Assembly: GCA_046563655.1 (NCBI GenBank)
Contig: CM102290.1
Coordinates: forward strand, 5,270,001-5,334,000
DNA from: Yuukianura sp. NJ FZ-2021
Taxonomy: Eukaryota
DNA: 64,000 bases
Direction of reading: 5' to 3'
In this document: piece after piece, positions 1-64,000 of the stretch
Position numbering within the stretch: the first letter of the stretch is position 1
Layout of the letters: each line of letters opens with the position of its first letter
Notes under the pieces: model-generated
What the model was told of the DNA's origin: nothing
Databases searched by the model: none
The model's input: only the letters and a program-made list of their open reading frames with translations
Position numbers and translations under genes: made by a program

Positions 1-268
1 TAACTCTGAAACTACTGGACCGATTGTCAATATGTCCCCACAACTGAATGGTTAATGAATTAATTAATCGGTTTCCGGTTTGACAGGAAGTGGACAACTT
101 CCATGTCAAAGGTCAAGGTCAAATATTATTTTAAGGCATAATTAAAAAAAATGACATCTACAAAAGTTGTTCATCTCATTGAGGTGAACAACTTTTGTGT
201 ATAAGTGAGAGGTCAGGATCATCTACACAACACTCGTTAGCCTTCACCCGCTTTAGTATTCATTTCGC
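1..268. mobile_element. Partial Helentron/HINE-like non-autonomous element
   Basis: AAACTACTGGACCGATT core near position 9 and a long hairpin CAAAAGTTGTTCATCTCA-T-TGAGGTGAACAACTTTTG (161-197). These resemble invertebrate rolling-circle non-autonomous elements; the family call is from pattern only. Confidence 0.4.
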
Positions 269-1371
269 TACTTACTTACCGCGTTTATACCGATTTATTT
301 CCATTTAAAATTTTTTGCTTTTACTTTGATAATTTAGTTCTAAACTGAAAAGGGTTGATTTTAAGCAAATCAGATTTTTCCTTGTAGTCATCCATTTTTT
401 TTTTCAAAAATCGGCGACTTTTGAGCGTGAAAATAATGTTTTTAAAAACTTGTCTAAGTAAAAAGTTGCTGATGATGGAAAAATTGAAATGAAGAAAAGC
501 TTTCTCCGGTTGTTGCAAGGAGAAAGTTTGAGTTTGGAGCCAATTTGCGTGAAAAGAGAAAACAGGTATTACTGAAGTTCCTGACTTTTCACTTTTAGTA
601 AAGAAAAGTGAAAAGTGAGTGATCCTGTCATTATTGCCAAGGAGGGAGTAACTATTTTCGACTGAAGATGATATGTAAAGTGAAGTTTCCCTTTCAACCA
701 TGTTAACTTTCTTTTTACTAATCCATTTTTCGTTTACTCTTTAACAGGCTGTTAGCCATATGGAATTCATATCTCCTTTCCTACACGCGCTTCTTTCACT
801 CAACTGACTTTCAATTCAAAAATTACTCGCTCAAAAAAAGTTCAACAAAGTTTCGTCTCATCTTTTCACTTTACTTTTTTCTTATATTATCAATAAACTT
901 TTACCGTAAAAGTTCAAGGAAGGGTCGAAGGTCCTTAAGAAATAGAAACTCAAATCCCAGCATTTTGTGAACACTTTTCAACATTGGACAATTTAAACTC
1001 TGCGGTGAATATTTGCGTATTTACGGTAACTCTTACAGTTTTCTACACTTTGGAATTTGTTTAGATTTCTCCTTTTTTCGCTTTTTTTTTGTCAAAAATG
1101 TTTGAGATTTTACTTTGACTTTTTGCTTTTCTAGGGCCTTATGCATTGTTGCTTTTTTCATTTAATAACAGCAAGTTCACTTTTGATCTCACAAGCGGAA
1201 CTGTTTTCACTCAACTTGCTTGTACTGACAGCAACACGCGTCCTCGACGCGAGAAATCTTTTGGAGCACAGCGGACCAATCAGAACGCAGCGGCAGATTT
1301 ATAGTTTGATAAAGTGACTCTGAAAAACTTATTACTTAAACTCTGCTGGACAATTTTGTGTTCCGCCAAAA

Positions 1372-1655
1372 CTATGAGGGGGATGTTGCAAAAAAAGCAT
1401 GAGGAGAAAGTTGCAAAAAACTATGAGGGGGAAGTTGTGAAGAAAGTATAAGAAAACAAAGTTGCAAAAAAATATGAGGGGGAAGTTTCAAAGAAAGCAT
1501 GAGGAGAAAGCTGCAAAAAAATATGAGGGGAAAGTTGCAAAAAATTATGAGGGGGAAGTTGCGAAGAAAGTATAAGGGAGAAAGTTGCAAAAAAATATGA
1601 GGGGAAGCATGAGGAGAAAGTTTCAAGAAGAGTATGAGGGAGAAGTTGCAAAGAA
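1372..1655. repeat. ~20-22 bp minisatellite (ATGAGGGGGAAGTTGCAAAAAAA-like) in the GPCR intron
   Basis: About a dozen degenerate tandem units, directly visible. They explain the repetitive spurious ORFs 1372-1911 and 1421-1708. Confidence 0.9.
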
Positions 1656-1685
1656 AGATGAGTGGATGAAATGAGCATGTCGTAC

Positions 1686-3665
1686 CTGCACAAATGGGCA
1701 AAACGCACACATAAATTCCGGAAGATCCCATCGCTGAAGAAGAGCTGCTTGGAATTGAAATGGAATTGCGAAGAGTCCGATAATAATGTCTGCCAGGCTT
1801 AAGTTTGCCAGTAAGAAGTTGGTCACGGTTCGCATCCTTCGTGAAAACTACAACGAAAAAAAAATTGATGAAAAAGAAATTAGTCTGATGAGATTCGAAC
1901 CCACGACGCAACTCAAATACTCATTTCAACGTTTTCTCCTCAATGAGTTTGAGTTTTGAGCAGAGCGTGGTTTCCGCTCTAAATACTCATCTTTTATTTC
2001 AAAATTATGTCAATTTAGAATGTAATGTGAAAGTCACGAATTTCTTAAAAGTACACGAATGGACAGAAAGGCGCCAATTTTTTTTGAAATCCAAAAAAAA
2101 AAAACGGCACTGGTGGGAATTCAAAGTCGTTGAATTATGAACGATGGCTTTTGTACTTATGAAAAAACGGGGAAACAGAAATGCAAAAACTGCTAAACTT
2201 TAAAAAATTTAAAGTTTCGCGATTTTAATTCTTTATTTTCCTAAGTAACTTTAGCACAAAAATTTTGACGTGTGTTTCACGTAAAATTTCATCATAAATT
2301 ATTTTCTTGTAAATTCACCAGAGACTTGTTTGAATTTTAAATTTTGTAAGTTGTAATTCAAATGTTTGAAAAAATGCGGGAAATCAAGAGCATTTCAAGT
2401 CCAAGGACAATTAAGACAAAGTGGTCCGTAGGGATGCAGATCACTTTCGCTTTTATTTCATTAGGCTCCATTTCAATCTTGTTTTTCTATTCACGTGCCA
2501 ATTTCAAATTCTTATTTCCATTTGAATTTTTTAAACTTCGCATTCTGCATTTAAAACAAATCAAATGGTTCTCAAAACTCTCTTTTGATTTTTCAAACTG
2601 CCTAATTATCATTTTCAATTGCTCTAAATTCCAAACATGCTAATGATCCAGATCATGAAAAAAATCAATACTGAACTTAGAAGTTCCCGTTCAAACAATA
2701 AAAAGCTTCGCCTTTGTTGTTTTAACGGCTAATGTTTGCAAATTAAAAAAATACGTTTTTTTAAAGCATTATGTAGGAACGAAGCAGGAAATTATTGTTT
2801 TTCACTTTTTTTTTTGGAAAATTACATGCTTGATTTTTGGAAATTGCTGTACGCTATTTCAAAAAAAATTTCAAAAAATATTTTGAGACATTTGAAAACT
2901 TGGCATTTTGAAGTGAATTTTGGGTTTGAATATTTCAAGATTTCCGCTGCCTGTTTCGACAGTTTCTAGAAACTGTACAATGGTACAATTGAAGTAACTT
3001 TTTAATAATAATACTGCATGCTAAATTTTTGTTGTTGTTCAAAAGCCTAGTTTTAATTTGAACAGAACAGAGACATCAAATTTTACATAAAGTAATTATC
3101 TGTTACACAACAACGCACGGAGGAGGATTGAAATGCAGATGCGTTGTTCCACCAATTTTGATTTTCAAAACATCTTCTAGAGCAATAAGTTTTTCGTTTA
3201 CATAATTTAAGCAATTTTGTTTTCAATTAAAATCACAAATTTTAAAGTAAACTTTCACAACAAATAAAAATTGGAACTTAAAAAATTAAAAAAGACACGG
3301 AGGGAGAAAACAAAGGTTTTCCAACTTTTCCACTTTCCTCACTACCGTTGAATTTTCAAATTCAATTTCGGAGTTTACAAATTTTGAAAAACTCAAAAAA
3401 AAAGTTATTTTTTAATCTTGTTCAATTTAAAACTTACCAAAACGACCCATAGTACAAGTCCATTTCCAGCTACCGCCGCCAGTGAAATTGTTCCGTAGAA
3501 TGTTGACAGCATCACCACCACACCCAGTGGCACTTGGTACAGCTCAGTTTCATCAAAATCAGCCCCAAAATTTGAAAAGTTATTCGCGCTCACGTTCAAC
3601 AGTGGACCAGGTCTGGACTCTGACATTGCCGTTGGCCCATCAAAAATTTCCAGGTCAGTGGCCAT
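1686..3665 (-). CDS. Lkr: Leucokinin (kinin) receptor-like class A neuropeptide GPCR, first two coding exons (3665-3438, 1847-1686); the rest lies left of the window
   Basis: Spliced peptide ...LYQVPLGVVVMLSTFYGTISLAAVAGNGLVLWVVL|FSRRMRTVTNFLLANLSLADIIIGLFAIPFQFQAALLQRWDLPEFMCAFCPFVQ covers TM1 to the start of TM3. The IPFQFQAALLQ.W.LP.FMC.FCPFVQ motif is typical of kinin receptors. GT-AG phase-0 junctions. Confidence 0.85.
1872..1980 (-). repeat. Degenerate tRNA-derived SINE-like element
   Basis: Minus strand starts AGAGCG like the copies at 50396 and 51245 and contains B-box GGTTCGAATC; the A-box is poor. Confidence 0.35.
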
Positions 3666-4589
3666 TTCAAATTTAAAAAAAAACACTTTTTAAAAACCAA
3701 AAAAAAAACTTTTAAAAAACTTTCACTTTGAGCCGATTCCCTCAAATAAACTTTCTCTTCTAAACCACAGTCACGCAAGAGAAATGAAATTCAGAGTTGC
3801 CCAAAATCTTTTCAAAAACGTTTGAAACTTTGGAAAAACGTTTTTTAAAAAATGAGCCCTTAGAACAAAATGTGTAACTCAATGGCACTTCCTGTTTGCT
3901 TGTACGTTTGAAAACATGCTGGTCTGTTGAAGTTGCTGACTCTTCCTCGATTTAATCTTGTTTTTGGACAAATGACTTTATGTGGACGTCAAGCGTTGTT
4001 CAAACGTCAAGTTCTGTTCGAAACAGCGTTGACTTTGTTCGGGACAAAGTGAAAATGGACTTTCTCAGCGTAGGGACAAAAGCCAAGTGACTTGGACCGA
4101 CTCCGCTGCTTCCAAAAGGCTTGACAGCGAGCAGACTCTGGACGCTATTCAGCTCCATTGAAGCAACTTTCTCCACTTTCTCTCTCAATGACTCCACAAA
4201 CTTCAAAGGAATACGCTATGCATAGGCAAGGCATGGCATAACCAATTCATTGTGTTTAAAAGTTACACTTAAAGATATATGAAAACTCCAAAATTTACTT
4301 CATTTAACTTTGGAAACTTCAGTACCTTCAAATTAAATTCTTAATTGCTTTTCAAAAACATTCAATTTTAAAACAGAAGTTTCTACTGTAAATTTTTGGA
4401 AATAGAGAGAGTCAGTGGAAATGAAAAGTGAAGGGAAGCGATAACTTTCACTTTTGCTAATGTTCCAAATAAGACATTCAAAATGTCTAGTTCAAACACA
4501 TTTGAACAGCCAACAACACATAGCTAAATTCCAGTCATCTATTTTGCAAAAACCCACGTCGTAAACAAAATTATTCAACACCAAATTAA

Positions 4590-4899
4590 CGGTAGCACGC
4601 CATTATTCCGAACGGAATTCTTCCGAATGAATTGTTCCGAAAGACATTTTGTTCCGAAATTAAATACACTTGCATTAATGTATTACTGTAGTAGGGTACG
4701 CTGTAAATCATAAGGTTAGGATATTATTCTTAGCAATTTAATTTTCGGAGCAATTTATTCGGAAAAATTCATTCGGAATTCATCAATTCATTTTTCCATC
4801 GACTATTTCTCAGGGTTGTTGTTCTCTTCTCTTGGGAAAAGAATTCATTTGGAACAATTTGTTTCGGAGCAATTCATTCGTACCAATGACATAGAACCC
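4590..4899. mobile_element. Degenerate foldback-like MITE (TTCCGAA units left, TTCGGAA units right)
   Basis: Inverted arrays of short units around a central GGTTAGG. Termini resemble the element at 58460-58715. Confidence 0.5.
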
Positions 4900-5145
4900 A
4901 AAACGTTGTAGCATCTCTTAGAAAATGAAGTTACTTAAAACATTTTTGAAAAATGGAGTTGTTGAAAACCTGAATTTGCGTTTTTTAAACCACTAATTTT
5001 CAATCAAATATTTTTGATTTGTTATTTATTAATCAAAAGGGAATTCTGCTTGGAACAAAGTCTTTTGAAGAGGATTCAAACAAAAAGTAGAATTATTGAC
5101 TTTTTAAGACTAAAAATTGAAAAAGACTTCTCATTTTTTTTTCAT

Positions 5146-5841
5146 TAGGCCCTTTCAGATAAAACTGATTAATCCAAATTGCGATTAATCGCTAAAAGTG
5201 ATTAATCAGAACTATCTGAGCGCACCGATTCTTTCGAGTGATTAAAATTTTGATCACGTGGTTTTTCGAGCGGGTATTAGCAAAAAACTTATCTTTGATT
5301 TCTTTTCTAATTAACAATTCTGCGTAACAAATTAATGGGGACATCGAAGTCGGAGAAGCAACAGTTACTACAAACAAGAATTATTTTTACATGTAATTGC
5401 GTCCGAGTTTGTCGTACCAGGATCAACATCACATCTAGTCCCGATTCCGAAAGACGATTTGCTGAATTTCTTGCTACTCGTCCAGCAGTTTCGCTCCCTT
5501 AATGACAGGGTTTCCATTGACTTGAAGTGTCACTGGCCATGACTTCAGCTGCTCATCGTGGCATTTCAACAATTAACTAACTTGGTTAACCAGTAGTTTT
5601 ACTTTAGAATTAGTTAGAATACTTGAGAATTAGAATGGAAGTCCAACTCACATGTGAGAGCAAGAAAAGAATCAAAACAAGACTGATTAATCGAAAAATA
5701 AACCACCTTTTCGTGGTTTATTTTTTAAGCGCTTATTTTATAATCAGTCTCTTCTGCGCATGCGCAAAACCCTTCCGATTAATCACTTTTGTACCGATTA
5801 ATCACTTTTTCCGATTAATCCGTTTTATCTGAAAGGGCCTA
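5146..5841. mobile_element. MITE with terminal inverted repeats, TA-flanked
   Basis: TAGGCCCTTTCAGATAAAAC at 5146 and GTTTTATCTGAAAGGGCCTA ending 5841 form a perfect 20-bp IR; subterminal GATTAATC palindromes on both sides. Confidence 0.8.
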
Positions 5842-8800
5842 TTCTTTGTTCAAATAAAGTTTGACTTTTGAAATTCCCCAGGTCTCCAAAGTGAATCAAA
5901 ATCTTTTCGTTAAAGATAAAGAAGATTTTGTTGTACAAAAAAAAAGAAGTTTTGGGGAGATTTAAGTAAAAAGTGACATTTTCACTTTCCCTGATTCCAG
6001 TTTTCTAAAAAGAATGGATTAGAGAAGACTGAAATTTTAAAAAGCGGATGTCAATCCTTTGCCGTTTCTTTCATTTTTTCCATCTTGATTTTTTTGCTAT
6101 AAACGCCCAGTTAGTCTTTCTTCTTTGCAAAAAAAAATACTTTAAACAAGTTTTTTTGCAAAGTTTTTTTTTAAAGTTGTTGCTTAAAGTGTTCTAAAAA
6201 TGGAAGATGGAATTATGGCTTGTGCTGTATTTTTTTTGAAGTGAAGCTTTTTTCCAATAACATTTTGGATGGGAAAATTCAAATTTATTGAATCAAGTAT
6301 CCGTGACGCGGGAAGGAATTTGTATGGAATAGAAAAAAAAAGTTTTGCAGCGGAAAATTCCAAATTCTTGAAAAGAAAAAGTAGCAAGAGACATGTAGTA
6401 TGGCTTTTGCAATAAAAACACCGTTTTGTACAGAGCGGTTTTTTTAAAAGTACAAAACGAAACCGCAACAAAAATCGATCAGAATTGGAAAGTTCTGCGA
6501 GTTATCTATTCATCCCATAAGAAAAAGTTTTTTTTGAAAAACATTTTTGGTTTTGGGTTTTCAAAAAATAGCTCGGTACTTGTTATTTGTAGATGGATGG
6601 TGCGGAACGAGGCGGGAGACTACAATGTATCCATGGTTGCAAGTCAAAGTGTAAATAGATGGAAGGAACTTGAGCGTTTGAATTCAGCGACTGAAGCGAT
6701 GATGACTGGAACAAGTCAATATTTTATTCATGTATGCAGCATGTCCCGCTACAGAAACTCTACAATGTATTAAACCAGAAACGGGCTTCTCGAATAACTT
6801 TTCTTTTGTCAAATTCAAAAAATTGTAATTTTCAAAAATTTCCGAATTTCCCTTGATCCTGTCCTGAACTAAGAACTAAATGTGAGTTTAAAAAAAACAA
6901 TGATCTGTGAAAATGTCGCGGAAAAAAGTTGAAACTGAAAGTGAAAAGTTTTTTTTGAAAATCAGAAAACTTACAACGGGATGATGCGAAGTGTTGTTCA
7001 AAATTTCCAGTTTGAAAGTAAAACTTTCAAATCCAATTTAAAAATTTCGGAACGAGGTGTCACTTCCAATTAGTTCTTTTCAAATGTCAAATCTTGGCAA
7101 AAAGTGTCAAAGTCCGAATTGAAACTAATTTTTTGACAGTTGGGGCTAGATTAACGTCTCTGTAAAAGTGGCGGTAGTTTTGATTTCAATTAACCACAAT
7201 GTGAATCAATCAATTGCTATGCAAGGTTACAAGAAGGCAAAATTAATTTTAAAAACAATTTTGTCAAAACCCGAATTTTCAAAAAACTTCAAAATTAACA
7301 TTTTGCATTTTGTTGTTTGAGCTTAACCGCTTGAGTTCAGAGAAGCTTCATGTTACCACAAAACCTCAACCAAACATCATCGTTCTACTTTTTCAAAAAA
7401 AGGCGGTATCGATTTCTAGTTTCAATTCAAAATTTTTTACCGCTCCTTATGCACTTATTACTTTGAATTTTTGAAATGAGATTTTCCCGGACATATTTGT
7501 TCTATTCTCATTTGAGGTAAAAGAAAAGCCCGTAAAGTTCAAAATATCGAAAGAAAGAAAATGGTAGGAAGTTTGGTGGGAGTTGCATAGGAATGGAATT
7601 TGTGAAATTTAGATCAGAATCAAAGATGGACAGATATAAGATGAAATGGATAGGAAATGTATATTGCAGAACACGTAGACACTCTAGCTCCGACCATATT
7701 AAATTCCTCCAAGTCCATGCACAATTCAATGTTATCTTTCCATCGACACAGGAATTCTACGCCTCACTTCGACCAAATCCACATGCAACACACTCTTTCA
7801 ACCCTTAACTTCTTCCAGAACGACTCCAAATTTTATGTGGTCACAACTGTTCAACTTCTGCCGAAATTCAACCATTTTTATGCAACTTCACACTCCTTTA
7901 ACAAAAACGACCAAAATATTACACAAATACGTGTCAAAATGTTTCAAAAAACCGAAAAACTAGTGTATTCAAAATTTTGGAAAAGTATGATTTAATAGAA
8001 ACTGTTTTTATTTCAATCAACTCCGTTCATTCTTTGCAGTAGCATTGATTTTTCTTCGTTTTTCAAATTTTCATGCATATTACCGAAAGACTTGTTCAAG
8101 CTGAATTTGTTTGGATTCAAAAAAAAGAAGAAAAGAAGAATAGAATTCAAATTCTGAAATCTAATTTCATTTTTACAGCATCCCGCGTCAACTTTTGAAT
8201 CTTGGAGGTGAACACGTTGTTTTGTAAAGGCATGATTGAATAGAGAAAGAGAGAGAAAGTGTGAGAAAAGGTGTGAAAAGTGAGTGTCCTTGTCACCTTT
8301 GGTTGGAATCTCTGGTTTTAGAAGCAAGAATTGCAAGGAACGAGTCTTTTTTCATTTTGAGAGGTCAAATGAATCAAGGCGCGATGAAAGATGAGTTTGC
8401 GACTTGAGGAGATTTGAAATTCCTCATCCCACTGGAACCTATTCTGCTATGGTTTCAAGGTCAAGGTCACCCGGAGACTATCTTCTAATGCTATTTTCTT
8501 CGCTGCACTTTCGCTTTGCAAGGAAGATGACTTACGGCCACTTTCTCCTCCAAATTGCTTTTTCTGAAGATGGACCACGTCTTGTTTTCACGCCTTTCTC
8601 ATTATTACGCTCTTCGCAAGCTTTTTTCCATTTGAGAAAACCACTTTTTCTGGTCTATAAAAACTATTTTTTTATTTAGCCAAAATTAGTAATTAGGATT
8701 TCAAAAATCCCGCTCTCTCCTTTGATTTATTTTCGTGCTACGCACTTCTGGCGCGTACTAAAATCCCAGCAAGGATTTAATAACTTTTGTCGTTGGAAGT

Positions 8801-9057
8801 TTTGGAAAAAGGAGCTTTTCTCAAAGTAAAAAACATCACTTTGTTTTAAATTTCTGTTTTTAGTATAAAAAGCGCGTGTTTCCAAACATCAAATGGGACA
8901 AAGTGAGGAAAGGGCTTTAGTCTTCTCGTTCTCATCAAAGTTGAAGTAAAGATGAAGCGATTTACTCAGCCCCGTTTCAGAGACATGCAAAAGGCTAATG
9001 ACGATAATGAGCTTTCCATTACAATTTAATCCGCTCGTTCCATACATCCCTTTTTAT

Positions 9058-9296
9058 CAAGGTTTGTATACAAGAAAATAGTTCTTCCCTTCAACAGGTT
9101 AGGCAATAACCCGAGCTTTTTAAAATTTGTTAAAAAATTAGCAGAACTAGGTTTACACCGTGCCTTTCTATGGCGATGATTTATATGTAGTCAAATGGGA
9201 TTGGAGGAAAAAGTTGTTCGGGGCGAGATTTTTTTAAAACAGGACTTATTGCTTAACCTGTTAAAGGAAAACTAATTCGTTGCTATAGGAAACTTA
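9058..9296 (+). mobile_element. CAAGG-terminated MITE, copy A (divergent subfamily)
   Basis: Starts CAAGGTTTGT and has inverted AACAGGTT/AACCTGTT subterminal motifs. Flanked by CCTTTTTAT / CCATTTTAT (8/9 match). Confidence 0.7.
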
Positions 9297-9350
9297 CCAT
9301 TTTATCTTCTGAAAACGGCTCATGCGCAATAAAAAATTGGCGTTTCCTGA

Positions 9351-9559
9351 CACCAGTTGCCCAGGATTTTCAAAAATCCGAAACGGATGTGCTGAATGTG
9401 CAACTTTTGCGTTTAACATGCATTTGTAAAGCAAGAAAAAAAAGTACGTATTTCCTGTACTTTATGTACAAAATGAAACGTAAGAAGTGAAAACTATAGT
9501 TAATGAGAAGGTTATTTTAGAAACCGAAAGTACATTTGACCGCCGGAGGGCAACTGGTG
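9351..9559. mobile_element. Small MITE
   Basis: 12-bp inverted termini CACCAGTTGCCC ... GGGCAACTGGTG. Confidence 0.5.
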
Positions 9560-10702
9560 AAATTGTAGAAGAATTAAGTCGTAATGCTTAGGTTGGCATA
9601 CGTTTAACTTTGTTATTTTAAGGATTAAGGGTACTTTTCAATTAAGTTTTCAAAAGGCGACTTTCACTTTTGCACTTTTCAGCTTAAAATGGAAATGAAA
9701 GGTGAAAGTTGATGTGCCTAACGTTTGTGGTACAAAGTTAGGTTATCTCTGTATTCACATAGGTTAGGTTATGCCACTTAAATAGGAATCGCTTTTAGTC
9801 AAACGACGCCACTTCCGAAATAGACCAAAAAAGTAATTTTGTTTGAGATGAAGAAGGAAATAACCCCAGCATCAAAGCAAACCACTCTAACTCTCTCCCG
9901 CCCTCTTCCAATAATTGCGTTTCATTCTCACTACCATTACTACTGACCGACTTTTCCAAAAACACAATTCAAAATCACTTTTTTCAAAAAAAAAAAAAAA
10001 AAAAGAAAACTGAAAATGTGAAGCTCTTTTCACTATTTCAGAAAAAGGGAAACACAAGGAAATGTTTGTTGCAAAACTTTTTTTTAACGGGAAAGTCGTT
10101 TAAGTTTTTTGTCCATTCTAGGTTATGACAAAGTCATTTTTAATTTAAAATGTAAAAGGTTATAGTTAATTTTTTCTCCTGTGCAGTTTTTGATTAGTTT
10201 TTTGCAGCGTCGCCCCTAGCAACGTCTTAGATTGAAGTAATTTCCATCTAGATTTTAGGCCGAGTTTGGAATTTTGCTTGAATTGTTCTCTAAAATTGCA
10301 AATTCAAAGAAAAGAGTTGTTTTAAGTTTTAATAAGTCAGTTAAAATTATTATGATACAAATGAGTTAAATTTAGTAAAAGCAAAAAAAGTAAAAGCAAA
10401 AAAGTGAAGTGGTGAAAGTTGAACGAAAAGGAGCCAAGGTAACAGTAGCTCAGCAGCAACATTGCGTTCGGAAAAAAATTGAAATTTTGGCTATAAATCA
10501 AAAGGAAACTTAGATTTTGAACATTTTTACAAATATTTTTCAAAATTTTTAAGTCTCACAGTAAATTGACTCTTTTGGAGGAATTGAGGGTTTCTCTTAG
10601 TAATAAGCTGAATCATCCTTGACGCAGTACACCGCCTCTGGAACAAACTCCAATTTTCAAATTCAATTTCTTTGATGACTCAAATTAAAATTGTGTTAAA
10701 TA

Positions 10703-11427
10703 TTAATTAATTAACATGTAATTAGAAGTACGTGGAGCGAAGATCCTGTGTCGCGTGTGTGTGACTTTCCTCCTCGGGCTGTAAACATACATGGTCACAA
10801 AGAAGAAAAGCGAGAAGATAGAAAACATGGCGGGCACAATGAAGGCGGCCAGGGCCTGACCAACCGTCTGCCCAACGGATAGGCTGCTTGCATCAACATC
10901 GCCAGACAAGGTTCCTTGACAACAAAAAATGAATTTTCTTTAACAGGTTGAGTACTACCTCGCTTGCTGACAAAAAAATGAAAAATACAAGAATTAGTAC
11001 CAATGCATAAAATTGGTACCAATTCGTATGTAAAATTAAAAAAATTCCGCTATATTGTTATGACTACGATATCATGAAATGAAAGACACTTTTTTTTTGC
11101 AAAATCGAAAAAACATGAGGTATTACTCAACCTGTTAAAGAAAATCAAAGTCAACAAACCTTGATCCCCAGAGGACTCGGCAGCCCACTTAATCACGTAA
11201 GTATCCGACATATCCGCCGTTTCGACTGACCCTACATTAGTCTCAATGTCGTCCCTACAACAAATTCAAATGCAACAAAGTTTAAGGTCAAAGGTCAAAG
11301 GTCAAAGGTCAAGGTCAACTTACATCTGAATGATTTCTTGTTCCGTTTCTTCTATGCTAATCAATCCTCTTGCGGAGGTCACCGCAGTCAACAGCGACGT
11401 AACAATCACAACTCTCATGATATTCAT
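10703..11427 (-). CDS. Orphan 136-aa type I membrane protein (exons 11427-11324, 11254-11160, 10914-10703)
   Basis: Spliced ORF MNIMRVVIVTSLLTAVTSARGLISIEETEQEIIQM-DDIETNVGSVETADMSDTYVIKWAAESSGDQG-TLSGDVDASSLSVGQTVGQALAAFIVPAMFSIFSLFFFVTMYVYSPRRKVTHTRHRIFAPRTSNYMLIN*. It has a signal-peptide-like start, acidic ectodomain, one TM helix and a basic tail. Intron 1 is GTAAGT...TTGTAG in phase 2, and all phases are consistent. Confidence 0.7.
10907..11163 (-). mobile_element. CAAGG-terminated MITE, copy B, inserted in a coding exon; forms predicted intron 11159-10915
   Basis: Termini CAAGGTT...AACCTTG with subterminal IR TTTTCTTTAACAGGTTGAGTA. Flanking duplication ATCGCCAGA / ATCCCCAGA. Closely similar to the copies at 45013 and 48099. 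Confidence 0.9.
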
Positions 11428-11820
11428 TTTTCAAAAAATCGATTTCTAAAAATCAAAACAAAAATTAAAAAAAAACTTAAAAGTCAATATCAATCAAAAC
11501 CAAAAAAAGAAAGAATTGCGTTTTGAAATTTAAAATATTAAAATACATGTAACAGCTTACAAAATAAGTTGAAAATGGAGGTTACTAATTGCAATACGCT
11601 ATTAATTAACTAAGTTAATTAAGTAATTAAGATGTTAGTGTGATTGTTGTGCTTTCGGTGAGCGTTGAGTTACTTGTGACTTCATCGGGAGTGGAAACAG
11701 CGTCATTTAAATTAAATCCGAGACACATAATAGACTTTGCCACTTTAATTTCGCCTTCTTAAGACTCCCCCTCCTCCCACATCCAATTGACCAAGTGACG
11801 TTTGACCTTCAAAAGGTCAA

Positions 11821-11833
11821 AGGTCAATGACCT
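11821..11833. promoter_or_regulatory. Perfect IR1 nuclear-receptor element AGGTCAATGACCT (EcR/USP consensus)
   Basis: Exact palindrome ~400 bp upstream of the orphan membrane gene ATG, with extra AGGTCA/TGACCT half-sites directly adjacent. Confidence 0.4.
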
Positions 11834-13384
11834 CTTCATAATTTTAACTAACTGCATCTTATAGCTTTTAGCATGAGCAGTTAAAAAGATGGAGTGTTTA
11901 AAGTGCTACCTAGGGAACCTGATTTTGTTTGCAGGGCACGCATTAACGTTTTTAATGCAAAACTCATGTCATTTTGCAAAAAAAATACCCTCAGTATATA
12001 AGTGCCATCATGAATGACCTTGTGAGTAAGATCACAGCAAAATTATCAAAAAGAAAACTCAAGGAACGCAGAGGGGCCTTAAGGGCCTCGTTCAAAAAAA
12101 TTCAGAACACGTTTTTCATCTCATGCAGAACAAGCGGAGACATTAATGTTTCTCCTTTGTCTTTTAAAATTCAGATTTTATTAGACTTAGAAAATGCATT
12201 TACAAGGCCACATTTCACGAGTGAAAGCTTCCGCCCAAATCAGTGGTTTAGACATTCCACTTTCTCCAAAATTTCAAAAATTTTAACAATTTGATATATT
12301 AAAAATTGGAAAGAGGATTTTCTGTAACCAAGAAACCCAAAAAATTCAACAAATTCCGATTTTTTAGGTTCTCAACTTTTATGATTTTGTTTTTCTTACT
12401 TTTTTTTATGTCCCTCGTAGATTGTTTAAAGTTTACTAATTTCATAGTGGTTTTTTCGAAGAATTGCTTACTTTTTTTTGTGAATTGATCGTACCACCGC
12501 ACTTTATCATATTTTACGACCCAGACAGAAATCGGATGCTTCATATTAACGTTGTTCCAGCTCTCAAACAGAACACTTTGGCTTCGGTCCAAAAGTCTCC
12601 AAATTCAATTGGTTTCTAGATAAATTAATGTCTTTTCCTCCCTCTCCCAAATCACTTTACATGCCATACCAAAAATGCAAAGTTTTCATAATTTCAATTA
12701 AGTTTTCATAATTCAATCACAAGAACTCTAATTTTCAAAATTGAACAAATTTTGAAACACAGGAGTCAGTTACTTGCAGTTAAAATGTCCATATGCAACG
12801 CATCAGCACGGGGCAAAAATACATAAAAGTTGAAACATCCAATAAAAAGTTTTATAGAATATCCCACATTCCTGTTTTTTTCAAAATCTGCTCAACCTAT
12901 TCAAATTTCTGGTTAGGTTAACCTTAACGTAGCATTAGATTTTCCTGTAGAACTGAAGAGAATCGAAGAAAAGAGTTATTTGGAGTTTACAAAAGAAAGC
13001 TAGGGCTGTCACACTAGGGAAATTGTGGAACCAGGAGAGAAAGTTGTTTTGCAAAAGTTTCAAGGTTCATCAGATCCAGGAAAAGTGAACACCATGGTCC
13101 AAAAGTTGTACTTTCTCAAGAGAAAGTTGGTTTTCGTGAAAGTCGAACCTTGAGCTTACTACATCTGAAACACGGTGTACATTCCAAACATGTCTCACCT
13201 CCACAAGAGATCATCCATTTCCAATTTCGTACAACAACCGAGCACTCTAAATCATACCTGACAAAGCCTACTATAATTCAATAGTTTTTGAACAAAGAGA
13301 AAGAGCAGGAAAATTCAAATTCCACAAAACCCAATTTTCTAGATAGAATCTTTACACATTTTAATTTCTGATATACCTTTGACC

Positions 13385-13652
13385 AAAGGTTGATAAACAA
13401 AGAAATACTTTTTCTTTAATACGTTAGGCAGTAACTCGAGTTCTGAATCTTTTGATCAAAATTTCCGAAAAAAAACCTTGAGATAATGAAAATTGTTAAG
13501 AAAATTAAAAAAAAATTTGACAACTGAAACTGGTTTTTTCTAATTCATAAACAAAACTGGTTCCATTTTTTGTTTTCTTGGGGGATTTTTTTAAAGGTCG
13601 AGTTATTGCCTAGCCTGTTAAAGGAAAACTATTTCGTTGTCAAGACACCTTG
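13385..13652 (+). mobile_element. CAAGG-type MITE, copy C (same subfamily as copy A)
   Basis: AAAGGTT...CACCTTG flanked by a perfect 8-bp duplication CTTTGACC. Shares the TTAGGCA.TAAC.CGAG block with copy A. Confidence 0.75.
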
Positions 13653-14408
13653 CTTTGACCTCTCACTCTCACACACATCACCAGACACAGCTCACATTAA
13701 TCCAAATCCTCCCGCTCTTTTTTCTGTTCAAAATTAACGACTCGTGGGAACAAGTTTATGTCAACTGCGGAAATATTTTAGAGTCTCAAAAAAAAGTCAG
13801 AGGCACAATCACGTCCCAAATTCATTTCTCTTCATTTCACATCAAATTCTTCTCAATCCCGCCACAAATCTGACCTTTGACATTTCCACTTCCACATTTC
13901 GCATATCAGGTCAAGTCTCAACTCCACGCACTGCCACTCCAATTGATCTAAAAAAAAAGTTAAAAAAAAGTAAATTTTTAAAGCCCATCCTCTTGATCTC
14001 TGACAAATTCAAATCGACGCTACCCCGAAAACACGTATTTTGCTGTCTCTGAAAAAGTGCTAAAAGTTCAAAACCAAGTTTAGGCAAAGTCGACATGACT
14101 CTGCCAAGGGCCCTCTTCCGAAGTGTCTATCAAAGGGGCCCTTGGAAAATGTCCCTGGAGAATGTAGTTGTAACAACTCTACATAACATGTAAGGCATAT
14201 GACATAAATTTATTTAACGAATTCTGTCTACTTACCAAACCACTGCTAATGTTACAACACCTAGTACAAATTTTGTACAACAAAACTAGTAATTTGAAAC
14301 AACAGAAATATACAGCAACAACAGGATTTTACAACGTTTTTTTGTTAGTGAGTTGTAACAGAACAGAAAAAAGATGTTATGCTATTCTGTAGTGGTTTTA
14401 GAAGAGAA

Positions 14409-14947
14409 TAGAGACCTTGCGAAGAACGTATTCTGATTCTAGAAAAGTACTCTAGCTACAATATAATATTGTCGCAGAATGTTCATGAAGTTGCGAAAAA
14501 AAGTATTCTAGGTTTGGATTGTAAAGTGGAACATTCCTAATAACCAATTTAAGGCTCAAATTTTGAATCGACGGCAATTTTGATTAGTAAAACGTAATAA
14601 AGTAGTTTTAGTTCTTGATTAGAAACAGAAAATAGCCGTGCTGCAGCAATTGGGAGTAGAAATATGGCTAAGATAATTAATTAATTAAATAGTTAAGTTC
14701 AAGGTTAAGTTAGTTAATTTCGATAGTGATAATGGCAAAACTTAAGTTTCAAGATTGAAATTGACAGCCCGTCTCGAAGTTCAACTTGTATGCGTTTCTG
14801 CTTTGAAATATTCTTCCCACAGTCAGAATCCGTTCCGGAGACGGATTTTCAAATCCCGACAAAAGTATTGTAAAACGGATTCTAGATCCGTCTCCTACAA
14901 GCCACAATACGTTTCTAGAGTCAGAATACGATTTCGCAAGGTCTCTA
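14409..14947. mobile_element. hAT-like MITE
   Basis: TAGAGACCTTGCGAA..CGTATTCTGA.TCTAGA at the left end is inverted at the right end; no TSD retained. Confidence 0.6.
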
Positions 14948-14971
14948 ATAGTAACTAGTAACAATGTAGTA

Positions 14972-15199
14972 CAGTCAAACCCCTAATTCGGAAACTACTT
15001 TTAACTACTTTTTGATTGACGTTACCCTGGATTACCGTAAAACTTAAGTTTTTGGTTAGATCGGCTGATGTTAACTATACGTAAATGAACTTGTATTCTT
15101 GGGTGTGGTCCAATGCAATCAGATTGTTTACGGTAGGAGCCTTAAACGTTTAACCCAACCAACCAATCAGAGCGAGTTTCCTAATTAGAAGATTAACTG
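14972..15199. mobile_element. Tc1/mariner-like MITE
   Basis: TA-CAGTCAAACCCCTAATTCGGAAACT ... AGTTTCCTAATTAGAAGATTAACTG-TA. Confidence 0.6.
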
Positions 15200-15420
15200 T
15201 AATGCATGATATGCCGTCTATAAAATAAAAAATAAATCTATCAAGCTATAACATCATTAATAATTAATTGGTTCACAAATCGGCCTAAAAAGTGGCTAAC
15301 TAAAATAGTAGCTGCTGAAGAGAGGCGATTTGCTTGTAGCTATTTTGAAACATCATAAAAAAAATCCCAAAAGAAGAAAGTTTTTGTCTAAGCTTCTAAA
15401 TGTTTGAAAAATTCTCATTA

Positions 15421-15773
15421 CAGTGTTGCTGGAAGTTCTCTTTTTCGACATTTCATCTACGGCTGGATATCCAGTGGAAGAAATGGATGAATCCAAGGGG
15501 GCGGAGCTTCCAGCGCAAGGATTGAATTAATTAACAACAAACAACTGAAGGGAAATTGTTTTTAAGTCATTTCTCCCAACAAAAACATGGAAGAAAAGCC
15601 TTTGTGTATTATTTTGTAAGCTTAAATTTGATTTTTTGTTTGAATTTTGTGACAGATTTCTAATTTCTTCCATCCACTAAAAAGTTTTATCCAATAGAGG
15701 AGTATTTTTCCCCGTGGATATCCAGTGGAAGTGGCAATTAAGTCAATGGACGTTAAAGAACCCAGCAACACTG
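15421..15773 (+). mobile_element. CAGTGTTGCTGG-terminated MITE, copy 1 (3' of Ago3)
   Basis: TIR CAGTGTTGCTGG/CCAGCAACACTG. Internal GGATATCCAGTGGAAG blocks are shared with the copy at 21656-22153. Confidence 0.75.
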
Positions 15774-16115
15774 ATTGCAAATATATATGTATGTACATAA
15801 TTTAGGGAATGATTTCCCCGCATGTTGTGCTAAATTCTTGCTAACCTGAAATACGTGGACATTTCTAATTCCCTGGTTCCATAAATAGAAAAGTGACATA
15901 ATGTCCTCTCTAATATTGAACTTACTAAATTGAATTTCTGTAATGTAATGCTCTAAAAACACACCGTTCAAAAATTAATTGAGGCCAATGGTGTGTATTG
16001 GTGTAGTGAAAAAGTGCCAGTACAAAGTGCACTGCCCAATGAAAAAAGAAAAGTGGAACCTGACCTGGCAGACAAATACAACTAATGCTAAAACTAAGGT
16101 CGGTCCAGTGGCCAT

Positions 16116-19100
16116 CTACAAATAGTACAGCTTCCGTTCCATCGTGTCCTTCGGCTCCTTTCCTTCCAAATGCTGACCGACCAGCATGGCCAACTTGTGT
16201 GCGTACTAGAAACAAAGTGAATTAGAAAATCTAAAAACCCACTTACTTAAAAAATCTAAAAATGCAGCGCCTCATGGACTAAAAAGCGAAATGCTAGTTA
16301 TACCTGGCACATGGCTGGAACACGAACTGTCCCGGGCCAGTTGAAGTACATGAAACTGGTGACATAGGCCAGCCGTTGGACCAAATCTGGCTTCCTTTCG
16401 CCCGAGTCCTCCAGCACTACAAAGTGCGATGGTGAAACAGTGCCCTAAAAAATTAACATAACGTTGCAAACCGGTATTCAAACTAAAGTTCAAACTAAAT
16501 ACTTCAAGCATAAAAGGTTGCTTACTGCACGAACTAGCTGTGAAACCAAGAAAAAGTCGTAGAGACATCGCCGAGTGATGGTGTGATCCATGATGGTGCC
16601 GGGGTTAGGATTGTCCAGTTGGTGCTGCGGCTAAGATTGGAAACATAAATTCACCGTTAAATTGAACTTAATTAACAGCAAAAAATGAAAATTTTCAAAC
16701 AATGAAAATGAAAATTCATTTCAAAATTCAACAAAGACGATACCTTGATCAAGAAGAGTCGCTCGTTGATCCTCTTTTGAACCACGACATACAAGATCTT
16801 CGGTTTCGGTTTGCACACGTTCTCAATCACTCCTGTCAGTGCCGGAAGTTCACCCTCTTGAACAGTACCAAGCTGACCGTCACTTACTCCGTCCCGAAAG
16901 ATGACAATCCGATCAGGGTAGCGATTATTGCACTAGTACAAACAAACCAATTAGTATTCAAGGTTAAGTTACAAAAGATGTGTTGTGTTTTATAAGAAAA
17001 TAATTTAAAATCACAACAAATTGAAAAAAAATGGCTCACAAAGTAAAAAGCTTGAAGAGCTTGGCCGAAGACAGCTTTGATGGCGTCTTGCGACTCCTGA
17101 CCGGTTCCTTGCATGACGATTCGAGAGTAGTACTCAGTACAGTAGTTATTCAAGCTCGCAACTAGAGCCATTACACTTCCTGATTTTGCTCCTGGAGAAT
17201 GGTGAGTGTCAACACCAACGAACATGATAAGTTCCTTCTAAAAAATCCAAAAACAAACACAGGCAGAAAAGCGCTCAATGTCGGATTCCTGAAATCCAAA
17301 GTATGGATTCCAAACTTCAAATATACAAAAAAAAAGTATGCCGCTTACCAGTGGAATGTTGAGAGCCCAAATTGATCCGCCCAGCTTGCAGTTGATTTGA
17401 AGTGCCACTTTTTGCATAACTGGTCGCATCTTACGTTCATTTGAAAGTGTTTTGGCCAAGATCACTTGACTCGGAATAGGTCTTTCGATTAGAGCGTATC
17501 GCTTCACAGCAGCATAAAAATCATCTCTTGCTGCAGGCAGAATGACCATGATAAACTGAGTCTAAAAAACGACAAAGGAGAAGAAAAAAGTATAAAAATA
17601 CGGAAAGCAGTATTTTAGTTAACCACGTAACAAGTTTCAATCTTACGTTGGCATTGCTCTCAACAGACGAACGAATGATCTGGCGCATGTCGGCTGCACT
17701 TGCAGGTCTGCCAGCGCTGTTTACCAATATGACGATCTGAGGCTGTGGCCCAAACTGGATTCCGAGCGGACCGCAAACTTGTCGGTAATTTGCCAGCATC
17801 TTGTCAGCTTTGTCTCTGTCCTGGTTGCTACAGAAAATGATCCATTGCTTCAACGCAACCTTGAACAGAAAACAAGAAACGAAACGGTTAGAAAAACGAA
17901 ACATGAACCACAACCGAAATGGATTCAAATAGTGTCATTACCGGTGCGTAGCACTTGTTGCTTGTAGCTTCTCGAGTAAAGTCTGGATTTGCACATTTCA
18001 TGGAGAAAGTGGCAAATTGAAGCGTCGGTCCAGTGATGATTCTTCCGCGATCAATCAAGCATTGAGGTTCCAAACTGACACCCCACGGTGCCAAAATAGC
18101 TTGAGCCTTCTCGCTCTCTGCAATCAACAAAAAGATAAATTTAATTTAATAATAATTTAAATCTTAGTATCACACCCAACTTAGAAAACCTAATAGTCAA
18201 ATCATCTCAATTTCTTACCTCTCATTGCCTTTAGAAAGTCCATGATGTCCTTGTGACGTTGCATTGGCGTGGTACGTGAAAGCTGAATCAAGTCCCGCAT
18301 CAACATTTGGTTCGTACGCATTTCCTCCGTCAGTCCACTTTGGTAGCAAAATTCCGGAATGAGCGACACGCAGTAATAGTCACCCTACACAAAACAAAAA
18401 AAAAATTGGCATCAAGCAACTTTTTCTTCTAAATCTCAACTTGATTTGTTTGGAACTTACACGAGGATCGTTCTTCCTGTACTTGATTCGGCTGATGAGC
18501 AATGGCTGGCTCAAATCCGTGATCGTCATAGCATGTTGTGCAGTAAAGTAGTCTGTGTACGATACCTGAAAACCAAAATCCATTTCAAAACAAAGCACAG
18601 TAGCAAAAACTTCACCCAAGTAACCGTCTTGTCCTTTTTCTGGAAAGTATGCGTTGGATTTTGGTCCCATGCCACCTCGTCCACGCCATAATGCTTATTG
18701 TTGTATCTGGTGATGACGGAGTGACCACAAACGATTTTACCAAAATTGTCCTTATACCTCACAGGATCCTTTTGCTTGAGAGTATTCCTAAACCAATTGA
18801 ATACGAATGTGTTTCATTATCCTATTCCATAACTTGATACTTACAATCTTGAAATTAAAGGAAAAACGTTTACAGCAAGCTTAGAACAGTGTCCTGCCGC
18901 ATCACTCGAGAAGTTGTGTTCAAACAGATCATTAGACCTCCTTCGTAGTTGTCGATAGCAGTAACGTATCCAGGCCACACCTCCAAGCTGTATCAGGAAA
19001 AATAAAAACTTACATTAACATTTTGAGACTTATCACATTTTAATTTGTTAGTTTACCACTTACTTATGCTGCTTCAAGACAGTGACACCAACCGGATTAT

Positions 19101-20591
19101 AAAAGTCTTTCTTGATCTCAGTGAAGTTCAAAGCAACCATCACTTTCCGGAAAAGCACGTTATAAAATTGTTTCTTCTGTTCCAAAGTTGTCTTGACCGG
19201 CTTCAACCGAATTGTCACTGGCTTTGATGGGTCATTGGGATTCGTAGTTGAGAGAATCAAATGCTAAAAAAAAACAAGAGTTCATCAGTAAAAGAGAGAT
19301 GGATAAGTAAAAAAATTGGCCTTATACGCTTACCTCGGGGCCCAATTCAACAGGCAAGTACAACTTCATTCCGTCGAAGGTCCAGTTAGTTCCCAAATCA
19401 GCCGACAGGCTGCTAATAACCTTCCTACGTACTCCAGTTTCTTCCAAATGTGGTTCGAATATCGTTGTGTACTCGAACAGTCCAAAATCAACTGCCACAT
19501 TGATTCGCAAAAAGTTGCTCATCAAACGAACCCTGAGATTATACAAAATTAGTTTAATTTTTAAACCAATTCTTAACATTATCCTACAATTATCAATGAC
19601 TAAACTTACGGTTCGCCCTTTTCCCCGTGAAGTGTTGCAGGTTGATCTGGTTCAATGTCGCCTTCACCACCACCAGCAGCAGCTTGTTGTGGTTGTTCAG
19701 CCTGTGCGGGTTGTTCAGCCTGTGCGGGTTGTTGTGCCTCAGCTTGAGCTGCAGCTCCAGCCTCCGGTTCATCTCGTCGTCCAACTCCCACTGATGCAGC
19801 AGGCTGAGAGCTTACTGCCATAGATTGTCCAGAGTGTGTAGTCCTATGATATACAAAGCAGTTAATTTATAGAAGTTCATTACTGATTTTTAGAAAAAGA
19901 GAACAAGAAAACTCACTTGGAAGGTGTGTGGGCACTGACACTGCTAAAAGTGGAGGATCCAGATCGCGGAGTATCGGCAACAGTGCTTACGCCAACAGTT
20001 GTGGTTACAACAGACGGAGCTGGAGCTGGCAACTCCATTGATTGCTGCTGAAATCCGGCTTCTTCTGGCGGAGCGGCTGAGAGTCCAAGTGGAGCTGATG
20101 CAGCAACAGCAGTTGTTGCCCTTCCTCGGCCACGCCCGGCAATCCCTCTTGGCTGAACATCTTCTGCAGCAACGCTCAAACCGGAAAGGCTTAATTGCAC
20201 CAAGGATAAATCGTCACCACCAGCATTAGCCTCTGGTGTAATAGGGTCGACAAGTCCTAGAATTTGTTCTGCAGTGCTGGTCACGGTGATGCCTCTTCCT
20301 ACAACCAGAAATCAAGTATTAATTAGTTAATTTAAATTCAAGGTTTGGTTTACCTTCGACTTTTAGTAAAAACAGTTTACCTCGTCCGAGTGCTGGACTA
20401 ATAGCCGCTTCACTCGTACTTGCTCCCAGTCCTCTGCCTCTTCCTCTTCCAATTTGCCCAGCAGGAACTGGTTCCGTCTGATCATGCCCAGGAGATGGTG
20501 GCTGCGGCGGAACCACCGGAGGTACTCCAAGCGGTTCTGCTGGTTGTTGAGGCTGGGGTTGGAGCCCTCTCCCACGGCCTCGTCCCGTCAT
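16116..20591 (-). CDS. AGO3: PIWI-clade Argonaute, Ago3-like (multi-exon)
   Basis: N-terminal GRGRG repeats; QHK-LEVWPGYVTAIDNYEGGL; PAZ (VITRYNNKHYGVDEVAWDQNP); KVALQINCKLGG; PIWI catalytic motifs VGVD, GQE, FRDGVSDGQL and YAHKL; ends LYYL*. RDGVSDGQ and HKLEVWPGYVTA favour Ago3 over Piwi/Aub. Confidence 0.9.
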
Positions 20592-21655
20592 CGCTGATTC
20601 TGAAAACAGATTAAATCAATTACAAAGATAAGGCCTTACTACACTTTTGATCGAAGCTCTGCCGGCGGGGTCATGTGATATGTCAAAATGATCGTCTCAT
20701 TGACCTGGTATAGGGTCATCACAGCTTGGCTAATACTTTAAGCCAATGTGAACTCCAGCCAGCAGTATCTAAATATAAACGACACCTTACCTTAGCCTTC
20801 AAAACCCGGAAAAACCGATGAAAATCTTCTCCTCTTGCAGTACTACCGCAGTACTTTTAGTAATGTCCAAAGATAACCAACTTAGTAACGCAAAATCTTC
20901 TAGAAAAATCGTTGAAATGATGTTGAAATGAAGAGTGATGATAACACAAACAAATCCTAGTCGAACGGAAGTCTGAACGCGACTGAGGTCCGTGTGTTAA
21001 ATGGTATACCAGAGAAAACACTCAAAATGGCTCCTGTACTAACCGACAAAACTGGAGACGGAGAAGCAGTCCATTCATATGGACCTTTGGAATGTTACGA
21101 ATTCCATACTCCACATCAGAAAAAAAGAGAAAGAAACCACCAAAACCCTAGAGGTGTCCGTCGATTCGATCAACCCAACACTAACTACACCAGCTTCCTT
21201 AATTAAAAATGCAAATGAAATGGAAATAAGTCTATAAAGATGTATTCTATTGGTACCTCAATTCTACGAATCTGAAACCATTGATCTGAATTTATTAGCT
21301 GCCGTGGGAATTGACAGATGTGGAGGTTGACTGTGTCGTTTTTTTCACGAAAAACCGCGTCCTTTATCAAGAATTTCCTGCTCCGCGTCGTGTCCTCGCG
21401 TGTAATAAATTCCAGTCAAATTTTCATACGTCGCAGAAACTAATCGTAAGATTGTTTGAATTGGAGTTTAATTCGAAGAATATAAATACACTACCTTAGT
21501 GGAATACTCAACATTAATCTGGAAGGGAACACAAATCTAACAATTCATAATTTAATGCGTTGTACAAATTCGTTTACATGCAATTGTGCATACGACTTTA
21601 ACATTCAAATCACGTATGTTTGGTACAACGCTCAGAAAACTACAGCCACACTTTT

Positions 21656-22153
21656 CGCATTGCTGGATAATACACTTTTATGAACGGCTGGATATCCAGT
21701 GGAAGAAATGGACGAATTGGATGATACAAAGGGGCGGAGCCTTGTCCGCTGGCTGTGAATAATTTGAAAGTACAGAGCGGAAAGAAATAAAAACCACTGC
21801 AAAAATAATCGCAAATCGTGCTAAATTTATGGAAGGATATTAGTAGCAAAACTAATTGAACTTTTACCCGCCAATTAAAATTTCCCCAATTAATTTTTCG
21901 CCAATTAAAGTTTCCCCGATTAACTTTTCGCCAATTAAGGTTTCCCCAATTAACTTTTCGCCAATTTAGAATACGCCAAGTTATTTCAAGTATGTATTTC
22001 AGAATACTTAATTTAAATTTATTTGAAATTCAGGAATTTCTAAACTGGGCTGATTTCTTCCATCCACCGTCCAGTAGGACCCCATTTCTTCCACTGGATG
22101 TCCAGTGGAAGTGGCAAATAAGCCACCGGACATTTAAGCATCCAGCAACACTG
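21656..22153 (+). mobile_element. CAGTGTTGCTGG-family MITE, copy 2 (upstream of Ago3), with an internal 30-bp tandem repeat (21871-21965)
   Basis: Shares GGCTGGATATCCAGTGGAAGAAATGGA, GGGGCGGAGC and the CCAGCAACACTG end with copy 1; the left terminus is degenerate. Confidence 0.7.
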
Positions 22154-22665
22154 CGTATTAGCATACGCTGCTTACTATGGCGGACGACATAATTTTGACG
22201 GAAACAGGACCGGAAGTAGTCCTCCGAATGGCGCTGGACTTGATTTAATTTTAATTGATTAAGCATACCAGTGGTTTGAGACAGTTTATAAACGAGCATA
22301 AATGCTTATAAGTTTAAGTAGAAGATTGACAATGTGTAAACATGGACAACGGAATGCTACGTCTGATTCCGAACCTTAACTAAAATCTATTGGACCTATA
22401 ACAATAATAATAATACAAAACAATAATAGTAATAGTGAAAGAAGAGTAATTCGGACTTGCAGTCAGTCAGGCAGCTATTCGAAGACTGGAATAGAAAAAG
22501 TAAAAGTGTAGGAAACATGTATGAAATGTATTGAATCCACTTGAGAGAGCCCAAGTAACTTGTGCCGGTTGTGGGCTTGGTCCAGTGGGGAACAATGAAC
22601 GGAAGAATTCGGGACACCCAGCAATGAATGTTGGATTTTAACAGTGAGCATATTGACTCGTCTTC

Positions 22666-24174
22666 TCATGTCGACTTTTGCAGATCAATTTGTCCCTCCA
22701 GTGATTTGGCCAAATACATCACGAACAACTGGGAAGGAAAACGATCAATCGTTATAAAAACGTAATCATTTGTGTAATCGTGGTAAATTCTGTATTAAGT
22801 TCGTACCTGCATCAAGGCTACACCCAGTGCACTTCCAGCAACAATGTACAGATTGACAGTGACGAAGGATTTGATAGCTTCGATACACCCTGTACTCCAT
22901 ACTTTGTCTTTCGCATCCACTTGAAGGAGTGATGCATGTTTCATTCGAGCTCCAGGATCCTTGGCCACGCCCTCAAATCGAAGATATAACAAACACAAAT
23001 AACACTAGAAACTCAATTACTACAGAGTTAGTAGTTTAGTAGCAAGTTTTGTACAGTACTTACGATAGGATCTTGGACTCCGTATCCACACATTATGTTT
23101 ATCAGGCCGCTCTGTCAAAATCAGGACCAGTGACAACCTTTTAGTACTTTTGTTTACTAGAATGTTCGTGTTGGTATTCAAAAGTTCCTTACCGACATGT
23201 CCGTTGCATTTTTACAGCACGAAAAAGGCACTCCACCTAAATATTTCAACAAGAAACAAAATTATTAAACTAGGTTTTCTAAAAAACTTGTAGAAGGGTT
23301 TACTTACATCGTTCAACACCAGGGTTGAGGTCACGACGGGTACAATTGAAGTATTCGTTTTTAGACCAATCTTCATAGTTTTTGGAACTGAGCCCACAGC
23401 ATTTGAACTGATTGTGAGTGAACAAGGGTTACACAACCATAACAAAGAGAATGATGAATCATAAGAAAGTTGTGGCGAATGTACCTCTTTCTGAATAAAG
23501 TCGATCAAATTCTGAAGGTCAGCGTCATCACGGTACTTCTTGATCATGTTGTCTGTAAGAAACCCGGACACCAATCCCTCTACTTTGTGTGGATAGACGA
23601 AACAGATAATGGCAATGAGCAGTTCCGCCAGGAAGAACACCAATAGAGCAATTGAATACTGTGGAAAAACAAACAATCCAGAAAATCAAGTGTTAGAGAT
23701 TATAAGCAATGCAATGAAGTTAGAGTTTTAAGTTTACCAATTTGAGCAAACTTGTATTTTCACGAAGCGCGCCGATACAGCCAGCGAAACTAACAAAAAA
23801 TATTAAGACTCCTATAATGGCAATGATGAGGCCCACATTGAACAATACATCAGCAACGCTGTCAATCCGAACTCCTTCGCCTGATTGCCATTGGTCCACC
23901 AGGGCGTAGAATCCAATGCCGATAAGTCCACCACCGACCAACTTAAAAAATCGAAAATGAAACGATTAAGTATTCAAGTAATACTATTGGATTGTTGCGA
24001 AGTACAAAGTGTTGAAATTATTACCCAGAAGATAAAGTTGAAGAAGAACATGGTGTACTTGAGAAATGGACTAATGTAATTTCTGTTTCGACTCCTTGTG
24101 TACGGTGAGTACGGTATCATTCGTTCAACTTGTGCCCGTTGATGATGTTGCATTCTTGGATCGCGGTTCGCCAT
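22666..24174 (-). CDS. TspanC8-family tetraspanin (Tsp86D/Tsp3A-like, ADAM10 trafficking partner)
   Basis: FAGCIGALREN, YRDDADLQNLIDF, FKCCG, DWSKNEYFNC, CGVPFSCC, NIMCGYG, GCIE motifs and four TM segments. Probable 5'UTR exons near 24613-24950. Confidence 0.9.
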
Positions 24175-25789
24175 TCCTTACTCCTGTGAAAGTACATGTA
24201 GAACCAAAATTAGTCATAAACGTCTGGACAGTTGGAATTGGTTATAATAGGCTTCACTTCATACGACTTCTCCAGACAAAACACTTATTGAAGCCAACTA
24301 CAGTATTTGTTTCTTAACGTTATTCATGTAATGATTATCGCAACAATCCGGAATTTCAACTTTCTATTTCTTAGCTAAGATCAACTCTCTCCCAGTCTGC
24401 CTCTGCCTTGTCTCGATCAAAACCTGATTTCTGATAGTTCTTCAGAAGTCGATACATAACAAAAGTACATGTGACGTTATTGATATTGCATGCGCTTGGA
24501 ATTGGATAACTTTATAAGAAATGAGTCTAAAGATCAAAACCTAAAATCTTGTAAATCCTGATTACTCAAAATAGTAAAAATACCAATCGCATTCGGAACT
24601 CTTCAACGTTACCTTTTAGCCCAGTACTTCCTTGCCGTTATCGTTGATTAAACGATGAGAACGATGTCACCAGAACGATTTTGTCGTTGATGTTGAGTCG
24701 ATGTAAACCACACGGACAAGGACGGTGCTTCACTGAAGATTCGTAGCTCGGTCTGAGCCTTATTGTGTCCAGCAAATTGTTACAGTCGTCGTGGTTTCCC
24801 AAGCTATGAAAATCAGAAACATTTTATTACCAATTGACAATTAAGAATAAAATGATGATAATTTAATTAGTACCCATTGAGCACTGCCACTGAATACGAG
24901 ATCTTCGGTTATTGAACGCAAGTTGTTACCATTTGTGGACTGAAGTAAAAGTATAGGGCCTTTTGTCTTTATTTTCCAAATTGAATAAGTTAATTAATGG
25001 TTAGTTTGGAAGTTTAACTCAATTAATCAAGATTACGTTTGTTTTGTTTGTGTGTAAGTTAACGTTAGATTATTATTTTGAAAGAGTATGACTAACCCCC
25101 TCCCCACCCTAACCTACCATCTAATGCTAAATTAGGATTGCATATGGTTTACTACCTCCCCTATGCTTCCTCTTCCTCGGTCAGTCTAAAACTCACCCTC
25201 ATACCCCTCATACCTCATGGTACGTCATGCGTACCCCCATGGGGCATCCCCTTGACCTTGCATCACAACAGTCTCGTGACCTTTAGCACCCCTTCATCCA
25301 TGACATGACCTTGTATTCTTCTACAATGTCAACTTCAGGGGTAACAATAACAATTTTAGGGAGAAAAACGCAACTTATAGAAATCTATTTATACCTTTGG
25401 TATTACCTCTAACAGATTGAGAGTGACGTTTTAGTTGAGCATTGAGCGGTTGTTTAATTAAGTTGTATTGCAGACATCAACAGTGTAATTATAAGGTGTT
25501 AATTAGAGTTTAAGTGTCAAAAGGTCACGGATTTCCATTGTTGCCCATATAAAGGTGGTCGGGTGCGCTGATAACATAGGGATAGCGGAAATGAGTCATA
25601 GTGGAACCATGTAAAAAAATTTTTTTTTGGAAAAATAGAGGATAAATTTATAAACAAACTTCCGCTGCGTACTTATTGAATTGGTTTGGACAATTAATTA
25701 ATCAATCGGTGTCTCCTGTGGCCTGTACAGTTTCTCGATTAATCGATTAGTCGCTTTTTAATTCCAACAAGTGAGAACTAATCGACATC

Positions 25790-26789
25790 ATGGGCCTCTT
25801 TGGAAAAAGTCCAGACAGGGATCCCAAGGTTCAGGTAAGTTACCGATATCATGTTCTATCTGGATTGACTTGTTTCACTTCTAAAAACATCTAACGATTA
25901 ATGTCGAACGTGATTGGTTATTGTTGATTTTTTTACTTCTAAAGGTAACAGAATGGACCAAGAAAATTAGGAAGGAATCTAACGCCCTCGATAGACAAAT
26001 TCGGAGTAAGTAGAACGTCTGAGTTCACATGAGTTTTAAATTAAAAATTTTAACTTATGTTTACGTTGTTTGATTTATGAATTGTAGCAATTCAACGGGA
26101 AGAAGAAAAGATTAAGAGGTCACTCAAAGAGGCTGCGAAGAAAGGTGACAAGGACATTTGCCTCATTTATGCTAAGGAACTAGTCAGATCCAAAAGGGCA
26201 ATCAGCAAAATCTATACGTCGAAGGCACATCTCAACTCTATTAACCTTCATATGAAGGAACAATTAGGTAAGTACTTGCCAGCACTTTATGTGCATCAGT
26301 GTGTCCAAAACATTGATTCATCGCGGATTGACTTTTAGGTAAATTAATTTTTCACAGCAATGCTGAAGACGGCTGGCTCACTTCAAAAGTCGACGCAGGT
26401 CATGCAATCCGTCCAAGCCTTGTTTCGAGTTCCCGAAATTGCAGCTACCATGCGAGAGCTGTCTAAAGAAATGATGAAAGCAGGCATACTGGAGGAAATG
26501 ATGGAAGAAACATTCGAAGGTCTGGAAGATACTGACGATGTAGAGGAAGCAGAAGATGAGGTTCAAAATGTAAGTCGATTTCGACACGTTTACGTTGGGT
26601 CATATCAACAAATCGTGTATTTTGCAGATCCTTTGGGAATTGACTGCTGGACAACTTGGCAAGGCTCCCCCTGCTGCCAGTCACCCATTACCCACCCAAG
26701 TACCTGCTACTTCTACAACTGTTCCAGATGAAGAGGAAGACGAGGAACTTGAAACAATGAACAGTCGATTACAGGCACTCAGAAGCTAA
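25790..26789 (+). CDS. CHMP3: ESCRT-III subunit CHMP3/Vps24 (5 exons)
   Basis: MGLFGK...LDRQIR.IQREEEKIKRSLKEAAKKGDK...AGSLQKSTQVM...MRELSKEMMKAGI...ILWELTAGQLGKAP...MNSRLQALRS*. Confidence 0.95.
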
Positions 26790-27309
26790 AGTTTTGTTTG
26801 ACCTCGAGGCTCATTTTCAGATGTACGGTGCTACCTACAAAATAATTTTTTTTTCCAAAATCCTTGTCAAGCATCACACGAAACTAAACTAACTGGACTA
26901 AATAATGCAAGGGGACGAAAGAATGTAGGCTAAACTTCAGTATTATGACGAGTAAAGCCTTCAGAAATGGCAGATTTACTTCCATGCCTCTACTAAATAT
27001 GAACTGAATTTATGAAATAATTCTAAAATATTTCTGTGAATTGCAACAGTTATGAGGGGAATGTGATTGAATAAAATAATTAACTAAATCAATTGAACAA
27101 GTTTAGCCTAGTTTGAATGATTTGCGTTGTGTTTAGGTAATCCTTTGGTTAAGCGTATGGCTTTTACTTCCAATTTAGCGTGAGATCAATCATATTCAAG
27201 TAGGTGGTTTATGAACAGGGTAAACACTTTAAGAATTTGGTTCATCGTAAGCCAAATTTAAAGGATATGTTGGCTAATTAATTGTTACTTGGAATAATTT
27301 TGTTCAGTC

Positions 27310-27657
27310 TTAACGTCCCGGCAATTGCTTGGATTTGGTTTGCTTCTGTAGCTCGATGTTAGCGCGGTAGCAGTATGTTGGTTTGATTGCCTTTCTGATT
27401 TCAATTTTCAAGTCAGCTGTGAGTCTGTCTGCCATCTGAGAGGTAAATTAACCAATTATTAATCGAATACGGTAAGTTACAAAGTAATTTGAAATTGTTC
27501 CCTAAAGAAAGTTCATTACCTTGTCAATCTTTTCATATGTCCTTTTATAGCGCTCTCGGACCATCAGAATCTCATTCCACTCCGGCTCTTTATGAAATTG
27601 GTTAAGTTCTTCGAGATCGTTAACTACAACGATTAACTCGTTTAGCGGTTCGTCCAT
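27310..27657 (-). CDS. Small orphan protein, 87 aa (exons 27657-27520, 27435-27310)
   Basis: MDEPLNELIVVVNDLEELNQFHKEPEWNEILMVRERYKRTYEKIDK|MADRLTADLKIEIRKAIKPTYCYRANIELQKQTKSKQLPGR*, with a clean AAG|GTAATG...CTCAG phase-0 intron. No family recognised. Confidence 0.55.
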
Positions 27658-28577
27658 CTTCTTTAACTAATCGATCCTGGCCGTCAGCATTGTCCGATTT
27701 TTGTCGGCGCTTGGTGGCTTCAACAACATCGAAGTACACCACTGGGTTGACCCCTCGTGATTCTCTGAAAGGTAATGGAAGACAATACAATACAAACCTT
27801 TACAAAAGACAGTTGTTGCCCAGCACACAGAATTTGGTATCCTGAATACTTAGCTCACTGCAAGTAGCGTGCAAGGTGCAACGTCTACCATCAGGATAAT
27901 CTATTGTTTAGGCAAAATGAATGACAGTTTGGTAATTTTGAATTTGCGCCTGCTGGTCCGAGCAACATCGTGGCTGACGTAAACCGAACGAAATAATTCT
28001 GCCCTGAGAAATATTTTAATATAAGCTAACTTATATAGTTTCAAAAGGACTTCTCGCCGCAGACTAATTAATAATTATATTCGGGCAGATCTAAAGTGAA
28101 TTTTACACCATTCAAATACTTACAAAAGTTAGAGTACGCATGTAAATTTTTTACCTTTCAGCTAAGGTAAACTGGGGGGTTCCGGGGTATTAATGCATCA
28201 ACGTATGTAATGGCGTATGTAATATTTTCAACTCTTGGAAAATAAACCTTGTCTTTACCATGTTACCAAGTTTAGAATCAAGGGTCCCAGGGTGGCGAAT
28301 TTTGTTCGCAGGGCAGCAACTGTGTAGATGCCTATAGTAAATCTTCCACAAGAAGCTAGACTAACTAGCCTACTCCTTTGTCATTGAAGGTGGGTGGGTG
28401 TTGGGAGATACCACGTCGACATGACACCACAGTAGCCTTTTTCTTTGTCCTTCTCAGTCTTCGTCAGTCAAGGACAAAGAAGAGAACCTGAGCGTAGAGT
28501 TGTTTGCGAGAGTGAAATTAATCGACATTCAATTACTAATTACAAATTGTGATTTTGCAATTCCAGGGGTCACTACG

Positions 28578-31500
28578 ATGGAAGGAGGAGTCAAGATTGA
28601 GGTCACGATGAAGAGAGACGTCGATAAGCTACTGGTACTTACAACTTCTAAGGGTAAAGACCTGGGCCAAGTCTTGAGGCAGCTGGAACTGTTTAAACGG
28701 CGGTTTAGCAATTACACCGAGGAAGGACGACGTTGGGAGGACAACGACCCGACTTCGAAAATGCTACTCCAATCTCGAATTTTTGAGGTCATTGCTGACT
28801 TGACTGAGGAACTTGTGTTTGAGATCAAGAGTGGACAGCACCTTTTCGATGACGGTGTGGAAGTCGTCTCGACTGCCATCAGTATCCTAGGAAACTACTT
28901 GTCTGTCAGGAGGCAGAAACGAGTTAGCGTAAGACTACCGAAATCGGTTGTATTCTATTCTTTTATAGTAGTAATTGTATAAATCAGTTTCAAATACTTT
29001 GCAGGAGGTTGAGTGGAAGAGAAGATTGGTTGACATCTTGAATGAACTCCTTCGGATCGAAGTTGTCTCCAAGAATGGCGAACTGATCAACCGGACATTC
29101 CGACTTCTCAGTAATCTGCTCATCCAGGGAGCAATTGATCCTCTCGTTGTGGCACGCATTGGCTTATTTGACACCACAGCTAAGGTCATTCTCAACGGCG
29201 ACGGCATCATTGCTCAAGATGCGAATGCATTGCAAAACATCCTCAAGTCCATCCTACGATTCATCTCCATTTGTGTGCAGAAGAAAGACGCAAAAATGCG
29301 TTTCAATTCGATGACTAATAGTGGAGTTGAACTTATTCTTTCACCGCTCGCTTGGAAGACGAACATTTTGCCAGTGGAATCCCTTCATTTGATTATGAAA
29401 CTAGTTCAATGTCTGGTTGGCCAAAATCTCGGAGCGATATCACGAGAAACCTTGAAACGGGTATGCCATCACCCAGAATTTTCCATTCCGTTCATAATTG
29501 GTATAATTCTAACTTTTTCTTTTGTATTCTTACAGTTCTGTCTTGCCCAAGAGACGTTGACCAGGATCCTGACTTACTATAAGGATTCGGAGTACAAGAC
29601 GGACTCTGAGTTGGTAGCACTGGATATCCTGAAGAATCTGCTAGCGAATGAACAAATGTCAAACACCCTTTTGGCACTTGATCTATGTAAAATACTCCAC
29701 GCCAAGTTGTCGGAGTCGGATGATCCGTCCATTCTGGGTATTTTGATATCTCCATTGACTTTCACTTTTAGTATTGTTTAGTTTAACTTTATTCCTTTCT
29801 CTTAAACAGCTCGTCATTTGAGACTGGTTGTGCAGTTACACGAGACTCATCAACGTTGGGCTTCCATGACACTTCATTCTGCCGTTTACTGGAACGAAGT
29901 TTGCGGATCTACGGTTAAGGCGCTTCGGTAAGTTTAAGACGCAACATTAAATTGGTATAGTTTCAGTTATAAATGGCTGGTTTATTTCTAACGCCTAAGA
30001 GTTATCTGATTCATTTTAATTGGAGTGTTTTTTTTTAAATAGTATGCAAGAGCTGTCAGCTTTTCATCCAACGATTCTGGCAATTTACACACAGTTGCCA
30101 AAGACTTTGTTTCTTCCACTGGTGAAGGAAGGACTGATGGATGAACTGGTGCGACGACTCGACGAGGCCATAGGACTACGTTCAATCGACGACGTCGTAA
30201 AGCAAGTTAGAACTGCCCAAGAAAATCACGTGGACATTCGCGACTCTTTGGATGCTGCCCACAAACATGTCACGCCTCCAGTTCAAGTAAGTTACCTCCA
30301 ACCTACGTTTTTTCAACGTTTTTTTTTCTACTCATTACGCTTGTGCAGAACACAAGTATCATTTGTCTCAATTTTACTAGGCTGTGTACTGCCCACCAAC
30401 TGAAGAGCTGGACTTCCTTGATGGCCCAACGTCTAAACTTTTGCTTGAAGGCAACTTTTTGCCGACGTTTGACGACGACAACTCACTTGAACAGATTCTT
30501 GGTCAAGACGATCCTATGCTAGAAGATGTTGAAATGGACGGTACAGCTTGTCCAGTTCCAAATACTGGTGAAAAGGCTCCAAAACAAGATCTCAAGCTCA
30601 TCTTTCGTATTCTAAGGATTCTACTGGCTGCTCCCGAAGTCCGACGAGACATTGTTGATCTCTTGCCCACTTTTCTGTATACGCTGTTCGACATTGGGTT
30701 CTATCACGACATTCGATGCGAAATGACTTGGATCAAGGGTGAGAAAGACACTCCGTGTGTTGTAGTCGTTGAACCATCCGGCAACGTCACGACCGCCGAA
30801 GACATGTCAAACTCGTCCATCTTTGTTGACTTGCACTACCTTGTTGGCGCCGTTTTATTGGAGGATAATCAACTTATCTTTTCCTTCGTCGATAACAAAG
30901 TTGCACTAATTCTGCAGAAGATGCGATGGATGGGCAGCGATTTCTTTGCAGCTAACTTGGGCATCCTTATGGATATGATGGCCGGTCGAGGTTCTACGAG
31001 ATGTTGGGATCTCAGTCGATCTTTCATTGGTCTTCGGTATCGCCGAGAGTCTGGATTGAACGTGGAGCCGATCGATATCAAGATACGGACGACAATTGCT
31101 GTGCTGTTTGACGACGTTGCGAGTTGGCTCGCCGACAGTGATAACATGCTCCTCAGAGGAATGGAAACGAAAGATGCTTGTACCGTAGCTGACCTAATGG
31201 AAGACATTTGTGTTGCTCTGATCACCATTGGCAACAGATTTCGACTTAAAAACTGGAGCGACGTAAAACAGCTGATTCAGGACAACCAGCTCTTGTCTCT
31301 GAAGCACACCGAGCCAAACTTTGTGTCTTTCGACAACTCTGATGGCAACTGTGTCTCTGTCGTTTTGAAAGGGGGAGCGATATTGCGGGTCAAAAAAGAA
31401 GCACTAGTCGAAGCTTCGGAAGTATTTGAACGAATGCTGGTTGGGGAATTTGTTGAAGCCAAGTCAAACCGAATTGAACTGCCGGACTTCTCTATTGATT

Positions 31501-31946
31501 CGTTCTTCATGTTTCTTCTGCACCTCAATGCAGGAAGAGAAGCCAAATCGACCTCCAGTGGACCAGTTACACTCGAAGACTTTACATCTCTGGAAGTAAT
31601 CTTCGAACTCCTGCGCATGAGTCATCAATTCATGGCCATGGACTTGTACCAGAACACTTTGAATTCAATTATTGGGAATCTCCTGTCTCCGTCGACTGTG
31701 ATTCCATTCTACAAATTGAGTCTGGAGATTCCAGAGTTCCCTTGCGACGTTGTTGGTGGCTGCAAGCTGACTTCTCGAACAGTCTTTCTGCACTACCTCA
31801 TAGCAACGGACTCAATTCATCCACTGGCCAAGGTAACCATGCTACAAGAAATGGTTGCTATGGACGTACACCTTATGGCAGACCTTCTACGTGAACTGTT
31901 GAAGGAAATCCGCGCCACGATTCCCCCTCCTCAGCCTCGCGCCTAG
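28578..31946 (+). CDS. Helical (ARM-like) repeat protein with C-terminal BTB/POZ domain, ARMC5-like architecture
   Basis: Long Leu-rich helical exons. BTB motif VSVVLKGGAILRVKKEALVEASEVFERMLVGEFVEAKSNRIELPDFS...FLLHL...ELLRMSHQFMAMDL lies near the C-terminus. Confidence 0.7.
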
Positions 31947-32638
31947 AAAGTACATGCCCAATTACAAGTATGCATGTTTGTTGTTTCAGAATTTTCATAG
32001 TTCATTACGAAGGAATTATGCTCAAGTTTGTCAAAGTATTACAAAATACAGATATATTATTTAATTTCTAAAGTATTTTTTACTTTAGTCTAAGCTAAAG
32101 CCTAAAATGTGTCATTTCTAACTTCCTAGCCTAAATTGTTGCTAATTAGTTTCGTTTTAAAACTCTACTTCTGTGGTAGTCGCTAGGTGGAGCTTTAAAC
32201 AACTTTTCAGATAACTATTTTATCTGCTGTTTTATCCTGTTATCCTATCCTTTTATTATAGTAAACTTACTTTTTCGGAGATCTCTGGAAGCTTGATCTT
32301 TAAATAGTTTTTTTTTTACACAAACCGGATTTTCAAAGCTATATTTCATATTTTGGAAAAATATCTTAGCAAAGCAAAATTCCAAATTTCAAGACGTTAG
32401 AAATTTAGGTGGAAATTAGGAAAGAAACGTAGTCTCTTCGAGAAAAAGTTTCAAAAATTTACGAAATTTGGTGAGGGTACATTTTTAAAATTCTAAAAAC
32501 AATCCATATATTTATGAATTCAGGATGTGAAAATTTTGTTTGTATTACAAGAACATTAGGTGAATTTTAACTCTGAGTTTGGTTTACTTCAACCTAATGC
32601 GTTGCTAGGGGTGACGCTTCAAAAATAGAGTCAACAAC

Positions 32639-33409
32639 TAGGGGTTGCAAAGTCGAACGAATTCTCAAAGTCGACTTTCGACTCTGGAAATTGAGTTTCG
32701 ACTCTAGAGTCGACTTTGGAGTCGACTTTGAATCTTCAATAGAAAACTAAATGTAGCATCCCTTTAGGGGTCTCAAAACCGTACCATTTTCAAAAATCCG
32801 GATTTCGGAGATTTGCCGACCAAAACCGGTTTCTGATAAGTGCATGGCAAACGCCCAGAAGAAATTTTTTTTTTAGTAAGCAACAAAAAAGTTGGCTTTA
32901 CACACCGAAACGTAAGGAAATGTTGATTCATTGGGTTAATTCTGTTCAACATTTTTTGTGTAGTTACTTTAACTTCAAACAACTATTACACGAAAACTTT
33001 AAAAAAAAATTCTGTTCAAATCTTTTTTTTTTATGAAAAAAATACACATTAACTGGTTAATGTATTAATCAGGTTTTTAGATTTCCCCTATACTGTGAAC
33101 AAAGTTGACTAGTTATTAAAAACTTTATTGGGCCCTAAAAAAGTAAAAATGCCCTAAAATATAGTCAATTCCGGATTCAAAATTTTCAAATCCGAATCCC
33201 GCAAATCCGCCAAAAGGAAGTTGACAATTTTTTTAAAGGATTTACAAAGCTTAGAAATTAAGTTAGATTGCGCTTTCCAAGGCTCAAATTACCTTATTTT
33301 TTAAGTCAAAGTCGACTTTCGTAGGTCGTAAAGTCGACTTTCGACTTTTCAAAAAATGGTCAAGAAATCGACTTCGACTCGACTCTCAAAGTCGACTTTG
33401 CAACCCCTA
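32639..33409. mobile_element. hAT-type MITE
   Basis: TIR TAGGGGTTGCAAAGTCGA with a perfect 8-bp TSD TCAACAAC on both sides; subterminal GTCGAC arrays. Confidence 0.9.
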
Positions 33410-33674
33410 TCAACAACTTCAGAAGGAGAAAAATTAACCTTACATTTATTTTTATGGCGTTTTGGTTTCTATAGTTTCCTGACCCGCGTAGTCTGTAAAC
33501 AAGTTTTTGAAAAAACTTTACCGCAGCATAGCAGCACGAAAAACTGACGTTTCGCACAATCACTTTCTGAATCGGAAGGTTCTCGTCCGCAGGTTTTCGT
33601 CAGTCTAACTCCTAAAGTTACTGCCAATTTCTAGCTTAAGTTTGTCTCAAGTGTAAGTCAAGTGAGCTGAGACG

Positions 33675-34322
33675 ATGGACGACGACATTGAAGCCCAACG
33701 AGAACAGGATCCTGCTCCGACTACTTCCGAAGAGGACCGGAACCGGAACATGCGCGGTGCTTTGTTCATGATCGAGGTTCTGAAGGCCGTTTTGCTCCAA
33801 GGTCAGTTCGTCCTTGACTTGTCGGAGGAATTCCAGATCGATCCAGAAGAAGCAGCTCGCTACAAGCGTGTCCAGGACGAGCTGTATGACATGGCCTTCA
33901 ACAACAACAGCTCGGCTGATCCGAATGTCGACTTTGTCCCAACTCCGGAGATGATTTCACACGTCCTTCAAGGAATCCAGACAATTGCCACGACCAAGCG
34001 AGCGTCGGATCCAAAGTTGAACAAGGTCAGTGGTGAGCAGGATGCTCAGCCTGGACCGAGCAGTGGAGGTCAAGGGTCAAGTGGTGACCAGGGGAAGAGT
34101 GGCCTGTCAGCTCCAGGGAGTCACGCGAACCTTCCAGGAACGTCGTCTGGACACAAGCATGGTAGGATCCCTGCACCGAGCCCTTCGCAGGAAGGAAACG
34201 TTGAACATTTCACGGCTAAGGAGCGCGGTTCGACTGGTTCGACGGTCAGTTCCGAAGAGGAGCCGAATCCGTTCGAGCAGGATCACAAACCACGGTGCTG
34301 TCCGTTGTGCACCATCCTTTGA
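33675..34322 (+). CDS. Intronless 215-aa orphan protein ending in CCPLCTIL (CaaX)
   Basis: GC-rich, codon-like ORF in an AT-rich context; helical N-terminal half and G/S/P-rich disordered C-terminal half. Confidence 0.7.
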   Translation: MDDDIEAQREQDPAPTTSEEDRNRNMRGALFMIEVLKAVLLQGQFVLDLSEEFQIDPEEAARYKRVQDELYDMAFNNNSSADPNVDFVPTPEMISHVLQGIQTIATTKRASDPKLNKVSGEQDAQPGPSSGGQGSSGDQGKSGLSAPGSHANLPGTSSGHKHGRIPAPSPSQEGNVEHFTAKERGSTGSTVSSEEEPNPFEQDHKPRCCPLCTIL

Positions 34323-34768
34323 ACTCATCGCCACAAGCTACAAATCAAACAACTCATCACATTTAAACATAAGTTGACAAAATTAAACCAATGAGCATCA
34401 AGTAATGTTTCTCATCGAGAGGAATTACTGAATTTGAAAAATTTAAATTTTTAGTAAATCTTTGTTAAAATGAAAAATGGAAACAGCAAATAAATCTACA
34501 TTGAAAAAAAAATTAGTGAAGCGGAGAGTTGAATTCTTATGTGCTGGAAAGCGTCAAAGAAGTTTAAGTTGACATTGAATTGAAACAATGGAAAAGTAAT
34601 TGAGTTGAGGTCGTGTGGATTAGCGTCATGTGAACACCGTTTGTTCCGTACAATGAACGTCATTTTTACGAGAACCTTTTCATCCATGCGCTTATTCTCT
34701 TCTTCCATTTTAACCAGGGTCGATTAGTCCTCTGTTGCTTTTGGTTCCACGTCTTGCTCAAGTCAACC

Positions 34769-37374
34769 ATGAAAATTTCAACCAAATTTCGTCTCCTAGC
34801 AGCCATTTTTTTAAGCGTAAGAACAAAATTTCCAGCGTTTTCATTACCAAAAACCCTCAAAATTACAACAAATTTTGTTTCAAAAACTAGATTTGTGGGT
34901 GGACCAATGGGGCGGCGCCTAGAGGAAATTCAAAGACTTTCGAATGTCCATCATCCGGTTTGTTTCCAGTTGTTGGGGACTGCACAAAGTATTACCGTTG
35001 CCTCTTCGCTGGAATGCCTCCGCTGACAACCCTCCGCTGTCCCGATGGCGAACAATTTGAAAGTTCAATCCAAAAATGCGTTTCAGGAAATGGAAGGAGT
35101 TGTCCAGATCCAAATAGTCCAACCAAAGGTAAATTAAATACTGCTTTTAATTAGTTTTCCACTAAAATTTTAATTGAAACTTAATTAAATTAAGTATGTT
35201 TTGTATCAAATGGAAGCTGAAAGAAAAACGGAGTGTGCTGGGAATGGATACAAAGCTGATGCGAGTTCTAAGGAGTGGTACATCAAGTGTGAGGGTGGAG
35301 TGGCCACCAGAATGCGCTGCTTCCCACCAGGATCCACATACAACCCAGCGACTGAACAGTGTCGAAATTCAGCCGCTCCAAGTAAATTTTTCCCACGAAC
35401 TTTTAGTTTTGTAAATTTAAGTTTTTTTTTGTTCCCACAGAACCTATGGTCGAAAAGAAGCCCAGTGAAAAGGGCGGCCGCAAAGGCAGTGCCGTCAAAG
35501 GGTCGGAAGAAAGTTCTGAAAAGTCAAAGAAAAAGAATTCTGATGAAAATTCAGAGGGAAAGAGTTTGGAAGAAAATAGTTTTGAAGCGTCTGAAGAAGA
35601 GAGCTCTGAAGAAAAGTCCGTAGAAAAAAGTGGAGAGAAAACAAAGGAAGAGAGCTCAGCTGAATTAAATAAAAAGAGTTCTGAAGAAAACCTGGCAAAG
35701 GAAAAGAGTTCCGAAGAATCGAACAAAAAGAGTTCCGAAAAGTCCAAGGACAAGAGTTCTGACGAATCTAACGAAAAGAGTTCTAAAAAGTCCAAAGAAA
35801 AGAGTTCGGAAGAATCGAACAAAAAGAGTTCTGAGGAATCTAAGGAAAAGAGTTCTGAAGAATCTAAGGAAAAGGGTTCTGATGAATCTAAGGGAAAGAG
35901 TTCTAAAAAACCCAAAGAAAAGAGTTCGGAAGAATCAAAAGAAAAAAGCTCTGAAGAGTCCAAGAAAAAGAGTTCGGAAGAATCTAACGAAAAGGGTTCT
36001 AAAGAGTCCAAAGGAAAGAGTTCTGAAGGATCAAAGGAAAAGAGTTCTGGAGAGTCAAAAGAGAAGAGTTCTGAAAGATCAAAAGAAATGAGTTCTGAAG
36101 GATCAAATGAGAAGAGTTCTGAAGGATCAAAAGAGAAGAGTTCTGGAGAATCGAAAGAGAAGAGTTCTGAAAGATCAAAAGAAAAGAGTTCTGAAAGATC
36201 AAATGAGAAGAGTTCTGAAGGATCAAAAGAGAAGAGTTCTGGAGAATCGAAAGAGAAGAGTTCTGAAGGATCAAAAGAGAAGAGTTCTGAAGGATCAAAA
36301 GAGAAGAGTACTGAAGGATCAAATGAGAAGAGTTCCGAAGGATCAAATGAGAAGAGTTCTGATGGATCAAATGAGAAGAGTTCTGATGGATCAAATGAAA
36401 AGAGTTCTGATGGATCAAACGAGAAGAGTTCTGATGAATCTAAAGAGAAGAATCCCGAAGGATCAAGAGAGGGGAGTTCGGAATCGTCCAAAGCGAGTTC
36501 TGCAAAGCCTGCTAGCGCGAATTCTTCTCCCCAGACTGCAGCTGCCTTGCTAACCCGGGGTGAAGGAAAGCAGGAAGCTGCTCCAACGGGTAAAGACGAA
36601 CAGAAAGACCAGCGTAACGTTGAAGCAATTGCTGTGAGTAACGGTGAAAAGTCAGAGGCAGAAGCCAGAGTCAGCGGAGAAAAGAGTTCTGCAGCCAGCC
36701 GAGCAACTGGAGGGGACAGTCGAGCAGCGTCCATGGCCGAAGGAAACAACGCACGCGCCAACAGTACTGCGTCCGGTTAGTTTTTTAGGCCAGCGTTTCT
36801 AAAACTAACGAAAAACTTTCGATACTGACCTAAGTTTCTTGTTTTGTTGACATAAACAGGGTTCAGAAGTTCAACTCTTAGCTTCGCCCAAGGAAAGAAG
36901 GCCGAGTAAGCTTCTCAATGTCAAAGATTAACTCAAATTTTAAATTTTAAACTCAAAATTTTTAAACTTGTTAGAGCAACTTCCAATACTAAAGGAAAGG
37001 AGGGTTATGCCGCTTCGTCTTCAGTCGGAGATGGGTCTTCGGCGGCTGCAAAGAGTGATGGAGAACAATCACAGGTTTGGATAACCGTTTGTTGCAATTA
37101 AGAGTCAAGGAAATCCAACTACAAATAAGTTTACTTTCAATAGTCATCGGCCATTTCCACTGGAAAGGGCACAAAGGCTAACAGTACATCACGAGGTAAG
37201 GGAGCTGCATCCAAGAGCTACGCACAAGGTGAGAATTCTGCTGCTACGAGTTTGAGTTCAGGCCAACAGGCTCAATCCTACGCAGAGACTTCTGGTCAGA
37301 ATTCAAGAGCCTCCGCTACTGCAAACTCTGACGGCGGAGATAACGGAGCATCAGACGAGGAAGCAGATGAATAA
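34769..37374 (+). CDS. Secreted protein: peritrophin-A/CBM14 domain(s) + Ser/Glu/Lys repeat + 11-residue Gly/Ala/Ser repeat (about 7 exons)
   Basis: Signal peptide MKISTKFRLLAAIFLS|ICGWTNG; 6-Cys CBM14 (CPSSGLFPVVGDCTKYYRC...CPDGEQF....QKC......C); a second 4-Cys module. Exons continue in phase past the ORF-track stop to ...SDEEADE*. Confidence 0.85.
35700..36480 (+). repeat. Coding 24-bp tandem repeat (GAGAAGAGTTCTGAAGGATCAAAA-like; EKSSEGSK)
   Basis: About 30 units directly visible; they become more homogeneous toward the 3' end. Confidence 0.95.
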
Positions 37375-37785
37375 CTCACAGTCATCCAATTGACTAGCAC
37401 AATCAAATTTACTTGTACTTCAAATGTAAAATGACATTAGGAAAATATCGACGAGATGTGTACAATTTGGGTGTTTAGTAAAAGTAGTCGTCCACGTTCC
37501 GTTGTTCGATGGAAAATTGAATGGTGACGTAGGTCTAAAATTTCAAAAACCCGATAGTTATAAATGTTTCCCAAGTTTCGTGCAAATTGTTCAACAGTTT
37601 GAACAATTTCCATCGTCTTGAGCCGATTTACAGCTCAATTTCAGTTAAAAACTAATTAATGACATAGTTAAAGCTTTTAAAAATTAGACGGCAACTGCAG
37701 TACAAGTTCCATTTCCACGTTCCACTTCTGGAATTGAAAATGGACGTGCACTTTGAACTGTGTTGCCGCCTATAACATATAAGAT

Positions 37786-40700
37786 TCAAAATTTAAGTGT
37801 CGCTTCCTTGGCAAGTCCCAGTTTCCTTAGAGCATGTCGAATGTCCTCGTACACAGAGTTATCCTCAACCGTAGGCGGGATCTAAAAGTTTCAAAATTTC
37901 AAATTATCGTTTGACCTCTCCTCAACGTCAAAGTTTTAAATTTTAGTCAAACCTGACAAGTTTTGTTGCTGGCCAGTTCAGACAAAGATTTTCGAGGAGT
38001 TTTGCCAGACCGAGTTCGTGGAAGTGCTGGAACGGCGACCGCAAGCTTGAAAGCTGCCACGGGCCCCATCTCATCCCTAACCATTGTGACGAGGTCTGCA
38101 CTAATTTCCTTCTCTTCCTTCGTAGCACCTACGACATAACAAACAACTTAGGCGCCAATTTTATAATGTTCTAAGTATTTTAACCTGGTAAATGTTTAAA
38201 ATACTAAAAAATTTAAAATTAAAAAACGTCAAACTAAATCAGAATTTAAGTAGCGAAAGTGCTACTTTATGTTTTTCTCCGAGTGTGTCTGTCTGTCCGT
38301 CTGCCAATAATTTGATACCTTGTTTTATGACGTAGAGACAAAGGGGGACCTGCCCTTTGCCCTTGTGTGTCACCCCGACCACTACAGCATCAGTCACTTC
38401 TGGATGTTCCAAAACAATCTCTTCAAGCGCAGACGTGGAAATCCTGTGGCCAGCGACATTGATGACGTCATCAACCCTGGCCATCACATACAAGAACCCG
38501 TTTTCATCAAGGTAGCCAGCATCCATTGTGTCATAGTAGCCCTATAAAACACGAAACCATTACTCAGGACATTCAACAGTATTATTCCATTTAATTCTAT
38601 TAGCATTACACCAATATCCTAAGTCAATTCAACGATTATGTGCCTCGTGTTTGTTGTTGAATTGGACACAGTTGACCATGTCATTCACTCAACTAAAGTC
38701 CATTGTCGTAAACTTCTTTACTTTGTGTGTAAATTAAACGAGGGTAAACAAGGAGTGGAAGTCGTAAAGGAGATGACACGACTCTTGGCACATTCAGAAC
38801 AAATAACAATGACCATAAACTTTTAGTCATTGTGTTACCTGGAAGTTGTGGAAGTACTGGGCAGCAAACAGCTCGTCAGACTTGAAAAGTGTGTCCATGA
38901 AGCCCGGTGGCATCGGATGCTTACAGACGACGCGCCCCAACTCACCCACTTTACAAGGTCTCCCATTCTCCTGCAGAACTTGTACTAAAATTCAATCAAT
39001 CCAAAGAGGTTTCAGTACGAATTGACTTAATTTGAATCCTAAGGATAAGTACTACTGGATACCTTGGTACCCCGGTACCGGCAGGCCACAACTTCCCTCG
39101 GGCTGTTTGTAGTTGTGTTCCAAACCGACACAAGTAGCTGAAATGGGGTGGCCCGTTTCCGTTTGCCACCAATTGTCCAAAACAGGAACCTGTTTTGTTA
39201 CTTTTTGTTAGAAAGTTTTGAAATGACTCCACGACAGACGATTAATGCTAAGAATGTTGTGGGTGAAGGGAGAAAGTAAGTACATTGAAGGCTTCCGTGG
39301 TCCAAGTTCTCGTTTCATTGTCACAGTGTTCTCCAGCTACACACAAGTACCGTAGTCTGGAAAGACAAAACTAATGTAAAATTGGGAATAAACTTTGTAA
39401 TCCCTGGAATGTTCAAGATTAAACTCTCACGTGGGTGTTTTGAATTTGGATCTAAGTATTTTGTCAGGATCTTCCTTCCGAATGGCGCGAAGTGCAGAGG
39501 GTGCCGTAAACATTGCATTCACTCCATGCTCACTCACAACTCTGCAAATTAGAAATCAACATTAAACGGAATGGGAAGTCATAAAACACAAAGAGGCTCC
39601 ACAAAGACAAAAAGGCTCCGCTGGAATACATTCCAGCGGAGCCTTTTTGTCTTTTTGGTTACCACCAACCTGTAGAACTGCCCAGCATCCGGCGTACCGA
39701 CAGGTTTCCCTTCGTAAAGCACCGTCGTTAGGCGAGACAGGAGTGGACCGTAGCAAATGTACGAGTGACCTACGACCCACCCAAGGTCAGAAGCTCCCCA
39801 CCAAATGTCGCCAGGATCCATGTCGAAAATGGCTTTGAACGTCCAGGGAAGGACAACAGCATGTCCACCAGCAGATCGCACAACGCCCTTGGGGAATCCT
39901 AAGCACAAAATCCTTGGATTTTGATTGGTTGAGTGAAATCCAATGAAAGGTGGATGTTGGGTTAATTCTAACCTAACCTGTTGTGCCAGAGGTGTAGAGA
40001 ATGTAGAGTGGATGATGAGAGGGGAGTGGAATGCAGTCGTGACCTTTCAACCTTCGTCCAACCACTTCTTCCCAGTCCAGATCCCTTCCAGGCTTGAGCG
40101 TCGCTGGAGTGTGAGTTGGTCGTTGGTAAATGATGCAGTGGACATTCGTTGGAAGGTCGGCTAGCCGAATGGCTTCGTCTAGAATCGGCTTGTACCTGAA
40201 AAAAAAACAAAAACAAAACAAATTAATTGAAAAAGTTAATTACTTTCAGTGTCAAGGTTGATATTTAAGTCTCTGCAGCGGTGCCAAGTCATAAACCATG
40301 GCGCTATTTTTTTTTAAATTTGAAATCCCTTGATCCTACAGTCTTTTCAAATTATAAATGAGAGCGTGGTATTTTTAAGTTGCAGTGACTTTTGGAAGTG
40401 TAATTTAAAAAGGAGCTTTCACATTAAGCATTCCCTTTTCACAACAACACTTTTGGAAAGTGACTTTCTCCGGGACGTGTCACTTAGAAACATTTTGGAT
40501 CTTTGGAGGGAAACAGACATCAAAGGACGACAGTGTGAAATGATAAACTAATTTCTCAAATTATGACTCTAAACACAAAAACATTTCCAGCGACATCGTT
40601 TTTTGCATAATGGAGTCAGACACTTGTCGCAGCATTTAGAATTCGAACAGTCTCTTGTCGTAGTCATTTACCAAACAGTTCTGGTGGGCTCAATTCCACA

Positions 40701-42217
40701 ACTGGCAGACAAAATGACTTTGGGCTGAGTATGTCGGATTCTGGACGCAAGTTCTTTGGCCGCAAATCCACCGAATACTACGGAATGAACAGCTCCAATT
40801 CTAGCACAAGCAAGCATCCCAAAAATCGTCTCCGGAATCATCGGCATGTAAATGATCACACGATCTCCCGCTTCAACTCCCAGAGAGACCAATTGACCCG
40901 CCAGCTTCGACACCTACAAAGTCACACAAACAAGTTAGATACATAGTAGTTAAGGGTTTGACATTTTGAGTACCCCACCCGCCCTTATTTTCAGTACCCC
41001 ACCCGCCCTTGCCCTCCCCCCACTACCCTTCTAGCCACACTGGAACTGTAATTACGATCTAAGCAAACATTGGGTGTGTTTTCGCGCCAAAAACTAATAA
41101 AGATGCTCTCTACTACAAAGATACCGCGGGACATCTCCAGCGACATTTTTTTTGAAAAGAAGAGAACACGTACGTAGTTGGGATTCAGGGAAGCGACCAG
41201 CGGGGGAACTTTTATGAATAAGGCTACCCCAAACACAGAACAAACCTTCTCCAGTTTCAATAAAAGTTCCAGGAAAACTTTGTTGTCGAAGGCTCTTGTT
41301 CATTAGGGGGGAAAGAATTGTACGGGATACTACGTTCCAGATCTAATTCACACCAATAGAATCTTCTACCGTGTGACTTTAGTAGGTAGGAACTTTCAAA
41401 TAGTAACTTTGAAATTGTGAATATAAACTGGAGCAAGCCTGGAAGTTACTAATTTCCTGTCACTCATTAAAATGAGATTAATTCGGCTAGAGACAAGGGA
41501 GGTGTAGACCACTGGAGTTCTCTTGGGGTTGGGCTCAGTAGATCAGCTGGATTACTATTATGTTATATGAATTACATGTAACAAATTTATATCAATGGAT
41601 TTGACTAACTGACGTTCATGAAACGTACCGCGTCCAGAGTCTGTCGATACGTGTATTTTTTAACTGTCTGAGTAACGGGGCTGTCGTAGATGATGGCCGT
41701 CTGGTTCCCGTCGTGTCCCTCGACATGCCGATCCAAAGCATTGTAACAAACGTTCAGCTCCCCACCGGGAAACCTTCAAAAGATCAATCTCATTCCATTA
41801 ACGTTTCGTGAACGTTCATTCTTCCAAGTAACAGTCAGTGATCTTAGGTCACTGACATGTACGTACAATGTCAAGTTCCTCACCACTTTGTCCTTGGATA
41901 CGCCTGCGTCTGCAACACTCGATCGTACTTTTTGAACCACGTGATTTGATTGGCTGCTTGTTCCCAAAACTCTTCTGGATCATCTACGGACTTTTTGTAC
42001 GCTTCTTCATACGCCGACGGACAACCCCTAAACAATTTCAAAAAATTCAAAAAGAAAAACGTTCAAAAATCGTAAAATTTCCTGTTTGTATCACTGCCAC
42101 CGGAAGGACTTACGTGTGAGCCGATTTGGCATGGACGGAAGTGGCCGTATGGATGAAATGGCGCCTTTTCACAAACCGCGCCAATTTTGAAATCCTTTGT
42201 TGTGCTGAAGGCCACAT
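37786..42217 (-). CDS. ACSS3: Acyl-CoA synthetase short-chain family member 3 (propionyl-CoA synthetase-like), mitochondrial
   Basis: Arg-rich transit-like start [134 protein letters not shown]. Confidence 0.93.
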
Positions 42218-43613
42218 AGTGGTTTTTAGCGGGAAATTTGGAAGAGGAGTAGCCTAGGGTAGGGTGGCCATTGATCGGAAGATGAAACTGGATCTTTAAC
42301 TGTGCAAAAATAAATATTTGCGATGGCACAGCTGACTTTGTGCTAAAAATCTACCAGGGTCGACCCAAATTCACTTGACAGTTCACTTTTTTGTGCATGG
42401 AGAGGAGCATATTAGAGTTAGTATTGACTTTAGGCAACTCTTGTGTAAAAGTGCGTTGTGAATTCCAGAGATATGGGCTTCACAACATCAGTATTCACAA
42501 ATTCAACAGCCACAACAACCCATTCACAACTGCGGACTGTGAAGGAGGTTCTTGTGGTCGCCATGGCAACGGACAACAAAATCCCACCAACGTCTTTCTC
42601 TCGTGCCGTTGATGACCTCCCTTGAGTCCACTTTTGACAAACGAATTTTGAAAATTCATAATGTTCCATTTTAAACTCAAAAGTTTTTTGTAGAAAGTAA
42701 AATTAAAGTTGAAATTGAAATCAAAACTGGAAGAGTTGAAGCAGAAAAAAAGAAAGCGAGTGAAAGCAAGACATTTTTGATTTGTCGTTTCGGAGTGAGT
42801 GACATTCGGCGGTTTTTGTGTTTGGCGTTTTTTTATGTTACATGTTTTTTATGTTTATTGAAAAGTTGTCTGTTTTTGGAACATTTTGGAACGTTGAAAT
42901 TGGAGTGGAGGATGAAACGGGGAGTTGTGTTTCTGCATGTCACTTTATTCCGAGAACGTTTGTGTCATTTTGACTTTTCCCGCTAAAGTCAAACACAACT
43001 TTTGGAAGAAAGGCATCTCCGTTTCCCATTTTGTGAAAATGGTCTTTTTGTGTCCAGTGTTTCTGGACGACTGGCTCATCATGTTGCTGGAAACTTGGAG
43101 GAAACTGGACATGGTTTGTCTTGAAATGTGCCCCTATAATGTGTCTGTCTGGGGACAGATGACTGGTCGTTGTGATGTGGGAAGTGGGGCATGTGGGTCA
43201 TGTCATCACGGGAAGTGGCTTTATAGTGGGGATCGAGCCACCCCTCCCCACCATGGTGGGACATTCCACAGAATACGCCACAAACACGATGTCCATATTG
43301 GAGGGGGTGTGTGTGGGCGATGAAAGTGTCCTGCAGGGAAGTTTTCACCTACCGCCCAACCCCCCCCCCTCTCACAAATATGCTTTTATCCCCTCCCACC
43401 CCTGAACTTACTAATTTCGAAATTGAAAAAATGAAATTCAGTGCATAATGAAATGAACATTCAAAAGTGAAGTGTCATGAATAGAATGCCTTTTTTCAGA
43501 TCGTTTGAAGATGAAGATGATCTTTGAATGTTGGCGGGAGGGGGTTGAGTGTCCGGGGAGGAGGGCGGGACGGGGTGCGTTTAATGAAATCCACTTTCTC
43601 TGCTTTCTCTTGC

Positions 43614-43802
43614 TATAAAAGCCAACATCCTCCTCACTCCATCTTCACATCCGATTTCCGTCTTGACTCAAACACACAACTTTCTTCAGGCAAACCACCC
43701 TCCTAAACCTATTCCAGCCAAAGGTCAATTTGAACAACACCAACAGTGTCAAACCAACACTTTGCCTTCCCCCTTCCACTTTCAAAACTCAAACTTCTCA
43801 AG
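43614..43802 (+). promoter_or_regulatory. TATA box and probable non-coding exon 1 of myosuppressin
   Basis: CTATAAAAG at ~43614, donor AAG|GTAAGT after 43802, and acceptor AACAG immediately before the ATG exon at 45911. Confidence 0.6.
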
Positions 43803-44000
43803 GTAAGTTAACATTTCACACAAAAACTAACATGTTGTTCTAACTTTAAAAAAAAGGAAAGTTCGATAATGAAAACGTGTTTTGGGAAAATTGGAAAAAC
43901 GGTCGAAATTCTTTCCGTGTTTTCAATTTTGTCAGTTTCGTACAAAATTGAAACAGGATCGCTTCTATTTCCTATGAGTCGAAAAACGGTAAAGTAAAGG

Positions 44001-44746
44001 CGTAACCAGGCATTAACGGACGGTCACTAACGGCCCGATATACTAACGGACGGTCACGAACGGACGTTCACTAACGGACGGTCCCCAACGGACGTTCACT
44101 AACGGACGGTCACCAACGGACGGGCACTAACGGACAGTCACCAATGGACACATACTCTAATGGACACTTACTCTAACGGACGGTCACTAATGGACATTGA
44201 CACCTTGTTTCAGTCACTGAAAATTTACAAATTTTTGAAACGCAGCGACCAAGGTGGGTAAACAAGCAATTGTTGATTGCTACAAGGCTACAATTATTGT
44301 AGCAATTCAATTGGTTGCTATAGCAACCTTGCGCAGCGACAATCAAGTCGGCTCTGAATTCAAGTTGGCAACATTATTTACTAATTAATTCAGTAAATCT
44401 GCTTTAATTTTCCCGCGCCGAAGGCGCGGTGTTAGGTTATAAAAATTGACAGTAGTGATTAGGTTGTAGGTTAGGTTAATTAACTTAGGCTATTGCCGCT
44501 AGGTTCAAAAATCAGTTAATTTTCAGTGACTGAAGCAACGTGTGTCAATGTCCATTAGTGACCGTGTCCACTAGAGTAAGTGTCCATTAGAGTATGTGTC
44601 CATTGGTGACCGTCCGTTGGTGCCCGTCCGTTGGTGACCGTCCGTTAGTGAACGTCCGTTGGGGACCGTCCGTTAGTGACCGTCCGTTCGTGACCGTCCG
44701 TTAGTATATCGGGCCGTTAGTGACCGTCCGTTCGAGTCCGGGAATC
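44001..44746. mobile_element. Foldback-like MITE with ~210-bp inverted arms built of ~14-bp units (AACGGACGGTCACT)
   Basis: Arms ~44015-44225 and ~44518-44732 are near-perfect reverse complements; flanked by direct repeat AGTAAAGG. Confidence 0.9.
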
Positions 44747-45012
44747 AGTAAAGGTAAAGTACATACGTGAAGGAAAGTCTAAAACTTTCCATTTGTACTT
44801 TTGGAGTGAAAGTGAGCATCTTTTGAATTTGAAGTTCAAATTTTAGTACCATAACATTAGCTTAGCTTACTCTAACATTTTGGCTCATGGGAACTTTCAC
44901 CATGCCACCAGACAAAAGGAGCAGAGAAAGTTCTGTTTCATTTGGTCCATGGAATTCCTTTTCCTGCTAAGCAGAGAATGTTTCCACCTGTAGCACACAG
45001 AACACGCAATTT

Positions 45013-45296
45013 CAAGGTTCCTTGACAACGAAAAGTTAATTTTCTTAAACAGGTTGGGTACTACCTCACTTGTTGACAAAAAAAAAACGAAAAAGAAAAA
45101 AAATTAGTATCAAATTAGTACCAATCCAAAAAAAAAAAAAAATGGTACCAATTCTTATGCAAAATTTAAAAAAAATTAACTGTATTGTGATGACTACGAT
45201 GCCTTGAAATGAAAAGGTACTTTTTTGCAAAATCAAAAAAAAAAAACATCAGGTATTACTCAACCTGTTAAAGAAAATCAAAGTCAACAAACCTTG
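45013..45296 (-). mobile_element. CAAGG-terminated MITE, copy D (myosuppressin intron, splice signals antisense to host)
   Basis: Both termini closely match copy B (CAAGGTTCCTTGACAAC ... AAAGTCAACAAACCTTG); no TSD visible. Confidence 0.9.
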
Positions 45297-45911
45297 AGAG
45301 AGACTTCGTCACAACGTAATTCATTGAGCCGAATGTGCTGGATGTGCTGGGGATGCTGCCTGGTGACGAGGGTGGTTCCGCGAAGTGTATGTTGTGGACA
45401 ATCCCAGAGTCACGTAACATCTTTGAATCACTTTGGAGATGAAGATGATGATGATGTTTGTGAAGTGGGTGGGAAGTGACGCACTGTTGACATCAATCAT
45501 TGACTAACCTAGGCTCAAGTGTCTTAATTACTCCTAATGCATAACAGAAATACCTCTCGAAGTGACGATCAGTTCCAGTTGACACTGTCACTGGCCTTCC
45601 CCAAGTCAATCACGCCAGGTTTTTAGCGTGGAGTTCACTTAACACTCAAATCGAAACATAAACAGAGACGGAAGCGATCCGGACAAAAAATTTCTCTTTT
45701 CCTCTCTTTCTCCGCACCAAAAAAGTTTGCTCTTTATCTAGTTAACTAGTTATCTTAGTTATTTTAGTTATTTAGTTATCTTGATCTTAAAATCAGTGAA
45801 AGTCCGGAAGTTCCGGAAACCTTTGAAAAAGTTTAACCCTGTTTGTTTTGACTTGAAAATTGAAATATTTCAAGTTCAAATTTTGAATTGAAAGTTCTGT
45901 TTTTGAACAGA

Positions 45912-46602
45912 ATGAAGCAGTCCGTGTCTTGTGTGGTTGTGTTGATGGTGTGGATGGCTCTGATGCTACTGGAGAATGAGGGCGTGGCTTCCATGGCCGT
46001 GTCAGTGGGTGACATGGCCCAGCAGTGTGACCCAGACGTTCTCCAGCAAGTTGACTCAGCCAAAATCAGAAGGATTTGCAACTTTCTCCAAAACTACGCT
46101 GTCGCCATGCAGCAACTCAACAGGGAAGGCGGAGGTAGGTTCAAATCTTGCCCCAGGCAAAACGAAAAAAAAAATATGGGAAAATCCAATTTTCACTTTA
46201 ATTGAAAAAAAAAACTTCATAGAATTTTTTAAAAACTTTTCGTCTTTTAAAAACCGGAAATAATTTTGGAAAGTGGGGAAAAAGTTAAACTTAGAAATTT
46301 GCTATTTTTTAAAAAATAGTTTTTAGAGCAACAAACTTTGAAGACAAAAAATTTACACAAATTTTGAAATGAAAGTGGAAAAAATTAAGACCAAAAACAT
46401 TAACAATTGCAACGCAACTTTGCACTATAAATAAACAATTAAAATTAGTTTAAGTATAATAAATTATAATAATATAATAATTAATTAATATAATAAATAA
46501 TTAATTACAGGAGTGTTATACCCTGACGGAATGATGGAGAATGGAGTCAAACGACAAGACGTTGATCACGTGTTCCTCCGATTCGGACGAAGACGGCGCT
46601 AA
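45912..46602 (+). CDS. Ms: Myosuppressin neuropeptide precursor (exons 45912-46134, 46511-46602)
   Basis: Signal peptide, two-Cys propeptide (QCDPD...KIRRIC), then [17 protein letters not shown], giving [16 protein letters not shown]. Confidence 0.97.
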
Positions 46603-47522
46603 AATTTGAGACGCCAAATACGAAAAACAGTTTTTGACATTTTGCGTTTTTCAGTTTTACAAATTTTTTTGAAACTCAGTATTTTTTTAAACTTCATTTT
46701 TGTTTTGTACACATTTTTAAGTGAGAAACTTTAGATTTGTTAGGTTAAACTAACTTAAGTTAGGTTCCTTTTGTTCAAATAAGGTTATTTTTAAAACATC
46801 GTACCATTTTTCAGTATTTGTTGACTAATTTAAGGTTTCGCCAAGTTTATTGTGAAGGAGGGAGGAGGAAAATTCCTAAAAATCGTACTTTCATAAAATA
46901 GCGCCATTTTCAAAAAAAGTGAGTCCAGTCATTCCCAGTGTCACAAGGAGGTGACAACGAATAATACTTAAGGACATGATGATCCAGAGGACACGATGAC
47001 CATTTAGTTGACACAGGTCAGTCGTCCACCACTCCACTAGTCCAAGACTCTTCAGTTTTCAAAATCAACCGCCAAGAATTCAAAAGTCACTGCACTTCAC
47101 TCCAATTGCACCCGTTGACCTCTGACCTTGTCTTGTAATTAGCAGTACACTTTTAGCAATTGTTCGGACGTTACACAAAACATCTTTGTAGCTTCCAAAA
47201 AATAAAATCAAGAAATAATATGCTTGAAATCAAACTTTATTTTTCATTGTCAACAAAACTAATGTTTCCCGCTTTCACTCAAAATTAGGTCAACATAAAC
47301 CTCTCGTTTTTATAAGTTAGTGTGCATGCATTGATTTTGGTAAATAATACTTGCCAGTTTGCAGAGATCGACTCTACTCTCGTAGCAGAAACAGTCTAAG
47401 TCCTATAGTTGAGTACTTCCGCCACACTTTGACCTTTCGTCACTTCCGAAGTTTGTCTTCACTTTTCGTCATATCCGCAGTTTGTCTTTCCCGGTTTGGT
47501 TTTGGACATTCCAAATCTTCAT

Positions 47523-50500
47523 TCATTCATCTTGAATCGTTGAGGTAGGGTTGGGCGGGAGACTCAGCACGGCGTCTCCACCTACACTGATGAGACACTG
47601 ACCCTGCGCAGAACAAAAAAAAAATCAAAACTAGTCTAATTTGCACCAGTGTTGTATATATTAGCTCCGCCCCTTGCCTGATTCTTGTGCGGGTTGTACA
47701 GGAGAGACAACTCTGTCATGAAGAAAGACACCAAAGCGTTTCCTCCAAGAGCAGAAACGTGACCTCTCAGAATCGCTGTCACTTCCATCACGAAACTGTG
47801 TACGAACCCGGTAGGCCCGCCCATCTATTACCAAAAACGGAATGTTAGTAATGCTATAAAAAAAATAATGTTATAGTGTATGGTCGGTTGCTTTGGTTAC
47901 CTCCTTGATGCTTGTAGTCTCTCGGATGAAGAAAAAGTTGAGGTTGCCCAAATACTTTTCAATTCGTTGCCCAGGGATGTGAGAGAGCGTCGTAATCTCA
48001 ATGATTCCACGTGCCTTGATGCCCGTCTATGAAAAAAATTAGGATTTTGAAATCAAAAATACAAAATTACAATCTCTCAGTTTGGCTTAAGTTGAGACCA
48101 AGGTTTGTTGACTTTGATTTTGTCTAACAGGTTGGGTAATACCTCATTTTCTTTTTTTGTTTTGATTTTGCAAAAAAGGTGTATTTTCATTTCAGGGCAT
48201 CGTAGTCATAACAATACAGCCGATTTTCTTTAAACTTTTGCACACGAATTGGTAGCAATTTTTCAAATTCTTACTAAAATTGGTATCAATCTTTTTTTTT
48301 TTCGTTTTTCTGTCAACAAGCGAGGTAGTATCCAACCTGTTAAAGAAAATAACTTTTCGTTGTCACGGAACCTTGGTTGAGACTTTTTCTCAAAAATTAC
48401 AATTATTCTTCCATTTTGGGGCTAGTTGAGACTTTTTTTTTTCTCAAAAACGTTGGACTTACGTTAGTGGAAGATCTGGATCTGGCCAATGGAGGTATGG
48501 AGCAGACGGGGATCGGCACACCGCCTTGTTCTAGGTGGGGGCAGGGGGTGGGGGGCAGGAGGGGGATTTTGTTCAACACGGCCGACGGGATGTAGCGATT
48601 GAGAGAATTTTGAGTGGTGAGGGGACAACCGCTTGGACAAAATTTAGCACCACCTCCAGCACCTTTTCCCATTGACTCTGAGCCCTCCAGAGAGTTGAGG
48701 CGGGAGAGGTGAGAGGCCGAGGGGGATGAAACCATAATAGCCGTGACAGGATTCGAAGTGGCGACTACCGTCGTGCATGTCCTTGGCACAGTCCACAAAC
48801 TGCTTTCACCCAAACATTCTCCACTCAACGTATGCTTTCCCTCACACTCCAAGTTGAATATCATCTCTCCATTTTCATCTCCACCACAACCTGCAAAAAT
48901 ATACAAACCAAAAAAAATCAAAACCAAAAGTTCATTTCCCCAAAACGTAAACTTTTTTTAGCATTACACAAAGCTCTCGCGCCAGGCAACAAGAGTCAGT
49001 CTAACTTTTGACATTTGCAAACCATCTTACTTTTCTAAAATCTGAAAAGGAAGAACTGTGGCCATGAAATGAATTCAAAGAAAAACGTAAGGAAAAACTC
49101 ATTAGTTGGTTGTAGAGTGCCTGTGAACTCAATTACTGTTGAGTAGTATCTCTTGTGGGGAATAAAAATAAGACTTGGGAGAATTGGATCTCATTTGATC
49201 CGCTTCAAAGTTCTTGTTTTTCTAATAAGTTCCAGGAGTTATTACTATTCATAACTTCATTCTCTCCAATCCAATCACATCTCCAAGCTATTTACAATCT
49301 CAGCATGTTGAATTAGTTACTCCCTCCAAAACTCACGCCCTTTCTTACTTTCTCAAGGAATTCTTAATAAATTGAATACCAAAGAGTGTCACCCCAACAA
49401 AATTCCTTCGCTAAACGAGTCACAGCTAATTAAAAATAGTTTGTCTAAAATACTTTTCAGAATTGGATTTCAAAAAAAAATTTTTTTTTAAACTTCTTTA
49501 AAAAAAAACTTTTTTTTCTCTTTCTTTTTTTTTTTTGAAAAACTGCATTTTTGCTTACCTTTTGGTTGTAGCATGGGAGAGTGAGAAGCTGAGGTGGCCA
49601 GGACCGTGTTGGAGCCGCTTCTACTCTCCGAAGGTAAACTTGTCATTTTTTCTTTGAGGCCGAGAGCTGTGCCTGCAGATATCAGAATCAATTTTATCCT
49701 AAACTTTTATCTTAACCTTTTATCCTAAACTTTTATCTTAACCTTTTATCCTAAACTTTTATCTTATTTACAAAAGTTTTCTCTTACCTGTTACACAAAC
49801 TTGCATCTCATCTGCTTCTGGAAGTTCCAAACGCAGGCGGATTTTGGTTAGAATGCATGGCCGCATTGAACGCAGTTTGAACGAGATTGACTAAAAAAAC
49901 ACAAAAATAAAAGCTCAAGTCAAGAAAAACTATTTCTTGATTTCCGATTTCAAAAAATTTCAAAAAAAAAGTTTCCAAAAATTGATTCCTGCTGATTACC
50001 CTTAGAATTCGGTCGAAATGTGCTGAGAGTTGGCGAAGTGAGAGCGAGGGAATTCTGCATCTCCAGACATGGATGAACATTTGTTGTTTTGAGATCGTAA
50101 AGTCGTCGTAGCCAAGTACATGTTCCAGATTGCTCATGTCAAATCCAATACTGGGTGGACTGGGGTCAATCAACTCTGAAATGATTTCAATGTCCTCCGA
50201 ATCATCAACTTCCAAGACATAAGTGTCCTTGTTCCCCGTTGCCAAATTCATCAGTGGAGAATCATCTTCAGACTCATTTTCAGAACTGTCCGACTCTCCA
50301 GTGCCCTACAAACATTCAAACACAAAAACTCAATTGAAATTGAAAAAAAACTAGAAAAATACAAACTGAAAAAAAAGGCGTAAAGACAGGAATTCAGAGC
50401 GGGAGAGTTAGCTCAATGGTGAGAGCGATTACTCCGGAAAGGTACGAGTTGGTTCGAGTCCAACTCAAGCCAAATATTTTTTTTCTCTCTCTTTCTTGCA

Positions 50501-53500
50501 TTATACAGTCAGTATAAACCAACTGTGCCTCAATTTCATTGCTTATTTCCTCCACTTTTCCTGTCTTACCTGTCCCCCCAAGTTGGGGGAAGGCGTGACC
50601 TTGTAAAATTCTCGATTTCTATCGAATGCATCTTGAACCACTTTCTGAAACTGACACACTTTTTGTGTGTCCGTCTTCGTGTTGCCTGCAGTGATTTTTG
50701 GTAGTTCAGGAGTCGGAAGACCGGTGAGACACAGGGCAGTTCCAGTCGCTGTGGCCATGATCAGGTTTTCTCCTAAACAGATCTGAACCTATAAAATTTC
50801 AAAATTTCAACTTATATTAAAATTATTAAAACTATAACAAAAAGTTTTCTAATTTGAATTTAATGCCTTACGTTGAGGCAGAAGATGGCGTTCATGCCTT
50901 TCACTTTCAGTTTGTTGATGAGTCGTCGATGGAGTTCGTACTCCAGAAACGGAAGGCTGTCTGACACTTCTTTTGCACTGGACTCTCCCTTGCAGTCCTT
51001 CTTCTGTCGAAATACTTGTGCTTGGATCAAACAACTTTTTCCAGTCACCGGAACTCCCGTCGGAATGTTGATAGTGGCCAACATCAAGTCAGGAACTCTC
51101 GCTTTCCTGCAATTTAACATCAACCTTACACTTCGTGAGGTATAAGGGGACCACGACAGTGTAGAAAAAATAAAGCACCGAGTGGGACTCGAACCCATAT
51201 CTCTTCTTTCCGGGAGGCTCTCTACCAATTGAGCTATCACGCTCTAAGCCAAACTTACTTGCAAACACCACAACGGGCCATTTTGACTGCAAACGGAGCT
51301 CCTGTTTCGTTGTATGGAATGTGACACACGAAACAATTCGGTTCGTCTCCGGAAACATGTCGGGTAGCTCCAGAACCCCCAGAAAAAGATAACGTCCTTG
51401 ACACCCCCTAAAAAATAAAAATCAAATTTTCAAATTCACTTTTTCAAAATTTGGGATTTTTGAAAATTTACGTTTTGTTCTGTGGATCGTTGAGTGGACA
51501 TCCTCTGTTCTTTGTCCAATTTGGAATCTGGGAGTGGAACCAAATTGAACTTGGAGGATGCTTCGGAAGTATCTCCGAGTACTGCCGAGTTGACGACCGC
51601 TGCTGTGCCGGTTGCACTCAGAATGCACACGTCGTCACAGATTGTGGTGTGCTCTTCATAGCCTAGCACGACGTTACAACAAATAGATCTTGCATGGGAT
51701 CGAATCTCCATCCGAATCTCTGTCCACCATAAGTCACGGGACTCAGGTTCGTCCAGGTTCGAAATCCGCTCCAGCAGTTTCACCGAACGTGCACTCACGC
51801 TTCCACCTACACAATAATTCAAAATTTAAAATTTTACATAAATAATATATAAATAAATATAAATATAATATATAAAAATAAACTATTCTATAAATTTACA
51901 AGTAGGAGTGTAAATCCGTCACCGCTTTTTAGAAAACCGGATTTCGAATTTTGACGGATTCTTATTAAAAAATCCGTATATTTAAATCCGGCTTTCAGAA
52001 TGCATAGGATTTCCCATAAGATTTTATATGTTTTTAGTTTTTCAAAATTATCAACAACATTGGTTTTAAGTTCCGAGTAACAAAAAAACGCTTATCGCTG
52101 ACCTCAGGAATTCTCCTTTTTGATTTAACTTGAATGAAGAACTAATTTTTATTTAAACTCACTATTTCGAGGTCAATTTTCCAATTGTCCATACCATAAA
52201 ATGGAACGAAAAATCCGTCAAATCCGGATTCGATTTTTTTGGAATACGGATTTGGAGGAATCCTTCAAAAATCCGGATTTACAGCCATATTTACAACTCA
52301 ACACTAAAATTCTCAAGTCCATAAAAATTTTACAACTTTTTAGTTAACAAAGTACGAAGATGATCATGTCTCAACAAACAAGTTGTGAAGGACTAATGGA
52401 CAACAAAGTGACCAAACTCATCTTGTCACATCCACAAATGATCCAGTGACCTTCGTCACCTTTCATTTTTACTTCCGGATTCAAAACTGGATCCAACAAA
52501 TGATTTCCATAACAAAGTTGTTTTAATCAACTCATCTTCCACTCAATTTTATAAAATTAACTAATAAGCATTTCCATTTCATAAACTTAAATTAGTCAAA
52601 TGACCTGCGCAGAAGGTATGGAAAGGTCAAAGGTCAATGTTACACTAGTTTAGTCATGTTAGATAGTTTGATAGTTTTCCAAACACGAAATTACCGACAC
52701 TCGAGAGATAAAACCCAAACAAAAAGTCAACCTGTAATCTTTGCCATCTTCCACTCGTATAGTTACGTGCAGAATCAGGGATTGCTCAATTTCCAACTTT
52801 TTACACAGTCATTTCACTTTTTAGTTTTGTCATTGTTGTTTCGCACTTTCAACAGAAGAGACCCAGTGACGTCTCTTTTTTTTATTTCAAGAGACTAAAA
52901 GGTGTGACCAAAAACCAATTCAATTCCAATTAATTGCACAACAATAGAACAAAGGACTCTCACTTAAAAATAAAACCTAATTGAGTCCATGCTCACTAGA
53001 AATCATTTCGCAAAAGACACTTAAACCTTAAGTTGTGCAAACCTGCGCAGAATGGATGCGCAGAACAAGGAAAACGCAGGGTCCCCTCCGGACTCGGATA
53101 AACAGAAACGAAAGTTCAAAAAGAAAAGTTCCAAGATGGGGTCAGTCGAGGAGCCACTAAAACCCACGAGAAAGCGTAAGCAAACATAATTTATGTTATT
53201 ACATAAACACAAGAAACATAATCATACATAATTTATGTTATTACATAAACATAAAAAACATAATCATAAACCCTTCCCCCCATCTAAACAACTCCCACCC
53301 CCTACGGAACACATTTAAATTGAGTGGCCGTTTTATGTCCGAATTCCACGGAAACAATGGCCATCAAACTCTGCTCCAATTTCATTCCTTTGTCCAAACT
53401 TCCTCAATCGTCTTCAGCCTGTCTTCGATACAACGACTGACAAAAAAACCGAAAACTTAAAAAAACCGAAAAAACGAAAACTTAAAATGTACAGTTGCGG

Positions 53501-56500
53501 AGACAAGTCGCCACTATTGGGCAGACGCAGTTCTCGACTCAAAAACTTTTTCCGCAACCCATCTCGTAGCAATGTGTCACTTTTTGCAGGCGGAGTCACG
53601 GAGACGCCGGACATGAGCGTTGTCATTGGATACAACTTGTACCCCGAAGGAATCCAAAAACTACCAGGTAAAAATCTAACCTCAAAATCCACTTTTTCCA
53701 AATTCAAATTTCAAAATTTCAGGAGAAATTCCAAGAATCACTGTGGATGGCGAGCCACTGCCAGACTCCGAATCCATTGCTCAAAACGGCCTTCCTGGAA
53801 TCGACGATGTCAACCAATGCAAACGAGTCATGTTTCGACATGTTCCAGGAAACAGTAACCAAAAAATCACTTTTGGCAAAACATCTTTCAAAAAAACACT
53901 TTTTTAGTTTCTGATTTTTGAAAACTAGACTTTTTCTTCGAACTGATCAAAATGAATGCAACGAACGAGCGTGTGTTTCTCGTGTGCGAACCCAACGAAG
54001 GCTCCAAACTGCTCAACATGTCCAGTCGTCACTTTAACATTTTGTTCATCGGGCGGGACGGGAAGGAAGTCATGTCCATCCGACCATGTCCAAACACCAA
54101 GGAGGTACCATGTCAATGTCAATGTCACATGACATGTCAATGTCATGACCCATGTCAAATAACCCACTAAACTATGCATATCATTCCAGACGGTGTCCGT
54201 CCTGTACAAAAAGCAAGAGCTGGGCAGAATCGTGCGCCACCCGGCGGGTGACACGGTGTCTTCCACGTCTCCGAGTCATACTATTGTAGACAGGAATGGG
54301 GAGAGAGTATTTATTATGCGCAAGAGAGTTCAAGTGACTAAAACGAAAACATGCTGCTTCAACAACGGAGCTACAAAGGTGGACAATGGCTACAACATCT
54401 TCATCGTCAAGAAGAGCGACAGTGGAGCTGAAACGACGGAAGAGGAGATCGCTGTCGGTTCGATTTGCGATTCCGAAACACAAATCAAATTCAATTCAGC
54501 AGAATTTTCAGCCAATGAGGACCTTGGTCTTGTTCAGAAGGCTCTCCTTCTCGCTACTCTCGTCACTCTCGTAAGTCAAGCGATATCGAATACTATCCCA
54601 ACAGAAACAAAACGTTATCCAATACTATCCCAACAGAAACAGAACGTTTTCCAATACTATCCCAACAGAAACAGAACGTTATCGAATACCGTAAGAATGC
54701 AATCCGAATATTATCGAATCGTGTCCGACGTTATCTAATAGTCTCTTAACGTTATCTCAATTATCTCAGTTATCTCAATGTCGTTAGTATCTCAATGCTA
54801 TCGCTATGTTATCTAATAGTATCCCGAGGCAAGCACAACGGATTCTAATAGTATCTTAATGCTATCCCAACGTTATCGAATAGTATCCTGAGGAGAACGG
54901 AACGTTATCGAATAGTATGGTATTAATGCAGCAAAACGTTATTTTTTCAGAAAACAAAGGCTCTGCAGTCAGTTGGAGCTGGGTTCAGAATTTCCCTGGC
55001 GTTCTAAACAAAAACTGCCACACCGCACGTTTCGACAATAGCTAACGTTGTTTCGAAAAAAAAATAAGAGGCTCACGACATCGTCCTAACCAATGATCAT
55101 GAACTTAACAATACTATTGACTAATAAAGTTAAAAGTTGAAATAGTTAAAAGTGAAAATAGTTAAAAGTTAAAATACAATATACAACTCACCTATGCGCT
55201 GAATGAACTTGGGTGGGAGATCGTAGATTGTGATGAACGGATATTCCAGCATATCGAAATGATCTGAACTCGCTGCTGGGCGTCGTGACGGAGCAAACGT
55301 AGGGCCTTTTCCATGCGGTCCAGACAAGATGGCCTGGATACTCGAGTTCAAAATTCCTACAAAAATTCAAAATTTTATCAAAATTTCGAAAAACTATCTT
55401 TTTCAAATAATTTAGAGTGGAAATACCTTTTGGTGGTGTGGACAAATCGGATTCAGAAGACCGGCGCCCGTTGGTTCCAATGCCATTGTGGTGGTGTGTT
55501 CCAAATCCTTTGCTTGGCGAAACAGAACTGAGCGTGCGTGGAGCCGTCAAGGGTTGACTCATGTTCGTGGCACTTCCGCCGTGACTTTGGTCCTTCAGGG
55601 AACCCTTGACCCGCCCATTCGTCCCGGCGGGTTGATTCGAACTCGCAGCCTGTCCGGCGGGTATTTTGGCCTCTGCTGCTGAATTCTCATTGGAGGAAGT
55701 CTGTTCTTCAGGAATTGGTTCAGAAATGGCGGAAGAAGGTGGCAACGTGTTGGAGGTGCCGAGCTGCGTGACCTGCGTGACCTCGTCATGCGCCTGAATC
55801 TCTTCTTTACTCCCTCCCCCACTCATCGCTGCATTTCCACTGATCGGGACAAGAGGAAAGGTGGAAGGAACAAACGTAAGTTCATTATTAGCACTCTTAC
55901 TACGCTTATGAGTCCTGTTAGATTCATCTACTACACAAACAGCACTGTGACGCATGCTGCAGACATGCTGCCCAAGTACATCCTCTCTGTCACAAGCATT
56001 TTTATTACTACCCAAAGCATCTCCGTCACTACCAGCCCCACACACAAGCAAAGCATCAATGCTGGAAATGTACAAGCGAAGGGATTGGTCACTTGGACGC
56101 TCATACCGCAGAAAAGTTTCTTCCTGAAACGGGTCTCGAACTGGCGGACTACCGTGACCAGGCAAAATCGTGTCCAGATCAAACACCTTTGGACTGTTGG
56201 CGGACGACGGTAGAGTGGCATAGTTCATGCGACATGACCAGCCGATATCTTCTGATAGAAGTGACGGTAAGCTTTCAACCGATTCTCTACCGACTGAATA
56301 GCTTTCGCTCGTTGATCTTCGGAGATCTCCGGATCTTCCTTGTCTTTTTCTTGCCAACCGGGACAGGCGACTTCCTAAAGTAAAAAAGTCTCTTCTGAGT
56401 CTGGGTTTGCGATAAGGGCCCCTTGCGACTTCCTTGGCCTTCGGAGTGGGCCCTTGGACACTTTGTCTCCTTTTGAAAAACTTCATAAATTCTTCTTTCA

Positions 56501-59108
56501 ACTTGTCACTACTGCGCAGGCCACTTGAAGGGAGACTCATGATCGTGATGTTTGCTCTTTTGATGAGTCCAGTGGTGGAGTACTTGTCTTTTTTCTTGGA
56601 CAGACGTGGTTTGTAGTTATTTGCATTGACTTCTAGTGGATCTTCTCCGTCAGTTCCTCGATCTTCGTCTGATTCAACAAGCGAAGTTCTTCGGAACGTT
56701 AGAATGCTGCTATCGCAAGATGTTTGTGGTGTCAACTTCTGATGAAGCGGTGAATTTGAAATTGGGCGGTCAGTGAGGATGGAATTTCCTGCCGGACTGG
56801 ACAGTCGGAGGATGACTTCTGCCAAATTACTGTCCCTGTTGCTGGTCATCGTCACATTGGGTTTTAGAACTGGTATACTGGCAGTATTTTGGGGAATACT
56901 GGCAGCATTTGTAAAGTGGTTAGGTTGAGCAGTGGACACAAAACTAGTAGTGTTAGAAGAAGGGCGGTGGGAAGCAGGGGAAGGATGGGGAGAAGGAATT
57001 ACCGCAGGATGCAATTGCCCATCCACATGAAACCTAAGGAAACCATAAACAAAGTCCAGTCTCCTCTCCACCAGGTTACATGTAATATGGTCAAAAACTA
57101 TTTGGTCAAAAAGTGAAAAGGTCAAAAAGTAAAAAGGTCAAACATTAAAAAAACCTAACCAAGCTTATTACTTGTAATGGCTGATATTTTGACTTTCAAT
57201 TTTTGACTTTTTCACTTTTTGATTAAATTGTTTTGACCATTTCACCTGCTACGCTCAGACTGTCCAACGCTATGACCTTATTTTAAAAACTACTTTTTTC
57301 TTTATAAAAACAGTATTTTTTTTTTTTCAAAATTTTGAACTTTTTTTCAATTCTGGTCAAATGTTTGGAAACTGCGAACGGGGTGGGAACAGTAAACGAG
57401 AGAAGAAGAAGGGGACATTGATTGGCGGACAGAAGCTCCAGTCAACTTTGGCAACAAAAGCTGAAGACAAAGGCTCCACCACCCTGCGTCTGCGTCCCTT
57501 AAAGGGCCTCCCTTTCCAATTAGCCTTTTACACTTAAGTGCTGTACTTACTCTCTGTCCGGAATCGGTGACAATTGGGTGTCATAACTCTTGGTTAGAGT
57601 AGCAGCAGTTCCGATTCCACGAACGACAATCCCCGATTCTCCTTCCAGGTCAAAACATTGTTTGTACCTGAAAAAAGTCACAAACTTTTGAATTCACTCA
57701 AGACAAAACTTGAATGTAAAATTAAAATTACACCAATAGTTTTTTACCCAATGACAGCATTCCCGCCAAGTTCCAAAGCCTTCAGCCCCACGCGTCGTTG
57801 GACTTCGCCTGACAGTTTGGAAAAAAGTGTTTGGCGTGCTTCATTGGATGCCCGCGGTGTTCGAATCTTGTCAATCCACTGATACTCTGGATCGTCATTC
57901 ACAACAAGTTCCTCAACGAATCCATGCAATTGAATTGCCTGGTGACCCTCAGGAATATTTGAACCTACGGCAAAAAAATTCAATTTGAATCCGCAATCAG
58001 CATCACTTCAAAGCATAATTAACGAGGGTGTTGGGTATGGGGCAAAAACAATTTTTAAACTTAATAAAAAAAAATTTTTTTTTTAAGTTTTTTGAAAAAA
58101 AAATTTTTTTAAGTTAAGTTCAAAAAAAGAATTTCAAAATTTTGATGGGAAGGGTCTTCAATGAAATGCCCACCCCACCAACAATTTTTTTTTACCGGAA
58201 AACTGTTGGAAATGGTTGGCAAATATGCAATTGCGGAATTACATCTTGTCATTAGTATTGTAAAAATTTGTAAAGACTTACTAAAGAAAAACTTGACTCC
58301 ACATGAGGATTGTCGAAACTTGTTTAAATCCGAAAACAGTTCGACCTTGACCATGAGGTTGACCTCTCCGCGAATCCCATGCATCGTATCATACACAGGG
58401 ATCCATCCACTCATTGACCTTCCAGAAGGTTCTACAAAACGTATACAACTTCAAATCAACCTAGCAGCCAAAATGGTCAACATAATTTGATCAAAAAGTG
58501 AAAAAGTCAAAATAATTTGATCAAAAAGTGAAAAAGTCAAAATAATTTGATCAAAAAGTGAAAAAGTCAAAATAATTTGATCAAAAAGTGAACATGTCTA
58601 GCGCTACAAATAGTAGGTTATGTTTGGAGAGGCTACATTTTGGTGTGTTTGACCTTCTCACTTTTGACCTTTTCACTTTTTGACCAAATTGTTTTTGACC
58701 ATATGACATGGAACCACTCTGACCTTTCGTTTTGGATGGATTTGTGAGGAGTGGGTTGAGGTCAATGTATACTTTTCCAATGGAGTCATTGGCTGAGTAG
58801 GTGTCGTGGTCCATGAGCCGAATCTGAAGTGGTTCATCCTGAAGTTCCAAATCATCCATCTAAATACAATAATAATTTACATTAATATAATAAATTATAT
58901 AAAACAATTAATAACTTTTTGAATGTCTCACTTCAAATCGAAACCATTCCGAGTTCCACTGTGGATTGAGTGACTTCCTGCAGACGTCTGTCTTGAACGT
59001 GACATTTCCCAACTTGACCTCGACATAGGCGTCTGTCGTATCATTTGACCTGTCCATCACTGGCAGATTCTTCCCTGCAATTACTTTCACTTTCACCTTC
59101 CCCGGCAT
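47523..59108 (-). CDS. C2CD5: C2 domain-containing protein 5 (CDP138/KIAA0528), multi-exon
   Basis: MPGKVKVKVIAGKNLPVMDRS.DTTDAYVEVK; DHDTYSANDSIGKVYIDL; SGWIPVYDTMHGIRGE; EELVVNDDPEYQWIDKIRTPRASNEARQ; SARSVKLLERI; LPFLEYELHRRL; HVSALGGNALV; HKNQGQCLISVGGDAV. Confidence 0.95.
48099..48375 (+). mobile_element. CAAGG-terminated MITE, copy E (C2CD5 intron, splice signals antisense to host)
   Basis: Reverse complement of copies B and D; perfect 8-bp TSD GTTGAGAC. Confidence 0.9.
49691..49766. repeat. 26-bp tandem repeat x3 filling a C2CD5 intron
   Basis: TTTTATCCTAAACTTTTATCTTAACC repeated. Confidence 0.85.
50396..50484 (+). repeat. tRNA-derived SINE-like element / tRNA pseudogene
   Basis: A-box TAGCTCAATGG, B-box GGTTCGAGTCC and a following T-run; acceptor and anticodon stems pair poorly. 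Confidence 0.65.
51165..51245 (-). repeat. tRNA-derived SINE-like element / tRNA pseudogene, second copy
   Basis: AGAGCGTGATAGCTCAATTGGTAGAG...CCGGAAAG...GGGTTCGAGTCCCACTC...TTTTTT; shares the start, the CCGGAAAG block and both boxes with the 50396 copy. Confidence 0.65.
51903..52289. mobile_element. hAT-type MITE in a C2CD5 intron
   Basis: TAGGAGTGTAAATCCG ... CGGATTTACAGCCATA with flanks TTTACAAG / TTTACAAC. Confidence 0.75.
53052..55007 (+). CDS. Divergent phospholipid scramblase/LURP-one-like protein nested antisense in a C2CD5 intron (about 6 exons)
   Basis: Phase-consistent exons start MDAQNKENAG (53052-53175) and end ...RISLAF*. Motifs RHFNILFIGRDGKEVMSIRP, IVDRNGERVF, CCF, VGSI and DLGLVQKALLLATL match the scramblase pattern. 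AATAAA at ~55123. Confidence 0.65.
57074..57253. mobile_element. Foldback-like MITE (GGTCAAAAAGTGAAAA units)
   Basis: Inverted arms; reverse-orientation relative of 58460-58715. Confidence 0.7.
58460..58715. mobile_element. Foldback-like MITE with an amplified 30-bp unit (58487-58590)
   Basis: AAATAATTTGATCAAAAAGTGAAAAAGTCA x3-4 with an inverted right arm; same family as 57074. Confidence 0.75.
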
Positions 59109-59299
59109 TCTACAGGAACCAACTGCCACAGAATCCAAGGGGACTTGATTTTAGTTTGTAAGGGGCCGGGGGTTACGAAGTGAGCACTTGGAGGGGGCAC
59201 TTGAGCGGTAACTTTTGATTTTGAAGTTGGAGTTTAGTTTAATTTTTTAGGTTTGATACTAAAAATGAAACTGATGGTGAGACGTGAGATGAGAGCGTG

Positions 59300-60526
59300 T
59301 CAGAAGCTGGGCGACCCTTCAAGTTCGTCGATTTCCATGTCAATGTCTTCCTCTTCGTCGTCATGACTCTCACTGTCTTCGTCTTCGTTGTCCTCTTCCT
59401 CCTCCTCTTCTTCTTCTTCCTCCTCCTCTACAAAGTTCTACATTCAAAATATACAGTTTTTAAACCAAATACAAAAATACATGTAGATTCAGATGTGTCT
59501 TACTATCTGCTTCACTTCGGTGCCAGTTTTTCCAATGGGAAACGTATCACGATGCTTGTTGTCAATTCGCTCAAACTGAAAATCACAAAACGGAGGTTAG
59601 CACTGTTCAAAGTCACTTCCTACTATAAACTGAGTTTGAATAAATTCAAATTCAGAGAAGCATTTGAGACTATTTTGACTATTCCGCATGCACCGTCACT
59701 CACTGATTGTCAGATCTCATCAACAAACCAAATCAATTCCTGGAAATGGTGAAGCAGACTTAAAATTTCTGCTAAACTTCTAAAGTTTATGACTGGAATT
59801 GGTGAGTGCAGAAGAAAGAACGTTAAATTTCAAATTAGAAGTGTCAACAAAGACTACTTTACTACTGGAGAAGACAAGTGACAAGAGAATGAGAAAGTTT
59901 CAATGGTTATCGTGGAGTGTCCCTGATTATCCCAAACACTGCTAATCCCCACTTGACTCTATTCATGTTGACAAGCATTTGAGGCTGTAAATGTTAGTGT
60001 AACAAAAGACCTTCTGTGACCACAAAGTCAATTGAGACAACAATTCTGAAGTTGAACTGCCAGACAGCACTCGGAACCAACTGGTTGGCCACCCAGCGGA
60101 ATGAGTACGATGAATGATGATACACTAGGGTGTATCATTGTCTCTATTTTTAGCATTGCGAGGAAGTCAACAAATAGAGTTGCCAAATCCCATCGGCAAC
60201 AACAACATGTTCAGTGGTAGTCTCTTGGCATTGTCCGAGTCGTGTCATTTTGAAACAAGGTCAACGATCTTCAATCAGGATAGGCCAGGCTACCAGGAAA
60301 TGCAATGAAACTGAGCTTGGACTTAATTAGGTTACGAGGAACTATGCAAATTTAACTGTTTTAGCAAAGAATGCACTATTTAACTTACGTCTTGAATGAC
60401 GTTCTGTTCCAGTTGCCAGAGCTCTTTGTCTTCGTCATTGGGGTCAAACGTTTTGAATAAATGTGTGGGAATCATGGCGGAGGCACCGAGGAGAGGAGTT
60501 CCGATGGACACAGGTCGAGAGGTCAT
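59300..60526 (-). CDS. ANAPC15: Anaphase-promoting complex subunit 15-like, 115 aa (exons 60526-60389, 59575-59504, 59437-59300)
   Basis: ...DPNDEDKELWQLEQNVIQD|FERIDNKHRDTFPIGKTGTE...|followed by a long E/D tail. The EL.Q.EQ and PIGK motifs plus the acidic tail are the APC15 signature. Absent from the ORF track. Confidence 0.75.
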
Positions 60527-60914
60527 CGTTAATTAAGTCAGCACAGTGGACAGTCACTGGTAATCAGAGATACTACACACAAAAATGACTAGAAGGCGAG
60601 CACAGCCTTAATAGACCAATAGTAGGTGGCTGCCCCGAAGCGAAATTGGTGTGAAATTACATTTTGCACAAATGAACTAACATTAATTAGGATAAAAAGC
60701 AACACTGCTAACACAGAAGAAAGAATGGGATGACAGGGTATTATTACAGATACGATCGAAGATGAAACTGATTAATTGAAGAGAAGATAGTCAATTAATT
60801 TAAGTTTGTGCCAAAATGAACAATTTCCGGATCAGCTGAGGATATTAGGACAAAAAAAAATTTGCAAAAACTACAAAATTGAAACTGCGATACGCGAAAC
60901 GCGATTGAGCAAAT

Positions 60915-61120
60915 GGCAAATGCAGATTCCAAAATGCCAAACTATTAAATTTTGTCACGAGAATGCAGATTGCAAAATACAAAACTAAGAGTTTTGTCAT
61001 GAGAATGCAGATTGCAAAATGCAAAACTAAGAGTTTTGTCAGGAGAATGGAGATTGCAAAATGCAAAACTACGAGTTTTATTATGAGAATGCAGATTGCA
61101 AAATGCAAAACTATTGCAAA
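60915..61120. repeat. ~42-bp tandem repeat (GAGAATGCAGATTGCAAAATGCAAAACT...) between APC15 and SDA1
   Basis: 4-5 units visible; accounts for the short ORFs at 60806-61193. Confidence 0.85.
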
Positions 61121-61863
61121 ATACTTTTTTGTCTATTATATTTTTATTTGTAAGATTGAAATTCCGCAATAAAAAGAAGTATATTTTCATCAAGCAACTT
61201 TTAATTTTTTTCTTAGAAAGTGTTTTATTATATTTACCTAGGTTAGTTATGTATTTATAAAATTTCTAATCGAAAATGCCATAAGAAGGAGATAAAGTAT
61301 TTGGTAGTGTCAAAATTCACTTTTGTTTTCTGCAATTGTGTTGAGGAAATTGCAAAACTCACTCAATACCATGCTGGAGTTGGGCGACGTATACTCAAAA
61401 ATTTGAAGAATATGCAACTTGTTAATTTGTTAATTAACGTTCAGTAACAAATTTGCCAGCACTTACCAACTAATTAATGTTAGGCTTGATTTTGATGCTT
61501 TGGAAAGCATTTCAACGACGTTTTTGCCTTATGCTTTATACTATTAGGAGAGGAATGCCCATACATGTTTTTTCAATTCAATCGGTTTATCAAACAGTTT
61601 CCTGCGAAATACCCAACACGCGCTTCTGCTAATTTTTTGCAAAATTCTTATAACAATTATCCCGGCTGATCTGGAAGTCATCTGATTGACCTGACCTTTC
61701 GCGAGGTCAACGGTAGTCGAGGTCACCACACACCTAATCCTTGTCGTGCCAGGTAAAATTATTAAAATTCTGGTAGTACACGATTAGAACCAAACACCTT
61801 AGCTGAACCTAATTTGCTGTTACTTGATCTGTTTATTTTTCAGTTGAGATCTATTTGGTCAAC

Positions 61864-64000
61864 ATGTCGGGAACACGGAGGAACAATCAGTTGCCAAACA
61901 ACTTACCTCAGCTTCAGAATTTAATCAAAAGGGATCCAGAGAGTTACCATGAAGAGTTCTCTCAGCAGTACACCCATTACCAGGCACAGCTCCAGATATT
62001 CCTCCTTCGTCCCAGTGAATACAGCAAGGACCTCGCAGAGTTGCTCATCTTCATTGCCCAAGTGGCTCAGTGCTACCCCAAGGATCTAGCAACTTATCCA
62101 GCAGAACTCATGCAAATCCTGGAGAAGTTTAGCATGGTTCTGGACACGGAGATTCGCATGGTATGTTCTTTCGGTATTCTTCCTTCCTGATAAACAAACT
62201 GATAAACTGATATTTCCTTTCAGACGATGTGTCGTTCTTTGGTGCTGATGAGAAACAAGAATTTGCTGGATCCCACCACACTCATTTCCCTTTTCTTCAA
62301 ACTCCTCCACTGCCAGGACAAAAATCTGAGAAAATTCCTGGAGACACATATACTTACGGATATCAAAAACGTCAATTCAAAACACAAGAACGTCAGGCTG
62401 AACACAGTAAGGATTAAGTTCTGCTTCTGCTCAAACAATCAATTTTTTTATAGGATTTTCACACTTGTGTGAAAAAACGTTTGTCAACGTTTTTTGTTGT
62501 CTTAGGTTCTTCAGAACTTTATGTTTCAAATGATTCGAGACAGTAACGTCAAAGCCATGAAAATGTCACTCAACATTATGATTGAACTGTACCGGAAAAA
62601 CGTTTGGAACGATCCTAAGACCGTCAACGTCATAGCAACCGCCTGTTTTTCAAAAGTTACCAAAGTCATGGTCGCTGCTCTCCAGTTCTTCCTCAATGTC
62701 CAATCAGATGGAGACAAGTCGGACAGTGACAGTGACGACGATGGTCCCAATGCCAAAGAAGTCATTATGGCCAATCGTGTCAACAAGAAAACGCGAAAGC
62801 GGGAGAAGAATTTAAGCAAAGTCAAGTCAGTTATCAAGAAGAAGAAAAACAAAGACAAGGCTCCCAACTTTAACTTTTCTGCCTTACATCTGATCCATGA
62901 TCCACAGGGGATGGCGGAGAAGTTGTTCAAGCAAATGGAGTCGATGAATGAACGTTTTGAAGTGAAGATTATGATGTTGGATCTCATTTCTCGTCTTATC
63001 GGAACACATCAGCTGATTCTACTGAACTACTATCCTTATATCAAGAAGTTTCTGCAGCCACACCAGAGAGAAGTAACAAAAATTCTGCAATTTGTGGCCC
63101 AGTCGGCTCATGACCTTGTTCCCCCTGACGTCCTTGATGGTGTTCTGGATGCCATTGTGAACAACTTTGTGACTGAGAGGAACTCTGGAGAAGTGATGGC
63201 TGTTGGTTTGAATGCTATTCGTGCCCTCTGTGCTCGATGTCCACTCGTTATGAACCGAGACTTGCTACACGATCTAACGCAGTACAAATCCTACAAGGAC
63301 AAAAGTGTCATGATGGCCGCCCGAGGTCTCATTCATCTCTTCCGAGACGTGAATCCTCAACTGCTCCAGAAGAAAGACAAGGTATGTCACATGCCAAGAT
63401 CCATTTTTAACTTTTTCAATTCAAGTTGGCCTAATTCACTTTATTTTTCAGGGCAAACCGACGTTAGCTACACTGGAGAAAGAACCGAAGCAGTACGGAG
63501 AGTTGGATGCTAAAAATTATGTTCCTGGAGCAGAAGTTTTACTTCGTGAAAATAATGATGACGTAAGGACAATGGCCTTGGCACGTGAAATGCTCCATAA
63601 ACCTACTAATCATTGTCTCATTTGTGTCAATTCTCAACGTTTTGTTTTCGTTTTGTAGGAAGATAAGTCTGACTCTGCAGTAGAAGATGATGATGACGAC
63701 GACAGTGGAAGTGAAGACGGGGAGGACTGGGTCAACGTTTCTCATTCGTCGGAGGAAGAGGAGGAGGAAGAAGAATCCAAGGGTGGCGTGACCCTTGACC
63801 CGGCCGTGCGGAAAAGTCTAGCTGCCATGGTAACTGAATCGAGGATTTTGACCGATGAGGACTTTAAAAAGATTGAGACACTGCAACTTCAGAAGGAAGT
63901 TTTATCAGCCAGGAAAGGAAGTGCAAAGAAGCGGAAGGCCACGGATACGCCCTACACCTCCTCTGCAATGTCAGTTGTGTACTTACTTACTAAAACCTTA
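61864..64000 (+). CDS. SDAD1: Protein SDA1 homolog (60S biogenesis), 3' end beyond the window
   Basis: [103 protein letters not shown]. Confidence 0.97.

Follow-up and report, generated by a model that had tools for sequence, protein, structure and literature searches.

A miniature transposon lies within a coding exon of a small minus-strand gene in the window (the whole 64-kb stretch of DNA that was analysed), and this insertion is certain. The best single explanation of what happens at the locus is that the spliceosome uses the element's own ends, making a new in-frame, transposon-made intron; we consider this plausible, with our confidence evenly divided. The proposed sequence of events is as follows. 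A non-autonomous cut-and-paste MITE (about 260-285 bp, CAAGG/CCTTG termini, 8-9-bp duplication) would have entered coding exon 2, at that time the last one, of a small orphan gene, whose product in this springtail-like hexapod is probably a membrane protein with a signal peptide and a single membrane pass. By chance, its inverted ends hold AAG/GTTTGT on the 5' side and a U-rich tract with CAAG/G on the 3' side (a slash within a splice site marks the splice point). The spliceosome would take both sites and excise 245 of the 257 bases, so that the protein would gain seven residues (QGTLSGD) in the linker ahead of its membrane helix and be otherwise intact. Both expression of the host and the use of exactly these two sites are what we infer.

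Host gene and inserted element

The window is eukaryotic; its GC content ranges from 32 to 46% in 2-kb windows, and introns are short and of the GT-AG type. The SDA1 exon finds its nearest match in a metagenome protein (80%) and its nearest named match in Allacma fusca (77% identity, 87% of the query), a member of the Symphypleona within Collembola; insects and other springtails match it at about 69-71%. On this basis we regard the source as related to springtails. The first 15 kb of the window are AT-rich and gave no family matches. The following genes were placed in the window:

16.1-19.5 kb, minus strand: Piwi/Aubergine-like gene
about 23 kb, minus strand: tetraspanin
about 26 kb, plus strand: Snf7
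34.6-36.8 kb, plus strand: chitin-binding Ser/Glu/Lys-rich repeat protein
37.8-42.2 kb, minus strand: ACSS3
about 48-59 kb, minus strand: C2CD5
61.8-64 kb, plus strand: SDA1

The host gene and the element inside it, hereafter copy A, are laid out as follows, in the order in which the gene is read:

11324..11427, minus strand: host exon 1, with the ATG at 11427 and a hydrophobic signal-like N-terminus; 0.30 bits/codon, best of three frames
11255..11323, minus strand: host intron 1, ordinary, 69 nt, GTAAGT...TTGTAG, containing a GACCTTT-type microsatellite
11160..11254, minus strand: host exon 2, running to the putative donor; 0.46 bits/codon, best of three frames
11164..11172, minus strand: target-site duplicate on the upstream side, TCTGGGGAT, reading Ser-Gly-Asp in the gene frame
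10907..11163, minus strand: copy A, miniature transposon with terminal inverted repeats (TIRs), 257 bp, CAAGG...CCTTG, inside the coding exon; aligns over its full length with two other copies
11150..11163, minus strand: 5' terminal inverted repeat, a 14-nt arm containing the putative donor CAAG/GTTTGT (first intron base 11159)
10933..10961, minus strand: 3' arm of a 29-nt subterminal inverted repeat, partner at 11117-11145, 97% complementary
10907..10920, minus strand: 3' terminal inverted repeat, a 14-nt arm containing the putative acceptor GTCAAG/GAACCTTG (last intron base 10915)
10898..10906, minus strand: target-site duplicate on the downstream side, TCTGGCGAT, reading Ser-Gly-Asp in the gene frame, with one synonymous difference
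10703..10914, minus strand: host exon 3, with the membrane helix, a basic tail and a TAA stop (10705-10703); 0.21 bits/codon, best of three frames

The host gene looks coding. Codon usage was scored with a table of 2403 codons from window exons supported by homology, Pfam or a long ORF (19 training pieces), on which known coding pieces reached 0.15-0.53 bits/codon (range for the eight of 19 training pieces shown, scored on the table that they had trained). All three exons scored positively and best in the proposed frame, and exon 3 lay above the best-of-six-frames score in 98.4% of 2000 random noncoding windows. GC content was 0.41-0.52 in the exons versus 0.31 in their surroundings, forming islands that match the exons, and intron 1 is canonical, frame-keeping and of the short length typical of this species. 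The predicted product of 136 aa has a coherent layout, in which a hydrophobic, signal-like start is followed by a short acidic or Ser/Gly-rich stretch, one strongly hydrophobic stretch at residues 83-111 (the helix) and a basic tail. Atlas recognised this product at 2571, above the mark of 2300 that was reached by nine of 100 shuffled sequences. Each of these observations counts against the idea that there is no real gene here, that is, that intergenic DNA happens to stay open over the three "exons" and that the element adds one intergenic copy to the MITE family. We consider this idea improbable. What speaks for it is that the 69-aa exon-3 product had no match at E<=0.001 among 1.84 billion representatives, in a search where so short a query needs a high score and moderate orthologues could escape; that no Pfam family was found on ORF 10798-11049, which spans most of exon 3; and that Atlas placed the host product in unnamed clusters only.

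A host paralogue was not found in the window by tblastn (best other match E=0.15), nor was a tRNA found in 8000-14500. Two further matches were taken as chance, namely a 0.93 match in Atlas between the host product and a family carried by 32% of members, and a single Rfam match on 10500-11600 (25 versus a threshold of 117 bits).

BLAST and a profile search recovered two full copies (B and C) in addition to copy A; with two diverged relatives (D and E), the transposon family counts five copies in the 64 kb, 239-284 bp long. The four besides copy A are:

9058..9296, plus strand: copy E, diverged relative; duplication of 9 nt (8/9 matching), or of 8 nt (7/8) if the end is at 9297
13385..13652, plus strand: copy D, diverged relative; perfect 8-bp duplication CTTTGACC (8/8)
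45013..45296, minus strand: copy B, full copy, 284 bp; no target-site duplication; coding status of the flanks uncertain
48099..48375, plus strand: copy C, full copy, 277 bp; perfect 8-bp duplication GTTGAGAC (8/8)

Copies B and C carry the same termini as copy A, and copy A is 85-86% identical to them over the ungapped columns of the full-length alignment. The 24-nt 5' end of copy A occurs three times in the window and never in 100 shuffles. Its terminal inverted arms (14 nt) are 86% complementary and its subterminal inverted repeat (29 nt) is 97% complementary, and the element folds into a single long hairpin, with a minimum free energy of -87.8 kcal/mol where shuffles average -51.3 (z = -8.45). 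It differs from the surrounding exon in composition (GC 0.30 versus 0.45-0.53 in its flanks), and its coding score is at most -0.17 bits/codon, being negative in all three frames. The flanking duplicates match at eight of nine positions for a length of nine only, compared with at most 3/7 or 4/11 for the other lengths from 6 to 11. When the element and one duplicate are removed, a continuous open frame of 129 codons results, seven codons shorter than the predicted spliced frame, from which it follows that exons 2 and 3 formed a single exon prior to the insertion. The inverted repeats, the flanking duplication, the further copies and this restoration of the frame together carry the insertion reading, and support the identification of copy A as a non-autonomous TIR transposon in a coding exon. 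The original prediction of a 257-bp CAAGG...CCTTG element splitting a minus-strand exon, with a 9-nt Ser-Gly-Asp duplication whose copies differ at a synonymous position only, is thus confirmed.

Copy C, which lies in an intron, shows that this family lands in introns, and copy A could in principle likewise have landed in an intron that was already there. Such an older intron is close to refuted. The element's own terminal repeats contain both putative splice sites, the two duplicates border the element at either end, and deletion of the element with one duplicate yields a continuous open frame in which no remnant of an intron is left. We rejected it on these grounds.

Splice signals and reading frame of the putative intron

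Two features of the element bear on how it might be spliced:

10915..11159, minus strand: putative new intron, 245 nt, GT..AG, wholly within the element, inferred from the frame
10967..10999, minus strand: competing 3' splice site, with TACTAAT (10999-10993), a pyrimidine run and TTTTTTTGTCAG, or GTCAG, ending at last base 10967; 6.1 bits in the position weight matrix

Splice sites were scored with a position weight matrix (PWM) built on 17 introns of the window, 14 of them refined from tblastn joins (ACSS3, SDA1 and Piwi homologues) and three set by eye (the first introns of ACSS3 and of the host, and the intron of C2CD5 in which copy C lies), a basis that makes the matrix small and noisy. 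The training introns measure 69-715 nt, a range that includes the 245 nt of the putative intron. The putative donor AAG/GTTTGT at 11159 scored 7.5 bits, compared with 3.8-10.8 for the training donors; it is the top GT in 11254-10800, where 19 scored above 0, and falls in the top 1.3% of the 7362 GTs in the window. The putative acceptor, TTGTCAAG/GAACCTTG with last intron base 10915 (TCAAG/G), scored 9.3 bits, compared with 6.1-18.6 for the training acceptors; it is the top of the 14 local AGs (11159-10800) and falls in the top 1.0% of the 7278 AGs in the window. A GTTTGT donor and an AAG acceptor are unusual, yet both have precedents in the same 64 kb, as T stands at donor position +3 in three of the 17 training introns (GTTAGG, GTTGGT and GTTTGA) and the training acceptors comprise 11 TAG, five CAG and one AAG.

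Predicted splicing from 11159 to 10915 gives an open 136-codon frame containing SGD-QGTL-SGD. The predicted leftover of 21 nt, made up of 4 + 8 bases from the element and 9 from the duplicate, adds QGTLSGD. Frame preservation alone is weak evidence, since 33 of the 193 local GT-AG pairs keep the frame open; the highest-scoring donor and the highest-scoring acceptor, however, are a frame-keeping pair. The leftover is 21 rather than 20 nt because the duplication has 9 instead of 8 nt. The argument from this odd length is weakened by copy E, which suggests that 9 nt may not be rare. Read in antisense, the element has a weaker terminal donor (4.6 bits), and the sole good acceptor lies 40 nt from the start; only one orientation would thus allow it to be spliced out as a unit. 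If the element is retained, translation meets a TAG stop at 11052, after 102 codons. On these points the original prediction fared well. It had read the element's ends as donor and acceptor, which agrees with their rank as the top-scoring local GT and AG on the 17-intron matrix; its SGD-QGTL-SGD junction holds as frame arithmetic over 136 codons, and the stop that it expected inside a retained element is the TAG at 11052.

The competing acceptor at 10967, which was absent from that prediction, resembles a textbook 3' splice site and has the branch-like TACTAAT motif 26 nt upstream. Nearer the 3' end of the element, the AG in TTAAAG (10938) sits between a branch-like TACTCAAC (10954-10947) and the putative acceptor at 10915. 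In the predicted fold both putative splice sites are paired in the hairpin stem, which could hinder splicing as easily as help it.

It is also conceivable that the insertion broke the gene, either through retention of the element, which would leave a 102-aa secreted stub, or through mis-splicing at 10967. The locus would then have become a pseudogene not long ago, or carry a loss-of-function allele that is tolerated or segregating, and the downstream frame, still intact, would simply not have decayed yet. We regard this as a serious but rather doubtful possibility. Splicing from donor 11159 to acceptor 10967 does not keep the frame and leads to a frameshift and then an early stop. This acceptor has the better branch-point match, and it owes its AG to a substitution private to copy A, the G at 10967, where copies B and C have GTCAAC. 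The host, moreover, is an orphan with no homologues found, its surroundings are rich in AT and in repeats, with three family members (A, D and E) within 4.6 kb, and the usual 8-bp duplication offers no frame rescue. Simulations of neutral change left exon 3 alone open in 61% of runs when only substitutions were allowed and in 27% when one indel per 257 nt was added. On the other side, the top donor and the top acceptor are the frame-keeping pair, the sole difference between the duplicates is synonymous, and neither the start codon, intron 1 nor any part of the 136-codon frame is damaged despite about 6.7% private divergence and four private indel runs in the element.

The same simulations, which assume that the 6.7% private divergence post-dates the insertion and that the gene has been dead since, give the chance that the whole 411-nt frame survives as 29% with substitutions only, 6% with one indel per 257 nt and 0.1% with four per 257 nt, the last being the element's own rate; at that rate exon 3 alone survives in 2.5%. 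Survival of the ORF therefore modestly favours maintenance. The approach to the acceptor gives a further hint. Three of the 17 substitutions private to copy A fall within the 17 nt before it, where about one is expected, and all three are to pyrimidines; through these changes the acceptor score rises from 6.5 bits in copy B to 9.3 bits in copy A. This is only suggestive of maintenance, as a C-to-T bias could explain two of the three. Both the pyrimidine and the ORF-survival arguments are weakened by the fact that the private substitutions may predate the insertion, having been inherited from a different source copy.

The transposon family in the window

The family has inverted ends and target duplications that differ between copies, and is short, multi-copy and non-coding, which are the features of a MITE. 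Copies A, B and C are related in a star-like manner, with 17, 14 and 16 private substitutions, respectively, in 254 shared columns; copy A, at about 6.7%, carries four private indel runs in addition. The duplication measures 8 bp in two copies (C and D) and 9 bp (or 8 plus one base) in two others (A and E), and is lacking in B. Its length in the family is thus not strictly 8, since copy E also fits 9 nt (8/9), and the 9-nt duplication of copy A (or 8 nt with an extra 3' base) may not be unique to that copy.

One of the five copies, A, coincides with a putative intron. Copy C lies antisense within the older 436-nt intron 48462-48027 of the minus-strand C2CD5-like gene, and B, D and E are without clear coding context, D and E being located in AT-rich DNA. 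Copy B has a donor identical to that of copy A, and the frame around it stays open under two splice models. The ORF flanking it scores 0.11 bits/codon against 0.08 in another frame, which is no clear coding signal, and with no duplication present either, copy B was left uncertain as a second example of an intron.

With its copies strewn over non-coding DNA, the family resembles an ordinary MITE rather than one specialised for intron making. It is not tuned for that role, because the usual 8-bp duplication leaves 12 + 8 = 20 nt, a frameshift; a standard insertion of an introner keeps the frame, and here only the 9-nt case does, giving 21 nt. Ordinary arthropod MITEs of the hAT or P type are short, have terminal inverted repeats, mostly 8-bp duplications and CA-type termini, form hairpins and lie scattered in introns and intergenic DNA. 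Nothing in copies B to E differs from this description, and what is special is confined to copy A, in its exon position and usable-looking splice signals. It appears very doubtful that the family is a working springtail intron-maker, with both splice sites in its terminal repeats and a 9-nt duplication, or an added base, leaving 21 nt. If it were, it would be the first in a terrestrial hexapod, and many precise, lineage-specific intron copies would be expected genome-wide.

The superfamily is a matter of guesswork. The hAT terminal consensus is YARNG, with an 8-bp duplication; that of P elements is CANRG, with a 7-8-bp duplication and a THAP/P transposase. We take the CAAGG termini of this family to fit the two equally well, so that "P-element-like" is one of two equal guesses. 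Neither a transposase domain nor an autonomous partner sharing the termini was found in the 150 longest of the 222 window ORFs of at least 70 aa. Beyond the window, the 23-nt 5' end had no match in the metagenome, viral and genome contigs scanned, and the two termini separated by a gap of 225-255 nt had none in the metagenome contigs scanned.

These results divide the original prediction. Its exon insertion, splice-type ends and frame restoration stand, as does its remark that the perfect duplications are of 8 bp, a length that would cause a frameshift at this site (20 nt left over). Its wider claims do not carry over in the same way. An introner-capable family is not borne out, with one of five window copies coinciding with a putative intron and the usual leftover being a frameshift; a recent gain is doubtful in view of the 17 private substitutions in 254 columns (about 6.7%) and the four indel runs; and a P-element-like origin is not established, given the equally good fit to hAT and the lack of a transposase domain among the window ORFs searched.

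Comparison with known transposon-made introns

How new introns arise is an old question. The introners of Aureococcus were reportedly first described by Huff et al. in 2016. Most documented cases of transposon-made introns come from algae, fungi, dinoflagellates and some aquatic animals (PMC9860276; PMC12130899). For springtails, Dataset S1 of the 2025 paper (PMC12130899) gives a count of 0 introner families in each of three species, Allacma fusca, Folsomia candida and Orchesella cincta, and the supplementary rows for Folsomia candida and Orchesella cincta hold zeros only, in an excerpt without its column headings (PMC9860276). Literature on introners or intron gain in Collembola or springtails was not found, as judged by title or abstract. 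The mechanism proposed here is already known, and its possible first occurrence in a hexapod lineage would concern one locus. If confirmed, it would extend transposon-made introns to a soil-dwelling hexapod, in a lineage with none in two large screens. It would also offer a datable insertion with both splice sites inside inverted repeats, seven added residues as its trace in the protein and a pyrimidine tract that may have been tuned later, and would show the stage that precedes a specialised introner family, namely an ordinary MITE whose ends are spliceable by chance. If no such splicing takes place, this is simply a gene hit by a transposon.

The closest analogue is the Aureococcus type. In Aureococcus anophagefferens, introners supply both splice sites and lengthen the mRNA by 12 nt (4 of the element and 8 of the duplication); every standard insertion leaves a base count divisible by three, the copies that are introns number in the hundreds, and splicing has been demonstrated (Gozashti et al. 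2022, PMC9860276). The present case is alike in that a DNA-transposon-type element with a duplication holds both sites inside and adds whole codons, four amino acids there and a predicted seven here. It differs in that the standard leftover here is 20 nt, a frameshift, with only the 9-nt case in frame and one of five copies a candidate intron. The host there is an alga and here an animal, and splicing is demonstrated there whereas it is predicted from sequence here.

In the introner of Micromonas pusilla, as summarised in a review, one splice site comes from the element and the other is made in a 3-nt duplication, so that the mRNA is unchanged (PMC11282704). That element resembles ours, on this description, in being MITE-like, with TIRs and a target-site duplication, and in being removed as a spliceosomal intron, which is predicted here. 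By contrast, both sites here lie within the element and the mRNA would lengthen.

The tunicate Fritillaria borealis has non-canonical introns derived from MITEs, with non-GT-AG ends, for which a changed spliceosome is needed (Henriet et al. 2019, via the account in PMC11282704). On that account, both cases concern animals, MITE insertions in genes of Fritillaria are neutralised by splicing, and inverted ends can join the intron ends. Unlike those of Fritillaria, the putative intron ends here follow the GT-AG rule and do not fall outside what is usual for splice sites in this genome.

Splice sites of the window introns and putative sites of copy A

T at donor position +3 and TAG acceptors are both frequent in the window. 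Among the 17 introns sampled from its genes, T occupied donor position +3 in three, all of which belong to the nine sampled introns of the ACSS3 gene (37882-41883), and 11 of the 17 ended in a TAG acceptor. Within this small sample (n=17), the donor is thus unusually relaxed and the acceptor TAG-rich by arthropod standards.

We also observed several changes private to copy A, the 257-bp MITE (10907-11163, minus strand) that lies within a coding exon of the small membrane-protein host gene. The in-frame TAG at 11052, which ends the reading in which the element is left unspliced, is the product of a private C-to-T change, and three more private changes (10924-10931) enriched the pyrimidine tract before the proposed acceptor. 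Elsewhere in the host gene, a GACCTTT-type microsatellite (11280-11312) makes up most of intron 1.

Copy B and its flanks

Examination of the flanks of copy B (45013-45296, minus strand), a member of the same MITE family, revealed no target-site duplication (45297-45420 and 44897-45012). Its upstream flank carries a GC-rich open frame that runs from an ATG into the element donor CAAG|GTTTGT, and the short frame at this locus stays open under two splice models (83 or 72 aa), with a weak coding signal. This flanking frame may belong to a small gene of its own or serve as a 5' exon for ACSS3, which lies 2.8 kb downstream. Between copy B and ACSS3, at 44100-44700, a TVTNGR-like peptide recurs in short open frames on both strands, a pattern that suggests a tandem DNA repeat.

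Family clustering and other genes

In its first quarter, where the window is AT-rich, three family members, E, A and D, fall inside 4.6 kb (9058-13652). D and E differ too much from A to represent recent local hops.

Among the other genes recognized in the window are:

16119-19534, minus strand: Piwi/Aubergine-like gene, interrupted by many short introns and encoding PAZ and Piwi domains
34634-36777, plus strand: peritrophin- or mucin-like gene with two chitin-binding (CBM_14) exons, then a 457-codon Ser/Glu/Lys-rich repeat ORF

Pfam matches to a phage gp5 trimerisation domain and to cornifin at 34634-36777 were rejected as spurious, as they arise from the same Ser/Glu/Lys-rich repeats read in other frames. 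The Piwi/Aubergine-like gene shares just 25-55% identity with the nearest proteins found.

Follow-up and report, generated by a model that had tools for sequence, protein, structure and literature searches.

A strict 11-residue repeat at the C-terminus of a predicted chitin-binding protein, with a tentative reading as a silk-like β-roll

What keeps fourteen diverged 11-residue units in exact register at the end of a protein of chitin-binding type, and what might they fold into? The question is raised by a locus in the window, a stretch of 64,000 nucleotides of contig CM102290.1 from Yuukianura sp. NJ FZ-2021, a host that is probably a springtail. Here, a first-pass annotation had proposed a candidate flat β-solenoid or cross-β domain.

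The gene and the splicing of its last exons

The gene model comprises seven exons on the + strand, which together give one 720-codon open reading frame without internal stop. The encoded protein would consist, in this order, of a signal-like N-terminus, two CBM14 chitin-binding domains, a 401-residue Ser/Glu/Lys array, the 11-residue repeat and an acidic tail. Exon 1 (34769 to 34816) holds the ATG and 16 residues that look, by inspection only, like a signal peptide (basic residues, then a hydrophobic run), followed by a GTAAGA donor, and from this start we infer that the protein is secreted. The first CBM14 (peritrophin-A) domain lies on exon 2 (34891 to 35128), with a match to Pfam CBM_14 (PF01607) over 34891 to 35154 (E value of 6.1e-08; 33.1 bits versus a cut-off of 22.1), and a second, shortened one on exon 3 (35217 to 35381), matching over 35189 to 35400 (E value of 5.8e-06; 26.8 bits versus 22.1). 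The CBM_14/peritrophin-A definition includes six conserved cysteines per domain; the first domain has six (model residues 35, 47, 53, 66, 79, and 87), and the second only four (residues 102, 120, 130, and 144). With both domains above the PF01607 gathering score, the whole protein can be assigned, from its sequence, to the CBM_14/peritrophin-A chitin-binding kind. The splicing of the four upstream exons is something we only infer, the exon 1 junction and the exon 3 acceptor (picked by phase) having no read coverage.

Exon 4 (35441 to 36775) encodes the 401-residue array (Ser 119, Glu 88, Lys 83) and a linker, units 1 to 4 of the repeat (36643 to 36774) and the first base of the unit 5 Gly codon. 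Within it, Tandem Repeats Finder detected a 24-base tandem DNA repeat at 35696 to 36470 on the + strand (32.3 copies, 82% matches, score 787) that encodes 8-residue Ser/Glu/Lys units, and 72 of the 119 array serines stand in an S-x-E context. A 457-residue minus-strand open reading frame (35403 to 36776) mirrors this low-complexity array; a minus-strand gene was rejected because the CBM14 exons, the GT..AG borders and the stop are all on the + strand. The remaining + strand features follow closely: an intron of 84 bases (36776 to 36859), with stops in its read-through translation, the first of them immediate and in frame; exon 5 (36860 to 36905), which completes unit 5 and carries the first half of unit 6; an intron of 69 bases (36906 to 36974); exon 6 (36975 to 37074), with the second half of unit 6, units 7 and 8 and the first half of unit 9; another intron of 69 bases (37075 to 37143); and exon 7 (37144 to 37374), with the rest of unit 9, units 10 to 14 (37162 to 37326), an acidic tail of 15 residues, 7 of them Asp/Glu and none Lys/Arg, and the stop codon (37372 to 37374). 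All three introns have GT..AG borders.

Joining 35441 to 36775, 36860 to 36905, 36975 to 37074, and 37144 to 37374 at these borders gives the fourteen units in one frame, ending at the stop. Record 4 of run X4, a contig of 3,484 letters, aligned to 36450 to 36774, 36859 to 36905, 36975 to 37072, and 37142 to 37450, with three GT..AG joints that skip 84, 69, and 69 bases, exactly the predicted introns. Run X4 is tagged "DNA?" (a guess), and its sample is also that of the probable source of the window; no RNA run covering 36450 to 37450 is listed, and the splice evidence is a contig of a run carrying this label. The last three introns are thus removed exactly as predicted, and the in-frame joining of the last exons in cDNA, on which the first-pass annotation had staked its reading, is what this contig displays. 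Runs X3, X4, and X5 also carry a C>G difference at 36984 in exon 6, which, as we read the frame, falls on the third base of a Ser codon and leaves the residue unchanged.

Register, origin and relatives of the repeat

The repeat comprises 14 in-register units at 36643 to 37326 (introns excluded), corresponding to model residues 552 to 705 of 720. They read exactly as first written, inside the interval 36620 to 37330 originally given for them. Position 1 is Gly in all 14 units, and small residues occupy position 4 (Ser 8, Ala 4, Gly 1, Thr 1), position 6 (Ala 10, Ser 3, Thr 1) and position 8 (Ser 9, Ala 5) in 14/14 and position 10 in 13/14, as the first-pass annotation had described. Ser (35), Ala (31), and Gly (19) together make up 85 of the 154 residues, and 14 of the 19 Gly are those spaced by 11. 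Hydrophobic residues are few (11/154; 7%), the domain has no Pro, and neither the domain nor the tail has any Cys. Charged residues cluster at positions 2, 3, and 5, and none is present at 4, 6, 8, or 10; two Asn of the domain fall in N-x-S/T glycosylation sequons.

This register was not reproduced by chance. When the 154 residues were shuffled 100,000 times, 14 Gly never shared one phase at any of the periods 5 to 20, and the observed column order was not reached once in 20,000 shuffles within units. The self-identity of the domain peaked at lags of 11, 22, and 33 (0.34, 0.29, and 0.26, compared to about 0.1 elsewhere), and not a single insertion or deletion was found across the 14 diverged units.

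The period had been described as invisible at the DNA level, and Tandem Repeats Finder, which does detect the neighboring 24-base array, indeed found no 33-base period in 36620 to 37330. Mean identity between units is 41% for the 33 nucleotides and 30% for the amino acids. At the conserved Ser positions both TCN and AGY codons occur, families between which a switch takes two base changes, and Gly is encoded by GGT, GGA, GGG, and GGC. The register holds across three exon junctions, in agreement with the claim that it is kept across introns; the junctions interrupt unit 5 at position 1.3, unit 6 at position 5.7, and unit 9 at position 6.0. Exon duplication as the source of the units was ruled out, since the introns cut them at three different, non-equivalent positions. 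Exact unit length and fixed small positions have been kept despite the low identity and the mixed Ser codons, which bears out the earlier suggestion of structural selection; that old, diverged units retain both features argues, at the level of sequence, for selection on a periodic structure and not for a recent DNA repeat.

Judged by the searches made, the 11-residue repeat appears to have no detectable relatives in any collection. An exhaustive phmmer search with the last exon gave 0 matches at E ≤ 0.001 among 1.84 billion representatives, and a word-indexed search with the linker and units 1 to 4, among proteins of 250 to 798 residues, gave 35 candidates, none with E ≤ 0.01. Two pattern scans of metagenome contigs returned 594 and 599 pattern matches with 0 confirmed, the ESM Atlas gave no usable match to the repeat, and the first CBM14 exon, used as bait for orthologues, yielded 17 candidates, none of them scored. 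Among 2,062 six-frame open reading frames of the window, a triple-unit profile and a pattern recovered only the three exon pieces of the gene itself. The unit profile, compared with all PDB chains, found only three fucose lectin sequences (whole-protein E of 0.042 to 0.098), with no stretch passing E 10. With its signal-like start, tandem CBM14 domains and long low-complexity Ser-rich spacer, the protein resembles peritrophins and mucin-like CBM14 proteins, but the spacer is rich in Ser/Glu/Lys and not in Thr/Pro. The 11-residue C-terminal repeat is a further difference: among the literature matches listed, there was no CBM14 protein of this kind, and no 11-residue repeat term occurred together with chitin-binding or peritrophin.

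Side-chain pattern and candidate folds

Side-chain size in the repeat alternates in a β-like way. Over positions 4 to 11, mean side-chain volume is 91 cubic angstroms at the small places and 131 at the large ones, and the power of the volume signal is 24.3 at a period of 2.2 compared to 6.0 at 3.67. Furthermore, the units alternate in type, which gives a 22-residue super-period described here for the first time. In a post hoc test, chosen after the data had been seen, hydrophobic residues were present in 7/7 odd but 1/7 even units (permutation p 0.0047; column shuffle 0.002), and Thr/Asn occupied 8/14 places at positions 7 and 9 of even units, compared to 0/14 in odd units (p 0.0019); position 6 is Ala in all seven even units. 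Such a super-period fits a two-layer fold.

We tentatively read the repeat as a silk-like two-layer β-roll acting as a self-association module, and put the probability of this at about 0.35. The reading is favored by the exact spacing without a DNA-level repeat, by the alternation of small and large residues at positions 4 to 11 together with the lack of Pro and Cys and the exclusion of charges from positions 4, 6, 8, and 10, and by the 22-residue super-period; the CBM14 matches above the Pfam cut-offs are also counted in its favor. It is weakened by the predicted folds, by a composition on the disordered side with only 11 hydrophobic residues, and by the lack of relatives with which conservation could be compared.

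AlphaFold2 was applied to two fragments of the domain, folded without an alignment, and as a test of the fold this is weak. The 76-residue last-exon piece (units 10 to 14) came out as coil with no secondary structure (mean pLDDT 59.1; 0/76 residues reaching 70), while the 64-residue linker with units 1 to 4 was predicted as one helix (residues 4 to 63; pLDDT 85.5, with five models spanning 61.2 to 85.5). Ala/Glu/Lys-rich fragments folded without an alignment commonly come out as long single helices. Neither fragment showed any β structure. The flat β-solenoid or cross-β proposal of the first-pass annotation is backed by the volume alternation and the super-period, but not by these folds. The same annotation had named predicted disorder as a result that would count against it, and the prediction for units 10 to 14, made on a fragment without an alignment, touches this point. 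A predicted packing of three uninterrupted domain pieces scored 0.02 against a mark of 0.34, with no controls, and counts neither way.

One alternative, which we consider rather doubtful, is that the domain is a hydrophilic, low-complexity disordered tail in which the period is what remains, in eroded form, of an ancient tandem duplication under compositional constraint only. The low-confidence coil of units 10 to 14 and the 7% hydrophobic content suit it, as does a position on the disordered side of the charge-hydropathy boundary (0.399 compared to 0.425). The domain also adjoins a plainly low-complexity array, and the 0 matches among 1.84 billion representatives are usual for fast-evolving disordered regions. 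However, disordered repeats normally vary in length, whereas here 14 units at 30% identity are free of insertions and deletions, and positions 4, 6, and 8 have stayed small in every unit through two-base switches of Ser codon family. Pure disorder also leaves the alternation of unit types unexplained, and the young neighboring array, at 82% DNA matches, offers an example within the same gene of what an unconstrained repeat looks like.

Eleven residues are also the classic period of the helices of LEA group 3 proteins, apolipoproteins and synucleins. This raises the likewise unlikely alternative of a hendecad (11/3) α-helix, with three helical turns per unit, for which a 22-residue unit of two unlike halves would recall the apolipoproteins. 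Gly1 and positions 4 and 8 would then form one small-residue stripe and positions 6 and 10 a second on the opposite side, with very close helix-helix packing as the consequence, or, as in LEA group 3, folding on drying or at a surface. The continuous helix predicted for the linker and units 1 to 4 points this way, as do the Ala, Glu, Lys, Gln, and Arg that together make up 67 of the 154 residues. LEA group 3 proteins (LEA_4) share the tandem, hydrophilic 11-residue units with weak conservation between species (PMC2246132), and the same paper describes a putative LEA clone from a springtail. Hydropathy in the repeat nevertheless lacks a helical moment, with a power of 0.2 at 98.2 degrees and 0.5 at 100 degrees compared to 10.0 at a period of 2.2, and Ser and Gly, with an invariant Gly every 11 residues, contribute 54/154. 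No helix was predicted for units 10 to 14, and the one predicted for units 1 to 4 is of the kind that such fragments commonly give. A Pfam scan at E ≤ 1 of three pieces spanning units 1 to 4 and the second half of unit 9 to unit 14 matched neither LEA_4 nor any other family. The secretion-type N-terminus and chitin-binding domains also contrast with the typically cytosolic LEA proteins.

Known systems and a proposed chitin-anchored β-roll

The closest match to the repeat in working principle is the family of designed (GAGAGAGX)n polypeptides, which are reported to be two-sheet β-rolls with Ala inside that stack to fibrils (PMC5388506). The shared logic, alternating small residues as strands, a polar residue beside Gly as the turn and two units per coil, favors the β-roll reading. 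The designed polymer derives from Bombyx silk and is not a natural domain; its unit is 8 residues compared to 11 here, and in the repeat only alternate strand positions are small, the outward ones are polar and variable, and the unit types alternate.

The same residue pattern could serve a lacewing-type intermolecular cross-β silk, a decidedly unlikely reading for this domain. Each unit would supply a strand to an antiparallel meander that turns over four residues around Gly, and sheets of many molecules would stack by their small-residue faces into a drawn fiber or film, such as a stalk or coat. The pattern evidence is identical to that for the β-roll, given that an antiparallel meander would, by its geometry, also put positions 4, 6, 8, and 10 on one face. 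Ser, Gly, and Ala are likewise the most abundant residues in the lacewing egg-stalk proteins MalXB1/2 and ChryC1-3, whose fixed period is held to give cross-β structure (PMC5485732). That period, however, is 16 residues in the same paper, compared to 11 or 22 here, and the Cys motif common to MalXB and ChryC has no counterpart in a domain and tail without Cys. The lacewing proteins are dedicated silks, whereas the repeat is a 154-residue module ending a 720-residue chitin-binding protein, not a silk core. Alternating unit types are not expected from a meander of one sheet, and no paralogue family was found in the window. For the likeness to lacewing silk drawn in the first-pass annotation, no kinship was found, and the exhaustive search of representatives gave no sequence similarity either.

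The other likeness drawn there was to the antifreeze protein of Rhagium inquisitor, which has a very thin two-sheet fold with an interior of small residues and regular Thr arrays on a flat ice-binding face. Such an interior is what is proposed for the repeat, but the regular arrays are absent, just as the first-pass annotation had noted for the outward positions, and no kinship was found, the unit profile having retrieved only fucose lectins from the PDB. An ice-binding or water-ordering module, in which the Thr/Asn ladder at positions 7 and 9 would form an even-unit face like the T-x-T or T-x-N faces of solenoid antifreezes, is very improbable indeed. The distribution of Thr/Asn between even and odd units (8/14 and 0/14) and a host probably from a group with known antifreeze proteins speak for it. 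The ladder, however, is irregular, with Ala, Arg, Lys, Leu, or Ser at 6 of its 14 places, two Asn lie within glycosylation sequons, and the module sits on the same chain as chitin-binding domains and a long charged array. The known springtail antifreeze proteins are moreover bundles of polyproline type with Gly at every third residue, unlike a repeat with 19 Gly in 154 residues, 14 of them spaced by 11.

Under the β-roll reading, the CBM14 pair would anchor the secreted protein to chitin, in the peritrophic matrix or cuticle, and the central Ser/Glu/Lys array would be a hydrated and probably phosphorylated spacer. The repeat would fold, perhaps on assembly only, into a flat β-solenoid of seven 22-residue coils, each 11-residue unit giving a three-residue turn (Gly and two polar or charged residues) and then an eight-residue strand, with the small residues at positions 4, 6, 8, and 10 packed between two sheets. 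Odd units would form one sheet, its outer face bearing the few hydrophobic residues, mostly at position 9, and even units the other, with Thr/Asn on its outer face. Modules could then stack through the hydrophobic face or open ends and cross-link chitin-bound molecules as a network. We consider it unlikely that the repeat goes as far as founding a natural fold family not described before, namely a silk-like flat β-solenoid whose 22-residue unit joins two dissimilar 11-residue halves, filled with Ala/Ser and showing a hydrophobic face and a Thr/Asn face, tethered to chitin in a springtail and either self-assembling into a sheet-stacked matrix network or ordering water or ice at the chitin surface.

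Should the domain instead be an 11/3 helix or disordered, it would be another low-complexity tail on a peritrophin-like protein, of local interest only. If it is a natural β-roll whose interior resembles that of silk, no two-sheet solenoid of such a type would have a shorter period. The domain would then be nature's equivalent of the designed (GAGAGAGX)n materials, with a chitin anchor built in, and would be relevant to protein design, biomaterials and research on the arthropod extracellular matrix. It would also show that a lineage-restricted repeat can be kept through selection on side-chain size alone.

Splicing and register of the repeat

When stop-to-stop frames were listed across 35800-37800, a plus-strand frame was seen to cross a long Ser/Glu/Lys array and then units 1 to 4 of the repeat, with the remaining units spread over three more frame pieces. 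These pieces were joined at their sole canonical borders (donors GTTAGT, GTAAGC, and GTTTGG; acceptors ending in AG), giving, on the plus strand, exon 4 (35441-36775), exon 5 (36860-36905), exon 6 (36975-37074), and exon 7, the last exon (37144-37374). The joined exons yielded 14 units of 11 residues (36643-37326), identical in sequence, frame, and register to those read in the first-pass annotation, followed by a 15-residue acidic tail and a stop. The three introns (84, 69, and 69 bases; 36776-36859, 36906-36974, and 37075-37143) are all divisible by three in length, and each holds in-frame stops, so intron retention would truncate the protein.

Four coded sequencing runs, none of them on record as RNA, were compared with the stretch 36450-37450. 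A contig of run X4 (3,484 letters, depth 77.2) matched 36450-36774, 36859-36905, 36975-37072, and 37142-37450, and its three joints omit 84, 69, and 69 bases, all GT..AG and exactly the predicted introns; the run's label, "DNA?", is a guess, and its sample is possibly the source of the window itself. An intron-less contig is expected of a transcript assembly, and a processed DNA copy would also imply a spliced mRNA; either way, the last exons are shown to be joined in one frame. The unspliced form was present in contigs of X1 and X3. The sole difference seen was 36984 C>G in X3, X4, and X5, at the third position of a Ser codon by frame reading. X5, labelled organism B and taken from another study, showed 1 difference in 487 letters over 36964-37450 at a depth of about 5; it represents the same species, differently labelled, or one very closely related to it.

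Periodicity and alternation of the units

Gly occupied position 1 in 14/14 units (14 of the domain's 19 Gly), a phasing that 0 of 100,000 shuffles reproduced when every period between 5 and 20 was allowed. Small residues were found at positions 4, 6, and 8 of all 14 units and at position 10 of 13, and the column order was matched by none of 20,000 within-unit shuffles. Identity among units was 41% for DNA and 30% for protein. As had been proposed, the period is invisible at the DNA level: Tandem Repeats Finder gave no 33-base period there, while it did detect the adjoining plus-strand 24-base array (35696-36470; 32.3 copies, 82% matches), which codes for 8-residue Ser/Glu/Lys units. Both TCN and AGY codons occur in the conserved Ser columns, interspersed with Ala, Thr, and Gly codons, which is the trace expected from long selection on small side chains and not on a specific residue. 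The period is also kept across introns, which interrupt units 5, 6, and 9, and the argument for structural selection made in the first-pass annotation is supported. Since these intron positions differ from unit to unit, exon duplication was ruled out as the origin of the units.

Beyond that description, the units, numbered from the N-terminal side, alternate in type and form a 22-residue super-period. Hydrophobic residues were found in 7/7 odd and 1/7 even units (p 0.0047 by Fisher and permutation tests, 0.002 by column shuffle), and Thr/Asn filled 8/14 places at positions 7 and 9 in even units and 0/14 in odd units (p 0.0019), p-values that are indicative only because the test was chosen post hoc, after the alternation had been noticed. 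Ala stood at position 6 in 7/7 even and 3/7 odd units. Whole-unit identity was no higher between units of the same parity (0.294) than of different parity (0.301).

The whole gene and its surroundings

Upstream of the repeat, two CBM14 exons (Pfam 33.1 and 26.8 bits, cut-off 22.1) connect to exon 4 through phase-1 borders, and the start codon, at 34769-34816 on the plus strand, opens an N-terminus that is first basic and then hydrophobic, a putative signal peptide. The second CBM14 (35217-35381) has four Cys compared to six in the first and is still above the Pfam cut-off. The seven-exon model, whose upstream junctions (not spanned by reads) and signal peptide are inferred, is a clean ORF of 720 codons with the repeat at residues 552-705, and the predicted product is a peritrophin-like CBM14 protein. 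Residues 151-551 (401 residues) contain 119 Ser, 88 Glu, and 83 Lys, and 72 of the 119 Ser are in an S-x-E context. Because S-x-E is the motif recognised by casein kinases of the secretory pathway, it is a reasonable guess that the array is a heavily phosphorylated secreted spacer. A minus-strand ORF (35403-36776, 457 residues) mirrors this low-complexity array and was taken as a by-product of the repeat, not as a gene.

Genes are closely packed in the window. The minus strand carries a convergent AMP-binding (acyl-CoA synthetase-like) gene at 37947-40046 (AMP-binding_C, 38239-38541; AMP-binding, 39582-40046). The spliced X4 contig extends 2,624 letters past 37450, which may reflect overlapping 3' ends of the two genes or their joining during assembly. 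Together with this gene, a tetraspanin piece (23215-23685, minus) and a C2CD5-type domain (49811-50305, minus), both found with Pfam, and an SDA1 HEAT-repeat exon (62506-63510, plus; E 1.3e-114) indicate an animal genome. Pfam, searched at E up to 0.001, matched neither of two long open frames, 30381-31943 (plus, 521 residues) and 55191-57137 (minus, 649 residues). The SDA1 exon matched 1,774 of 4,242 candidate proteins at E up to 1e-20. The best match was a JGI protein (80% identity) and the best named match, at 77%, came from Allacma fusca, a springtail; two entries for Orchesella, also a springtail, reached 68-69%, and insects among the matches listed about 64-71%. By these identities the window probably derives from a springtail, closest to Symphypleona, the organism's own proteins being absent from the collections searched.

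Candidate folds and known systems

Each unit consists of Gly, two polar or charged residues, and eight residues alternating between small and large (mean side-chain volumes 91 and 131 cubic angstroms); the domain contains no Pro or Cys, and its small positions are uncharged. The flat beta-solenoid or cross-beta domain of the first-pass annotation remains the best-fitting reading of this pattern but is contradicted by AlphaFold2, which was run on fragments of the C-terminus, each at most one third of the domain and without an alignment, and thus gives real but weak evidence for helix and disorder. The 76-residue last-exon piece had a mean pLDDT of 59.1 and no secondary structure, and the domain lies just across the charge-hydropathy boundary, in the disordered range; a disordered domain is possible, if doubtful. 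The 64-residue linker with units 1-4 was predicted as a single helix (residues 4-63, mean pLDDT 85.5; five models, 61.2 to 85.5), as an 11/3 helix, the hendecad alternative, would have it. However, the Fourier power of volume was 24.3 at period 2.2 (beta-like) and 6.0 at 3.67 (helix-like), where hydropathy power was 0.2, and such a helix is unlikely. We favor a two-layer beta-roll module, with a probability of roughly one in three; the 22-residue super-period is as expected if every two units form one coil of a two-layer fold.

Relatives of the repeat were found neither by a word-indexed protein search, two metagenome scans, and an Atlas search, nor by an exhaustive phmmer search of 1.84 billion representatives with the last exon as query (0 matches at E up to 0.001). 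Pfam matched none of three domain pieces at E up to 1. Against all PDB chains, a unit profile retrieved only three fucose lectin sequences (whole-protein E 0.042-0.098, no single stretch passing). A profile and pattern scan for paralogues in the window's 2,062 six-frame ORFs matched nothing outside the three exon pieces of this gene, and the first CBM14 exon gave nothing in the word-indexed search. The lack of relatives is partly due to the organism's distance from annotated genomes and to low-complexity queries.

The domain recalls the Rhagium antifreeze protein, whose Thr arrays are missing here, and ice binding, which the first-pass annotation judged less likely than a fibre-forming role, is highly improbable. 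Nearest in working principle is the designed (GAGAGAGX)n beta-roll, whose two sheets enclose Ala and whose turn carries a polar residue; initially disordered, it stacks into fibrils (PMC5388506). Lacewing egg-stalk silks are likewise Ser/Gly/Ala-rich with a fixed period, but they repeat every 16 residues and have a Cys motif (PMC5485732), whereas the period here is 11 and Cys is missing; the domain does not belong among them, and an intermolecular silk of lacewing type is improbable. Group 3 LEA proteins share the 11-residue period (PMC2246132), although the domain has neither their family profile match nor helical amphipathicity. The available part of a 2026 paper on Keroplatus silk lists chitin-binding proteins among the components of this dipteran silk-like secretion and mentions no 11-residue repeat like this one (PMC13728221). 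The domain described here is a repetitive module attached to a CBM14 matrix protein.
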